Assembly (NCBI GenBank): GCA_905178155.1
Contig: CAJINV010000025.1
Coordinates: 256,717 to 320,716 of the forward strand
Direction: 5' to 3'
Length of the DNA: 64,000 nt
Source of the DNA: Amoebophrya sp. A120
Lineage: Eukaryota > Protista > Dinoflagellata
Positions 1 through 64,000 of this stretch are shown here, piece by piece. The notes below the pieces were generated by a model, which saw only the letters and a program-made list of their open reading frames with translations, was not told where the DNA came from and did not search any database. Position 1 is the stretch's first letter. Each line of letters opens with the position of its first letter. Both the position numbers and the translations under genes were made by a program.

Positions 1-352
1 CACTGATGGCTAGCCGGTGGCTCAACGGCTAGCCGATTGCCCGACGGCTAGCCGACGCGCCGACGGCTTGCCGATGGGCCAACGGCTAGCCGGCGGCCCA
101 ACGGCTAGCCGGTGGCCCAACGGCTAGCCGATTGCCCGACGGCTAGCCGATTGCCCGACGGCTAGCCGACGCCCCGACGGCTAGCCGGTGGTCCAACGGC
201 TAGCCGACTCCCCAACGGCTAGCCGGTGGTCCGGCGGCTAGCCGGTGGTCCGGCGGCTAGCCGATAGTCCAACGGCTAGCCGATGGTCCAACGGCTAGCC
301 GACTCCCCGGCGGCCCGCCGATGGCCCAACGGCGACCTAGCCGGTGGCCCGA
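1..352. repeat. About 20-bp GC-rich minisatellite built on the palindrome CGGCTAGCCG, probably intronic in IFT80
   Basis: Repeated ccaacggctagccggtgg / ccgacggctagccgattg units. Confidence 0.9.
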
Positions 353-469
353 CAGTTGCACGCTCACAGAGCTTGCGACCGTTGGCCCACTACTTAACCC
401 GCACGCAGAAAAAAAGGGGCAGCCAAGTTGTACTTCCATTACCCACCCGGGTTCTTCTTGTTCCCACCT

Positions 470-3400
470 GGCGCACTTGCATATTGTTGCGACAAGTTCC
501 TGCACATCTACTCCACGACAACCACGGCGAAGTCCAGCTGGAAAGCGCACGACGGCATTGTCCTCTACTGCGACTGGTCTATCGTGAACAATTTAATCCT
601 GTCGGCGGGCGAGGATTGCAAGTACAAGATCTGGGACTCCTTCGGCCGCCTCTTGTTCCATTCCGCCGTGCACGAACATGTGATCACCTCCGTCTCCTGG
701 GTATCGAGGAAAAAAAGTGTGCAAGTGTGAGTCTGTGATGCAGAACTATGCAAAACAATTATCACTTGTCATGCTGCCCAGCCATGATGTCCTGTCTTCA
801 TGTACCAGCTGTGCATGCCAGGATTTCTCTGCCATGCAGAACAGATTTGTCATGCTGACACCGAAAGAGATCCACACTAAAACCGTTCTTTTCTTGCATA
901 CTGGGCGCCCAACGGGAAAACGTTTGCGGTGGGGGCGTTCAACATGATCAAGCTCTGCGACAAGTCCGGCTGGGCGTACGTGCGGGAGCTGTGTCCGAAT
1001 TCCGGTTCCATCTTCAACATTCGCTGGTGTCCAGATGGAACGCAGTTTGCGGGAGCAGCAGGTGAAGCAGATAAATACTTGTCTTCGAAGTAGAACCAGG
1101 AGGACCAGCTTGTATTTGTAAACTGCATGGCGGGATGAAGATGGACACTAGCGCCAGCGCACTAATGTTGCGAATTCGAATGACTTAATTCATGATCGTG
1201 ATCCACCATGATTATCCACACCGAGAATTTTTCCAACAGGCAACGGGCATGTCGTATTCGCGTCTCTAGTGGACCGCAGCATCAGTTGGCAATCCCTGGA
1301 CGTTATGGATTGCAAATATGTCTGGGTCTGGAAGGATGCAACTTGTAATGCTAATTCTGGATCGTGCAAAAATCTGTGTTGAATGAATGCCAAGAGTTGT
1401 CCACTTTTGACCAGAAGGGAAGAGGAAGTCTCTCATGCAGAATTGGCATGATAGGGATTTCATAGAATCTGTCATGCCAGGTCCTGCATTCCAGACGACA
1501 TGGACCGTGGAAAATCTGCATGACAAGTTTCAGAATCTTCCAGACCCAGACATTTTTGCATTTGATAGCCGTCACCCTTGACCAGACTTTGAACACCCTC
1601 ATCGTCCGGGACCTCACCCACGAAACCATCGAAGAGCTGGACTTCAGGGACCGCGTTATCGACTATGAGAGTCCACAACTTGTTCACCTGCCCCTCATTC
1701 GTATGGCATGAGCAGCAACACAAGCGGTGGCACAAATGTGGTTTTCGCATGACAAATAATGAAGCGGAAGGGTGGTTGTGAACTCTCATATCGACTTTCA
1801 AGTAGCCTGCGACCAGCTTGTGGCTGTCACCAACTACCAGGTTTTCATCTACAGCATCAACAAGGGATTACTCATATGCATTGCAAATACTGATCTTGGT
1901 CTCGATTTGTGATGCGTGCAGATCTCCTGCTCCTGAAGGAAGACAAGATTTGTAATTATCCATCATGATTAGATACGAAAGGAAAGTGGCATCTTTTTCT
2001 GTCATGCTGTGATGAAACTCGGTCTGTCGTGCGTTTTGCGAATGAATTATCCGTATAGAAGTTTCGCAAATTATTTGTTTCTGATGCTGCTATGCCTGAT
2101 ACAAGCGGTCAGCACACTGTGATACAAGTATACAGTGCTACCAATAGAGATTTCCCGATCCAGACCCAGATGTTGGGTATTTGCCCTGCATAACTCATAT
2201 GAACTGCAAAAGTATCGTACTAGTAGAAATCGCATTACAAATTCGGTCAGCATGACAAATGAAATTTGTCATGCTGTTTTACCTTGGTATGGAGATTTGT
2301 TTTTGTAATGCATGATTGGTATGGAGATTTGCAATTACTACGAGTACGATACTTTTGCAGTTCATAACTCAACACCACCCCCATCGTGGAGGATTTGCGG
2401 GAGACGCCCACCTATCAACTGCAAATATGTCTGGGTCTGGAAGATTGCCAAGTTTGTCATGCATATTTTCAATGACCCATGAAATGATGTCGGTGATGCA
2501 TGCCCTAGCTGCATCACAGATTTTTAGAGGGCGTTTTGATGCCTCTACCGCATGAGAAATGCCCTCTCCGCGTAGCACAAACTAGAGTCCTCTTGCTGGT
2601 CATGCAAGACGAATTTTTTTAGAATCCAGAGACAGCATCACAAGTTCAGAATCTTCCAGTCCCAGACATGTTTGCATTCCACACCACCCTGATCCTGATG
2701 TCCAGCGAGAAATTTGGCCTCTGCGATTCCGTCGGGTTGCACATCTACAGCTACGAGGGGCGGCTGGTGTCCAACGTGAAGTACAGCGGAATGCGAGTGG
2801 AATTCTTCAACGAGAAAACCGTGTCCCTCGCCAGCGACTTGGTGGCCATCCTGGATCCCAAATCTGACGTCGCGGGGTCGGCGGCGGGAAAAGGCGGTGG
2901 TGGTAGCGGAGGTGGTGCCGGCGGGAGTAGCAGCTCGTCCGGTAGCTGCGTCCGAATATTCGACGTGCACAGTGGGAAGCAAGTGCAGACCTTGGAGCAT
3001 CGACAAGAAATCACGCACATTGCGTTGTCACACCAACCAGGGGATGTGCAAAGAAAAAAGTGTGACAGTTATATACACATTGTGTTGCAGAGTAAATAAC
3101 AAGACAGGCGACCTCTGTCATGCTGGAAAGGCTTGGTGCGAGCACCGTCGCATTACGTGTCTTTCATTTTATGATCTGCGCATTCCAAGTTTTCTCTGTC
3201 GTGCTGAGCAGGGTTCTGTGGCTGAAGTTATTTATTTACAAGAAATAGTCATAGTATGTAACTGCCACACTTTTTTCTTGTGATAGGGGAGAGGAAAATT
3301 GCAGTGCTGGACAAGATATGACCTGCAAATATGTCTGGGTCTGGAAAATTGGACTGGTCTTGCCTGCTCGTTGTGAGGTCTGTAATTGGAGAAGAATGCC

Positions 3401-6400
3401 GTGTCGGGTTTCGGATTTAATACAAGCCATGCACTCCGCCCTGATTCGAATTTATACAGGGGTGCAAGTTTTCGCGTTTTTCCTTCAGAGGCGAAGGTCG
3501 GGCGGGGCTTTGGACTTTATACAAGCCATGCACTCCGCCCTGATTCGAATTTATACACGGGGGCAAGTTTTCGCGTTTTCCCTTCAGAGGCGAAGGTCGG
3601 GCGGGGTTTTGGACTTTATACAAGCCATGCACTCCGCCCTGATTCGAATTTATACACGGGGGCAAGTTTTCGCGTTTTCCCTTCAGAGGCGAAGGTCGGG
3701 CGGGGTTTTGGACTTTATACAAGCCATGCACTCCGCCCTGATTCGAATTTATACACGGGGGCAAGTTTTCGCGTTTTCCCTTCAGAGGCGAAGGTCGGGC
3801 GGGGTTTTGGACTTTATACAAGCCACGCGCCCCGCCCTGATTCGAATTTATACAGGGGCGCCAATTTTCGTTTTTTTCCTTTAGAGGCGAAGGTCGGGCG
3901 GGGTTTCGGACTTTATACAAGCCATGCACTCCGCCCTGATATGAATTTATACACGGGTGCCAATTTTCGTGTTTTTCCTTTAGAGGCGAAGGTCGGGCGG
4001 GGTTTTGGACTTTGTACAAGCCATGCACTCCGCTCTGATTTGAATTTATACAGGGGTGCCAATTTTCGTGTTTTTCCTTTAGAGGCGAAGGTCGGGCGGG
4101 GTTTTGGACTTTGTACAAGCCATGCACTCCGCCCTGATTTGAATTTATACAGGGGTGCCAATTTTCGTGTTTTTCCTTTAGAGGCGAAGGTCGGGCGGGG
4201 TTTTGGACTTTGTACAAGCCATGCACTCCGCCCTGATTTGAATTTATACAGGGGTGCCAATTTTCGTGTTTTTCCTTTAGAGGCGAAGGTCGGGCGGGGT
4301 TTTGGACTTTGTACAAGCCATGCACTCCGCCCTGATTTGAATTTATACAGGGGTGCCAATTTTCGTGTTTTTCCTTTAGAGGCGAAGGTCGGGCGGGGTT
4401 TTGGACTTTGTACAAGCCATGCACTCCGCCCTGATTTGAATTTATACAGGGGTGCCAATTTTCGTGTTTTTCCTTTAGAGGCGAAGGTCGGGCGGGGTTT
4501 TGGACTTTGTACAAGCCATGCACTCCGCCCTGATTTGAATTTATACAGGGGTGCCAATTTTCGTGTTTTTCCTTTAGAGGCGAAGGTCGGGCGGGGTTTT
4601 GGACTTTGTACAAGCCATGCACTCCGCCCTGATTTGAATTTATACAGGGGTGCCAATTTTCGTGTTTTTCCTTTAGAGGCGAAGGTCGGGCGGGGTTTTG
4701 GACTTTGTACAAGCCATGCACTCCGCCCTGATTTGAATTTATACAGGGGTGCCAATTTTCGTGTTTTTCCTTTAGAGGCGAAGGTCGGACTCAAGTGTTT
4801 TCTTTCATCGTCCACCATCCAGCGTCACAACTTTCCAGGCCCAGACCTTTTCTTCGCAGTTGATACACGAATAAGGACCTGTATTGCAACGAATTTATTA
4901 GTCGTGGACTTTTCTTCTATCCATGCTGTTTGTGATGCTGGCAGGCACATTACACTTCGACTTTCAGATCCAAAAAGCTGTCATGCATGAAACGATTGGC
5001 AAAACGAAAACCAAGGTACCTCTGCCCGACGCACCGGCAAGAGTTCCAGAAGCTCGGCTCGATGGTCGAGGACTTCCAGTGGAACGAGGAAACGGACATG
5101 TATCGAAAGGAAAAATCCCCCCTCCCCATATCAAGACGGAACTTCTGATGCTGGATTTGCGTACACAAATGCGCTTTGTATTGCAGGAAGGGACTGCGGC
5201 CAGATCCCCAGCCTAGATACGGGTGCTTGGGTCTAGTTGTTCAGCATTGCAAACGGCTGCCCTCTAGGCCCAATAGCGCGCCAAATCGCTTCCGTAATGG
5301 GGCGGAAGATCGGGCGCCTGTGTTCTTGCAAGACAAGTGTGATTTGTGGCCACAAATCAGCAGCGCAAATTTTCCAAAACGTATTGTGCCTACCTTTTCA
5401 ATATGGGGAGGCGGGATTTTTTCCTTCGATAGCATGCTGGTCACCCTTGCGGACCAATCGCTCCACTGCTACCTCTACCCCAACGTCGTATTTGTCGATC
5501 CCACCCTGCTACCGCTGACGATCAGCAAAAAGCCGATACTTGCCCAGGATCTCGGGGGCGGAAGCAGTGGCAGCAGCAACGCCTCTATAGCGAATGCGCA
5601 ACTGAACTCGTTTCACGGCTCGCACGTGTCACTGCGGAAAGCGGATGGCTCAAACCTCGCCATGATGGTATCTCCGTACCCACTATGCAGAGAAAATGCA
5701 TCGCACTCGTAGTAATTGCACTTATGCATTAAAAATTTTTTTCCCAATGTAAATCCGCATTACAAATTTTATTTCTCATGCTGAGGGAATTTGTGATGCG
5801 TTTCTACGAGTGCGATACTTTTGCAGTTCATACCCACTATGCAGAGCAAATACACAACAATCTGGGGCTGGATGCAAATACGTGGAACTTTGCAGTGTGT
5901 GGTGTCCCTTGCAGTTCGTTGTTCTGAGATTGTGAAATCTGTATTGCATAAACTCTAAAGCGCAGTTTTTTGTCATGCAAGAAAGATTGCAATTCGAATT
6001 TGCATGTGCATCGTCACAACTTATTTGCGGTCCCTGATCTACGTCGATATTTGCAGTGCATACCCACTGCTGCTCTACCAACACGTGACGAAAGGGCACT
6101 GGGATTTGGCGATTCGCCTTTGCAGGTGCAAAATGTGGATGATGCGGAAATTTGAATGAAGAATACTGTAGTTTTACTATGCAGATGCACCGACACGTGA
6201 CAGGTTCATAATAATTTCACAACTCTATGGTCACAACTTTCACTTGCGTGCCCGGATTAACGAGCAAAAAGAATCTGAGGCATGATCGTGTTATGTCGCA
6301 TGACAGAAAGTTGTCAAAGAAAAAAACCCGACGACCTCCTCCAGGTATGTGAAGCAGTCAGAATGCTGGGCCTGCCTCGCGTGTATGGGCATCCACGCAC

Positions 6401-9400
6401 GGGAACTGAACACCGTGGAGATAGCGCTCGCTGCGATTGAGGAAATCGATAAAGTGCAGTACGTCGCCCACATCAACTCCTTGCTATGAGAGTGCACAAC
6501 TCATCCCCCTCCCCCTTGTTTGTATGGTCGATGAACAGCAACTACATAAACACTAGCAGACGTGGAGCCTGTGCGTCACACCTTCTTCATGCTCCCAGTG
6601 TAGAAGTACTGGTTGGGCAGCTTTACGAGGAGTCTGTCATGCATAAAAATAATGACGCAAGGGAGCAACTGGATTAGAGATTTTGCATGAGAAATGAGAA
6701 CGAGGGGGAGCAGTCGTGCACTCTCATACTTGCCGGATGAGGTCCTGAAAACTGCGGATATGGCCTGCTCAGGAGCCATGGAACAATCTGTCTCTACAAC
6801 CGGAGAACAAGCAATGTAGATGAAAATATTTGTGCTGTTGCATATGGATCTCCTCAGTCATGCAGCACCATGATTCCCGGACTTGTACTTCGTAAGCTTG
6901 TTGTCATGCTGAGCAGACAGATGATTCCCCTTTTCTACGGATCATGATGAAGATCCGTGTTCTGCATCAGATGTTGATGAGATGCAGATGGTTCCATTTA
7001 TTGAGATTGTTCCATGGCTGTTGTTGAGTAGTCCATAGCGGAACTTGCTCTGTTCTGCAAGAAACCGGAGGAGGCACTGCAGATCCTGTTGCAGCACAGA
7101 CGGGCGTACCGGGCAATCAAAATGTGCATCACGTTGCACCGCTGGGACCAGGCGCTGGATTTGGCGATACAAAACAAAACGCATGTCGACACGGTAGTAC
7201 TAGATTACAACATTGAGATTGAGCTTGATTTGATTACAATTACTATTACATTGCCGCCTTGCATGATATTAAGATGGAGATCAGATAAAGAGTGATATTT
7301 GGCTTTTGTTAGTGCTTGCTCAACAGCACCAGCAGGCGCGGCACCGCAGGACGTAGCCGGCCCTTGCTGAGAGGACTGGCCCCCGCTAAGAGGGCTGGCG
7401 CTGGCTAGGACGGCTGGCCCTGGCTAGGAGGGCCGGCTCTCTGCTGGTGTAGCGACGGCGGCAATTTTTGGCCAGCAGAAATCATTTGTGCTCATTTCTG
7501 CTGGGGCAGATTTACAGTGGGATTAGCCATTTCTGCTGGCCGCTTTTTGCTCCTGTGGTTTTTTCTTTCGTTTTGAGAATGCCGAAAACTTTTTTCAGAG
7601 TTCGCAGTGCGCTCTCCCCCCGGGAATCATGCCTTCAGCTTGTTTGCGAAAGACCTAGAATTTCATGACGACTGCAATTTTTGGCCAGCAGAAATCATTT
7701 CTGCTCATTTCTGCTGGGGCAGATTTACAGTGGGATTAGCCATTTCTGCTGGCCGCTTTTTTCTCTTGTGGTTTTTTCTTTCATTTTGAGAATGCCGCGA
7801 ACTTTTTTCAGAGTTCGTAGTGCGCTCTCCCCCCGGGAGTCTCGCTTTCAGCTTGTTTGCGAAAGACCTGAAATTTCATGACGACTGCAATTTTTGTCCA
7901 GCAGAAATCATTTCTGCTCATTTCTGCTGGGGCAGATTTTCAGTGGGATTGGCCATTTCTGCTGGCCGCTTTTTGCTCTTGTGGTTTTTTCTTTCGTTTT
8001 GAGAACGCCGCGAACTTTTTTCAGAGTTCGCAGTGCGCTCTCCACTCGGGAATCTCGCTTTCAGCTTGTTTTCCAAAGACCTGGAATTTCATGACGACTG
8101 CAATTTTTGGCCAGCAGAAATCATTTCTGCTCATTTCTGCTGGGGCAGATTTACAGTAGGATTAGCTATTTCTGCTGGCCGCTTTTTGCTGCTGGAGTTT
8201 TTTCTTTCGTTTTGAGAATGCCGCGAACTTTTTTCAGAGTTCGCAGTGTGCTCTCCCCCCGGGAATCTCGCTTTCAGCTTGTTTGCGAAAGACCTGTAAT
8301 TTCATGACAACTGCAATTTTTGGCCAGCAGAAATCATTTCTGCTCATTTCTGCTGGGGCAGATTTACAGTGGGATTAGCCATTTCTGCTGGCCGCTTTTT
8401 GCCTTTGTGGTTTTTTCTTTCGTTTTGAGAATGCCGCGAACTTTTTTCAGAGTTCGCAGTGCGCTCTCCCCCCGGGAATCTCGCTTTCAGCTTGTTTGCG
8501 AAAGACCTGGAATTTCATGACGACTGCAATTTTTGGCCAGCAGAAATCATTTCTGCTCATTTCTGCTGGGGCAGATTTACAGTGGGATTAGCCATTTCTG
8601 CTGGCCGCTTTTTGCTCTTGTGGTTTTTTCTTTCGTTTTGAGAATGCCGCGAACTTTTTTCAGAGTTCGCAGTGCGCTCTCCCCCCGGGAATCTCGCTTT
8701 CAGCTTGTTTGCGAAAGACCTGGAATTTCATGACGACTGCAATTTTTGGCCAGCAGAAATCATTTCTGCTCATTTCTGCTGGGGCAGATTTACAGTGGGA
8801 TTAGCCATTTCTGCTGGCCGCTTTTTGCTCTTGTGGTTTTTTCTTTCGTTTTGAGAATGCCGCGAACTTTTTTCAGAGTTCGCAGTGCGCTCTCCCCCCG
8901 GGAATCTCGCTTTCAGCTTGTTTGCGAAAGACCTGGAATTTCATGACGACTGCAATTTTTGGCCAGCAGAAATCATTTCTGCTCATTTCTGCTGGGGCAG
9001 ATTTACAGTGGGATTAGCCATTTCTGCTGGCCGCTTTTTGCTCTTGTGGTTTTTTCTTTCGTTTTGAGAATGCCGCGAACTTTTTTCAGAGTTCGCAGTG
9101 CGCTCTCCCCCCGGGAATCTCGCTTTCAGCTTGTTTGCGAAAGACCTGGAATTTCATGACGACTGCAATTTTTGGCCAGCAGAAATCATTTCTGCTCATT
9201 TCTGCTGGGGCAGATTTACAGTGGGATTAGCCATTTCTGCTGGCCGCTTTTTGCTCTTGTGGTTTTTTCTTTCGTTTTGAGAATGCCGCGAACTTTTTTC
9301 AGAGTTCGCAGTGCGCTCTCCCCCCGGGAATCTCGCTTTCAGCTTGTTTGCGAAAGACCTGGAATTTCATGACGACTGCAATTTTTGGCCAGCAGAAATC

Positions 9401-12228
9401 ATTTCTGCTCATTTCTGCTGGGGCAGATTTACAGTGGGATTAGCCATTTCTGCTGGCCGCTTTTTGCTCTTGTGGTTTTTTCTTTCGTTTTGAGAATGCC
9501 GCGAACTTTTTTCAGAGTTCGCAGTGCGCTCTCCCCCCGGGAATCTCGCTTTCAGCTTGTTTGCGAAAGACCTGGAATGTCATGACGACTGCAATTTTTG
9601 GCCAGCAGAAATCATTTCTGCTCATTTCTGCTGGGGCAGATTTACAGTGGGATTAGCCATTTCTGCTGGCCGCTTTTTGCTCTTGCGGTTTTTTATTTCG
9701 TTTTGAGAATGCCGCGAACTTTTTTCTGAGTTCGCAGTGCGCTCTCCCCCCGGGAATCTCGCTTTCAGCTTCTTTGCGAAAGACCTGGAATGTTATGACG
9801 ACTGCAACTTTTGGCCAGCAGAAATCATTTCTGCTCATTTCTGCTGGGGCAGATTTACAGTGGGATTAGCGATTTCTGCTGGCCGCTTTTTGCTCTTGTG
9901 GTTTTTTCTTTCGTTTTGAGAATGCCGCGAACTTTTTTCAGAGTTCGTAGTGCGCTCTCCCCCTGAGAATGTCGCTTTCAGCTTGTTTGCGAAAGACCTG
10001 GAATGTCATGACGACTGCAATTTTTGGCCAGCAGAAATTATTTCTGCTCATTTCTGCTGGGGCAGATTTAATACAGGGGGATTAGCCATTTCTGCTGGCC
10101 GCTTTTTGCTCGTGTGGTTTTTTGCTCCTCCTTCCCGCTTCGAGTTCGGAACCCTCCTGACTAGTTCGCACACTCGTAATGCGAGGTAATCGGCAGAAAA
10201 AGTTGATAAGTGCGACACATGTAAAGAGAATAGATACAACACGAAGCCCATGATTGATCAGGTCCTTGCGTACCGGGAAAGGCATTTGAAGCAGATGTAT
10301 CCAGTGAAAATTATATGTCCGGGTCTGGAAAGTTGTGATGCAAGAAAGGAAATAGTCAGTTACTAACGCTGTACCACCCGGCGCAGAATAGAAAGTTGAC
10401 CAAATGTTGACGGATTTGTGACGGACAGGGTTTTTGAAAGTGGGGCGCTCTTCAGATGCACTCGGTGGCATCGCAGGAGCTATCTCAGCAGTGCCTTCGG
10501 GTCATTCTCTTCCGCGTCACAGCCTCACCGCGGTAATGCGTTGACTACGCCCTACGTGGGTACATGGAGCAGCGCACTACCCTGGTGCGGGCGCCATAGA
10601 CTTCAGCTTTGGCTAGGCGCCGAAGCAAGGGCGAGGCCTACGTGGTGGTCTGGGGATGGCAAATGTGGCAGTAGCCTGATGTGGGGTCGATGATTTGGGA
10701 TGGAAGTCGTCAACTTTGAATGGCTTTCAGCCTTTCGAAATGGAGATCACCCATTTGAAATGGCGATCAGCCATTTGAAATGGAGATCATCCATTTGTGA
10801 CGAAGATCAACCATTTGTGACGAAGATCAACAATTTGTGACGGAGATCAACAATTTGTGACGAAGATCAGTGGGCCTGATCCGATTTGTGACGAAGATCA
10901 TGGCCTCTGTTCAGAATTTGTGACGGAGGTCAGAATTAGGTCTGATTTGGGTCAGAAATCCTGTCCCTATATTACATTCTGGATTTCTGACCTAAATCTG
11001 ACCGAACTCTGATCGCCGTCACAAATTGACGAGATCGGTGCTAAAGTGAGAAAGATAGCGCTTTCCTCGTCGCGGGCGCGGTGTTTTCGCCCTCGGGACT
11101 CTCCCCATGCCCGTTCGGCCGGTTGTGTTTTTTCCTTGCCGGTCGAGTAGCTGGCATGGGCGAAAATTTCTCGTCGCCGGCCCTCCGGGCCGTCGACGGT
11201 CTTGCGCTTTGTTTCTGCAGCGCATGTTGGCCTTTCTTTTACGTGGCGACCCACCTGTTGCCGCTTCGCAGCGACTGCGGTCCGGTTTTTAGTCCCCCCG
11301 GCCGAACTAGATGCAAGCGGGCGCTTGCCGGGTAATGCTTTGGGAAGTGATGCCTTTCTTTTCTCAGCAGGCCTTGGAAGGTCAAGCTCAAGGCTCAGGT
11401 GGAGCGCGAGCAATGGCGCAAAATTCGCGCGCAGCCGCTGCAGTCAAAGTAGCGCAGCGCACCTTCTTGGCTAGTTCCTCAAGCCAGCGTGAGGCGCCTG
11501 GAAATGAAAAACGCTGTCCGTCACAAATCCGTCACAATTTCGCCACAATTCAAATTACAATCCGCATGGTATGACGTTAATCAGTACACTGTAATGCGCT
11601 CCCAAACGTGACAATTTTTTCCGTGGTTCTGAGACTGAGTTGCGTCCTCCGCATGAGACTAAAGTGCATTCTTGCGTGACAGGATAGACAAGCTGCTCGC
11701 GGCCACGCAACACAGAACTCGGATTCATGCCAGACAAGCATGACAAATCTCGCAATCTCCTAGATCCAGACACTGTTGCAATCTGATAAGATGCGGCACG
11801 TCGAGACCAACGAGAAGTTCAAGCAGTACTCGGCGGAAGTGCCACACGACTGGTATCCTAGGTAAAAACGTCCCCACCTGCTTGTAGTTCTAGTTCTTGT
11901 CATGCGAATCTGCATGCCCAAAGAAAATGTTTCGCATGCGGAGCCCCATGATGAGAAGCGTTTTTTAGTCGTCCTTTGGAATTTGGAATGCTCCAATCTG
12001 CATACAAGACTAGATATGTGATGCTGCTGAACGAGCTAAACAGGATCATTACACTAAGAGGCCAAGCTACTTGTCATGCGCAACAACCGAAGCTGTTTGA
12101 TTTGTGTAGCAGATTTCTTGCTATCTTGACTCTGGTGTGGGTACGTTTTTCCTCAGGATAGCTGGGACACTGTGCAGGCCAAGATTCACATGGAAGAAGA
12201 GAAGGAGCGGGGAAGCGGCGGGGGCTAA
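470..12228 (+). CDS. IFT80: Intraflagellar transport protein 80 (WD40), 5' part upstream of window; 15 introners plus 4 GT-AG introns (1062-1239, 4881-5015, 6126-6344, 7194-10261)
   Basis: Spliced peptide follows IFT80 colinearly: [141 protein letters not shown]; TAA at 12226-12228. First exon boundary approximate. Confidence 0.93.
702..900. mobile_element. Introner, family D3
   Basis: TSD CTGGG; restores VSW|APNG. Confidence 0.9.
1304..1567. mobile_element. Introner, family A (TIR TAT.AA.TGCAAAAATGTCTGGGTCTGGAA)
   Basis: TSD GACGT/GCCGT. Confidence 0.9.
1664..1790. mobile_element. Introner, family E (TIR TATGAGAGTGCACAAC)
   Basis: TSD TCGAC. Confidence 0.9.
1875..2192. mobile_element. Introner, degenerate family A, stacked with the next
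   Basis: TSD ACTCA. Confidence 0.85.
2198..2366. mobile_element. Introner, family B (TIR TATGAACTGCAAAAGTATCGTACT)
   Basis: TSD ACTCA. Confidence 0.9.
2413..2683. mobile_element. Introner, family A, opposite orientation to 13585
   Basis: TSD CCACC. Confidence 0.9.
3045..3285. mobile_element. Introner, family D (TIR ..GAAAAAAGTGT.ACAGTTA)
   Basis: TSD GGGGA. Confidence 0.88.
3317..4865. mobile_element. Introner, family A, expanded by 99-bp array
   Basis: TSD CAAGA/CACGA; restores LDK|NKDL. Confidence 0.88.
3405..4789. repeat. 99-bp tandem array, about 14 copies, inside introner 3317-4865
   Basis: tacaagccatgcactcc recurs at 3421, 3520 and onward. Confidence 0.97.
5101..5431. mobile_element. 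Introner, family C (TIR TATC.AA.GAAAAATCC.CCCTCCCCATAT)
   Basis: TSD ACATG/GCATG. Confidence 0.9.
5684..5832. mobile_element. Introner, family B, stacked with the next
   Basis: TSD CCCAC. Confidence 0.9.
5838..6062. mobile_element. Introner, degenerate family A-like
   Basis: TSD CCCAC. Confidence 0.85.
6485..6728. mobile_element. Introner, family E
   Basis: TSD CTTGC. Confidence 0.9.
6759..7037. mobile_element. Introner, family I (TIR core AGCCATGGAACAATCT)
   Basis: TSD GCGGA. Confidence 0.88.
7453..10126. repeat. 213-bp tandem array, about 12.5 copies, inside GT-AG intron 7194-10261
   Basis: Period 213 (ORF starts 7468, 7681, 7894...); unit has inverted repeat GGCCAGCAGAAAT..ATTTCTGCTGGCC. 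Confidence 0.97.
10298..11788. mobile_element. Introner, family A-like, expanded by nested element
   Basis: TSD AGATG; restores LKQM|RHVETNEK. Confidence 0.88.
10361..11580. mobile_element. Non-autonomous TIR element nested inside introner 10298-11788
   Basis: Imperfect TIRs including GACGGATTTGTGACGGACAG / CTGTCCGTCACAAATCCGTC; TCAGT on both flanks; internal 20-bp repeats at about 10720-10930. Confidence 0.65.
11854..12160. mobile_element. Introner, family F (TIR TATCCT..GTAAAAA.GT.CCCAC)
   Basis: TSD ACTGG/GCTGG. Confidence 0.9.
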
Positions 12229-13165
12229 AGTTATATCAATATCAAGTGTTTCTTGCATATAGCATTTCTTGCATGAACGGGTTCACCAATTGTTCAGATC
12301 TAGAGATTTTTTACTTCACATTTTTTTCACCTGCTTGTGCTTCTTTCGTGCACCATCTTCGGGCGAAACTGATTTATTAGCAATAGCAAAGCAAGAACAG
12401 TGGAGGTACTTATGCAGAAAAAACAGTAAACTCTTATGGATACAACTCAGAAGTAGCGTAGCATAGCGTAGCCTATGTCTATCACAGTTAGTACATCGTT
12501 GTCGATACGTAGGAAGTAGTAGTCGTATGCAAGAGCCGTAGCAAGGGTTTTTTTGTAACACAAGGCGGCGATCGGGAAATAAGAGGTGCAGCAACTAAAT
12601 CACAGTGGAAAATAAACCGGATTGTTAATGGAACCAGAAAAAAATCATTCCGAATCGTCCTTCGCCGTGTTGCGAAGCGGCTGTCTTTCCTCTTTGCAGC
12701 TTGAAAGCATGAGTACTACCAAAATTCTTGTTTACGACATGTCAACAGACGCTTGTTCTCGTCTTTCTTCTATGCCCGGAGACCATGATCCGCACGAAAA
12801 AATGGAAAAGGATTTGTTTGTCGAGTAGCTCCTGCAGAAACAGAAAGTAGTCGTGACCTCCCATGTGGGTGTACCAAACATCAAATTCAAAATGCCGAAC
12901 TGAGTAGAGTCTTGTTCACCACTGTACCCAAGGCAACAACAAATTTGAGGGCGGGCGACCGAGAAAGAAGAATGTGTGAGCGTATTTACGCGGTGTAAAT
13001 TAATACGTGGAAAAAGATAAACATTTAGAACAAGACGGCTGCGTGATGGAAGCACGGCTTGCGTATTGAAGCAAAAAAACGAAACAGCCTAAACTCCCGG
13101 TCTTTCTTTTTTGGCCTGCGTCACAGTTGTGTCGTGGAACTGCATAGCAGCACGACTCAGGCACC

Positions 13166-16100
13166 ATGGAGGAAGCGTTCGCGCAGCGCTCTACTTCCCG
13201 GTCCTCCACCTCCGCAAGAATGGAGCCTTCGCAGCAGTCCACCCGGGCTTTCGTGCTTGGCCAAGCGGAGCGGCATTTGTCGAGCCTGACGCAGCTCGCG
13301 ATTCTGATTACGATTGTCTGCTACGCGATGGTGCAGCTCCAGGAAATTCTGATCTATGCTGTGCAAAAGTATCGTACTCGTAGTAGTTGCAATTATGCAT
13401 TTACAAATCTCCATCTCACGGTGAAACAGCATCACAAATTCCATTTGTCGTGCTAAGGTAATTTGTAATGCAATTCCCACTAGTACGATGCTTTTGCAAT
13501 TCATATGATCCCCTTCGCGCTCGCGGTCTTTCTCTTGCAGCTCTTCGAGAAGGTCGCCAAATTGCTGGCCAAGCCCCGGGATCTTATCAAATGTAAAAAT
13601 GTCTGGGTCTGGAAAGGTGGAACTTGTGATGCTTTTTGCGGATCCGATTTCGAAAAAAAACTGTATTGCATGACCAGCAAGAGAAGTCCAATTTGGTGTA
13701 CACGGAGAGGGCATTTCTGATGCAGAATACGCATCAGGAAGCCCTCTAGAAATATGTGATGCTAGGCCATGCATTACAGGCATCAAGGGCCATGCAAAAT
13801 ATGCATGACAAGTCTGGCAATCTTTCAGACCCAGACATTTTTGCATTTGATAGATCTGCTCGTGAAGCAACTGGACTCTTATTGCGCGAACTACGAGCAG
13901 GCTACTATGGCAACATCTACTTCATCCGCGAGGCATTTCACAGCTAGTGGCGGAGCAAACGATCATATGAATCTGGGCGACCACGTGAGTGGCGGTGCGA
14001 GAACGCCGACGGGAATCGCCAGTACAACCGGTCCTACTTCTTCCGCGACAGTTGTCTCACCGCTTTCGCTATGAAATGCAAAAGCATCGTACTAAGTAGA
14101 AATCGCATGACAAATTTCCTCAGCATGAAAATTGGAATTTGTAATGCGGATATAGGTTGTAAGAAGGAGATTTGTAATGCATGACAGGAGCGATTACTAC
14201 GAGTGCGATAATTTTGCACAGCATATTCGCCTACAGCTACAAGGCCCTCGTCCCGGAGGAACATTGCACTTTTCTACAGCTATATGGCAAGAAAAAACTG
14301 TTTCGCTGTGAACTTGTGATGCATAGAATGGAAGACAGAACGCATTTGTCTTGCCACACCTGCAAGACCTCGACTCTTTAGCCGTGTTTTCCCTTTGGAA
14401 GCGCGCATGGCAAATTTTCTGCGTCATGTGTAACAAACTTGTGATGCAGATCTTGCAAGATGATCATCACAGTGAAACAGTTTTTTCGTGGGATAAGCTA
14501 CCTGAAGAAGGCGATTCACGTGATTTCCGATTTGTTGATTATCCTCATCTGTCTCGCGTCGGTGCTGTATGACGGTGCACAACTCCCCCTCCCCCTCATT
14601 TGTATCGCATGAAGAGCAACACAAGCAACAGCAGAAAAGGGGTTTTCGCATGACAAATTTTCATGCGGATTGTAGTACTAATTTGAGGTTCCAAAATTTG
14701 TCATGCTAGCAGTGCTTACGAGCAAGGTGTGAGTTTGGTACTTTGCATGACAAACGAGGGGGAGGGGGAGTTGTGCACTGTCATATGCTGCTCTTTGTCT
14801 TCCTGGTGTTCTACGGGCTGTCGAATCTGTTCGATAAATCCAAATTCATATGAACTGCAAAGAAAAGCATTGTACTTGTAGTATTGCAATGCAAATTAGC
14901 TCAGCATGAGAAATGGAATTTTTCATGCTGATTTAGGTTGAAAAAGAAATTTGTGTTGCATGACTGCGATTTTTAGTAGGAGTGCGATGCTTTTGCACAG
15001 GATAACTCAGCAAGTACTACCAATCACCGCGGGTGCAGGATTTGATAAACTACCTGCGGTCACTAGGGGTGGAGATCACGGTCGACGAAGTGGTCCGGAA
15101 AATCGAGGACCCCTTGACCCAATTTGTCGGCGGGGTTTTGCATTTCTTGTCGACGGGCTTCTTGGTGTTGATGATCCTCGGATTTTTACTCCTCGGGGTG
15201 TTGCAGGAGACGCAGGCGAAGAAAACCGGCACAGTGACGAGCGGGAGCGCTACAACAGCTTCGGGGACAAATCTTTCTCTGCACCACCAACGTCAACATA
15301 CCGCCTCCGATCTGGATCGAGAACTTTCTGACGTTACCACCGTTATCAAATGGAAAAATGTCTGGATGTGGATCTGGAAGAATGCAACTTGTGATGCTGC
15401 ATTTGGATTCCAAAAAAATCTGTATTGCATGACCAGCAAAAGGAATCTGATTTTTGCTACGCGGAGAGGGCATTTGTCATGCGGAATAGGCATCAAGAAT
15501 CCCTTTAAAAAAACTGTGATGCTAGGGCATGCATCACAGACATCATGGCTCACGCAAACCGTGCATGACAGGTCTGAGAATCTTCCAGACCCAGACATCT
15601 TTGCATTTGATAGACGTGGCGCACGTGCGATCTTCTGCGACAGGTACCGTTTATGCTGTGCAAAAGTATCGTACTCGTACTAATCGCGTTCATGCATTAC
15701 AAATTTCTTTCTCAAGTGAAATATTAGCGCGAAAGTACCCCTAACGAAAAAATCTTCAACAAATTGCAAAAGTTTTTGAAATTTTCTGTCGTCTCTGTTT
15801 TGTGGCGCGTTGCGCTGGTATGGGCCGAGATGCCCAGCAGGCTGGGTCTGCGGCCGGCGTGGAGGAGTTTTCGCCGCGAGGCCTGTTGAAGCCGCAGGCT
15901 TGGTGCAGCATAAAACTTGCGGCTGACAGCCCATCGCCCCATGGCCCGCGAGCCGTTTTAGTGATTATTTTGGCCGTGAAAGCGTCTGCCCCTTTTCTCC
16001 AAAATTCAGCCAAAAATAAATCGCAGGCGGGCCCGTTTTTCGGCGCCCAAATTTCCGGAGGACCACGGACGGACCACAGACGGACCGCAGGCGGGCCACA

Positions 16101-19100
16101 CTTGGCCAACAAAGCAAATTTTTAAAATTCCCAAAGTCAGGCGATTCCTTAGGGTTTTTGCCGTCCCGAGCCAATTCGGGTGCTTTTGTTTGCACAAAAA
16201 GAATTTTTTTTTCGAACAAGCGGAATTTGGGAAAAATTTGTTTTTGCACAAAAAAAATTTGGGAAGGCGATACGGTTGGGGGGTAAAATTGGGGGTTGAG
16301 AACTTTTCCTGCCCGGGAAGCAGGACGCCACGCTGGGTGAACGCAATCCATGTCGCGGCTGCAGAATTAGTGCTGTGGGCCCGGATGGCTGGGCAGCCTC
16401 CCGCGCAAGTCGGGCCTACATCGCGAACGCTCCAACCTGGCAGGCCTCGGCATTTCAATTTTCCCGACCATGGCCGCAGGAAGGGCCGCGACCTTTCTGG
16501 TGATTTTCGCGACGACAAAAAAAAACCAAATTTGTTGGAATCAGATTCCTTAGGGCAACTTTCTGCCCAAGAAATACGCATTACAAATTTTATTTTTCAT
16601 GCTGAGGAGATTTGTCATGCGATTTATATATACTAGTACGATACTTTTGCAATTCATACCGTTCCGGGCGTGCCGATTGTCATGCCTACTACGACAGGAG
16701 TAGACAGATTCAAAAATACAAGTACGATGAACGGCGCTTCGATATACAACAGTGAAGTACGCAGTGCAACAGTGCTATCGTACTCGTATAAATGCATTAC
16801 AAATCATGTACATGTCCTCAGCATGAGAAAGAAAATTAATTTGTAATGCTGATCTACCTCAAGAAAAAGATTTGTAATGCATGACTGCAATACGAATACG
16901 ACGCTTTTGCGCTGCATATGAAGCGGAGTCGGACTATTCCCCGTCCATCGCCGATATCGTGTCGACAGCGGCTAGCACGACCAGTCCGCAGCACTTGCAC
17001 GCCACCGTCGCTGCCGCGGAGTTGAGTATGGATCACGCGCTCAGTAACAACAACGCGAGCAAGGTCACGCCCTTTCTCACGTCTCCGACCACGCAGCATG
17101 GGGCAGCACCGCCCCTGTTGGCCGCGCGTGGGACTCGGGACCCGAGACAGCCGCAGCTACCACACCACACGACCTCCACACGCTCGTCTCCGCACTATTT
17201 TGAATCCTTCGCACCAAAGGCGAAAGACCAGATCCAGAAGTACATTCTGCTGAAGACGCTCATGTCTCTGATTCTCGGGTGCGGGGTGGGCACCACGCTG
17301 TTAGCGGTGCAAGTCGACTTCTGGTTCGTTTTTACCGTGATGGCGTTTCTGCTGAACTTCATCCCGACCGTCGGCGGCGCGATTAGTTTGATCTTACCCA
17401 CCGTGATCACGTTTTTGGACCCAACGAAACAGGTGTCGGACATCTTGATCGTGTTTATCATACCGGTATGCATTGCAAATATGCCTGGGTCTAGAAGGAT
17501 GCAAAGTTAATCCTGCTCGTCTGGCATGACTATGAGAGTATCTCTTTGATGCGTGATATCCAAGAAGACACCCTAGTATTGCTTGTCATGCAAAGTCGCC
17601 GTTTGTAATTGAATTGTAGTCTTTATGGCGAAAGCGCAAGGCCTAGCCGCGCAAATAATATTTCTCACGCTTGGTTGTGCATTATGGAAACAGATTTTAT
17701 CACTTACGACTACGAGAAATTCAGATTCACAAACACAGCCGACCATATATAAGTTTCCAAACCTAGACTTTTTGCATTGGATAACCAGGGTTGCTGCACA
17801 TTCTCTGCGGAAACGTGTTGGAGTATCAAGGTGAAAAATTCTCCCTCCCCCTGATCAAAGTGGAATTTACCCACCTACCTACCGGCTCGCCTGGTCGACC
17901 AGGCGACCGGGAGGCCGCATACCGTGCCGGAAGTGGATCAGACAGGGCCGGCGCCCCTTTCGCTCGCCTGGTCGACCAGGCGAGCGGAGAGAACCTGCCG
18001 AAAAGTTGCGTCACCTTGAGGCCGCATACCGTGCCGGAAGTGGATCAGACAGGGCGGGCGCCCCTTTCGCTCGCTTGGTCGACCAAGCGAGCGAAGAGAA
18101 CTTGCCGACAAATTGCGTCACCTTGTGGCCGCGTACCGTGCTGGAAGTGGATCAGACAGGGCCGCCGCCCCTTTCGCTCGCCTGGTCGACCAAGCGAGCG
18201 AAAAGAGCCTGTCGAGAAATTGCGTCACCTTGTGGCCGCACACCGTGCCGGAAGTGGATCAGACAGGGCCGACGCCCTTTTCGCTCGCCTGGTCGACCAG
18301 GCGAGCGAAAAGAACTTGCCGAAAAATTGCGGCACCTTGCGGCCGCGTACCATGCCGGAAGTGGATCAGACAGGGCCGGCGCCCCTTTCGCTCGCTTGGT
18401 CGACCAAGCGAGCGAAAAGAACTTGCCGAAAAATTGCGGCACCTTGTGGCCGCATACCGTCCCGGAAGTGGATCAGACAGGGCCGACGCCCCTTTCGCTC
18501 GCTTGGTCGACCAAGCGAGCGAAAAGAACTTGCCGAAAAATTGCGGCACCTTGTGGCCGCATACCGTGCCGGAAGTGGATCAGACAGGGCCGACGCCCCT
18601 TTCGCTCGCTTGGTCGACCAAGCGAGCGAAAAGAACTTGCCGAAAAATTGCGGCACCTTGTGGCCGCATACCGTGCCGGAAGTGGATCAGACAGGGCCGA
18701 CGCCCCTTTCGCTCGCTTGGTCGACCAAGCGAGCGAAAAGAACTTGCCGAAAAATTGCGGCACCTTGTGGCCGCATACCGTGCCGGAAGTGGATCAGACA
18801 GGGCCGACGCCCCTTTCGCTCGCTTGGTCGACCAAGCGAGCGAAAAGAACTTGCCGAAAAATTGCGGCACCTTGTGGCCGCATACCGTGCCGGAAGTGGA
18901 TCAGACAGGGCCGACGCCCCTTTCGCTCGCTTGGTCGACCAAGCGAGCGAAAAGAACTTGCCGAAAAATTGCGGCACCTTGTGGCCGCATACCGTGCCGG
19001 AAGTGGATCAGACAGGGCCGACGCCCCTTTCGCTCGCTTGGTCGACCAAGCGAGCGAAAAGAACTTGCCGAAAAATTGCGGCACCTTGTGGCCGCATACC

Positions 19101-22100
19101 GTGCCGGAAGTGGATCAGACAGGGCCGACGCCCCTTTCGCTCGCTTGGTCGACCAAGCGAGCGAAAAGAACTTGCCGAAAAATTGCGGCACCTTGTGGCC
19201 GCATACCGTGCCGGAAGTGGATCAGACAGGGCCGACGCCCCTTTCGCTCGCTTGGTCGACCAAGCGAGCGAAAAGAACTTGCCGAAAAATTGCGGCACCT
19301 TGTGGCCGCATACCGTGCCGGAAGTGGATCAGACAGGGCCGACGCCCCTTTCGCTCGCTTGGTCGACCAAGCGAGCGAAAAGAACTTGCCGAAAAATTGC
19401 GGCACCTTGTGGCCGCATACCGTGCCGGAAGTGGATCAGACAGGGCCGACGCCCCTTTCGCTCGCTTGGTCGACCAAGCGAGCGAAAAGAACTTGCCGAA
19501 AAATTGCGGCACCTTGTGGCCGCATACCGTGCCGGAAGTGGATCAGACAGGGCCGACGCCCCTTTCGCTCGCTTGGTCGACCAGGCGAGCGAAAAGAACT
19601 TGCCGAAAAATTGCGGCACCTTGTGGCCGCATACCGTGCCGGAAGTGGATCAGACAGGGCCGACGCCCCTTTCGCTCGCTTGGTCGACCAGGCGAGCGAA
19701 AAGAACTTGCCGAAAAATTGCGGCACCTTGTGGCCGCATACCGTGCCGGAAGTGGATCAGACAGGGCCGACGCCCCTTTCGCTCGCTTGGTCGACCAGGC
19801 GAGCGAAAAGAACTTGCCGAAAAATTGCGGCACCTTGTGGCCGCATACCATGCCGGAAGTGGATCAGACAGGGCCGACACCCCTTCCGCTCGCCTGGTCG
19901 ACCCACCAGGGCAGGCGAGCGAAAAGAACTTGCCGAAAAATTGCGGCACCTTGTGGCCGCATACCATGCCGGAAGTGGATCAGACAGGGCCGACACCCCT
20001 TCCGCTCGCCTGGTCGACCCACCAGGCGAGCGAAAAGAACTTGCCGAAAAATTGCGGCACCTTGTGGCCGCATACCGTGCCGAAAGTGGATCAGACAGGG
20101 AGGGCCGCCGCCCCTCTCGCTCGCCTGGTCGACCAGACGAGCGGAAAGAACTTGCCGAAAAATTGTGGCACCTTGTGGCCGCATACCGTGCCGGAAGTGG
20201 ATCAGACAGGGCCGACGCCCCTCTCGCTCGCCTGGTCGACCAGGCGAGCGAAAAGAGCCTGTCGAGAAATTGCGTCACCTAGTGGCCGCATACCGTGTCG
20301 GAAGTGGATCAGACAAGGCCGGCGCCCCTTTCGCTCGCCTGGTCGACCAGGCGAGCGAAAGGAAAGAACTTGCCGAAAAATTGCGGCACCTTGTGGCCGC
20401 ATACCGTGCCGGAAGTGGATCAGGCAGGGCCGACGCCCCTTTCGCTCGCCTGGTCGACCAGGCGAGCGAAAAGAACCTGTCGAGAGATTGCGTCACCTTG
20501 TGGCCGCATACCGTGCCGGAACGAAGTGGATCAGACAGGGCAGACGCCCCTTTCGCTCGCTTGGTCGACCAAGCGAGCGAAAAGAACTTGCCGAAAAATT
20601 GCGTCACCTTGTGGCCGCATGCCGACCGTTCCGGAAGTGGATCAGACAGGGCCGCCGCCCCTTTCGCTCGCCTGGTCGACCAGGCGAGCGAAAAGAGTGA
20701 ACCTGTCGAGAAATTGCGCCACCTTTTGGCCGCATACCGTGCCGGAAGTGGATCAGACAAGGTAGGGGGGGCGCCCTTTCGCTCGCCTGGTCGACCAGGC
20801 GACGGACCGGGAGGCCGCCCCTCGGAAATTGTGCCACCCCCGGGGAGCCCCCTGGAAATTGGCGACCGGGAAGCCGCCGCCTTGGGTATGGGGTGGATAG
20901 GATTTTTCTTTACGATATGGAGCCCTACTTTTTCGGATCTTCGTTCGAGTTGTATCATGAGTAATATTGCCGACGCTTCCACCCGAGAGAGACTACTTGG
21001 CATGCAAGGCTGCAAGAAGCCTAAAGCTAAACTTGTGTGTGTGTTGTGTCTCATGCGCAGGCACTTCTATGAGAGCAGGCATTGTCTAAATGCTGTCTGA
21101 GTGTTTGTCATGCCAAAATAAGAGATGCCGGTGCCGCGGCTTCACACATGCTAAACGCAATGAGATTGCTCGCCCAGCAACCACCTCATGCGCAACAGCA
21201 GTCAAAACTTGTTGCTTGATTTGTGTCGCAAAGTGCTCACCTTCAGGACTCAGGTGTGTAGTGGGCGGTCCCGTTTTTACGTTGGATAAACTGCACCCCA
21301 TTGTCATCATGTTCTGCTTGGTGGTCTGGAGCTCGCTCTGGGGAGTGGTTGGCGCGGTGCTGTCGGTACAGGAGGTTCCTTTTGATGTGAGCGTCACATC
21401 ATATTGCTTCACCATTACTATGTACTAGAGAAGTATTGCACCAAAATGAAAATTAATACCAAAGAACCTATTCAGGTGCCCCTCACTTGCTGCCTGAAGC
21501 TGGCCCTGGAGCCCCACATCAAGGCCCATCCCTACGCTCTGTTTGCGTATCGCGCTATGGAGTTCCATATGCATTGCAAAAGTAAATCGTACTGGTTCTC
21601 GTACTAGAAATGAAAATTTTTGCATTTGTAGTCATGTGCATTACATACAAAGCTCTTTGTCAGTTTTTATGGTATTAAATCCACCGCATTTTTAGTCCAG
21701 TCATGCTGAGGGTGGAATTTGTCATGCGATTATTCTAGTACCATTACGATAGTACTGGCGCAATGCATATTCGAGCTACCAACCGAAGAGCAGATTTTGG
21801 AAACCGACTACATCAGTTCGACGCCCCGGCCAACGCCCCGCACGTTGACGGATCCCAGCCGAGCTTTGATGAGCAGTGGCGGTGGTACAAATTTTGGAAG
21901 TAGTTCTCATGCGGCGGGAACAACTATGGGGATATCCAATACAAAAATATCCTTGGACGACGTCTGGATGTAACAAGGCTGCACATGAAAAGAAGTCTCG
22001 CCATATCTTGTTCAGTTCTACCTGCATATATAACAGATTCAGATCTTGTTGTCCTTCAAATTTCGCATCACAATAAATCCAGCTAACCAAGAGTGATATT

Positions 22101-22377
22101 TACGATGCATAAGGGAGTAGAAACTACCACTCGAGTCGAATGTCGACGGCGAGTAAAGATTCCACGCCGATATCCTGAGCGAAAGGACCGTAGTACAACT
22201 AGTAGAAATTATTGCATGAAGATCACATATTTGCTCAGCATGATGGATGCAGATTGTAATTCTGATGTAGCCTAGGAGAGACATTTGTCTTTGTCATGCA
22301 CATTTGCAATTACGACACGTACGATAGTACACCTTTGCTGCACAGGATAGCCGAGCTCGAGTTACAACGAGGGGTAG
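13166..22377 (+). CDS. AI-2E (PerM/UPF0118) family membrane transporter with low-complexity insertions; 15 introners plus 1 GT-AG intron (21366-21475)
   Basis: Spliced motifs LQEILIPFALAVFL; IQKYILLKTLMSLILG; MAFLLNFIPTVGGAIS; GNVLEPYFFGSSFELHPIVIMFCLVVWSSLWGVVGAVLSVPLTCCLK; TAG at 22375-22377. Confidence 0.88.
13355..13505. mobile_element. Introner, family B
   Basis: TSD TGATC. Confidence 0.9.
13585..13852. mobile_element. Introner, family A
   Basis: TSD GATCT. Confidence 0.9.
14070..14225. mobile_element. Introner, family B
   Basis: TSD TTCGC. Confidence 0.9.
14283..14495. mobile_element. Introner, family D2 (TIR ..GAAAAAACTGTTTC.CTGTGA)
   Basis: TSD AGCTA. Confidence 0.9.
14568..14785. 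mobile_element. Introner, family E
   Basis: TSD TGCTG. Confidence 0.9.
14849..15004. mobile_element. Introner, family B
   Basis: TSD ATTCA/ACTCA. Confidence 0.87.
15344..15612. mobile_element. Introner, family A
   Basis: TSD ACCGT/GACGT. Confidence 0.87.
15652..16658. mobile_element. Introner, family B, expanded by nested element
   Basis: TSD CCGTT. Confidence 0.9.
15724..16570. mobile_element. Non-autonomous TIR element nested inside introner 15652-16658
   Basis: About 40-bp imperfect TIR (ttagcgcgaaagtacccctaacgaa / ttccttagggcaactttctgcccaa); 6-bp TSD GAAATA. Confidence 0.7.
16758..16918. mobile_element. Introner, family B
   Basis: TSD TGAAG. Confidence 0.88.
17467..17783. mobile_element. 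Introner, family A-like
   Basis: TSD ACCGG/ACCAG. Confidence 0.85.
17824..20917. mobile_element. Introner, family C, expanded to 3.1 kb by 107-bp array
   Basis: TSD TGGAG; restores GNVLE|PYFFG. Confidence 0.9.
17885..20805. repeat. 107-bp tandem array, about 27 copies, each with a 32-bp palindrome, inside introner 17824-20917
   Basis: TTTCGCTCGCTTGGTCGACCAAGCGAGCGAAA every 107 bp. Confidence 0.97.
20953..21288. mobile_element. Introner, degenerate family F-like
   Basis: TSD AGTTG/AACTG; restores FEL|HPIV. Confidence 0.8.
21568..21769. mobile_element. Introner, family B-like
   Basis: TSD TTCCA/TTCGA. Confidence 0.82.
21933..22111. mobile_element. Introner, degenerate
   Basis: TSD GGGGA/AGGGA. 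Confidence 0.7.
22171..22349. mobile_element. Introner, family B-like
   Basis: TSD GCCGA. Confidence 0.82.
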
Positions 22378-23263
22378 CTAACTCCAGATGGGCTCGAATC
22401 TTCTTCGGACGGTGGAACCTCTTCTAGGGGGGATGAAAGACGAAGACCGTGGAAACAGTTTCGTATTTGACATCACTTCTATGGACGAAAAATAAAAGAT
22501 TTTTATGACCACCGGGCATTCAAGTCGGCAGTAATTGAAAACTCGTGCGAACTATTCGGTCCAACAAAAGAATCACAGCACTGAAGTCAAAGTGCAGAAT
22601 GGACGATAGGAGGCTGTAACAAGCGGAAATTGAAAGTAGAGAACCTATTGACGAGCACACCTAGATGAAGTACTAGTAGTACGACAGGCGTAATACTAGC
22701 CAAGGTTAAGGTGGTGCTCCTGCTTTTTGAATAAAGAAAAACTACGCTCGGCTGTATGATTCAAAAATGTAGTACCGGTGTAGAGCAGCGCGCGCTTGTT
22801 GTTTCCCGGAGACGGGAAAAAGACGGCTAGTACTTCGTGCGGTTTGTGCCTACTTGCGCGTTGTATTTGCTGTCGACATTGTGTTGTTCAGCAGTCGTGC
22901 TTTGGATCATACGAATGTCGTTTTTTTTTTTTGTCTACAGCAGATCACGCATGAGCATGACTGCTCAAGCCGCAAGATCTTTGAACCCACCAGGGGAAAA
23001 ATTTCGGGGTTTTTGACTGCTTTTTTTCGAAGATTTGTGAAGTTTCTTGTACAGCTACAGTGTGCCTGTCGACGCGTTTGGGGCAGTGCGGCCACAGCAT
23101 CTTCTTAGACATCTTCAGCCACGGTAGCTCCTCCTGCAAGTAGCGCTTATCACCCGTGTGCACTACTACAACCGGCAGCACGGTACCACACCAAGTGTAT
23201 CAGTCCTCTCTTGTATTCAGCACAGCGACTACGGCTCCTGTACAAAATACAACTGTGAAGAAG

Positions 23264-26200
23264 ATGTTTTTAATAAAGCTTGCCTGGGTCTTCAAAATTT
23301 TGCACCTGGTCGTTCACTGCTCCCTTCGCGCCGCTTCAACTGTTGACCACGATGCAAAAGAACTTTTCTCGCACCACAGCCTCCTCCGGAAAGCCTTCGT
23401 GGACCGGCTGTACGGTGGGCGAGATCTGCTCGCGGAAAAGGAGCTTCCGCAGCATTTGCTCGACGAAAAAACACCAAATCTCGAAGTATCCTGTGCAAAG
23501 GTATCTTGCTCGTAGTAATCGCAGTCACGCATTAAGAATCTCTATCGCAAGGCAAAAAAGCACGACAAATTCCATTTGTCATGCTGAGCTAATTTGTATT
23601 GCAATATACTACTAGTACGATACTTTTGCAGTTCATACGAAGACGCGGTGGACGACCGGTTTTCCGATGGCACCTGGCGGACCCACCTCGAGAAGGCTGA
23701 TTATCCCACGAAAAAAGTGTTACAGTTACACATTTGTAGGCAATTCAGCAACACAAATGTCCCTGCATGAGAGAGAAAACCTGTAATGCAGAAATCCTAG
23801 GGGAAACATCTATGAAGCGAGGCTCTTATGCATATCCGGCATGACAGAGCTTGTCTGTCTTGCTTGGCCTGCAAGACAGTGTGTAAGAACCAATCCACGC
23901 GGCGTGCGCCGCGTGGGAAAAAATAAAACAACTCTTCAGCGTCTGTGGCAAATTCTGTCTGTCCTGAAAAATTTTCGCGCTCGACTTTGTCGCCTCTATT
24001 AGAGTGGCCGCGTTTGGCTTCTCTCGAAGTGGCCAAATTCGAAGGAAGACAGAGGCGGCCAGGCAGCTTTTGGCTTCGTCTCTGAGGCCCAGCCTAGCAA
24101 ACAAGCAACGAGGTCGCTTCTCGCTTTACAAAAGTGGCCAGCTTTGGCAGTTTTTTTTTTCAGAAGCCCGGCCAGATCAGGAAGAAACCAGGAAAGAGCT
24201 CGCCTGCTGTTCGCTACCTCGCCCGGCCTCGCTTTTTGCTTTTACAAAAGCGGGCAGCTTTGGTAGGCGCTTGTCAAAGTGCTAGGCGCTTGAGCGACCA
24301 GAACCGCGACAGCAGTGCGCGAAGCGTCTAAACGCGAAGGAGGCCCAGTCGGGCTCTTTCCACACGGCGAAAATCTCGCGAGCAAGCGAAACGGCGATAG
24401 CAGTGCGCGAAGCAGCTAATAAGCAGTGATTTCCATCCGGGCTTGTTCCACAGCGTGAAAAGGGCCTGACTGGCAAATCGTCGGCGCCTTCGTGACACAT
24501 TTTTTTCAATGGGTAGAAAACGCTAAGCAGACCTTCAGAAGAAACCTTCTGAAGAAACCTTCAGAAGAATTGACATTTCTTCTGAAGAAAGCTTCAGAAG
24601 CTTTTTAGCTTTCAACCTTCAGAAGACCTTCTTGAAGGTTTTTCGACCTTCAGAAGGTCAAAAAAGGTTGGCCCTTTTTTTTTGCATTTTTCGGCAAAAA
24701 ATGACGTTTTTCATTTTTAACCTTCAGAAGGTTTTGAAAAATCAACCTTCAGAAGGTCAAAACCTTCAGGAAGGTTCAAAATCAACGTGAGCCAAACCTT
24801 CAGAAGATTTTTTTGATGAAAAACCTTCTGAAGGTCAAAATCAGACCTTCTGAAGGTAGTTACCTTCTGAAGGTTCACAAAAAAAAATAAATTTTCGCGG
24901 CGCAGGATCTGACTTCCTTTCCACTTTGGCCGTTTTTTGAACTGCTCTTTTTAGAACCTTCAGAAGGTTCGTCGACTCTTCTGAAGAGTCTTCTGAAGAA
25001 TTTTCTTCTGAAGGTAGTTTTGATTTTTTCCCTTATAGTCCTTCAATTACTGTAAGTAACACTTTTTTCGTACGATACTGACGTCGACTTGGTCACCCGC
25101 GGCTTGAACCGGCCGGTGAAGTTTTGGCTGGAGCTGGGCTCCTTCCGCGGACAGAGTTGCATCCGGGCGGCAAGAATCTTGAAGAACGCAAATATTTACT
25201 ATCATGCCAGACGACGAAAGCTGCAGAACGGTCAGGAGGTGGAGCAAGAATCGAGGAAAAATACAGCTGCCTCCTCCCCAGACGACGACTTCTTCGTTCT
25301 CTGCGTCGACAGTTTCGTGTTCGGGTCCAGCTTCGTATCGACCTTAGTAGAGGATTTGAAACGAACACGGAAGAGAAAGGAAAAGGAAAACAAAGTAGAA
25401 AGTAAAGGTACTAGTATTACCGGCAGCACGGCGGTAGCGCAAAGCGGTACTAGTAGCGCGCCGAAACGCAGTACAACGTCAACGTCCGTGCTGGACCAAA
25501 TGCTCTACAAGGATGGCAGCTCAAAGCTCCTCGACTATCAAATACAAATATGTGGTCTGGGGTCTGGAAGATTGCAGGAGTTTGTCATGCATCTTCTGGA
25601 TCACGCAACTGGTCTCTAATGCACGCAAAAGCACTACAGGTTTTGCGCAGGCCTCCTGATGTCTATCCCGCATGAGAAATTCTCTATTTGCGTAGCAAGA
25701 AATGGAAAGCTTATGGTGCTTATGCAATACAAATTTTTGCCTATTCCAGCAATCGCATGACAGGTTCCAATTCTTCCAGACCCAGACGTATTTGCAATGC
25801 ATATCGACCAGTTCATCGCCAATGTCCGCCACGCCGGGCTAGAGCAGGTCATTGCAGTCTGGCCACAAACAACGCTCTCGGCGTTGCGACTGCTATTGAC
25901 GAAAGTGCAGCCGCCGGCCAGCTTGCCACTGTATGACGACGACAGCGAAGAGGATAATCATGAGATTAGGTACGACCAAGAACAACAACTACACGAGCAC
26001 GAAGAGTTTGAGGAGAAGGAGTTTAAAGGGGGGACTAGCAGACCTAGCGAGCAGCAGGATCGTGAAAAGAACCCATCTACAGCTGCAGCTCTCTCCTCAG
26101 CACCCCTACAGAAAAGCAAAAGCCGGTCGTTCAGGAATAGCGACAAGGAGCCGCTGTTGCCCATCCAACCCGACGTGATCTATCTCGACGCGAGCCATTT

Positions 26201-28637
26201 GAGGGATGAAACCTTGATGGAAGTGGAACACGCGTGGGCGGCGCTGGCCCCCGGCGGCATTCTCTTCGGCGACGACTGGGCGCTGGAGGAGGTGGCAGTA
26301 GACGTCTTGAAGTTTGTGGACCGACTACTGCTCTGCATGCACAAACGAGATGAACTACCGAGGTGGACCTCAGCTGGCGACCAGACCAATGCCAACGCGA
26401 CCATCGCCGCCCGAACCGCTTCTGGTACGTCGAGCGTATGCGCTGCAAATACGTCTGGGTCAAGAAACATGAAAACTTCTGATGCACATTTCACACCAGA
26501 CAAAAATCTGTCATGCGTGGACCGCAAAAGTTGCTAGGCTCATTTCGTGTCACTCAGACGGCATAATTTCTCATGCGGATTAGCCATGGAGAAAACTGCT
26601 CAAATAAACCTGTGATGCTAGGACTTGCATGCCAGAGCTTCTGCGTCATGCACAAGCAGCATCACACCCTTCCAGACCCTAAAGTGTTTGCACTTGATAA
26701 GGCGTGAGCTGTGCTAATTTCCGCGAGTCATCTTCCCTCGACGTCAACTGTTTGCACTGCAAAAGTATCGTACTAGTACAAATCGCAATACAACATTGGC
26801 TCAGCATTACAAATTAAGTAAATTTGTAATGTGGATTTACCTAACCAACTAGATTTGTAATGCATAACTGCGATATACTGCGAGTGCGATACTTTTGCAC
26901 AGCATAAACTGGTTTCCCCACCAATTTTACGAGCACCGGGTGGGCATGCTGCGGCTATCAAATGTAAAAATGTCTGGGTCTGGAAGAGTGCAACTTGTCA
27001 TGCTAAATCTGAAGCATGCAAAAATCTGTGTTGCATGATTACCACAAGTCGTCCAGTTTTGACCCAATCGGGAGGGAGTTTCTCATGCAGGATAGGCATG
27101 GGAGAGATCGCACAGAATCTGTCATGCTATGTCCTGCATTCCAGACCGCATGGGTCTTGGAAAAGCTGCATGACAAATCGCGCACTCTTCCAGAGAGACC
27201 CAGACACTTTTACATTTGATAGCGCCCGGGGTTGTACGTTTCCAGAGATACTTTCCAGTGGTTTTTGCGGAAACACGACCCGAGCGAAACACAGGGCAGG
27301 AGATATCAAAGTGAAAAATCCGCCCTCCCCATATTGAAACGGAAGCTTCTGTTGCTGGATTTGCGTACACAAATCAGCTCTGTCTTGCAGTGAGGCCCTG
27401 CAGGCAAGGCCAACGCCTGTTGTACAGGGGTGTTTTGGTGTAGGTACTTAGCATAGCAGAGGCCTGCCATGTTGTAGCCGTAACAGCATTACAAATCGCC
27501 TGCATAAGTCGGCGGATTCTTTGGATCTGCCTCCTTGCAAGAACGACAGGCTCTGTGGTCACAAATCACCATCACAAATCTTTAGAAGGAGCATACCTTT
27601 TCAGTAGGGGGAGGGTTTTTTTTTTCTCACAATACATGACTGCAAAACCGCTTCGAGTTGGTCTTCCACCAGGCACCTACAGTTACTGAAGCGACGTCTG
27701 AGCAAGTGGATTTGAAGAAGGTAAAATGGCTGGACCATGACTCCATGTTTGTCAGGGGGACGGAGGAAATCGTAGCGCTTGCGGCCGCACATCTGGAGGG
27801 AGAGGCGGAAACACATCAGGGATTAGCAGCTACTGCACGTACGGCCGGTGGTCCAGCGTCTGTGTGGTCACCTCGAGAACCGCAGCGGCATCATGCCTAC
27901 CTGCAACCCTTGCGCCCGCACATCTATCAAAATGAAAAAGCCCCGCTCCCCTTAGGAACTCAAAGGAAGATTTGTGTAGCGTGATTTGTGATAGCAAGTC
28001 ACGCTGTTATGCTAGAAGGGAAGAGATGCGGACTGTAGTGCTGGCTGGCGTAGGAAAGCCTTACGTCTTCAGCATGACAGGAAGCAGCTGGAAACGGGAA
28101 ACACCATCACAAATTACCTGTAAACGAGGAAGCAACTGCGTCTCTTGGCCTTCTAGCAATACAAGTCGACTTGTGTAGTCAAATACAGCAACACAAATTG
28201 CTTTTTCGATATGGGGAGGGGGAATCTTTCCTCACAATAACATCCTGGGCATGTTTTTGGAATCAGATCTTCTCCTCGAAGACCCGATCCTGACGCCACC
28301 GGACGGGCAGACGACTTCTCTGCCAACGAGCTTCTCGTTTCTAGACCTGCAGATGACCACTTGTTTCCTGGGTTTCAGCGCCGTGAAAGTGAAGCAGTGG
28401 CAGTACGACTGTTGCCAGGACTGGTCGGAAGAAAACTCCGGCTGCTGGGACCTGGTGTACAACCCGAACCACTGCTGTGTGCTATTTGCAGACGGCCCGG
28501 ATTTCTACAGCACTGCAGGGATAAGAAGTTCTCGCACAACAACTAGACCCCAGCCCGGGCAGCAGCTACTGCGCGACACAGCGCCGGCGTCTAGAATGAT
28601 AACCAGAGTCAGGCTAACGGCAGATCACATTCGGTGA
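23264..28637 (+). CDS. Class I SAM-dependent methyltransferase (Methyltransf_24-like) with hydrophobic N-terminus and Cys-rich C-terminal motif; 8 introners
   Basis: FWLELGSFRGQS (motif I), VLCVDSF, DVIYLDASH..EVEHAWAALAPGGILFGDDW; frame continuous after introner removal; start codon inferred. Confidence 0.8.
23487..23637. mobile_element. Introner, family B
   Basis: TSD CGAAG. Confidence 0.9.
23702..25077. mobile_element. Introner, family D, expanded by an insert of about 1.16 kb (about 23888-25050)
   Basis: TSD CTGAT/CTGAC. Confidence 0.87.
24531..25015. repeat. Irregular cluster of interrupted palindromes ACCTTC(A/T)GAAGGT inside introner 23702-25077
   Basis: Roughly 20 cttcagaag/cttctgaag motifs in both orientations. 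Confidence 0.85.
25536..25803. mobile_element. Introner, family A
   Basis: TSD TCGAC. Confidence 0.9.
26437..26699. mobile_element. Introner, family A
   Basis: TSD GAGCG/AGGCG. Confidence 0.82.
26751..26906. mobile_element. Introner, family B
   Basis: TSD AACTG. Confidence 0.88.
26956..27221. mobile_element. Introner, family A
   Basis: TSD GCGGC/GCGCC. Confidence 0.88.
27304..27634. mobile_element. Introner, family C
   Basis: TSD eroded (GGAGA/CATGA), frame still restored. Confidence 0.8.
27925..28239. mobile_element. Introner, family C
   Basis: TSD ACATC. Confidence 0.88.
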
Positions 28638-29382
28638 GCTATAACTTGCTGAGAAGATGATGCGGCTCTTAATCATTCCGATCGAGAACATAGATTCAGT
28701 GATAATTCATTTGTGGGCGGAAGATATGATCTGTCTTCAGAATGCAGCAGGTGCAGCACAAGTACTAGGCTTGTAATACAAGAAAAACAGCGCATATTAT
28801 CAAATTTCGTTGGTTGCTGGGCCCGACATGCGGCCGGGCAGCTCTGTCAACGCCAGCTTCCTGTCATGCAGCTGCCATGGGATGGTGAAGTGATGTCGAT
28901 GGCACCTTCTAGTACCGAAAAGACTTCCGTCTTTGTGTGCATCTTGATAGCAGGCCGCGCAAAAAGTACGGATGGCGAAACACTGATGTGCGCTTTTTAA
29001 TATTGGTGTAGGGCTTAGTGTCAGTTCACCTACGTTACCGCACCGACTAGTAGTGTGAGAGGAACATGATCCTGATCCGCTGTTTTAGTATTTCTCCTGC
29101 AGCCATGTTGGCATCAATGTGATCAGGCTACGTACTGATTTTTATTCGATTGCTTGTGATCGATTGCAAGAACTTTGATGCCGCCCTGGTTTCACCTTTC
29201 CACGCGGCTTCCATGCACGACGCGGGTGTACATTTATCACTGCGTAGCCTCGTCATATTAACTTTAACACGACCTAGTGAAGATCATGGATAAAAAGTTT
29301 ATTTGTTGGGTACTGTACAATCAGCAGATCTCGTCATGAGGTAGACTTCATTGCCATAGTGCTACTAGCTGGCGCAGCTCTC

Positions 29383-29577
29383 AGCTTCGAAGTAGATCAG
29401 CAGCGTGCGATATCTGATCCGATCAGCATCGAAGGTCGGAACTTTGAAGTTCAGCAGCGTGCGATATCTGATCGATCTTCAGCATCGAAGGTCCCAGCTT
29501 CGAAGTAGATCAGCAGCGTGCGATATCTGATCCGATCAGCATCGAAGGTCGGAACTTTGAAGTTCAGCAGCGTGCGG
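29383..29577. repeat. Short tandem repeat (about 55-57 bp units) upstream of UPP copy 1; homolog at about 39010-39148
   Basis: cagcagcgtgcgatatctgatc..cagcatcgaaggtc repeated. Confidence 0.8.
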
Positions 29578-30015
29578 ATCATGGTCTGATGCGTGTTTTT
29601 TGCAACACCGGATAATTCTTGTTTTCTGTGCAGCAGCTGCAACCGTTTCCAAGCCTAAAGAAAGCGTCGGCGCGGCATACGTACCTAAGTAGCCTGGTGA
29701 GGTGGAACTACGAATAATTCTCGTTTGGTCCTTTGTAAGTCGTATTTTCACACGCACTCCCCCCCACCTTCAGCCTCATTGTGCTTTTTAAGAAATTTAC
29801 CAATATTTTCACGACAGGACGCTCTTTTACTTTTGCATCTGCCTAGATCAATCTTGCGACTCACTTCCAACCATTTCTGCAGGGCGCAGTAGTTATTTTC
29901 AATCTCTGTAGCTAGTAGTTTTCCCGCAAGATAAGTAACCCTTAGGTTTTCCGCCCACCAGATTCAGACGGCGTTGTTTTCTTGTGTTTCTTCGACCAGG
30001 GTCGTGAAGAAGAAG

Positions 30016-33000
30016 ATGGTAGCATCTACCGACGAGCGTTCTTGTTATCAAATGCAAAAATGTCGGGGTCTGGATCTGGAAGGATGCAAGTTTGTCATGC
30101 TTGTCTGGCATGACTCGAAAATCTGTGTTGCATAGGCGCGAAAAATAAGCCCTCTTACCTGTCATACAAAAACGCAGTTTGCCATGCGGAATATGTACGA
30201 CATGATTGCAGCCAAAAAATTTGTCACGCATAGCTGCGTATTGCAGTGCGTCGATCATTCACTTTTAGCATTAACCCAGACCACATATTTGCAATCCATA
30301 CTTGCCCCGCACAACAAGCGGAACAAACCAAGCCCGGAAGTGCGGCGGACCCGAAAAGTCTGCCCAAGAACGAGGACCTGGAGCAAACTACCGATCTGTT
30401 GCAAGACAGTCCCCCGGGCTCCTGCGAGATCTCCGCCTCGCCGCGCCACGTCGAGGGGGAAATGCAGGCCAGCCCTGAGTCGACGTATTCATCTGCGGGG
30501 CACGAGGAGAAAGAAGAGATTGAAGGTGGCACCACCAGCCCGGCGGCCAAGAAGCGCAAGATGCAGGCCGCTACAGCGGAGGAGGAGTGTAGTACAACTA
30601 CGAAGAGTCCGAAGGAACTATCAAATGCAAAAATGTCTGGGTCTGGAAATAACTTGTGTTGCTGATACTTGCATTGCAAACTTGCTGCTTGTACGGCATA
30701 GCAGCATGAGAAAGTTCCCTCGGCATTCCTTGGGGATTTCATTCGTATTTAGCATGACAAACTACCATATCCAGCAAGACAAAAAAACTGGCCAATGGTA
30801 TTCATGCATTACAGATCTTGTTGTCCTTGAAGTCCTGCATCACAAATCCAGGCCCAGACATATTTGCATTTGATAGGAACTGATGGGGACGTATTTTCAG
30901 ACGAAGCTGAAAGGGCCGGTATGAATTGCAAAAGTATCGTACAACTCGTAGTTATAATTGCAGTCATGCATTGCAAACTCTTTTCTCAAAGGTAAATGTG
31001 CATTAGAAATTTTATTTCGTATGCTGAGGAAATTTGTAATGCCTTTATACGAGTACGATAGGATCGATACTTTTGCAATCCATAACCGGATAACTTCTAC
31101 CATCTGGGTTTGGATCAAGCAGATTCAAGGCTCAAGGGGCTGTTTGGCAACGTTCGCATGATCCTGATGATGGGGTCGGCTGACCGGGCGAAGAAGCTGG
31201 CGGAAAAGATCGACGTGAACTTCCCGATTCCGGAAGACCAGTTGGATTCTACCGTCCACGGCATCACCACTTCGAAGAAAGACGCTGAAACGAAGGAACG
31301 CTCCGTGGAAGACCTGTCGCGGGCGAAGGATATCAAAAGGAAAAATCCTCCCTCCCCATATTAAAGCCATGTCCTTCCGAAAATTTGTGATGCAGATTTG
31401 TGACCACAAATCCTGTCTGTCTTGCCAGAAGACAAATCTAAAGAGTCCGCCGCGATATGCAGGCGGTTTGTAATGCTGCAAGGCCTACAGGGCAGACGTC
31501 TGCCATGCTGGGTTCCTACACCAAAAGGCACCCCCTCACGCTTGCGATCTGCGTGCAGTGCTTTCCTGCAAGACAGGCGTGATTTGTGTACACAAATCCC
31601 GCATCACAGATTTCTGTTTTGATATGGGGAGGGGGGATTTTTCATTTTGATAAAGGACCGCGGGAGTTTGTTTGTCACGGGCTACTGCCCTATCAAGTGC
31701 AAAAGTGTCTGGGTCTGGAAGATTGCCAGGTTTGTTATGCATATTTTGCATACTTCATGGTCATGGTGCCTGTAATGCATGACCTAGCATCTTCACAGAT
31801 TTTTAACTCGCCTTCTGATGGTGCGTATTCCGCATTAGAAACGCCCACTCCGCGTAGCACAAACTGCACTCCTCTGGCGAGATCAAGCCTGAGGCTTTGT
31901 TCGTAAAGGGGGTGACTGTGGTTGAGGGGTAAAAAAGGTCATGCAATACAGATTTTTTTTTACCTTCCAAAGACAGCATCACAAGTTGCAACCTTCCAGA
32001 CCTCCAGACACTTTTGCATTTGATATGCCCCACCGAGCAGAAGAAGAATTGCGTTTTGATCTTCTCTCACGGGATGGGGAATGCGAGCACCAGCATTTTT
32101 ATCCCACGAAAAATTGTTTCACTGTGATGATTTTGCAAGATTTGGATCACAAGTTTTTTACACATGACAAAGAAAACTTGGCATGCGTGCGTCCTAAGGG
32201 AAAACACAGCTAAAAATCCAATGTCTTGCGTGTGTAGCAAGACAAACACATTTGTGTTCCGCTCTATGCATCACAAGTTTACAGTGAAACAGTTTTTTCT
32301 TGCGATAATTTTTTTGAACGAAATTACCAAGCTTCTGTTCTGGAGCGGCTGCGAGATGAAGAAGCTGGAAGCGCTGCGGATCGGCATATGACGGTGCACA
32401 ACTCTTCCTCCCCTGCAGTTGCCCTGCAGTTGTCATGCAAAACCCCAAATCCAGTCGCTTTCCTCCTGTGGCACTGTTTGCGTGACAAATTTCGAAAGGA
32501 GCCCAAACAGCACTACAGTAAGTACGTAAATTTGTAATGCACAATGTCCACGGTGGTCGCATCGCTGGCGTTTGTATAATTGTTGTTCATGCAATACAAA
32601 TGAGGGGGAGGGGGGTTGTGCACTGTCATGCGGCACTTGCGGTGGACTGAATGTGCCCGAGGGCACGGTGTGCATCACGGAGCGTATCACGAGAAAAAAG
32701 CGTTACAGTTACACATTGTGTTGCAAGCCCAGCATGACAGACAACCTCTGTTATGCCAGAAATGTATGCTCCTTCATCCGAGCTTCATTTCATGCGTGTT
32801 TTCCCTTATGCCCTGTGCATTGCAAGTTTTCCCTCTCATGCAAGGAAGATTTGTGTTGCTGAATTGACAACAGATGTGTAGTCACTGTAACACTTTTTTC
32901 ATCGGATAGAGCGAGCGATGGACGGACAAGAGGAATGGGGTTACGAGTTCACTTATGCACTACAAACATACGTTTGGAAGATTCAAACCTGTGATGCAGA

Positions 33001-34836
33001 TTCTGGAACAGACAAAAATCTGTATTGCGGAGCCAGCAGAAGATGCGCGAATCTTGTCTCCAGCAGAAGGCATGTCGCATGCAGACCAGGCATCATGGAG
33101 AAATAACCTCCGGAGAGTTTGTCATGCTCTGCGCGTATTCAAGACCTTTTTTCAGATGCAAAAACTGCATGACAATTTGTCGCAGCCCCAGACATGTTTG
33201 AAGTGCATATCACTGCCTTCGGGCAGAAGTTCCGCGATCCGGCTGACGCGGACAACAAGATGGTGGCGGAGCTGACGAAAATCGGGAAGGACATGCCGTT
33301 ATCCACTGCAAAAGTATCGTACTAGTAGAAATCGCATGCCAAGTTCCTCAGCATGAGGAATGACATCTGTAATGCGGATTTGACTTAACCGAAATAAAAT
33401 TTGTAAATGCATAAATGCGATTAGTACCAGTGCGATACTTTTGCAGTTCATAACCCTTTCCCTGCACCGTGGGCAACACCATGACGACCGATGATTACTA
33501 CCTCGGCCAGGGTCGCTTAGACGGTGCTTTGCTGCCCCCCGGTCATTTCAACCTCTCGTCTGGAGGCGGACGCGGAGGTACCAGCCCAGGCGATTATCAA
33601 ATGCAAAAGCATCGTACTAGTAGTAACCGCATTTACAAATTTGCTAAGCATGACAGAAGGAATTTCTCATGCTGATTTACCTTGAGAAAGAGATTTGTCA
33701 TGCATAAGTGCGATTACTACGAGTGCGATACTTTTGCACAGGATAGCGATGGTGCAGCAGCGATGAATACTAGCGAGATGAACCTCATCGACGAAAAACA
33801 GCAGAAGGAGTGGTTCGTGAAGCTGCACGAAAAACACGGAATCGTGAATATGGAGATGGAAGCCACGGGCATCTTAGCGTTTTTCCAGCGCTTGAAGATT
33901 CCCGCCGCGGTCATCGCAGTTGCGTTGCTGAATCGGTACAACGGTGACCATATCAAATGCAAAAATGTCTGGGTCTGGAAGATTCTGAGGCTTGTCATGC
34001 ATGTTTCACATGACCCAGGATGTCTGTAATGCACGACCTAGCATCACAGATTTTTAGAGGGCTTACTGCTGCCTACTCCGCATGACAAACACCCTCCCCG
34101 CGTAGCAAAAACTACACTGCTCTTGCTAGCCATGCAATACAGACGTTTTTAGAGTCCAAAGTTCGCATCACAAGTTCCAGACCCAGACATTTTTGCATTT
34201 GATAGACCAGCACAAGGTTTCCCGGGAGCAGATCAAGGCGTACTCGGAGCGGCACTTGGTATCCAAGAAAAAAACGTTGTTAGTATAACTTTGTGATGCG
34301 CAACATGCAAAATGATTGCGTCTGTCATGCTTGGCATGCGTCGTAGGCTCCATTAAAGGGCGTTATCACGTACTATCTGCGCATGACAGGTTTTTGCTGT
34401 CATGCGAGAGATATTTGTGATGCTAATCCTCCAAGAAAGTTACAGCTACAATGTTTTTTTCTTGGATACTTGGCCCTGGCCATGCAGTACCTGCACCAGC
34501 GCACCTATGGATGTGTCAGAGTTGAAATCGACAAAGTGGAAATAATTTGCCATGCATAAAATGCGACACAAAGAATGACTCTATTGCTGAAGGCGCAAGG
34601 GAGGCAGATTCTAGTGCTGGTAAGGGTCAAGAATTGGGCTGCTGACTAGCATGACAGAGAGCAGCCATCTTGCACTAAACAGCATGACAGACTTGCTTCA
34701 GAGGCTAGGAAAATTTGTCATGCGCCGATTGGAAACTGTGGGTCCAACTGGTATAGATTTTATGCATCACAAATTATTTCAACTTTGTTAATTTCAATCC
34801 TGACAGTTCCATAGCACCTTTGCGGTGTTGAAATGA
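30016..34836 (+). CDS. UPP: Uridine phosphorylase (eukaryotic UPP type), copy 1; 14 introners, no ordinary introns
   Basis: DNFYHLGL..ILMMGSADRA..VLIFSHGMGNAS..LRIGTCGG..GTVCITE..VGNTMTTDDYYLGQGRLDGA..GIVNMEMEA..VAVALLNRYNGDQ; TGA at 34834-34836. Confidence 0.92.
30046..30300. mobile_element. Introner, family A
   Basis: TSD CTTGT/CTTGC. Confidence 0.87.
30619..30875. mobile_element. Introner, family A
   Basis: TSD GGAAC. Confidence 0.9.
30920..31084. mobile_element. Introner, family B
   Basis: TSD GCCGG/ACCGG. Confidence 0.9.
31331..31652. mobile_element. Introner, family C
   Basis: TSD AAGGA. Confidence 0.9.
31691..32025. mobile_element. Introner, family A
   Basis: TSD TGCCC. Confidence 0.9.
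32100..32307. mobile_element. Introner, family D2
   Basis: TSD ATTTT. Confidence 0.9.
32387..32630. mobile_element. Introner, family E
   Basis: TSD CGGCA; restores RIG|TCGG. Confidence 0.9.
32685..32908. mobile_element. Introner, family D
   Basis: TSD GAGCG. Confidence 0.9.
32954..33209. mobile_element. Introner, family A-like
   Basis: TSD TCACT. Confidence 0.87.
33300..33452. mobile_element. Introner, family B
   Basis: TSD GCCGT/ACCCT. Confidence 0.87.
33595..33745. mobile_element. Introner, family B
   Basis: TSD GCGAT. Confidence 0.9.
33951..34204. mobile_element. Introner, family A
   Basis: TSD GACCA. Confidence 0.9.
34260..34468. mobile_element. Introner, family D3
   Basis: TSD CTTGG. 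Confidence 0.9.
34506..34813. mobile_element. Introner, family G (TIR TATGGA..TGTCAG..TTGAAAT), absent from UPP copy 2
   Basis: TSD GCACC; single GCACC at 44424-44428. Confidence 0.92.
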
Positions 34837-36059
34837 TTGAAGCTGCAATTTGAAGATAATAGATACTTCCACCAAGCGTGATATTTTTTTTTCTTTGTGA
34901 GCCAAGGGGAATTCGAATTTTTCATTCCATACGCAAACTTCAATACATTGGTTATACGAACTGAATCTTATCAAACACTACAAGAAGTAGTAGAAAAGGT
35001 GGGAGGAGCTGCACGGTGAGAACGGAAACTAGTATTTCCTTACGACCCACCGACCAGAGAGTTGTGGATGAATCTAGGCGCAATGAAAGACTTCTGTTGC
35101 GGCTGATGAAATGCAAGAACAAGTCCGATGTTGCTGAAAGACAACGCGATCTTTTTTATCTTCTATTTTTCTGTTTGTGGAGGACGATCATATTTGATTC
35201 ACTTATTTCTTTTCATTTGATTCTGTTTACAACAACCGAGGATGTTGACGCTCCAAATCCGAACACGCCCTAGATAAAGAAAAGACGAAGGAAGCACGTG
35301 GTGACGATAGATAAAGCGACATTTTGAATGATGCAAAGCTCGACTTTGTCGTGCACAAAGCAACTGTCTTTTTTGAAGATGTAATGGAAAGAACTTGCAT
35401 CGCAGGAAGATGTAATGCAAACAACTTTTATCATTTGCGAAAAAATGGAGAAAAGCGAAGATGATCATCGCTCGTAAATAGATATGAAGACCTACTACAG
35501 GCCTTTATCCAGTGCAAATTTATTTGTCGTGCAGAGTCTTCCAAGTAGGCGCGCGCGCATGTTCATCTCCGGAAATCCGGACCCCACGCAGAATGGTCTG
35601 CAAAAGCGAAGAGCGCCTGATCTTGATATCGAATGCAAATATGTCCGGGTCCGTATGGAAGAGTTGTGTGGCTCTCCTGTTTTTGCATCACGCAGAGGGT
35701 GTGGTATGCAAGACCTAGCATCTTCACATAAATCCAGAATAAAGTAAAATAGAAAGAAGATCGACTTTGAGCGCAAAATCGAAATCTAAATTAAACCGAA
35801 GGCAATATTAAGAAATTGACGCAGGACTCACTTCATTTTCAAAACAAACTACAAGTAGTGCTAGTTCAACTGAAGCCCACTTCTATCAATTGAGGTTCGA
35901 GCTGCGCCCTTTTATAATTTTCTACCTCGCAAGAAATAACAACGATGCGCATGCGTGTGATCTTCGACCACCTAAATCAATTTTATTGCGTTTTATTTTT
36001 CTCCGTCTCCCTTGCACACCAGTTGTATTAAACTACAAGGTAGCACAAGTAGAAAATAA

Positions 36060-37921
36060 ATGATGGTGGGACCACTACTTGCGACGCGAGGAGATGAAAA
36101 GTCTGCTGCGCCCCCTCTCGGTACTAGCAGTTCTGCTAGCGGTTTCCATGTTCACGCGGTGAAGAAGATCATTTTTTGCCCGCTTCTTCTCGGGTGCGCG
36201 CTCTTCTACTTCGTCAACGGGGCCGATCGTCCTCGGCGCCGTGCGTCCTCGGCGCGCGCCGTTCGTCCTCGACTCCGCGCAGCGCAGTCGACACTGGCGC
36301 GAAGATCGTCGTCGGCACCGGCCTATGAAATGCCAATATGTCTGGGTCTGGAAGGGTTGGAATTTCAGATGCTTTCTCTCATCTTCTCTCAACGGCCACA
36401 CAAAGATCTGCTATATCTATAAATAGAATATGCATGAACAGGAAATGCAAAACCTGTCCACTTTTGGCCACCGGGACAGAGGATTTCTCATGCAGAATAG
36501 GCATTGCAAAGCCGTCGCAGAAGAAGAAGAACCTATGTTCTAGTGCCGGGCTCGAGAATGATCCAGAGGACCTTCTGGGCGGCCATACAAAACCTGCGTG
36601 ACTACATTTTCCAGACCCAGACATATTTGCATTTGATAAGGCCACTAGAAGTACTAGCTCTGCTGGTGCGGTCGTCCCGACGGCGGGCGGCAGGCGTGCT
36701 TCCAAAAGGTGGAGCATGGGAGAAGATACTAGTAGCCGCGTGACACCTTTTTTACCGCCCCGCGACCTCGCGCAGTGGTCAGTGGCTGCAGGGATGATGC
36801 ACCAAGTCGCGAGGCCGCGGCTTGCCTGGCTGCAGAGCCTTCAGCAAAACGCGGACCCAGAATGGACCAAGGACGAGAAGCGCCGCGGGGAGCCCTTTCC
36901 CTCGAGCCTGGAATTTCTGAAGACCGCGATCAAGCTCTGGACCAATGCGGAATACGACACTTCGCACGAGCAGCGCAATTCGATTGTGGCGACATATGGT
37001 GAGCCCGACACGTGGAACGTCTCAGACGCGTTGCGCGCACGGAGAGGCGGGCGGCTCCGATTTCGTTTTGATTTTTGCAGCAATACCCCTCCAGCAGGGC
37101 AAGACTTACCTATGTCGTGGGGACTCTGCTTTCATTCCTCGTTCAGCGTCACAAACTGGCGAGTGACCGGCGTGGAAAGCTTGGAACGCATGTTCGAGGA
37201 CATGCGTGGCCTTTCCTTTCCGCTCTTCTGGGATGTATCTCAGGTTACAAACATGGACGGGATGTTTCAAGGCAGCGACTTCAACCAGGATCTCAACACT
37301 TGGAAAGTCGATGCTGTTACAACCATGCGGTCTATGTTCCACGACGCCTCTAACTTCAACGGTGATCTCAGCCGCTGGGACGTGCGTTCTGTTACAGACA
37401 TGAGCCATATGTTCCGTGGCGCCCAGAATTTCAACAGGGATCTCAGCAGATGGAACGTGAGTGCTGTTACAGACATGAGATCGATGTTCGAGGACGCCTC
37501 GAACTTCAACGGTGATCTCAGCCGCTGGGACGTGCGTTCTGTTACAGACATGAGCCATATGTTCCGTGGCGCCCAGAATTTCAACAGGGATCTCAGCAGA
37601 TGGAACGTGAGTGCTGTCCAAAATATGAGAAACCTGTTTTTCGAAGCGAGCACGTTTAACCAACCCATTGACGCATGGGGAGAGAAGATTGCGCTTGGGA
37701 CGGATTTGTCGGGGATGTTCGGCGCGCATGTGAACAACCCTGGCACTGCGTTCAACCAAAGCTTGAGAAGCTTTGAGCCGTTGATCAGCGAAGCCTCCTC
37801 TCGCACCTACAAAGATATGCTTTTGGGCGCGACGAGTTTCGATTGGGGTGCAAACTTCAGCAGAAATTTTTTATCACAGCGGGAAGGACGGGAGGTGCTG
37901 AGGCTACTAGGGCGAAGATAA
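36060..37921 (+). CDS. DUF285/BspA-type 25-aa repeat protein, copy 1, with signal-peptide-like segment and F-box-like motif; 1 introner (36324-36638)
   Basis: Repeats like WDVRSVTDMSHMFRGAQNFNRDLSR; exon 1 has IIFCPLLLGCALFYFVNG; frame joins after introner removal. Confidence 0.85.
36324..36638. mobile_element. Introner, family A, shared with 53907-54226
   Basis: TSD CGGCC/AGGCC. Confidence 0.9.
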
Positions 37922-39595
37922 ACTTCTATTAAAGATCCTTGCTTTTGGTTTTGTCTCCTCTCGCCTAAAGCAGCGCGAGGTCCTCTAGTTTTCTGTAGAT
38001 CGCTGTTGCTATCCTCCCTCGCCTCCTTGGCTAAACAGATACTTTTGTTTTTCCACAATATCAGGAACGATCGGCATTAAAGCAGCGCAGCCCGAGTAGC
38101 TTAGAACTTTCTACTAGACTAATCGGTCGCACTTGTAAAGTTGTAGAACTCTCAGAACTCTTCATGTATCTATATGTGCAATCTATAAACCGCTCACTTT
38201 GCCCTGCTTGCATCTACAGCCTACGAGGAAGAAGGAATTATGATGTTACAGCATTCGGATCAGCAACGGAAATGGGCCACGGTGCAGCTTCTTACACTTT
38301 TCTTTCTGGAAAATAGTCTTCACTGCTTTCGTAAAAATCCTGGGAGGTGATGCAATGAAGAAAAAAAGAAATACTGGAATGGAAAGAAGTATTTTTCCTT
38401 GTATAATAATGTATGATTGGTGTATGATTGGTGTATAATAATGTATGATGGAGATGATGTATGATTGGTGTATTGAAAAAAAAAAAACAGCCAGATGTGT
38501 AGAGCAAGATGGAAGCGAAGTCGTCGTTGGACTCATACACTTGTTCACTCCGCCGATCGAATCGGTGTCGACTTGAGTAACTACGTCCTCGGAGCATGCA
38601 TGCATAGGCATACGGCATACCCCACCACCCCCCCCGACGTTACGTTAGTACCTGGGTTAGAACGTCTCGATTTTTGTTGGGCAGACTCCTAATGCAAACG
38701 CATCGGTTGATGTCCGCCGTTTCTGGAAGTCGTCGGTCGGTGATCGGTCTATCGATCCCTGAACGCTGCCGTGTGCAGTTTGAGTTCTATCAGACAAGAA
38801 CGTCAAGGAGACGGTATTCCGCAGTTTTTGTTGAGGATCATAACGACGACGTAGACGAAGCGAGAGCTGCAGCGATAGAACTCAAGCGGTAGATGATACT
38901 CGCGAACCCACGGGCAACATACCTCGAAGGCAGGAGGACAAAGACAAAGAAGCAGTCCGAAAACAACTCTGGGGTTGCGGCGGCCATCAAGCGGTGACAT
39001 TTTGAAACGCCTCGAAGTAGATCAGCAGCGTGCGATATCTGATCCGATGAGCATTGAAGGTCCCAGCTTCGAAGTTCAGCAGCGTCCGATGGATATCTGA
39101 TCGATCTTCAGCATCGAAGGTCCCAGCTTCGAAGTTCAGCAGCGTGCGGGTCAATGTCTGATGCTGGTTTTTTGCAACAGCGGATGATTCTAGTTTTCTG
39201 TGCAGCAGCAACCGTTTCCAAGCCTGAAATAAAAGCGTCGGCAAGGCATACGTAAGTAGTCTGGTGAGGAACTACGAATCACTCTCGTTTGGTCCTTTGT
39301 AAGTCGTATTTTCACATGCACTCTCCCCCACCTTCATCCCGCTCATTGTGCTTTTTACGAAAATTTAAATTATATCCAAAATTACGACAGGACGCTTTTT
39401 TACTTTTCCATCTGCCTAGATCAATCTTGCAACTACCATGCCTGCGGAGCGCAGTACTTATTAATCTCTGTACGTAGAAGTTTCCCCGCAAGATAACCAC
39501 CTTCAGCTTTTGCGCCCAACAGACTCCGACCGTGATAGCACCGCACGGGTGAAGAAAATTATTATACCCATATTTTTTACTGTAGAACGTTTTGT

Positions 39596-39902
39596 TATGG
39601 ATGTGTCAGAGTTGAAATCGACAAAGTTGAAATAATTTGCCATGCATAAAATGGATGCCAGTTGGAACCCAGTTTCCAAGTGGCGCATGACAAATTTCGG
39701 TGGTCCCTAAATCCAGTTTGTCATGCTGTTTAGGCAAAGAAGAGCGATTTTCTCATGCTACTTTAGCAGCTCGATCTGTAGCCCCAAACAGGCTGACAAT
39801 CGGCCTCACTTGCCTGCTCTGCAACACACGTACCTCGGGTCATGCATTTTATGCATTACAAATTATTTCAACTTTGACGATTTCAAACCTGACACTTCCA
39901 TA
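39596..39902. mobile_element. Introner, family G, just upstream of the UPP copy 2 ATG, absent from copy 1
   Basis: TSD TTTGT. Confidence 0.88.
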
Positions 39903-39951
39903 TTTGTTTTCTATTTCTTGTGTCTCTTCGAGCAGGGTCGTGAAGAAGAAG

Positions 39952-42900
39952 ATGGTAGCATCTACCGACGAGCGTTCTTGTTATCAAATGCAAGAAAAGT
40001 GTCTGGGTCTGGAAGGATGCAAGTTTGTCATGCTTATGATCTGGCATGACTCGAGAATCTGTGTTGCATAGGCACGAAAAAGCCCTCTTACCTGTCATGC
40101 AAGAACGCAGTTTGCCATGCGGAAGACGTACGACACTGCAGCCAAAAGATTTGGCATGCATAGCTGCGTACTGCAGTGCGTCGATCATTCACTTTTAGCA
40201 TTTTTAACCCAGACCACATATTTGCAATCCATACTTGTTCCGCACAAGCGGAACAAACCAAGCCCGGAACTGCGGCGGACCCGAAAAGTCTGCGCCACGA
40301 GGACCTGGAGCAAACTACCGATCTTTTGCAAGACAGTCCCCCGGGGTCCTGCGAGATTTCCGCCTCGCCGCGCCAGGTCGAGGGGGAGATGCACGCCAGC
40401 CCCGAGCCGACGTACTCATCTGCGGGGCACGAGGAGAAAGAAGAGATTCAAGGTGGCACCACCAGCCCGGCGGCCAAGAAGCGCAAGATGCAGGCCGCTA
40501 CAGCGGAGGAGGAGTGTAGTACTACGAAGAGTCCGAAGGAACTATCAAATGCAAAAATGTCTGGGTCTGGAAACTTGTGTTGCTGATACTTGCATTGCAA
40601 ACTTGCTGCTTGTACGGCATAGCAGCATGAGAAATTTCCCTCGGCATTCCTTGGGGATTTCATTCGTATTTAGCATGACAAACTACCATATCCAGCAAGA
40701 CAAAAAAACTGGCCAATGGTATTCATGCATTACAGATCTTGTTGTCCTTGAAGTCCTGCATCACAAATCCAGGCCCAGACATATTTGCATTTGATAGGAA
40801 CTGATGGGGACGTATTTTCAGACGAAGCTGAAGGGGCCGGTATGAATTGCAAAAGTATCGTACTCGTAGTTGTAATTGCAGTCATGCATTACAAACCTTT
40901 TTCTTAACGTAAATCCGCATTGCAAATTTTATTTCGTATGCTGGGGAAATTTGTAATGCATTTATACGAGGTCGATACAACTTTTGCAATTCATAACCGG
41001 ATAACTTCTACCATCTGGGTTTGGATCAAGCAGATTCAAGACTCAACGGGCTGTTTGGCAACGTTCGCATGATCCTGATGATGGGGTCGGCTGACCGGGC
41101 GAAGAAGCTGGCGGAAAAGATCGACGTGAACTTCCCGATTCCGGAAGACCAGTTGGATTCTACCGTCCACGGCATCACCACTTCGAAGAAAGACGCTGAA
41201 ACGAAGGAACGCTCCGTGGAAGACCTGTCGCGGGCGAAGGATATCAAAAGGAAAAATCCTCCCTCCCCATATTAAAGCCATGTCCTTCCGAAAATTTGTG
41301 ATGCAGATTTGTGACCACAAATCCTGTCTGTCTTGCCAGAAGACAAATCTAAAGAGTCCGCCGCGATATGCAGGCGGTTTGTAATGCTGCAAGGCCTACA
41401 GGGCAGACGTCTGCCATGCTGGGTTCCTACACCAAAAGGCACCCCCTCACGCTTGCGATCTGCGTGCAGTGCTTTCCTGCAAGACAGGCGTGATTTGTGT
41501 ACACAAATCCCGCATCACAGATTTCTGTTTTGATATGGGGAGGGGGGATTTTTCATTTTGATAAAGGACCGCGGGAGTTTGTTTGTCACGGGCTACTGCC
41601 CTATCAAGTGCAAAAGTGTCTGGGTCTGGAAGATTGCCAGGTTTGTTATGCATATTTTGCATACTTCATGGTCATGGTGCCTGTAATGCATGACCTAGCA
41701 TCTTCACAGATTTTTAACTCGCCTTCTGATGGTGCGTATTCCGCATTAGAAACGCCCACTCCGCGTAGCACAAACTGCACTCCTCTGGCGAGATCAAGCC
41801 TGAGGCTTTGTTCGTAAAGGGGGTGACTGTGGTTGAGGGGTAAAAAAGGTCATGCAATACAGATTTTTTTTTACCTTCCAAAGACAGCATCACAAGTTGC
41901 AACCTTCCAGACCTCCAGACACTTTTGCATTTGATATGCCCCACCGAGCAGAAGAAGAATTGCGTTTTGATCTTCTCTCACGGGATGGGGAATGCGAGCA
42001 CCAGCATTTTTATCCCACGAAAAATTGTTTCACTGTGATGATTTTGCAAGATTTGGATCACAAGTTTTTTACACATGACAAAGAAAACTTGGCATGCGTG
42101 CGTCCTAAGGGAAAACACAGCTAAAAATCCAATGTCTTGCGTGTGTAGCAAGACAAACACATTTGTGTTCCGCTCTATGCATCACAAGTTTACAGTGAAA
42201 CAGTTTTTTCTTGCGATAATTTTTTTGAACGAAATTACCAAGCTTCTGTTCTGGAGCGGCTGCGAGATGAAGAAGCTGGAAGCGCTGCGGATCGGCATAT
42301 GACGGTGCACAACTCTTCCTCCCCTGCAGTTGCCCTGCAGTTGTCATGCAAAACCCCAAATCCAGTCGCTTTCCTCCTGTGGCACTGTTTGCGTGACAAA
42401 TTTCGAAAGGAGCCCAAACAGCACTACAGTAAGTACGTAAATTTGTAATGCACAATGTCCACGGTGGTCGCATCGCTGGCGTTTGTATAATTGTTGTTCA
42501 TGCAATACAAATGAGGGGGAGGGGGGTTGTGCACTGTCATGCGGCACTTGCGGTGGACTGAATGTGCCCGAGGGCACGGTGTGCATCACGGAGCGTATCA
42601 CGAGAAAAAAGCGTTACAGTTACACATTGTGTTGCAAGCCCAGCATGACAGACAACCTCTGTTATGCCAGAAATGTATGCTCCTTCATCCGAGCTTCATT
42701 TCATGCGTGTTTTCCCTTATGCCCTGTGCATTGCAAGTTTTCCCTCTCATGCAAGGAAGATTTGTGTTGCTGAATTGACAACAGATGTGTAGTCACTGTA
42801 ACACTTTTTTCATCGGATAGAGCGAGCGATGGACGGACAAGAGGAATGGGGTTACGAGTTCACTTATGCACTACAAACATACGTTTGGAAGATTCAAACC

Positions 42901-44663
42901 TGTGATGCAGATTCTGGAACAGACAAAAATCTGTATTGCGGAGCCAGCAGAAGATGCGCGAATCTTGTCTCCAGCAGAAGGCATGTCGCATGCAGACCAG
43001 GCATCATGGAGAAATAACCTCCGGAGAGTTTGTCATGCTCTGCGCGTATTCAAGACCTTTTTTCAGATGCAAAAACTGCATGACAATTTGTCGCAGCCCC
43101 AGACATGTTTGAAGTGCATATCACTGCCTTCGGGCAGAAGTTCCGCGATCCGGCTGACGCGGACAACAAGATGGTGGCGGAGCTGACGAAAATCGGGAAG
43201 GACATGCCGTTATCCACTGCAAAAGTATCGTACTAGTAGAAATCGCATGCCAAGTTCCTCAGCATGAGGAATGACATCTGTAATGCGGATTTGACTTAAC
43301 CGAAATAAAATTTGTAAATGCATAAATGCGATTAGTACCAGTGCGATACTTTTGCAGTTCATAACCCTTTCCCTGCACCGTGGGCAACACCATGACGACC
43401 GATGATTACTACCTCGGCCAGGGTCGCTTAGACGGTGCTTTGCTGCCCCCCGGTCATTTCAACCTCTCGTCTGGAGGCGGACGCGGAGGTACCAGCCCAG
43501 GCGATTATCAAATGCAAAAGCATCGTACTAGTAGTAACCGCATTTACAAATTTGCTAAGCATGACAGAAGGAATTTCTCATGCTGATTTACCTTGAGAAA
43601 GAGATTTGTCATGCATAAGTGCGATTACTACGAGTGCGATACTTTTGCACAGGATAGCGATGGTGCAGCAGCGATGAATACTAGCGAGATGAACCTCATC
43701 GACGAAAAACAGCAGAAGGAGTGGTTCGTGAAGCTGCACGAAAAACACGGAATCGTGAATATGGAGATGGAAGCCACGGGCATCTTAGCGTTTTTCCAGC
43801 GCTTGAAGATTCCCGCCGCGGTCATCGCAGTTGCGTTGCTGAATCGGTACAACGGTGACCATATCAAATGCAAAAATGTCTGGGTCTGGAAGATTCTGAG
43901 GCTTGTCATGCATGTTTCACATGACCCAGGATGTCTGTAATGCACGACCTAGCATCACAGATTTTTAGAGGGCTTACTGCTGCCTACTCCGCATGACAAA
44001 CACCCTCCCCGCGTAGCAAAAACTAGACTGCTCTTGCTAGTCATGCAATACAGACGTTTTTAGAGTCCAAAGTTCGCATCACAAGTTCCAGACCCAGACA
44101 TTTTTGCATTTGACAGACCAGCACGAGGTTTCCCGGGAGCAGATCAAGGCGTATTCGGAGCGGCACTTGGTATCGCAAGAAAAAAGTGTTACAGTTACAC
44201 ACATAGTCTATGCAAGACCGGCAACACAGACAACCTTTCTCATGCAGGAAATGCTTGGGATGAACCTCGATTCCTTCCTGTTTTCCCTTATGATCTTCGC
44301 ATTACAAGTTTTCTCTGCAGCCACGCAGAGAAAATTTGTGTTGCTGAAGTTACAACAAATGTGTATCTGTGAGCACTTTTTTCTTGTGATACTTGGCCCT
44401 GGCCATGCAGTACCTGCACCAGCGCACCTTTGCTATGCAGCAAAAAAACTGTGTAAGTGTAAATTTGTGTTGCAGAACATGCAACAGAGTTACACCTGTC
44501 ATGCCAGACAGCCACGAAGTCCTCTTTTACTGTGTGTTTTCCCTTACAAGCCACGCATGACAGGTTTTCTCTGTCATGTAGAAGAGCAAATTTGTAATGC
44601 TGTTTCTCAAAGAAAGTTACACTTACACACTTTTTTTCCTGGATATTTGCGGTGTTGAAATGA
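39952..44663 (+). CDS. UPP: Uridine phosphorylase, tandem copy 2; 14 introners in CDS
   Basis: Near-identical to 30016-34836 (offset 9911 in core); TGA at 44661-44663. Confidence 0.9.
39982..44115. mobile_element. Twelve introners shared with UPP copy 1: 39982-40233, 40543-40796, 40841-40995, 41242-41563, 41602-41936, 42011-42218, 42298-42541, 42596-42819, 42865-43120, 43211-43363, 43506-43656, 43862-44115
   Basis: Same sites, families and TSDs as in 30046-34204. Confidence 0.9.
44171..44391. mobile_element. Introner, family D, same site as 34260 but a different element
   Basis: TSD CTTGG. Confidence 0.88.
44434..44645. mobile_element. Introner, family D3, absent from UPP copy 1
   Basis: TSD TTTGC; single TTTGC at 34819-34823. 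Confidence 0.92.
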
Positions 44664-46286
44664 TTGAAGCTACAATTTGAAGAAAAAACTACTTCTAAAA
44701 GCGTACTATTTTTTTTCTTTGTGAGCCACCAGCAGGGGAATTAGAATTTTTCATTCCATACGCAAACTTCAATAAATTGGCTATACGAACTGAATCTTAT
44801 CAGACACTACGTACAAGAAGTAGAAAAGGTGGCAGGAGCTGCACGGTGAGAACGGAAACTAGTATTTCCTTACGACCCACCGACCAGAGATTTGTGGATG
44901 AATCTAGGCGCAATGAAAGACTTCTGTTGCGCCTGATGAAATGCAAGAGCAAGTCCGATGTTGCTGCAAGACTACAACGCGATCTTTTTTATCTTTTATT
45001 TTTCTGTTTGTGGAGGACGATCATATTTGATTCACTTATTTCTTTTCATTTGATTGTGTTTACAACAACCGAGGATGTTGACGCTCCAAATCCAACCCCG
45101 CCCTAGATAAAGAGAAGACGAAGGAAGCAGGTGGTGACGATAGATAAAGCGACATTTCGAATGATGCAAAGCTCGACTTTGTCGTGCACAAAGCAACTGT
45201 CTTTTTTGAAGATGTAATGGAAAGAACTTTTATCGCAGGAAGATGTAATGCAAACAACTTTTATCATTTGCGAAAAAATGGAGAAAAGCGAAGATGATCG
45301 CTCGTATAAATAGATATGAAGACCTACTACAGGCCTTTATCCAGTGCAAATTCATTTGTCGCGCAGAGTCTTCCAAGTAGGCGCGCGCGCATGTTCATCT
45401 CCGGAAATCCGGACCCCCACGTAGAAGGGTCTGCAAAAGTGAACGCCTGATCTACTTGATATCGAATGCAAATTATATGTCCGGGTCTGGAACAAAAGTT
45501 CTGTGGCGCTCCTGTTTTTGCATGACACAGAGGGTCTGGTATGCAAGATGTAGCATCTTCTTCACAGGTTTTGAGAAGATGGAGCAAAAGCAATACCTAA
45601 TTCGCAAGACAAATCCTCACTTTCGGTGAAACAAGATGAGCAACTTTTGCGGTCCATGCGTGCCAGATCATTTTTGCGTGACCTAAAATGCGCGGTAGAA
45701 GTTTGCACGAATGATCCAGACCCAGATATTAAGTGCATTTACAAAAAGGTCAAAAAAGGTCAGTGTAGTCGTCAAATGGCTCCTGCCGCGACGGCCCGTG
45801 GAGGTCGTGGGGCTATTACTTTCTTAGGTCACGTGAACAAGAAGAAAAACGAACTTATTCTTCCATCAAGATCACGGCTCTTCTTCCTCTATCAAAAGGA
45901 TCCCCTCTACTTACACGATAGCAGGAAAGTATAAACTACAGCACAGCTATAGTTGTAAAAGCAACAGATCCAGAATAAAGTAAAAAAGAGTATCGACTTG
46001 GAGCGCAAAATCGAAATCTGAATTAAACCGAAGGCAATATTGAGAAATTGAAACAGGATTCACTTCTTCATTTTCAAAACTACAAGTAGTTCTAGTTCAC
46101 CTGAAGCCCACTTCTATCACAGAAATTGAGGTTTGAGCTGCACCCTTTTATAACTTCCTACCTCGCGACAAAAAATAAGGGCGACGTGTGTGATCTTCGA
46201 ACAGCTAAATAAATTTTGTTGCGCCGTTTTATTTGTCCCCCTCGGACAGCTGTATTAAACTACAAGCTAGCACAAGTAGAAAATAA

Positions 46287-46398
46287 ATGATGGTGGGACA
46301 ACTACTTGCAACGCGAGGAGATGAAAAGTCTGCTGCGCCCCCTCTCGGTTGTACTGGCAGCTCTGCTAGCGGTTTCCATGTTCATGCGGTGAAGAAGA
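46287..46398 (+). pseudogene. Truncated 5' end of a DUF285 gene copy; a second short copy of the same leader lies at about 47544-47597
   Basis: MMVGQLLATRGDEKSAAPPLG..GFHVHAVKK matches 36060 and 52947, then homology stops abruptly. Confidence 0.6.
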
Positions 46399-47296
46399 TG
46401 TGTTTCGCTTCGACGTGTCCTTGGGGGACAGCGGATTGCCTTGCCCGGTGTGAGGAGGGGAGGAGCTCGTTGTACAACAACTTCTACATAGGGAGATGAA
46501 AAACTACAACGGACCGACTGGAAAATTCACGAAATCCAGATCAATACAAGTTTTCTTTTGCACTCAAACTTCGACGATACCCTGACCTTGATAAAATTTC
46601 TTGATACCAAAAAATAAAGAATACAGCTCACCAAACCCAATTGGCAAATGCATGCTTCATGCTTCTTTGAGTTTAGAAGTTGACAACTCATTTTCTACTT
46701 CGGAGCAACATGGACCGTTTCCGTTTCCGCAAGCATACGAGCAAACTTGTACAATTTGAACACAGCCCCTGGGTTTTTTTACGAATGAAAATAATCCAAG
46801 ATTCAAAGCCACTTGATAGATTGTAGACGAACACGAGAAACATGATTATTAGCACCGCTGGGGGTTGCAATGTACCTGTAGAATTTCATTTATGTGAAGC
46901 CAGGAAAAGGAATAGAAGAATCATCTGATGTAGCGATTAGGAGAGCTCTGGGCTTTTCAACAGCGACATTCGTAGTTTTGTTCCTTGTCGTTCTTGTCTT
47001 CCGCCGGCGTGTTTTTCAACCGTGTTGGTTTGTTTGTTGTCTTGAACAATCTACCTCTTTATTGGAGAGAATTTCAATTTACCTTCCCTACAGACTTGCT
47101 CTTATTGCAAGCGACTTGCGCGGGGAAAAACCGCCAGCACGCACAGGTCAGAACATCATCAACAGTTCGGTGTTGTACTAGTGAAAGATCTTTCATCTTG
47201 TGCTCGGAACTTCTACCTAGGAATACGAATACCACCTTGAGTTTCTTGATTACACCTACATAATTCAAAAAGTATAAAGAAAACAAGAAATGCCAC

Positions 47297-47512
47297 TATG
47301 GCGTTCTCAACTGTTACATTCTCAACTGTTACATGATTTGTCATGCAAAACTACAATCAGAATCGGCACGGTCAAGCTGCTTTGCATGACAAATTCTTGA
47401 AGGGCCAAACAGGCTGAGAAATTGTTCCAAATCTGTCATGCAAGACGCGCAAGGTCACCCCGTCCACTTTTTCCATTCTTGCATCACAAACTCGTGTAAC
47501 AGTTGAGAATGT
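47297..47512. mobile_element. Truncated family H element
   Basis: tatggcgttctcaactgttaca..tgtaacagttgagaatg; right end and TSD lost. Confidence 0.65.
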
Positions 47513-47599
47513 CGTCTTGTATAAATAACATAAAAACACTTAGTCTCGGTACTAGCAGCTCTGCTAGCGGTTTCCATGTTCATGCGGTGAAGAAGAAAC

Positions 47600-49770
47600 C
47601 GCAGACTAGCTTCAATTTCCCGGGAGGCGGCGGGGGAGGAACCTCGAGAGACGGAAATTTAGAATTAATTTGGATAGTAAGTTGAACAAGATGAACTCAG
47701 TTGTGCTTGTGGACTTCAACACCATAATTCGATGTATTAACTACCGCATCTTGATCTTCCTCTTCGTTTGTGCAGCTGCTGCATGCAAATAGCGAACAAC
47801 CCGAAATCAGATGCGTACTGGTACTAGGTCGTGAGGACCACATCAATCAGCACCAAAACAAAAGATTAAAGATTCAATCATACCTCCGCCGCTTCCTCCT
47901 CCCCAGCGGGTGGCGCTGGTGGGTCTAACGTCTTGAAACTGACCTCGGCCTGGGGGTAGATCAGTTCCCAGAGGTAGGATCCGTTCGGCAGCTTATCCGC
48001 GCAGTTCTCCTCTATTACCCCGAAAGCGGACGCCATAGCCTGGGCGCAACCCACGTCTTGCGTGGGCTGCACGTACATGCAGGCGGGCATGCGCAGGTAT
48101 TTTGGCTGTGGCTCAGCCTCGTCGCCTGGATATTTTTTGACGGAGCGATTGTTTATTTTGCGTCGCGAGATTTTGGTTTCGGAGCGAATAATTGCATCAG
48201 AAAAAAATTGAAATTCAGCACGTCGCATCGGACGACTTCTCCGTACAACTGCATTTTCTACAACTCTTTCTCCAGCGAACAGAGCACGAAACCGCAATAA
48301 ACGGAGTACAATGAATACCGTCTGCCGGCGGCTTTGGCACAGGGACGCCCAGCTCCTTGTACATATCGGACTGTTTGCAGTTCTCCAGAAACGCAACCAT
48401 GCAGGACTTCGAGTAAGACTCGCCTCGCGGGGCCAGCCACTCGTCATACTGATCTTGCGTGCTTTTCCCCTCGCTGGCCTGCATTTTTATTTCATCCAAA
48501 TAAGGAGCACATGAATCTTATTGAACGCAATGAGTAGTAGTGAGGACCACTTCCTGTTCCTGCGTCCTTTTCTTTGCTATTGCTGGTGCGCGTTCTTGAA
48601 CATGACTATGTATGAGGATGAAAGAATATGAAAATGAACTAGAACCTTGCATGACAATAAAAATGAAAATCACGAAGATGTATGAATAACTAGATCGCAC
48701 CAGCGGGGCCGGGGCTGCATCTCCGCCCGCACCTTCCTCCTCGCCTCCAGCACCTCCAGGTATGGCATTCTCAAATGTTACATTCTCAACGTCAACTCTT
48801 ACAACATGAATTTGTAACGCAAGACTGGCAAAATTGGAAGGAAGAAGATTGCGCCTTTTGCATTACAAGTTTGGCGCAGATTTAGATGCTGTCTAGCCCT
48901 CCCGAAATTTGTCATGCGAAGCAGCTCGATCATCTGGATCTGCCGGCTTAACAAGGTGCTTTTGCATGACAAATTCATGTAACAGTTGAGAATGTAACGT
49001 TTGAGAACGCCATACCAGGTGGCTCCAAGGTATGTCCCGCAGTCTTCACGTGCGTGACCCGGCGCCAGGCCGTGGTTCGCTCGGCTTATGCATTGCAAAA
49101 GGTAATCGTATAAATGCATTACAAATTTCCTCAGCATGAGAGATAAAATTTGTAATGCTGATTTACCTTAAGAGAAAGATTTGTAATGCATGATTGCAAG
49201 ACGAGTACGATACTTTTGCACAGGATACGGCTACCCCCTTGTCGATTTTCTCCGCGCCACCATTTGACAGTGCACAACCCCCCCTCCCCCTCATTTGTCA
49301 TGCAAAATGCCTAATTTGCGCCTTGGCTCTTGGCACTGTTTGCATGACAAGTTCGGGCAGCCCAAATAGCACTACACTCCAGCGCAAATTTGTCATGCAA
49401 AACCGGCACTCTTGCTGATGCTTGTATTGCCGTTCATGCCATACAAAAGAGGAGGAGGGGGACTTGTGCACTCTCATACTCCATTTGACCACACCGGAAA
49501 GTCGGCATCGAAGAAAGAACCCGGGCTCTGCTTCACGTTGATTTTGTCCACCACATTCACGTCGGGGTAGTACGACTCGACAAAATTGAAGCCCCAGTTG
49601 ACTTGATCGATCGCTTCCGCATCAAATTCCGGGTACAGCCGCGGCGCCAGGCTCCTGGTCGCCGGCTCGAAGGCGGCAACTTCCTCGGGGGCGGGGACCT
49701 CGTCCGGCGCGCGGGCCTCAAAGGTGGAATTCGCCTCCAGCTCGGCGGCGCCGCCACCTTTCGGCGGCAT
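47600..49770 (-). CDS. 5' part of an androglobin/calpain-like gene, apparently truncated; 3 introners plus probable GT-AG introns
   Basis: MPPKGGGAAE..RLYPEFDAEAIDQVNW..SFFDADFPVW..TAWRRV..SYLWELIYPQ resemble androglobin-type N-terminal/calpain motifs as recalled, not searched; frame continuous across introners 49263-49478, 49087-49227, 48761-49014. Confidence 0.5.
48761..49014. mobile_element. Introner, family H (TIR TATGGC.TTCTCAAA.GTTACATTCTCAAC), in minus-strand gene
   Basis: TSD CCAGG. Confidence 0.9.
49087..49227. mobile_element. Introner, family B, in minus-strand gene
   Basis: TSD CGGCT. Confidence 0.9.
49263..49478. mobile_element. Introner, family E, in minus-strand gene
   Basis: TSD CACCA/CTCCA. 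Confidence 0.87.
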
Positions 49771-49828
49771 GGTTTAATACGTGTACAACGCGTAAAAGTT
49801 TTGAAACTTTGACAATACTCAAGTAGCC

Positions 49829-50117
49829 NNNNNNNNNNNNNNNNNNNNNNNNNNNNNNNNNNNNNNNNNNNNNNNNNNNNNNNNNNNNNNNNNNNNNNNN
49901 NNNNNNNNNNNNNNNNNNNNNNNNNNNNNNNNNNNNNNNNNNNNNNNNNNNNNNNNNNNNNNNNNNNNNNNNNNNNNNNNNNNNNNNNNNNNNNNNNNNN
50001 NNNNNNNNNNNNNNNNNNNNNNNNNNNNNNNNNNNNNNNNNNNNNNNNNNNNNNNNNNNNNNNNNNNNNNNNNNNNNNNNNNNNNNNNNNNNNNNNNNNN
50101 NNNNNNNNNNNNNNNNN
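49829..50117. other. Assembly gap (N run)
   Basis: Run of n. Confidence 1.
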
Positions 50118-51371
50118 GACGCCTCGAACTTCAACGGTGATCTCAGCCGCTGGGACGTGCGTTCTGTTACAGACATGAGCCATATGTTCCGTGGCGCCCA
50201 GAATTTCAACAGGGATCTCAGCAGATGGAACGTGAGTGCTGTTACAGACATGAGATCGATGTTCGAGGACGCCTCGAACTTCAACGGTGATCTCAGCCGC
50301 TGGGACGTGCGTTCTGTTACAGACATGAGCCATATGTTCCGTGGCGCCCAGAATTTCAACAGGGATCTCAGCAGATGGAACGTGAGTGCTGTTACAACCA
50401 TGAACGGTATGTTCGCGCACGCCTCGACCTTCAACGGGGACCTGAGCGAATGGAAAGTGAGTGCTGTTAGAGACATGGGCTGTATGTTCGATGGCGCCTC
50501 GACCTTCAACGGTGATCTCAGCAGATGGGACGTCAGTGCTGTTAGACACATGTACTCTATGTTCCAGGGCGCTTCGACCTTCAACGGGGACCTGAGCCGA
50601 TGGGACGTGAGTGCTGTTACAAGCATGACGGCGATGTTCTCCGGCGCCTCGACCTTCAACGGGGACCTGAGGAAATGGACCGTGAGTGCTGTTACACACA
50701 TGCAATTTATGTTCCAGGGCGCTTCGACCTTCAACGGGGACCTGAGCCGATGGGACGTGAGTGCTGTTACACACATGCAATTTATGTTCCAGGGCGCTTC
50801 GACCTTCAACGGTGATCTCAGCAGATGGGACGTCAGTGCTGTTAGACACATGTACTCTATGTTCCAGGGCGCCTCGACCTTCAACGGTGATCTCAGCAGA
50901 TGGAACGTGAGTGCTGTTACAGACATGTCTTTTATGTTCCGTGGCGCCTCGACCTTCAACGGGGACCTGAGCGGATGGGACGTGAGTGCTGTTACAAGCA
51001 TGAGCAGTATGTTCGAAGGCGCGCGGAATTTCAACAGGGACCTGAGCGGATGGGACGTGAGTGCTGTCCAAGATATGAGAAACCTGTTTTTCGAAGCGAG
51101 CACATTTAACCAACCCATTGACGCATGGGGAGAGAAGATTGCGCTTGGGACGGATTTGTCGGGGATGTTCGGCGCGCATGTGAACAACCCTGGCACTGCG
51201 TTCAACCAAAGCTTGAGAAGCTTTGAGCCGTTGATCAGCGAAGCCTCCACTCGCACCTACAAAGATATGCTCTTGGGCGCGACGAGTTTCGATTGGGGTG
51301 CAAACTTCAGCGAAAATTTTTTATCACAGCGGGAAGGGCAGGAGGTGTTGAGGCTACTAGGGCGAAGATAA
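50118..51371 (+). CDS. DUF285/BspA repeat protein, copy 2, 3' part (5' end in gap or displaced)
   Basis: At least 12 tandem 75-bp/25-aa repeats; C-terminus and 3' flank almost identical to copy 1. Confidence 0.85.
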   Translation, partial: DASNFNGDLSRWDVRSVTDMSHMFRGAQNFNRDLSRWNVSAVTDMRSMFEDASNFNGDLSRWDVRSVTDMSHMFRGAQNFNRDLSRWNVSAVTTMNGMFAHASTFNGDLSEWKVSAVRDMGCMFDGASTFNGDLSRWDVSAVRHMYSMFQGASTFNGDLSRWDVSAVTSMTAMFSGASTFNGDLRKWTVSAVTHMQFMFQGASTFNGDLSRWDVSAVTHMQFMFQGASTFNGDLSRWDVSAVRHMYSMFQGASTFNGDLSRWNVSAVTDMSFMFRGASTFNGDLSGWDVSAVTSMSSMFEGARNFNRDLSGWDVSAVQDMRNLFFEASTFNQPIDAWGEKIALGTDLSGMFGAHVNNPGTAFNQSLRSFEPLISEASTRTYKDMLLGATSFDWGANFSENFLSQREGQEVLRLLGRR

Positions 51372-52946
51372 ACTTCTAAAGATCCTTGCTTTTGGTTTTG
51401 TCTCCTCTCGCCTAAAGCAGCGCGAGGTCCTCTAGTTTTCTGTAGATCGCTGTTGCTATACTCCGTCGCCCCCTGGGCTAAACAGACACTTTTGTTTTTC
51501 CACAATATCAGGAACGATCTGCATTAAAGCAGCCACGACCTAGAGGCAGCTCTAGTAGCAGCTCAGAACTTTTTACTAGACTAATCGGTCGCACTTGTAA
51601 AGTTGTAGAAGTCCAAGAACTCTTCATGTATCTATATGTGCAATCTATAAACCGCTCACTTTGCCCTGCTTGCATCTACAGCCTACGAGGAAGAAGGAAT
51701 TATGATGTTACAGCATTCGGATCAGCAACGGGAATGGGCTACGGTGCTTCTTACACTTTTCTTTCTGGAAAAAAGTCACTGCTTTCGTAATCCTGGGAGG
51801 TGATGCAATGAAGAAAAAAAGAAACACTGGAATGGAAAGAAGTATTTTTCCTTGTATAATAATTGGTGGAGATGATGTGTGATTGGTGTATTGAAAAAAA
51901 AAAAACAGCCAGATGTGTAGAGCAAGATGGAAGCGAAGTCGTCGTTGGACTCATACACTTGTTCAAAACTTGTTCTTTGTTGTTGATATATTCATCAGCT
52001 TTGAAGTTTGTTCTTTTTTTTGAGTTCCAAGTAGGCGCGCGCGCATGTTCATCTCCGGAACCACATGCAGAAGGGTCTGCAAAAGAGAACGCCTGAACGT
52101 CATATACATATTATCGAATGCAAAGTTATTATACTCGTGTCTGGCGCTCCTGTTTTTGCATGACGCAGAGGATCTGGTATGCAACGCCTAGCATCTTCAC
52201 AGGTTTTGAGAAGATGGACATGAAGCATTACCTAACTCGCATGACAAATCCTCTCCTTCGGTGACACAAGATGAGCAACTTTTTCGGCCCATGCGTGCCA
52301 GATCATTTTTGCGTGACCTGAAATGCGCGGCACAAGTTTACACGAATGATCCAGACCCAGATATTAAGTGCATTTGCAAAAAGGTCAAAGAAGGTCAGTG
52401 CAATCGTCAAATGGCTGTCGCGACGGCTCCTGGAGGTCGTCGGGCTATTACTTAGTGAACTGAACAAGAAGAAAACAAGGTCGCGTGAACAAGAAGAAAA
52501 ATGAATTTAATCTTCTATCAAGATCACGGCTCTTCTTCCTCGGTCAAAAACCTCCCCTCTACTCACACGACAGCTGGAAAGTATAAACTACAGCACAGCT
52601 ATAGTTGTAAAAGCAACAGATCCAGAATAAAGTCAAAGCAACAGAAGATCGACTTGGAGCGCAAAATCAAAATCTAAATTAAACCGAAGGCAATATTGAG
52701 AAATTGACGCAGGATTCACTTCATTTTCAAAACTACAAGTAGTTCTAGTTCACCTGAAACCCACTTCTATTGCAGAAATTGAGGTTCATCGAGCTGCGCC
52801 CTTTTATAATTTTCTACCTCGCGACAAAAAGTGACTGAGGACGACGCGTGTGATCTTCGAACAGCTAAGTAAATTTTGTTGCGCCGTTTTATTTATCTCC
52901 CTCGGACAGTTGTATTACACTACAAGGTAGCACAAGTAGAAAATAA

Positions 52947-55836
52947 ATGATGGTGGGACAACTACTTGCGACGCGAGGAGATGAAAAGTCTGCTGCGCCC
53001 CCTCTCGGTTGTACTGGCAGCTCTGCTTGTTGTACTGTGCGTGGCGGTTTCCATGTTCATCCGGTGTTGAAGAAGATCACTCTTGGCCCGCTTCTTCTCG
53101 GGTGCGCGCTCTTCTACTTCGTCAACGGGGCCGCGGCGGCGCAGTCGACATCGACGCAATCGTCCTCCGGTTTCCATGTTCATCCGGTGTTCAAGAAGAT
53201 CACTCTTGTATCCTGAGTAAAAAGGTACCCACACCAGAGTCAGGATGGAGATTTTGCAACACAAACCTAGGAGTTTTGTGAGTCACGCATGACAAGTTGC
53301 ACTCTGCAGTGTAGTGCAGGTTAGCAAGTGCAGCCGCGTCACAGATTCATCTGTTCATCCTGTTCACAGCATCACAAATTCCAAAACACGATTGGAAATG
53401 GCTCTCATGCGGATGCGCATTACAAGTCTTCCTGTCTTTGCAAATCTGCATTACAACTCTGGTGTGGGTACGTTTTTACTCAGGACATCTTGGCCCGCTT
53501 CTTCTCGGGTGCGCGCTCTTCTACTTCGTCAACGGGGCCGATCGTCCTCGGCGCCGTTCGTCCTCGGCGCGCGCCGTTATCAATTGTAAAAATGTCTGGG
53601 TCTGGAAGATTCTAAACTTGTGATGCTGTCTCTGGATTCTAAAAAAATTTGCATTGCATGACCGGCAACAGAACTCCATTTTGTGCTACCCGGAGAGGGC
53701 ATTTCTCATGCGGTAGAGGCATCACAAAGGCCTTTGAAAATCTGTCATGCTAGAGCATGCATCACAGACATCATGAGTCTTCCAAAATATGCATGACAAA
53801 CCTGGCAAGCTTCCAGACCCAGACATTTTTACATTTGATAGCCGTTCGTCCTCGACTACGCGCAGCGCAGTCGACACTAGCGCGTCGATCGTCCTCGGCA
53901 CCGGCCTATGAAATGCCAATATGTCTGGGTCTGGAAGGGTTGGAATTTGAGATGCTTTCTCTCATCTGCTCTCAACGGCCACTACACAAAGATCTGCTAT
54001 AAATAGAATATGCATGAACAGCAAATGCAAAACCTGTCCACTTTTGGCCACCGGGACAGAGGATTTCTCATGCAGAATAGGCATTGCAAAGCCGTCGCAG
54101 AAGAAGAAGAAGAACCTCTGTTGTAGTGCCGGGCCCGAGAATGATCCAGAGGACCTGCTTCTGGGCGGCCATACAAAACCTGCATGACTACATTTTCCAG
54201 ACCCAGGCATATTTTTGGATTTGATAAGGCCACTCGAAGTACTAGCTCTGCTGGCGTGGTCGTCCCGACGGCGGGCGGCGGGCGTGCTTCCAAAAGGTGG
54301 AGCATCGGAAGAAATACTACTAGCCGCGTGGCACCTTTTTTACCGCCCCGCGACCTCGCGCAGTGGTCAGTGGTTGCACAGGATATCCACCAAGTCGCGA
54401 AGCCGAGGCTTGCATGGCTGCAGAAAATTCAGCAAAACGCGGACCCAGAATGGACCATGGACGAGAAGCGCCGCGGGGAGCCCTTTCCCCCGAGCCTGGA
54501 ATTTCTGAAGACCGCGATCAAGCTCTGGACCAATGCGGAATACGACACTTCGCACGAGCAGCGCAAAGCGATTGTGGCGAAATATGGCGAGCCAGACACG
54601 TGGAACGTCGCAGACGCGTTGGGCGCACGGGACGAAAGCGGGCGGCTCCGATTTCGTTTTGATTTTTGCAGCAATACCCCTCCAGCAGGGCAAGACTTAC
54701 CTATGTCGTGGGGACTCTGCTTTCATTCCTCGTTCAGCGTCACAAACTGGCGAGTGACCGGCGTGGAAAGCTTGGAAAGCATGTTCGAAGGCATGCGCGG
54801 CCTTTCCTTTCCGCTCTTCTGGGATGTATCTCGGGTTACAAACATGTACGCGATGTTTCGAAGCAGCGACTTTAGCCAGGATCTCAACAGCTGGGACGTG
54901 AGTGCTGTTACAACCATGTCTTCTATGTTCAGTCACGCCTGGAGCTTCAACGGTGATCTCAGCAGATGGGACGTGAGTGCTGTTACAGACATGTCTTATA
55001 TGTTCAATGGTGCCTCGACCTTCAACGGGGACCTGAGCGGATGGGACGTAAGGGCTGTTACAAACATGGACTCTATGTTCTACGGCGCCTCGAATTTCAA
55101 CGGCGGGGACCTGCGCGGATGGAACGTGAGTTCTGTTAGAAACATGAGCGCTATGTTCCGTGACGCCTCGAACTTCAGCGGGGATCTCAGCAGATGGGTC
55201 GTGAGTGCTGTTATGTACATGGAGTCTATGTTCCTTCGCGCCTCGACCTTCAACGGGGACCTGAGCGGATGGGACGTGAGTGCTGTTACAGACATGAATT
55301 GTATGTTCCGTGACGCCTCGAGCTTCAATGGGGATCTCAGCAGATGGGTCGTGACTGCTGTCACAACCATGCACTCGATGTTCCGTGGCGCCTCGACCTT
55401 CAGCGGGGACCTGAGCGGATGGGACGTGAGTGCTGTTAGACACATGAGTAACATGTTCCACAACGCCTCCAGCTTCAACGGGGACCTGAGCGGATGGGAA
55501 GTGGGTGCTGTCCAAGATATGAGCGAGATGTTTTTCGAAGCGACCACGTTTAACCAACCCATTGGCGCATGGGGAGAAAAGATTTGGCGTGGGATGGCAA
55601 GGACTCGCGTGCGCCAAGTTCTATTGGTTGGGATGTTCGGCGCGTATGTAGGAGGCCGTGGAACTGCGTTCAACCAGAGCCTGAGAGGCTTCGAACCGTT
55701 GATGCTTTCGGGCGCGACGAGATTTGAGTTTGACCGCATGCTTTCGGGCGCGACGAGCTTCAACTGGGATGCAAACTTCAGCCAAGAGCTTTTAGCACAG
55801 CGGAAGGTAGTGAAGAAGCTACTCGGGCACCGATAA
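52947..55836 (+). CDS. DUF285/BspA repeat protein, copy 3, with duplicated signal-peptide module; 3 introners
   Basis: Homologous to 36060-37921; frame continuous after removing 53209-53487, 53578-53840, 53907-54226. Confidence 0.87.
53209..53487. mobile_element. Introner, family F
   Basis: TSD TCTTG; empty site in the duplicated leader at about 53081. Confidence 0.9.
53578..53840. mobile_element. Introner, family A
   Basis: TSD GCCGT; empty site in copy 1 at about 36258. Confidence 0.9.
53907..54226. mobile_element. Introner, family A
   Basis: TSD CGGCC/AGGCC. Confidence 0.9.
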
Positions 55837-56823
55837 ACGTCTAAAGATGCCCGCTTTTCTTGTCTCCTCTCGCTTCAAAGCAGCGCGATCTATCATGATG
55901 TCCTCTAGTTTTTATGTAGATCGACTCTGCTAGCTTTCCTTATGTTGTATGTACTATATAAAAGTATATTCGAAGATTAAGAGGTTGACGAGGAGGGGGA
56001 GAGGATGACGATGTGAAGAAAGAAAAATTTGTTCGAACTACACCAAAACACAATGCTGACGCAAGACAAACACAAATTTGCTTTTTACGTTTGTGTATGA
56101 TTTATAAAATTTTAGTACGACATCCTGCAAAACGAAAAATCTTTGCTCTGCCATCGACCAACATAGGGACAGATGACTTCCGGCGCTCAAAGCAGCTCCC
56201 GGTAGGTGGCCAGGGACTCGCAACGAGTCCGCTGAACCGGTCCGAATGCTCTCAGCAATGTCTATGGCATCAGAAAAACAACAAAAATTGCAAAAATAAC
56301 GTCGCGGCCTTTCCTTGCGCTCGTGCGTGTGTTCTGCTGAAGATTTCCACACGCCGTTCGTGTAGTTGAGATGAGAGATGAACCAGTCAACAAGATAAAG
56401 AAAAATCACAGACAGGATCGAGAAAGTATAAAGCTGTTGTGCGCAGCGACAAACGCAATGATCAAACTGAATAGCAAGAGTCCGAAAACAAAAGCGCGCA
56501 AGAGTACAACTATGACGGGGGACCCTTCTGGGCCCCTCGTGAAGATCCGAGCTTTTCACTTCAGTCCGTCGCTTTTTTTTTCCCTCCAGTCTTGCCTTCT
56601 ATTCTTCTTGGCTGATGATGACACAACTCCGATAAAAGATGAAGGAAGCCCAAGGGGGGAACGGGTGGCCCTTGTTTTTTCATTTGATGCATTGTTAGAG
56701 ATAGAGTAGAGTCATACTTCTAAATATGATCCCTGTTCAAAATTTAAACAGGTTCTTTTACGTGCTGCCGGTCGAAGGTATTGATGAGTAGCCACAGCCA
56801 GTAGAACTACTTTTTCTATAACC

Positions 56824-59800
56824 ATGACAACGATCATGAAGAAAGACCCCGCCCTCGAGGAAGAGGTCCGAGCGCGGACTTCCACCTTGCTCGCTCGACT
56901 CAAGTCCGCACAGGCGGCGGCGGCTGCTGCGGCCACCGGCCCATCAAGTTCTGCTTTTGATGCTTTCGCATCGGCAACCGCCTTTCTCTCTGCGACAGTG
57001 GGCCGCGCGGTTACAAGTGCAGCTACATCCTCGACGTCCACTACCACTTATGAAATGCAAATATGTTGCCCGGGTCTGGAAGAATCCAAACTTGTCACGA
57101 TGCAAAATTTCCGTGCTCCATGAGGTCTGGTAGATGCAGGTGGTGGACCTAGCATGGCTACAGATTTTGCGAGGTGGTCTCCATCATGCCTATCCTGCGT
57201 GAGGAACTCCTTCACGCAAGACAGATTTTTGCATGATCCAGACTTAGCATGACAAGTCTTGCACTCTTCCAGACACGTTTGCCATGCATACCACTAGTAC
57301 AGCAGCTCTGTCTACAGCCACTCCTGCGAGCATTCTTTACGCCGGAGCTGCTGCACGACCCGCAGCGACGCCAGCACCGCTTCAGCAGCAAAACCTGAAA
57401 AATCTCCTCCAGACCGCCGACTTCGCGAGGCTACTGGACAGCAATTACACACTGAACGAAGAGCTTCTTCAGGAAGCGGATCAACAGCTGCACTCCGGGA
57501 TCCAAGCAGACCACAACCTGGTTGCCAACTATGACTGGCGGTTGCTTAGCGAAACGAGGAACAGACAACTAGTTTCCGCATATGGGCAGGTGCACGCGCT
57601 GAAGTCGAAAGACTTAGACATCGTGAACATCTCCGTTCTGCAGCAGAAGTTATCAAATGTAAAAATGTCTGGGTCTGGAAGAATGCAAACTTGTGATGCT
57701 GCATTTGGATTCCAAAAAAATCTGTATTGCGTAAGCAGCAAAGGGAATGCAGTTTTGTCTACGCGGAGGGGGCATTTGTCATGCGGAATAGGCATCGCGA
57801 AGCCCTCAAAAAGTCTGTGATGCTAGTGCATGCATCACAGACATCATGGCCCATGCAAAACGTGCATGACAAGTCTCAGAAATTTCCAGACCCAGACATT
57901 TTTACACTTGATAGAAGTACAACGTTTACCAAATGGAGCAGCTGGGCAGTCGAACGGGAACGAGCTCCCCTGCGTCTTCCTCGTTCTCCAGTCGTGCACA
58001 CCAGGCCGCGGGGCAACTACGCGACGCCAACAAAGCTTGGGAACAAAAAGACAACGCAGACTTGGACTTGCTGAAAACCTACCTGAGCCACGCCATCGTG
58101 GTCTTAGAGGGCTGTCTCAAGTTCCAAGACCAGTGTCTCTACGTATCTAGGAAGCTGATGCCCCTAGTGTTGCGCGACTGCGACGTGCCCGGTGTTGATG
58201 TCGTGGACCACTTCGGCAGTAAAAACTTTGGAAGAGGAGGGAGCACAGTCGCAGGCACAAGCGCAGCTTTCCAACATGACCGTCAACACTTCGCAGAAGA
58301 CGGGCTGGAATCATCGACGCAAGGAGCTAGCAGCGGCATCAACACCAGTTCTCACGGTCCACTGCTTACTACAACTTCCGGGCTTGTTGAGAAGACTGGA
58401 GCGTCGACGAAAAGTCTGACTGAGCAGCAGATCGCAGCCGTTTGCCAAAGCAACGACGCGGTCCTGGAAGGCGCTTTTTTTGACACCCCGGCGAGCAATA
58501 CCGATGCCCTCGAGAAGGGTTTGGATGCGAACTATCGCCTGCTGTTAGACCTTATCAAATGTAAAAATGTCTGGGTCTGGAAGGGTTGGAACTTGTGATG
58601 CAAACTCTGGAACACACAAAAACTTGTGTTGCATGAGCGCCAAAAGCTGTCCATTTCTTGGCACGCAAGTAGGAAGTTTCTCATGCGGGACAGGCATCAT
58701 GACGCTTGCTCAAAACCTGTGATGCTTTTGCCTGCATCAGACGCCATTTGCGTGATCCTGCAAACATGCATGACTAATCTCACAATCTTCCAGACCCAGA
58801 CATTTTTACATTTAATAGACCTGCTGGGTCTCGTGAAGATCGACAAGCAGCTGGCGCAACAAGACGAAAACGAAATTATGCCCGCTGGTGAAGAAATAAA
58901 AGATGAAAAGGATCTACTTTTTGCACTAGACCAGGCACCATCTTCCCCGGCACGGCGAAAATCCCTGCTCGCTCAACAGCTAGACGCCCTGCAGGCACAG
59001 ACACTGCTGATCAAGCTTATGACCTGCTCAAACGTTACAATCTCAAACGTTACAATCGAGTCTGGGATTTGTCTTGCATGATGAGCGTGACAGACTCGCA
59101 GAGCGTTTCACTTTCTGCAATACAAATTTCGCCAGATTATAGTGCGGTTTGGAGCTCCGAAACTTGTCATGCGCAATCCTGTGGGAAGAGGCTAGATCAT
59201 GCGCTCTTGCATCACAGATCTCCATATTCTATTGTAACGTTTGAGATTGTAACACCTGAGCAGGTTATAAAGCTGAAGTTGCTGGAAGGGGAAATATTGA
59301 CAGCTGATGCATCTTTATCCTGTGCAAAACTATCGCACTCGTATTGCAATCATGCATTACAAATCTTGTTTCCAAGGCATATCTGCATATACAAATTTCA
59401 TTTCTCATGCTGAGGAAATAATTTGTAATGCATTTACACGACGAGTGCGATGCTTTTGCACTGCATAATCTTCCAGTGCCACTCGTGCCGCTCCTAAAAG
59501 TGATCTTCCTGACGTCGCTCCTTCATCTGCAAACAGTACTACAAAAAGAATGCCGGCGGTCCTCGCCGACCACAGCGATTTTTACCAGGTTCTTGACGCT
59601 GGCCACGTGGCTCTGGCCGACACAGTGACTATCAAATGCAAAAGTGTCTGGGTCTGGAAGGATGCAACTTGTGATGCTACCTTTGGACTCTACATAAAAT
59701 CTGTATTGCATGAACAGCAAAAGAGGTGTAATGCTACGCGGAGAAAGTTTTTCTCATGCGGTATGAGCATCAGAAAGCTCTCGCAAAATCTCTGATGCTA

Positions 59801-62800
59801 GGGCATGTATCACAGACCTCATGGGTCAAGGTCATGCGAAATCTGCATGACAAACTCCTGCATTCTTCCAGACCCAGACACTTTTGCAATCCATAGTGGC
59901 AGAGGAGTTCAAAATCCTGTGGAGCGAGTGGCGAGAAAAACGGCTATCAAATGCAAAAATGTCTGGGTCTGGAAGAACGCAGCTTGTGATGCTGCATTTG
60001 GATTCCAAAAAAATCTGTATTGCATGAGCAGCAAAGGGAACGCATTTTTTGCTACGCGGAGAGGGCATTTGTCATGCCGAATAGGCATCCAGAAGCCCTC
60101 AAAAAATCTGTGATGCTAGGGCATGCATCACAGACATCATGTCTCATGCGACACGTGCATGACAAGTCTCAGAATCTTCCAGGAGACCCAGGCATTTTTA
60201 CAGTTAATAACGGCAGCGCAGATACGAATCAGAGCGGGTGTTTCTTCAGGAAACCGAAGTGGTAGGGATACAGAAGTGGCATAGTTATGCAGGACAAGTA
60301 CAAGAACCTTTACCTTCTCCTTCGCCGATGTTGCTGGCGGCCGGCTCCTCGTCCTCCGCCGCGGACCGGCAAGTTCCGGAGCAGACAAAGCTGATCTGTT
60401 ATCCAATGCAAATATCCCTGGATCCCTGGATAAGGTTGTAACTTGTGATGCTGTCTTCGGATTCGAAAAAAATCTGTATTGCATGAGGAGCTGCAACAGG
60501 AGTCCAGTTTATTGCTGTACACGGACAGGGCATTATTTCTCATGCAGAAAAGGCATCAGGAATCCCTCTAAAAATCTGTGATGCTAGGCTATGCATTACA
60601 GGCATCATGGGCCATGCAAAACATGCATGACAAACCTGGAAACCATCCAGACCCAGACATATTTGCATTTGATATCTGTGGGCTCTTACTCAGAGCGAAC
60701 AGCCTGTACGCCGAGTTCGCCGTGGCAGTTTATGAACTGCAAAAGTATCGCACTCGTATTGCAATCATGCATTACAAATCTTGTTCTTAAGGTATCGCAG
60801 CATTACAAATTTCATTTGTAATGCTGAGCGAATTTGTAATGCGATTTATAGATACTAGTACGATGCTTTTGCACTGCATACAGTGTTGCCAGAGCTGATT
60901 GCCCCCGCCCTCTCGAGCAGCGGTGCAGCGGACAGCCCCTCCATCGAAAAAATTACTTCGCAGCTTGGTGCAACATCCCGTGATCATGTAGTAGGCGACG
61001 TGGCAGATAAAAAGATGACAACGACCGCAGCAGGAGTTGTACCCACAGGGGCCGCTGCCGTCAACAGCGCGGAAAGTTGTGCAACTAGGTCTTACTTTGA
61101 CCAGGAGATGCGGCCGCGAACCGCCGAGGCCAGGTCGTTCGCGGAAAACCGGTTTACCAACCGGGTGAAGCTTCTAAGTTACAATCTCCAATTTCGCCCG
61201 CCCTTGCCGCCCTCCTTTCCGGAGTTTCAGGAATTCCTTTCCACTACGGCGAAAACGACGTCGACTGTGGTAAGCACGTCGACGGAACCGGCTAGAAGAC
61301 GTGAAAATGAAAATGCCGCCAGCACCGGCCGTGCTGTTGGTGCGGCTGGTAGATCGTCGACCACATCGAGCCTTACTTCTGGTCCACCGCAGCACAGCAT
61401 GTCGTCCACTGCATTTTGGGAAGGCGAAGCTGCAAAAGACGAGCGGCTGAAAAGACTCCTGGCACCCGGAGAGGAGGTACCAAATGCAAAAATGTCTGGA
61501 TCTGGAAGGATGCAACTACTTGTAGTGCTATTTTTGGATTCTAAAAAAATTCTGTGTTGCATGACAGGCAACAGGAGTCCAGTTTTTGTCACGTGGAGAG
61601 GGCATTTCTCATGCAGGATATGCATCAAGAAGCACTCAGAAAATCTGTGATGGTAGGGCATACATCACAGCCGTCATGGGTCATGTCAGGCGTGCATGAC
61701 AAGTCTTCCAATCTTCCAGACCCAGACATTTTTGCATTTGATAGGAGGTGCCGGTTGGAGCCGAGGAAAATGGAAATCAAAATCGGAATGATTTGACGCA
61801 CACAAGAACTACCGTCAGCACTGCCACTGGCCCTCCTGGAACATCAAGCGATGTATTCTTGAAAACAGAACATCAAACCGACGGCGCGCGAACCTGCATT
61901 TTCGGCGGAAAATTCGATTTCCTTTGTCTGCTATGAATTGCAAATATGTCTGGGTCTGGAAGAATGGATGTTTGTCATGCTTGTCTGGCATGACTCTTGA
62001 ATCTGTCATGCACGTTACCCAAGCGCTCCATTTTTCTGTCATGCAGGAACGCAGTTTGTCATGCAGAATAGGCAACACCTAGAAGCTCAGAAACTTGTCA
62101 TGCTGGGCCAGCACTTGTGGCCTCATCATGGTACGCCACCCAGCATCACAAGTTTCCAGACCCAGACATTTTTGCATTTGATATCTGCAGGAGGTCTACG
62201 ATTCGTATTCAGACCGAAGGACTATCACATGCAAAAATGTCTTGGCCTGGAAGAGTGGAACTTGTAATGCTGTCTGCGGATTCTAAAGATATCTGTGTTG
62301 CATGAGCAGCAAGAGGAGTCAGTTCTTGGCACGCGTTGAGGGCATTTGTCATGCGTAATTAGCATCAAGTAGCTCTCAAAAAATCTGCGATGCTAGCACC
62401 AGCATCTCAGACCTGACGGGTCATGCAAAATGTGCATGACAAGCCCCGACTCTTCCAGACCCAGACACTTTTGCAGTTGATAAGGACGAAAATTGTGCAA
62501 CAGTTTCTCGCCGACAAGAAGCGGCTGGTCGGGCTCAAGGGTCCTCAACACGCAGGTCGTTTTCATCCTGATGAAAGGAGCGACGACGGACGAGGGGGAA
62601 CAAACCAACAAGACGAGGAGTTTGCGTTGTCGCGCCGGCAGCACTTGCAAAACCAGCAGCAGGCGCCGGCGTTTCTGCCAGAGAACCACCCGGCAGGACG
62701 ACGGGGTCCACGTCCCGCCAGCACGTTGATGCCCAGCACCGCCTCCGCGTTACTATCTCGCAGTACAATCGTGGCGCGCAGACGAGCTGAAATTTTGCGC

Positions 62801-64000
62801 GCCTCCCACCTGGCTGCGGTCACCCACAGCCCGCAACCGTATGATCATTTCGGGTCCTCTACTTCGGAAGCTGCTGCGCAAGAGGACGAAGATCATCATG
62901 TTTTTCCACTTTTTGAAGACGTTGATGACCAGGACACAGCGGCTAGGGGACCTACTACTACGTCGAGTAGAAGCAACGCAATAAACTACCACACCGGAAC
63001 TGCGGAAGATGATCACTCATCGCTGCAAGAAGATCTCCACGTGTTCGCCTCCTCCACCCTGACATCCAACGCGGTCCTGACGAATGGCTACGCCCTCGAT
63101 GCGGGGCTGTTGCTTTTCTATTCAAAAAAAAATGACTGTACGTCTGGTAGGTCAACTTCATTTTTGGCCGAAAAGCATGAAAGACAAATCTTTCGGGTGT
63201 AGTACATAGCAAAAAAAAGAAAAACAACTTTTCGTGGGCTGATAGCGCGATGTGAAGACACGAGCGACGTTTTCGGCCACACGATACTAGCCGCCATGAT
63301 GCATGTTCTGCACGACAAGTGTTGTCACTGCCGTACTTCGTCCTCTGCAACTACACACAGTTACACTAACAATTTTTTTTGGTTGCATATTTGATCGAAG
63401 TACCCGATTGTGGACAGGGAGGAGCTGCAGTTTGAGACGTTGGGGCGCGGCTGGGACAAGTTTATCTGCTTTGGCGCACTTTACGCAAAAATCAGGATTC
63501 CAAGGCTGTCTTCGGCGAAGCAGGACCACGGGACTTCTGCGGACGAAGGCAAGAATAGAAGTTACCAGCAGGAGGAGCAGCAGTGGCCCTGTGATGAAGT
63601 ACAACAACAACAATCGACTTTATTGTCAATAAGCACGACTTGCGAATACGTGCACCTGATCACGACCCGGCTGCAGCCTGAGTATGACGAACATTCCCAG
63701 GCGGCGCGACACGATCAAATCTTGGAGCTCGTCGAGTTTGTGCTCAGGCTCGCAAAAAAGAGAACAGGAGGAGAGCAGGAAAGAGGTAGTTCTTCTACTT
63801 CTTTTTTCCAGTGGCCGCTGATTCTGACCGGGGATTTTAACTGTCGGTCCGAGCTGGAGTGGGAGCGGGACTTGCTGCCTTTGTTGCAAAAGTACTTGGC
63901 AAGTCCTCGTCCGCACGAAGTATGTACTATGTGGGAAACGATACACGATCTGTCATCTTCCGGCAGCACAACAAATCAGCTGGAGCGAGATGCGCGGGCA
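56824..64000 (+). CDS. Large protein with C-terminal EEP (endonuclease/exonuclease/phosphatase; neutral sphingomyelinase-like) domain, 3' partial; 13 introners
   Basis: Spliced motifs VKLLSYNLQFRP, FDFLCLQEVYD, DAGLLLFSKYPIV..F..GWDKFICFGALYAKI, HLITTRLQ, ARHDQILEL, PLILTGDFN; one frame from 56824. Confidence 0.82.
57049..57290. mobile_element. Introner, family A
   Basis: TSD CCACT. Confidence 0.87.
57651..57913. mobile_element. Introner, family A
   Basis: TSD GAAGT. Confidence 0.9.
58553..58817. mobile_element. Introner, family A
   Basis: TSD GACCT. Confidence 0.9.
59018..59269. mobile_element. Introner, family H
   Basis: TSD AAGCT. Confidence 0.9.
59316..59467. mobile_element. Introner, family B
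   Basis: TSD ATCTT. Confidence 0.9.
59630..59895. mobile_element. Introner, family A
   Basis: TSD GTGAC/GTGGC. Confidence 0.88.
59945..60209. mobile_element. Introner, family A
   Basis: TSD ACGGC. Confidence 0.9.
60400..60674. mobile_element. Introner, family A
   Basis: TSD TCTGT. Confidence 0.9.
60731..60880. mobile_element. Introner, family B
   Basis: TSD CAGTT/CAGTG. Confidence 0.9.
61478..61743. mobile_element. Introner, family A
   Basis: TSD GGAGG. Confidence 0.9.
61932..62183. mobile_element. Introner, family A
   Basis: TSD TCTGC; restores DFLCL|QEV. Confidence 0.9.
62223..62482. mobile_element. Introner, family A
   Basis: TSD AGGAC. Confidence 0.9.
63119..63389. mobile_element. 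Introner, degenerate family D3-like
   Basis: TSD TTTTC/TTTGA; restores GLLLF|SKYPI. Confidence 0.78.

Follow-up and report, generated by a model that had tools for sequence, protein, structure and literature searches.

The gene under study occupies positions 36060–37921 on the forward strand of the window, that is, of the whole 64-kb stretch of DNA that was analysed. It consists of two in-frame exons and, once spliced, encodes a product of 513 aa: a hydrophobic stretch and an Arg/Ser/Ala linker are followed by an F-box-like segment, which precedes a cap and the DUF285/PARCEL repeats. Three copies of the gene, which has been triplicated recently, are present in the window. The features of the first copy (copy 1) and of the two others are listed below.

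36060..36320, plus strand: exon 1, 87 codons from the first in-frame ATG; open frame, covered by contigs of run X1
36168..36215, plus strand: hydrophobic stretch, residues 37–52, followed by a small-residue motif V-N-G-A; recessed signal or membrane anchor
36216..36709, plus strand: Arg/Ser/Ala-rich linker of 58 residues, interrupted by the intron; 14 Arg, 12 Ala, 10 Ser and 1 acidic residue
36321..36640, plus strand: GC-AG intron, 320 nt
36641..37921, plus strand: exon 2, in frame with exon 1
36710..36823, plus strand: degenerate F-box-like segment, residues 111–148, with Met-Gly in place of Leu-Pro
36914..37024, plus strand: helical N-cap, common to other DUF285 proteins; weak BLAST matches to their caps, helices in the model
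37226..37921, plus strand: DUF285/PARCEL repeats (about six, of 25 residues each), C-terminal cap and stop; PF03382, TIGR02167 and structure model
46287..46399, plus strand: copy 2, 5' fragment; the first 37 codons, after which similarity stops, with unrelated DNA beyond
50118..51371, plus strand: copy 2, 3' part; at least 13 repeats and the C-terminal cap, behind an assembly gap (N) at 49829–50117
52947..55836, plus strand: copy 3, with three introners (53209–53487, 53578–53840 and 53907–54226), a doubled hydrophobic unit, an F-box-like segment and about 9 repeats

The splicing assumed in the earlier note proved correct (GC-AG intron at 36321–36640, exons in frame, joint in X1), and the peptides that it quoted were all found in place. 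One contig of run X1 links position 36319 to position 36640 and leaves out exactly 320 nt; its shorter side measures 75 letters. That run X1 is RNA is judged from its behaviour rather than from its record, and the joined form also equals an empty insertion site. Contigs of this run cover the exons and leave the intron interior and positions 35504–35775 uncovered. On intergenic DNA of a second stretch, runs X1 and X3 were blank and run X5 was present in 30 of 30 bins; since X1 and X3 are blank on DNA that X5 covers evenly, both behave as RNA. No splice joint of copy 3 was found among the 15 of 40 joints listed. Contigs with the gene came from unlabelled runs only, and the raw RNA runs X9–X11 placed no reads on it, a blank that says nothing about its expression. 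The last 19 codons of exon 1 differ between copies 1 and 3 by five synonymous and no non-synonymous changes (chance 0.004), and the frame is therefore coding upstream of the intron. Its only in-frame starts in exon 1 are the two ATGs at 36060–36065.

Other readings of this region were rejected. The antisense of the hydrophobic stretch (36075–36320, minus strand) would encode a charged peptide that is protein-like and includes a basic, NLS-like run, and a minus-strand gene over exon 1 was dismissed because no start codon lies upstream and stops occur in copy 3. A second frame in exon 1 (36094–36162, plus strand; also at 46321 and 52981) encodes a 22–29-residue peptide resembling a textbook signal peptide. 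As the true start it was discarded, since the frame ends at TGA in all three copies and the X1 contig is unspliced there; nor can the peptide connect to the repeat frame via the observed splice. A start at the Met directly before the F-box was rejected because this Met is absent from copy 3, and stop-codon reassignment because with the standard code every Trp of the repeats lies within an open frame.

The intron contains an introner at 36324–36638, a 315-nt inverted-repeat element, together with one copy of a 5-nt direct repeat. The 64-kb window is rich in elements of 250–320 nt with terminal inverted repeats, for which 29 left and 26 right ends were detected and 19 could be paired. The 5-nt direct repeats match at 4 or 5 letters in 17 of the 19 paired elements (1.7% in random pairs, a chance level that is somewhat higher after a small adjustment of the ends), and 16 of the 19 begin with TAT, seven nucleotides and AAA. 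The elements match the A120-type introner signature (PMC7789003). They resemble the inverted-repeat introners of Amoebophrya (Farhat et al. 2021, PMC7789003) in inverted repeats starting with TAT, in direct repeats of 3–5 nt, in high copy number and in being spliced out. Terminal inverted repeats, direct repeats and a repeated family were all found, and removal from the transcript is seen in the 320 nt that the X1 contig skips (X1 being RNA by behaviour). No difference from the described introners was seen, and the elements of the window are ordinary members of that class. Over the introners, the summed contig depth in X5 is at least 1000-fold above that of the flanks, a value that is not a copy number. 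The introners of copy 3 at 53209–53487 and 53578–53840 belong to different families, the matching sites of copy 1 (36175–36263) are empty, and both elements are flanked by a perfect 5-nt target duplication. These two extra introners are a recent intron gain that is visible directly between paralogs, which here offer filled and empty sites next to each other.

Tandem arrays are also present in the window at 3287–4873 (99-nt unit), 7454–10096 (213 nt), 17799–20580 (107 nt) and 5–409 (19 nt), the first two or three of them apparently inside gene introns. Pieces of IFT80 at 2623–3099 and 5149–5712 show the window to be eukaryotic, and a piece of an AI-2E transporter lies at 16878–17510.

The gene copies are located in a segmental duplication of about 10 kb. 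It pairs 29448–35725 with 39019–45560 (96% identity over 4.5 kb) and also includes an upstream intron-rich gene with no Pfam match in the pieces tested. Copy 3 amounts to 671 codons after each element and one direct repeat are left out, and its pieces contain no stop. The repeat number is about 6 in copy 1, at least 13 in copy 2 and about 9 in copy 3, and no indel between the three copies shifts the frame. Past the assembly gap, the first 275 nt match copy 1 at 99.6% identity. The segment 46400–49828, which separates the gap from the 5' fragment of copy 2, holds minus-strand, protein-like open frames and was either inserted or joined there in scaffolding. The three copies, together with a distant paralog described below, bear out the local expansion claimed earlier. 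In the first 55 codons pN/pS is 1.2, with no sign of purifying selection, and 5 of 9 changes fall at the first codon position. Copies 1 and 3 diverge most in the F-box-like segment (pN 0.158, pS 0.044), although its 13.8 non-synonymous and 1.2 synonymous changes are not significant (p = 0.10).

The DUF285 repeats named in the earlier note were confirmed by PF03382 (E = 1.1e-69; 232 bits against a cut-off of 25) and by the PARCEL model TIGR02167 (97 bits against a cut-off of 30, 6 stretches), so that the tandem 25-residue repeats stand above the family cut-offs. According to the structure predicted from a 29-sequence alignment, the repeats form an LRR-like solenoid (pLDDT 95+ in the repeats, overall mean 77), and the F-box part has a pLDDT below 50; the single-sequence fold, with a pLDDT of 44, is uninformative. 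The best viral fold matches of the model are BspA-family proteins of giant viruses. Its PDB fold matches are weak LRRs, none at E ≤ 0.001. Exon 2 contains 5 N-glycosylation sequons, and a C-terminal hydrophobic anchor was not found in the product. A search for homologs of the whole protein returned 2149 repeat-driven matches, and a precomputed F-box was present in none of the 120 listed.

Roske et al. 2010 (PMC2996958), in the part considered, describe the DUF285/PARCEL or "BspA family" proteins (PF03382, TIGR02167) from bacteria, diatoms and prasinophytes and note that they are often membrane-targeted. The product shares with them the 25-residue tandem repeats, the LRR-like solenoid, the helical N-cap, the variable repeat number and a possible membrane-targeting sequence; it differs in that an F-box-like module precedes the cap and in its source, a parasitic dinoflagellate. 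In the portion of bioRxiv 2024.06.08.598090 considered, DUF285 is within the top 100 diatom transcript families, and part of PMC10720644 reports 38 DUF285 genes in one algal giant virus. The view of DUF285 as typical of bacteria such as Mycoplasma was too narrow, as free-living diatoms, prasinophytes and giant viruses commonly carry the domain too (from parts of PMC2996958 and bioRxiv 2024.06.08.598090), and for that reason the repeats are uninformative on parasitism. DUF285, PF03382 and BspA are absent from the text-readable supplements of PMC7789003 and PMC6176090.

The signal peptide proposed earlier stands in part: the hydrophobic stretch is real (Kyte–Doolittle 2.41 in a 15-residue window), but it begins only at residue 37. 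Because the core occupies residues 37–52, beyond the first ~30 residues, the leader does not qualify as a classical signal peptide. The core is followed by small residues at –3/–1, V-N-G and then A in all units and V-S-G in the distant paralog (assessed by eye). The hydrophobic unit is present twice in copy 3. Flanking charge is a near tie for the copy 1 leader (+3 before, +4 after), with five Arg directly after the stretch; it is +5.5 before and +1 after in the paralog, and +4 before and 0 after for the first unit of copy 3. The charge bias would favour a luminal C-side for these last two. No motif of the RxLR, RRL or PEXEL type, as these are commonly defined, was found between the leader and the F-box.

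The distant paralog, P0122, was the only non-self protein to match the F-box-like segment plus cap among 1.84 billion representatives (E = 3.2e-7; 7 matches in total), and its source name is Amoebophrya sp. A120. The matches P0123–P0126 were set aside as low-complexity or repeat artefacts (five of 126 non-repeat matches). P0122 has a hydrophobic stretch upstream of the F-box that ends in F-F-F-V-S-G, although the likeness of the leaders is not significant (E = 0.39). From the A120-type introner signature and the naming of this paralog, we infer that the gene is encoded by an intracellular parasite, likely Amoebophrya. Another protein, P0072 (JGI/IMG), carries an N-terminal 3'-5' exonuclease followed by an F-box-like segment, a cap and DUF285 repeats. 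The order and spacing of these three modules are as in the 513-aa protein, whereas the exonuclease domain occupies the N-terminus and the hydrophobic leader is absent. The F-box of P0072 matches PF12937 at E = 0.006, which is under the cut-off, and is more canonical than the one analysed here. No direct BLAST link between P0072 and the 513-aa protein was found, and attempts to gather further F-box–cap–DUF285 proteins found none. In P0107, an F-box-like segment precedes DUF285 repeats and is accompanied by a PKD-like domain. P0072 and P0107 suggest a wider F-box–PARCEL class.

The F-box claim of the earlier note also divides. At E ≤ 10, PF00646 and PF12937 did not match the segments of copy 1, copy 3 or P0122; the F-box segment had no match in Pfam, NCBIfam or PDB sequences at the same level, the PDB sequence searches giving chance matches only. 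Word-based homolog searches with the pre-repeat region and with the F-box segment found no relatives. The segment lacks the N-terminal Leu-Pro-x-Glu with a hydrophobic first helix: in register with L-P-D-E, M-G-E-D is present in copy 1 and I-G-R-N in copy 3, and P0122 keeps the leucines of helix 1 but not the Pro. The core pattern I..[FY]L...DL....V, on the other hand, occurs above chance in copy 1, copy 3 and P0122, and the L-P-x-x-D-L-A-Q core and a His are invariant across P0122, which is 37% identical in the F-box segment. A profile of our own, built from 10 F-box-like sequences (7 over the Pfam cut-off and 3 weak viral ones), found 45 PDB chains at 13–44 bits, all of them F-box proteins by name or recall. 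It scored copy 1 at 4.7, copy 3 at 6.5 and P0122 at 4.5 bits, far below the PDB F-boxes and above nearly all shuffles (scores reached by 5, 2 and 1 of 2000, respectively). In the profile ranking of 1586 window pieces copy 3 took the first place and copy 1 the sixth; three of the pieces ranked between them are unrelated. Among 27 non-repeat segments preceding a DUF285 cap, the top five were P0072, a cluster mate of P0072, copy 3, copy 1 and P0122. Analysis of the F-box segment with hhalign gave E = 8e-4 and a probability of 25%. The named ESM Atlas clusters nearest to exon 2 residues 20–75, DUF285 clusters excluded, are F-box clusters with scores of 0.81 and 0.75, which fall under the 0.9 mark and are a lead only. 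The segment is read as a genuine but degenerate F-box that fails formal F-box membership.

The prediction of a complex with Skp1, which the earlier note had called for, gave 0.87 for the 57-residue F-box segment against 0.02 for the best of 3 controls; the Skp1 was a Pfam-confirmed stand-in from a giant-virus bin, and Skp1–F-box is a solved textbook pair. Of 78 solved complexes, 51 attain the mark for the complex score, against 2 of 108 mismatched pairs. The runs agreed in at least 68% of contacts, with a partner pLDDT of at least 61, and the modelled contacts join the C-terminal helices of Skp1 to F-box residues that are invariant in the family. Since the pair is a solved one and the Skp1 a stand-in, the model shows F-box likeness, not binding by this copy. 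An F-box fold on Skp1 is, to this extent, supported by computation. Among the giant-virus records, seven (L103–L109) encode Skp1, some apparently with introns, and three of these are Pfam-confirmed.

F-box effectors that combine an F-box with repeats and a secretion signal and that act on host Skp1 are known from Legionella (AnkB), Ralstonia (GALA), poxviruses (ankyrin/F-box proteins) and the Hessian fly (SSGP-71). Unlike in these, the F-box here lacks Leu-Pro, the signal is recessed, the repeats are PARCELs, and both delivery and binding in the host are putative. The giant-virus F-box–FNIP proteins of Megavirus baoshan, in the part of PMC9525666 considered, likewise combine an N-terminal F-box with an LRR-like solenoid and have been proposed to select proteins for degradation. 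They differ in having another repeat family, in being made in the host cytosol, where no leader is needed, and, as far as the same part of PMC9525666 indicates, in F-boxes recognisable by standard profiles. In the literature searched, which left most subscription journals outside, no publication was found that treats DUF285 and an F-box together, and no named Amoebophrya effector was found in the literature considered. F-box–repeat adaptors as such are already known.

It is possible, though somewhat short of an even chance, that the protein is exported as a Skp1-binding adaptor or as a decoy that captures host Skp1. An F-box acts on Skp1 in the cytosol or nucleus. With a leader, two arrangements are coherent, namely export into the host and an anchor in the parasite that faces the cytosol; a luminal F-box would encounter Skp1 only after export. 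The fuller version, an exported effector family with a PARCEL solenoid and a proline-less F-box that is delivered into the nucleus of the host dinoflagellate and captures host Skp1 there, is put forward tentatively. The recessed leader would route the protein into the parasite secretory pathway, where it would be cleaved behind the V-N-G motif and from which it would be delivered to the host nucleus; there the degenerate F-box may engage host Skp1 as substrate adaptor or decoy and the variable repeat faces may bind targets. PMC12101541 has no bearing on the F-box proline. Absence of this proline may mean Skp1 binding without Cul1, and because the Leu-Pro pair is missing, sequestering of Skp1 is as likely as a working ligase. 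According to part of PMC9478091, A120 resides first in a vacuole and then as trophonts in the host nucleus, whose chromosomes shrink at an early stage; part of PMC6176090 reports that ubiquitin-pathway genes are up early in infection. Against export would speak the lack of purifying selection in the first 55 codons, the near-tie charge in copy 1, the missing export motif and the same module order without a leader in P0072; moreover, with two hydrophobic stretches the F-box of copy 3 could remain in the cytosol of the parasite.

A rival explanation is a membrane-tethered F-box adaptor of the parasite's own SCF, in which an uncleaved anchor would hold a cytosolic F-box and repeats and recruit the parasite's own Skp1 at an organelle membrane. 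The five Arg after the copy 1 stretch (net +4 after against +3 before), the doubled stretch of copy 3, which would give a hairpin or a signal plus stop-transfer with the C-part cytosolic, and the F-box modelled on Skp1 are consistent with such an adaptor, and the leaderless P0072 indicates that the module can work cell-autonomously. It is nevertheless unlikely, given that the charge bias is opposite in P0122 and the first unit of copy 3, that 16 residues, Pro and Gly among them, make a short stretch for a stable anchor, and that tandem expansion with variable repeat number would suit host-facing genes. In another reading, the product is a variable PARCEL protein that is secreted or sits at the surface as an adhesin or decoy antigen, and its F-box is a non-working relic. 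PARCEL proteins are mostly membrane-targeted surface proteins (part of PMC2996958 and the names of database matches), and the loss of Leu-Pro, the negative Pfam result, the fast divergence of the F-box region and the five sequons fit this picture; yet the residues invariant in P0122, the L-P-x-x-D-L-A-Q core and the His, are the modelled Skp1 contacts, and a relic F-box is also regarded as improbable. Finally, the leader itself may be incidental, newly captured or barely functional as the antisense of a charged stretch, in which case the protein would be a soluble F-box–PARCEL adaptor of the parasite. The protein-like antisense peptide, the first-position changes (5 of 9 in the first 55 codons) and the recurrence of the hydrophobic unit in scattered pieces point this way, but the reverse frame lacks an upstream start and is interrupted by stops in copy 3, no indel between the three copies shifts the forward frame, and P0122 also has an upstream hydrophobic stretch, which together make an incidental leader very unlikely.

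Amoebophrya is a parasite of dinoflagellates that controls blooms and takes over the nucleus of its host. If export and capture of host Skp1 are true, a Skp1-binding exported protein would be a concrete handle on this takeover and would represent, for a marine alveolate parasite, a class of effectors directed at Skp1; it would also give DUF285, which is among the most abundant domains without an assigned function in diatom transcripts, a first molecular function, as substrate receptors. Independently of export, the F-box ahead of the DUF285 repeats in this protein and in P0072 suggests that some eukaryotic DUF285 proteins are substrate receptors of ubiquitin ligases rather than surface proteins.
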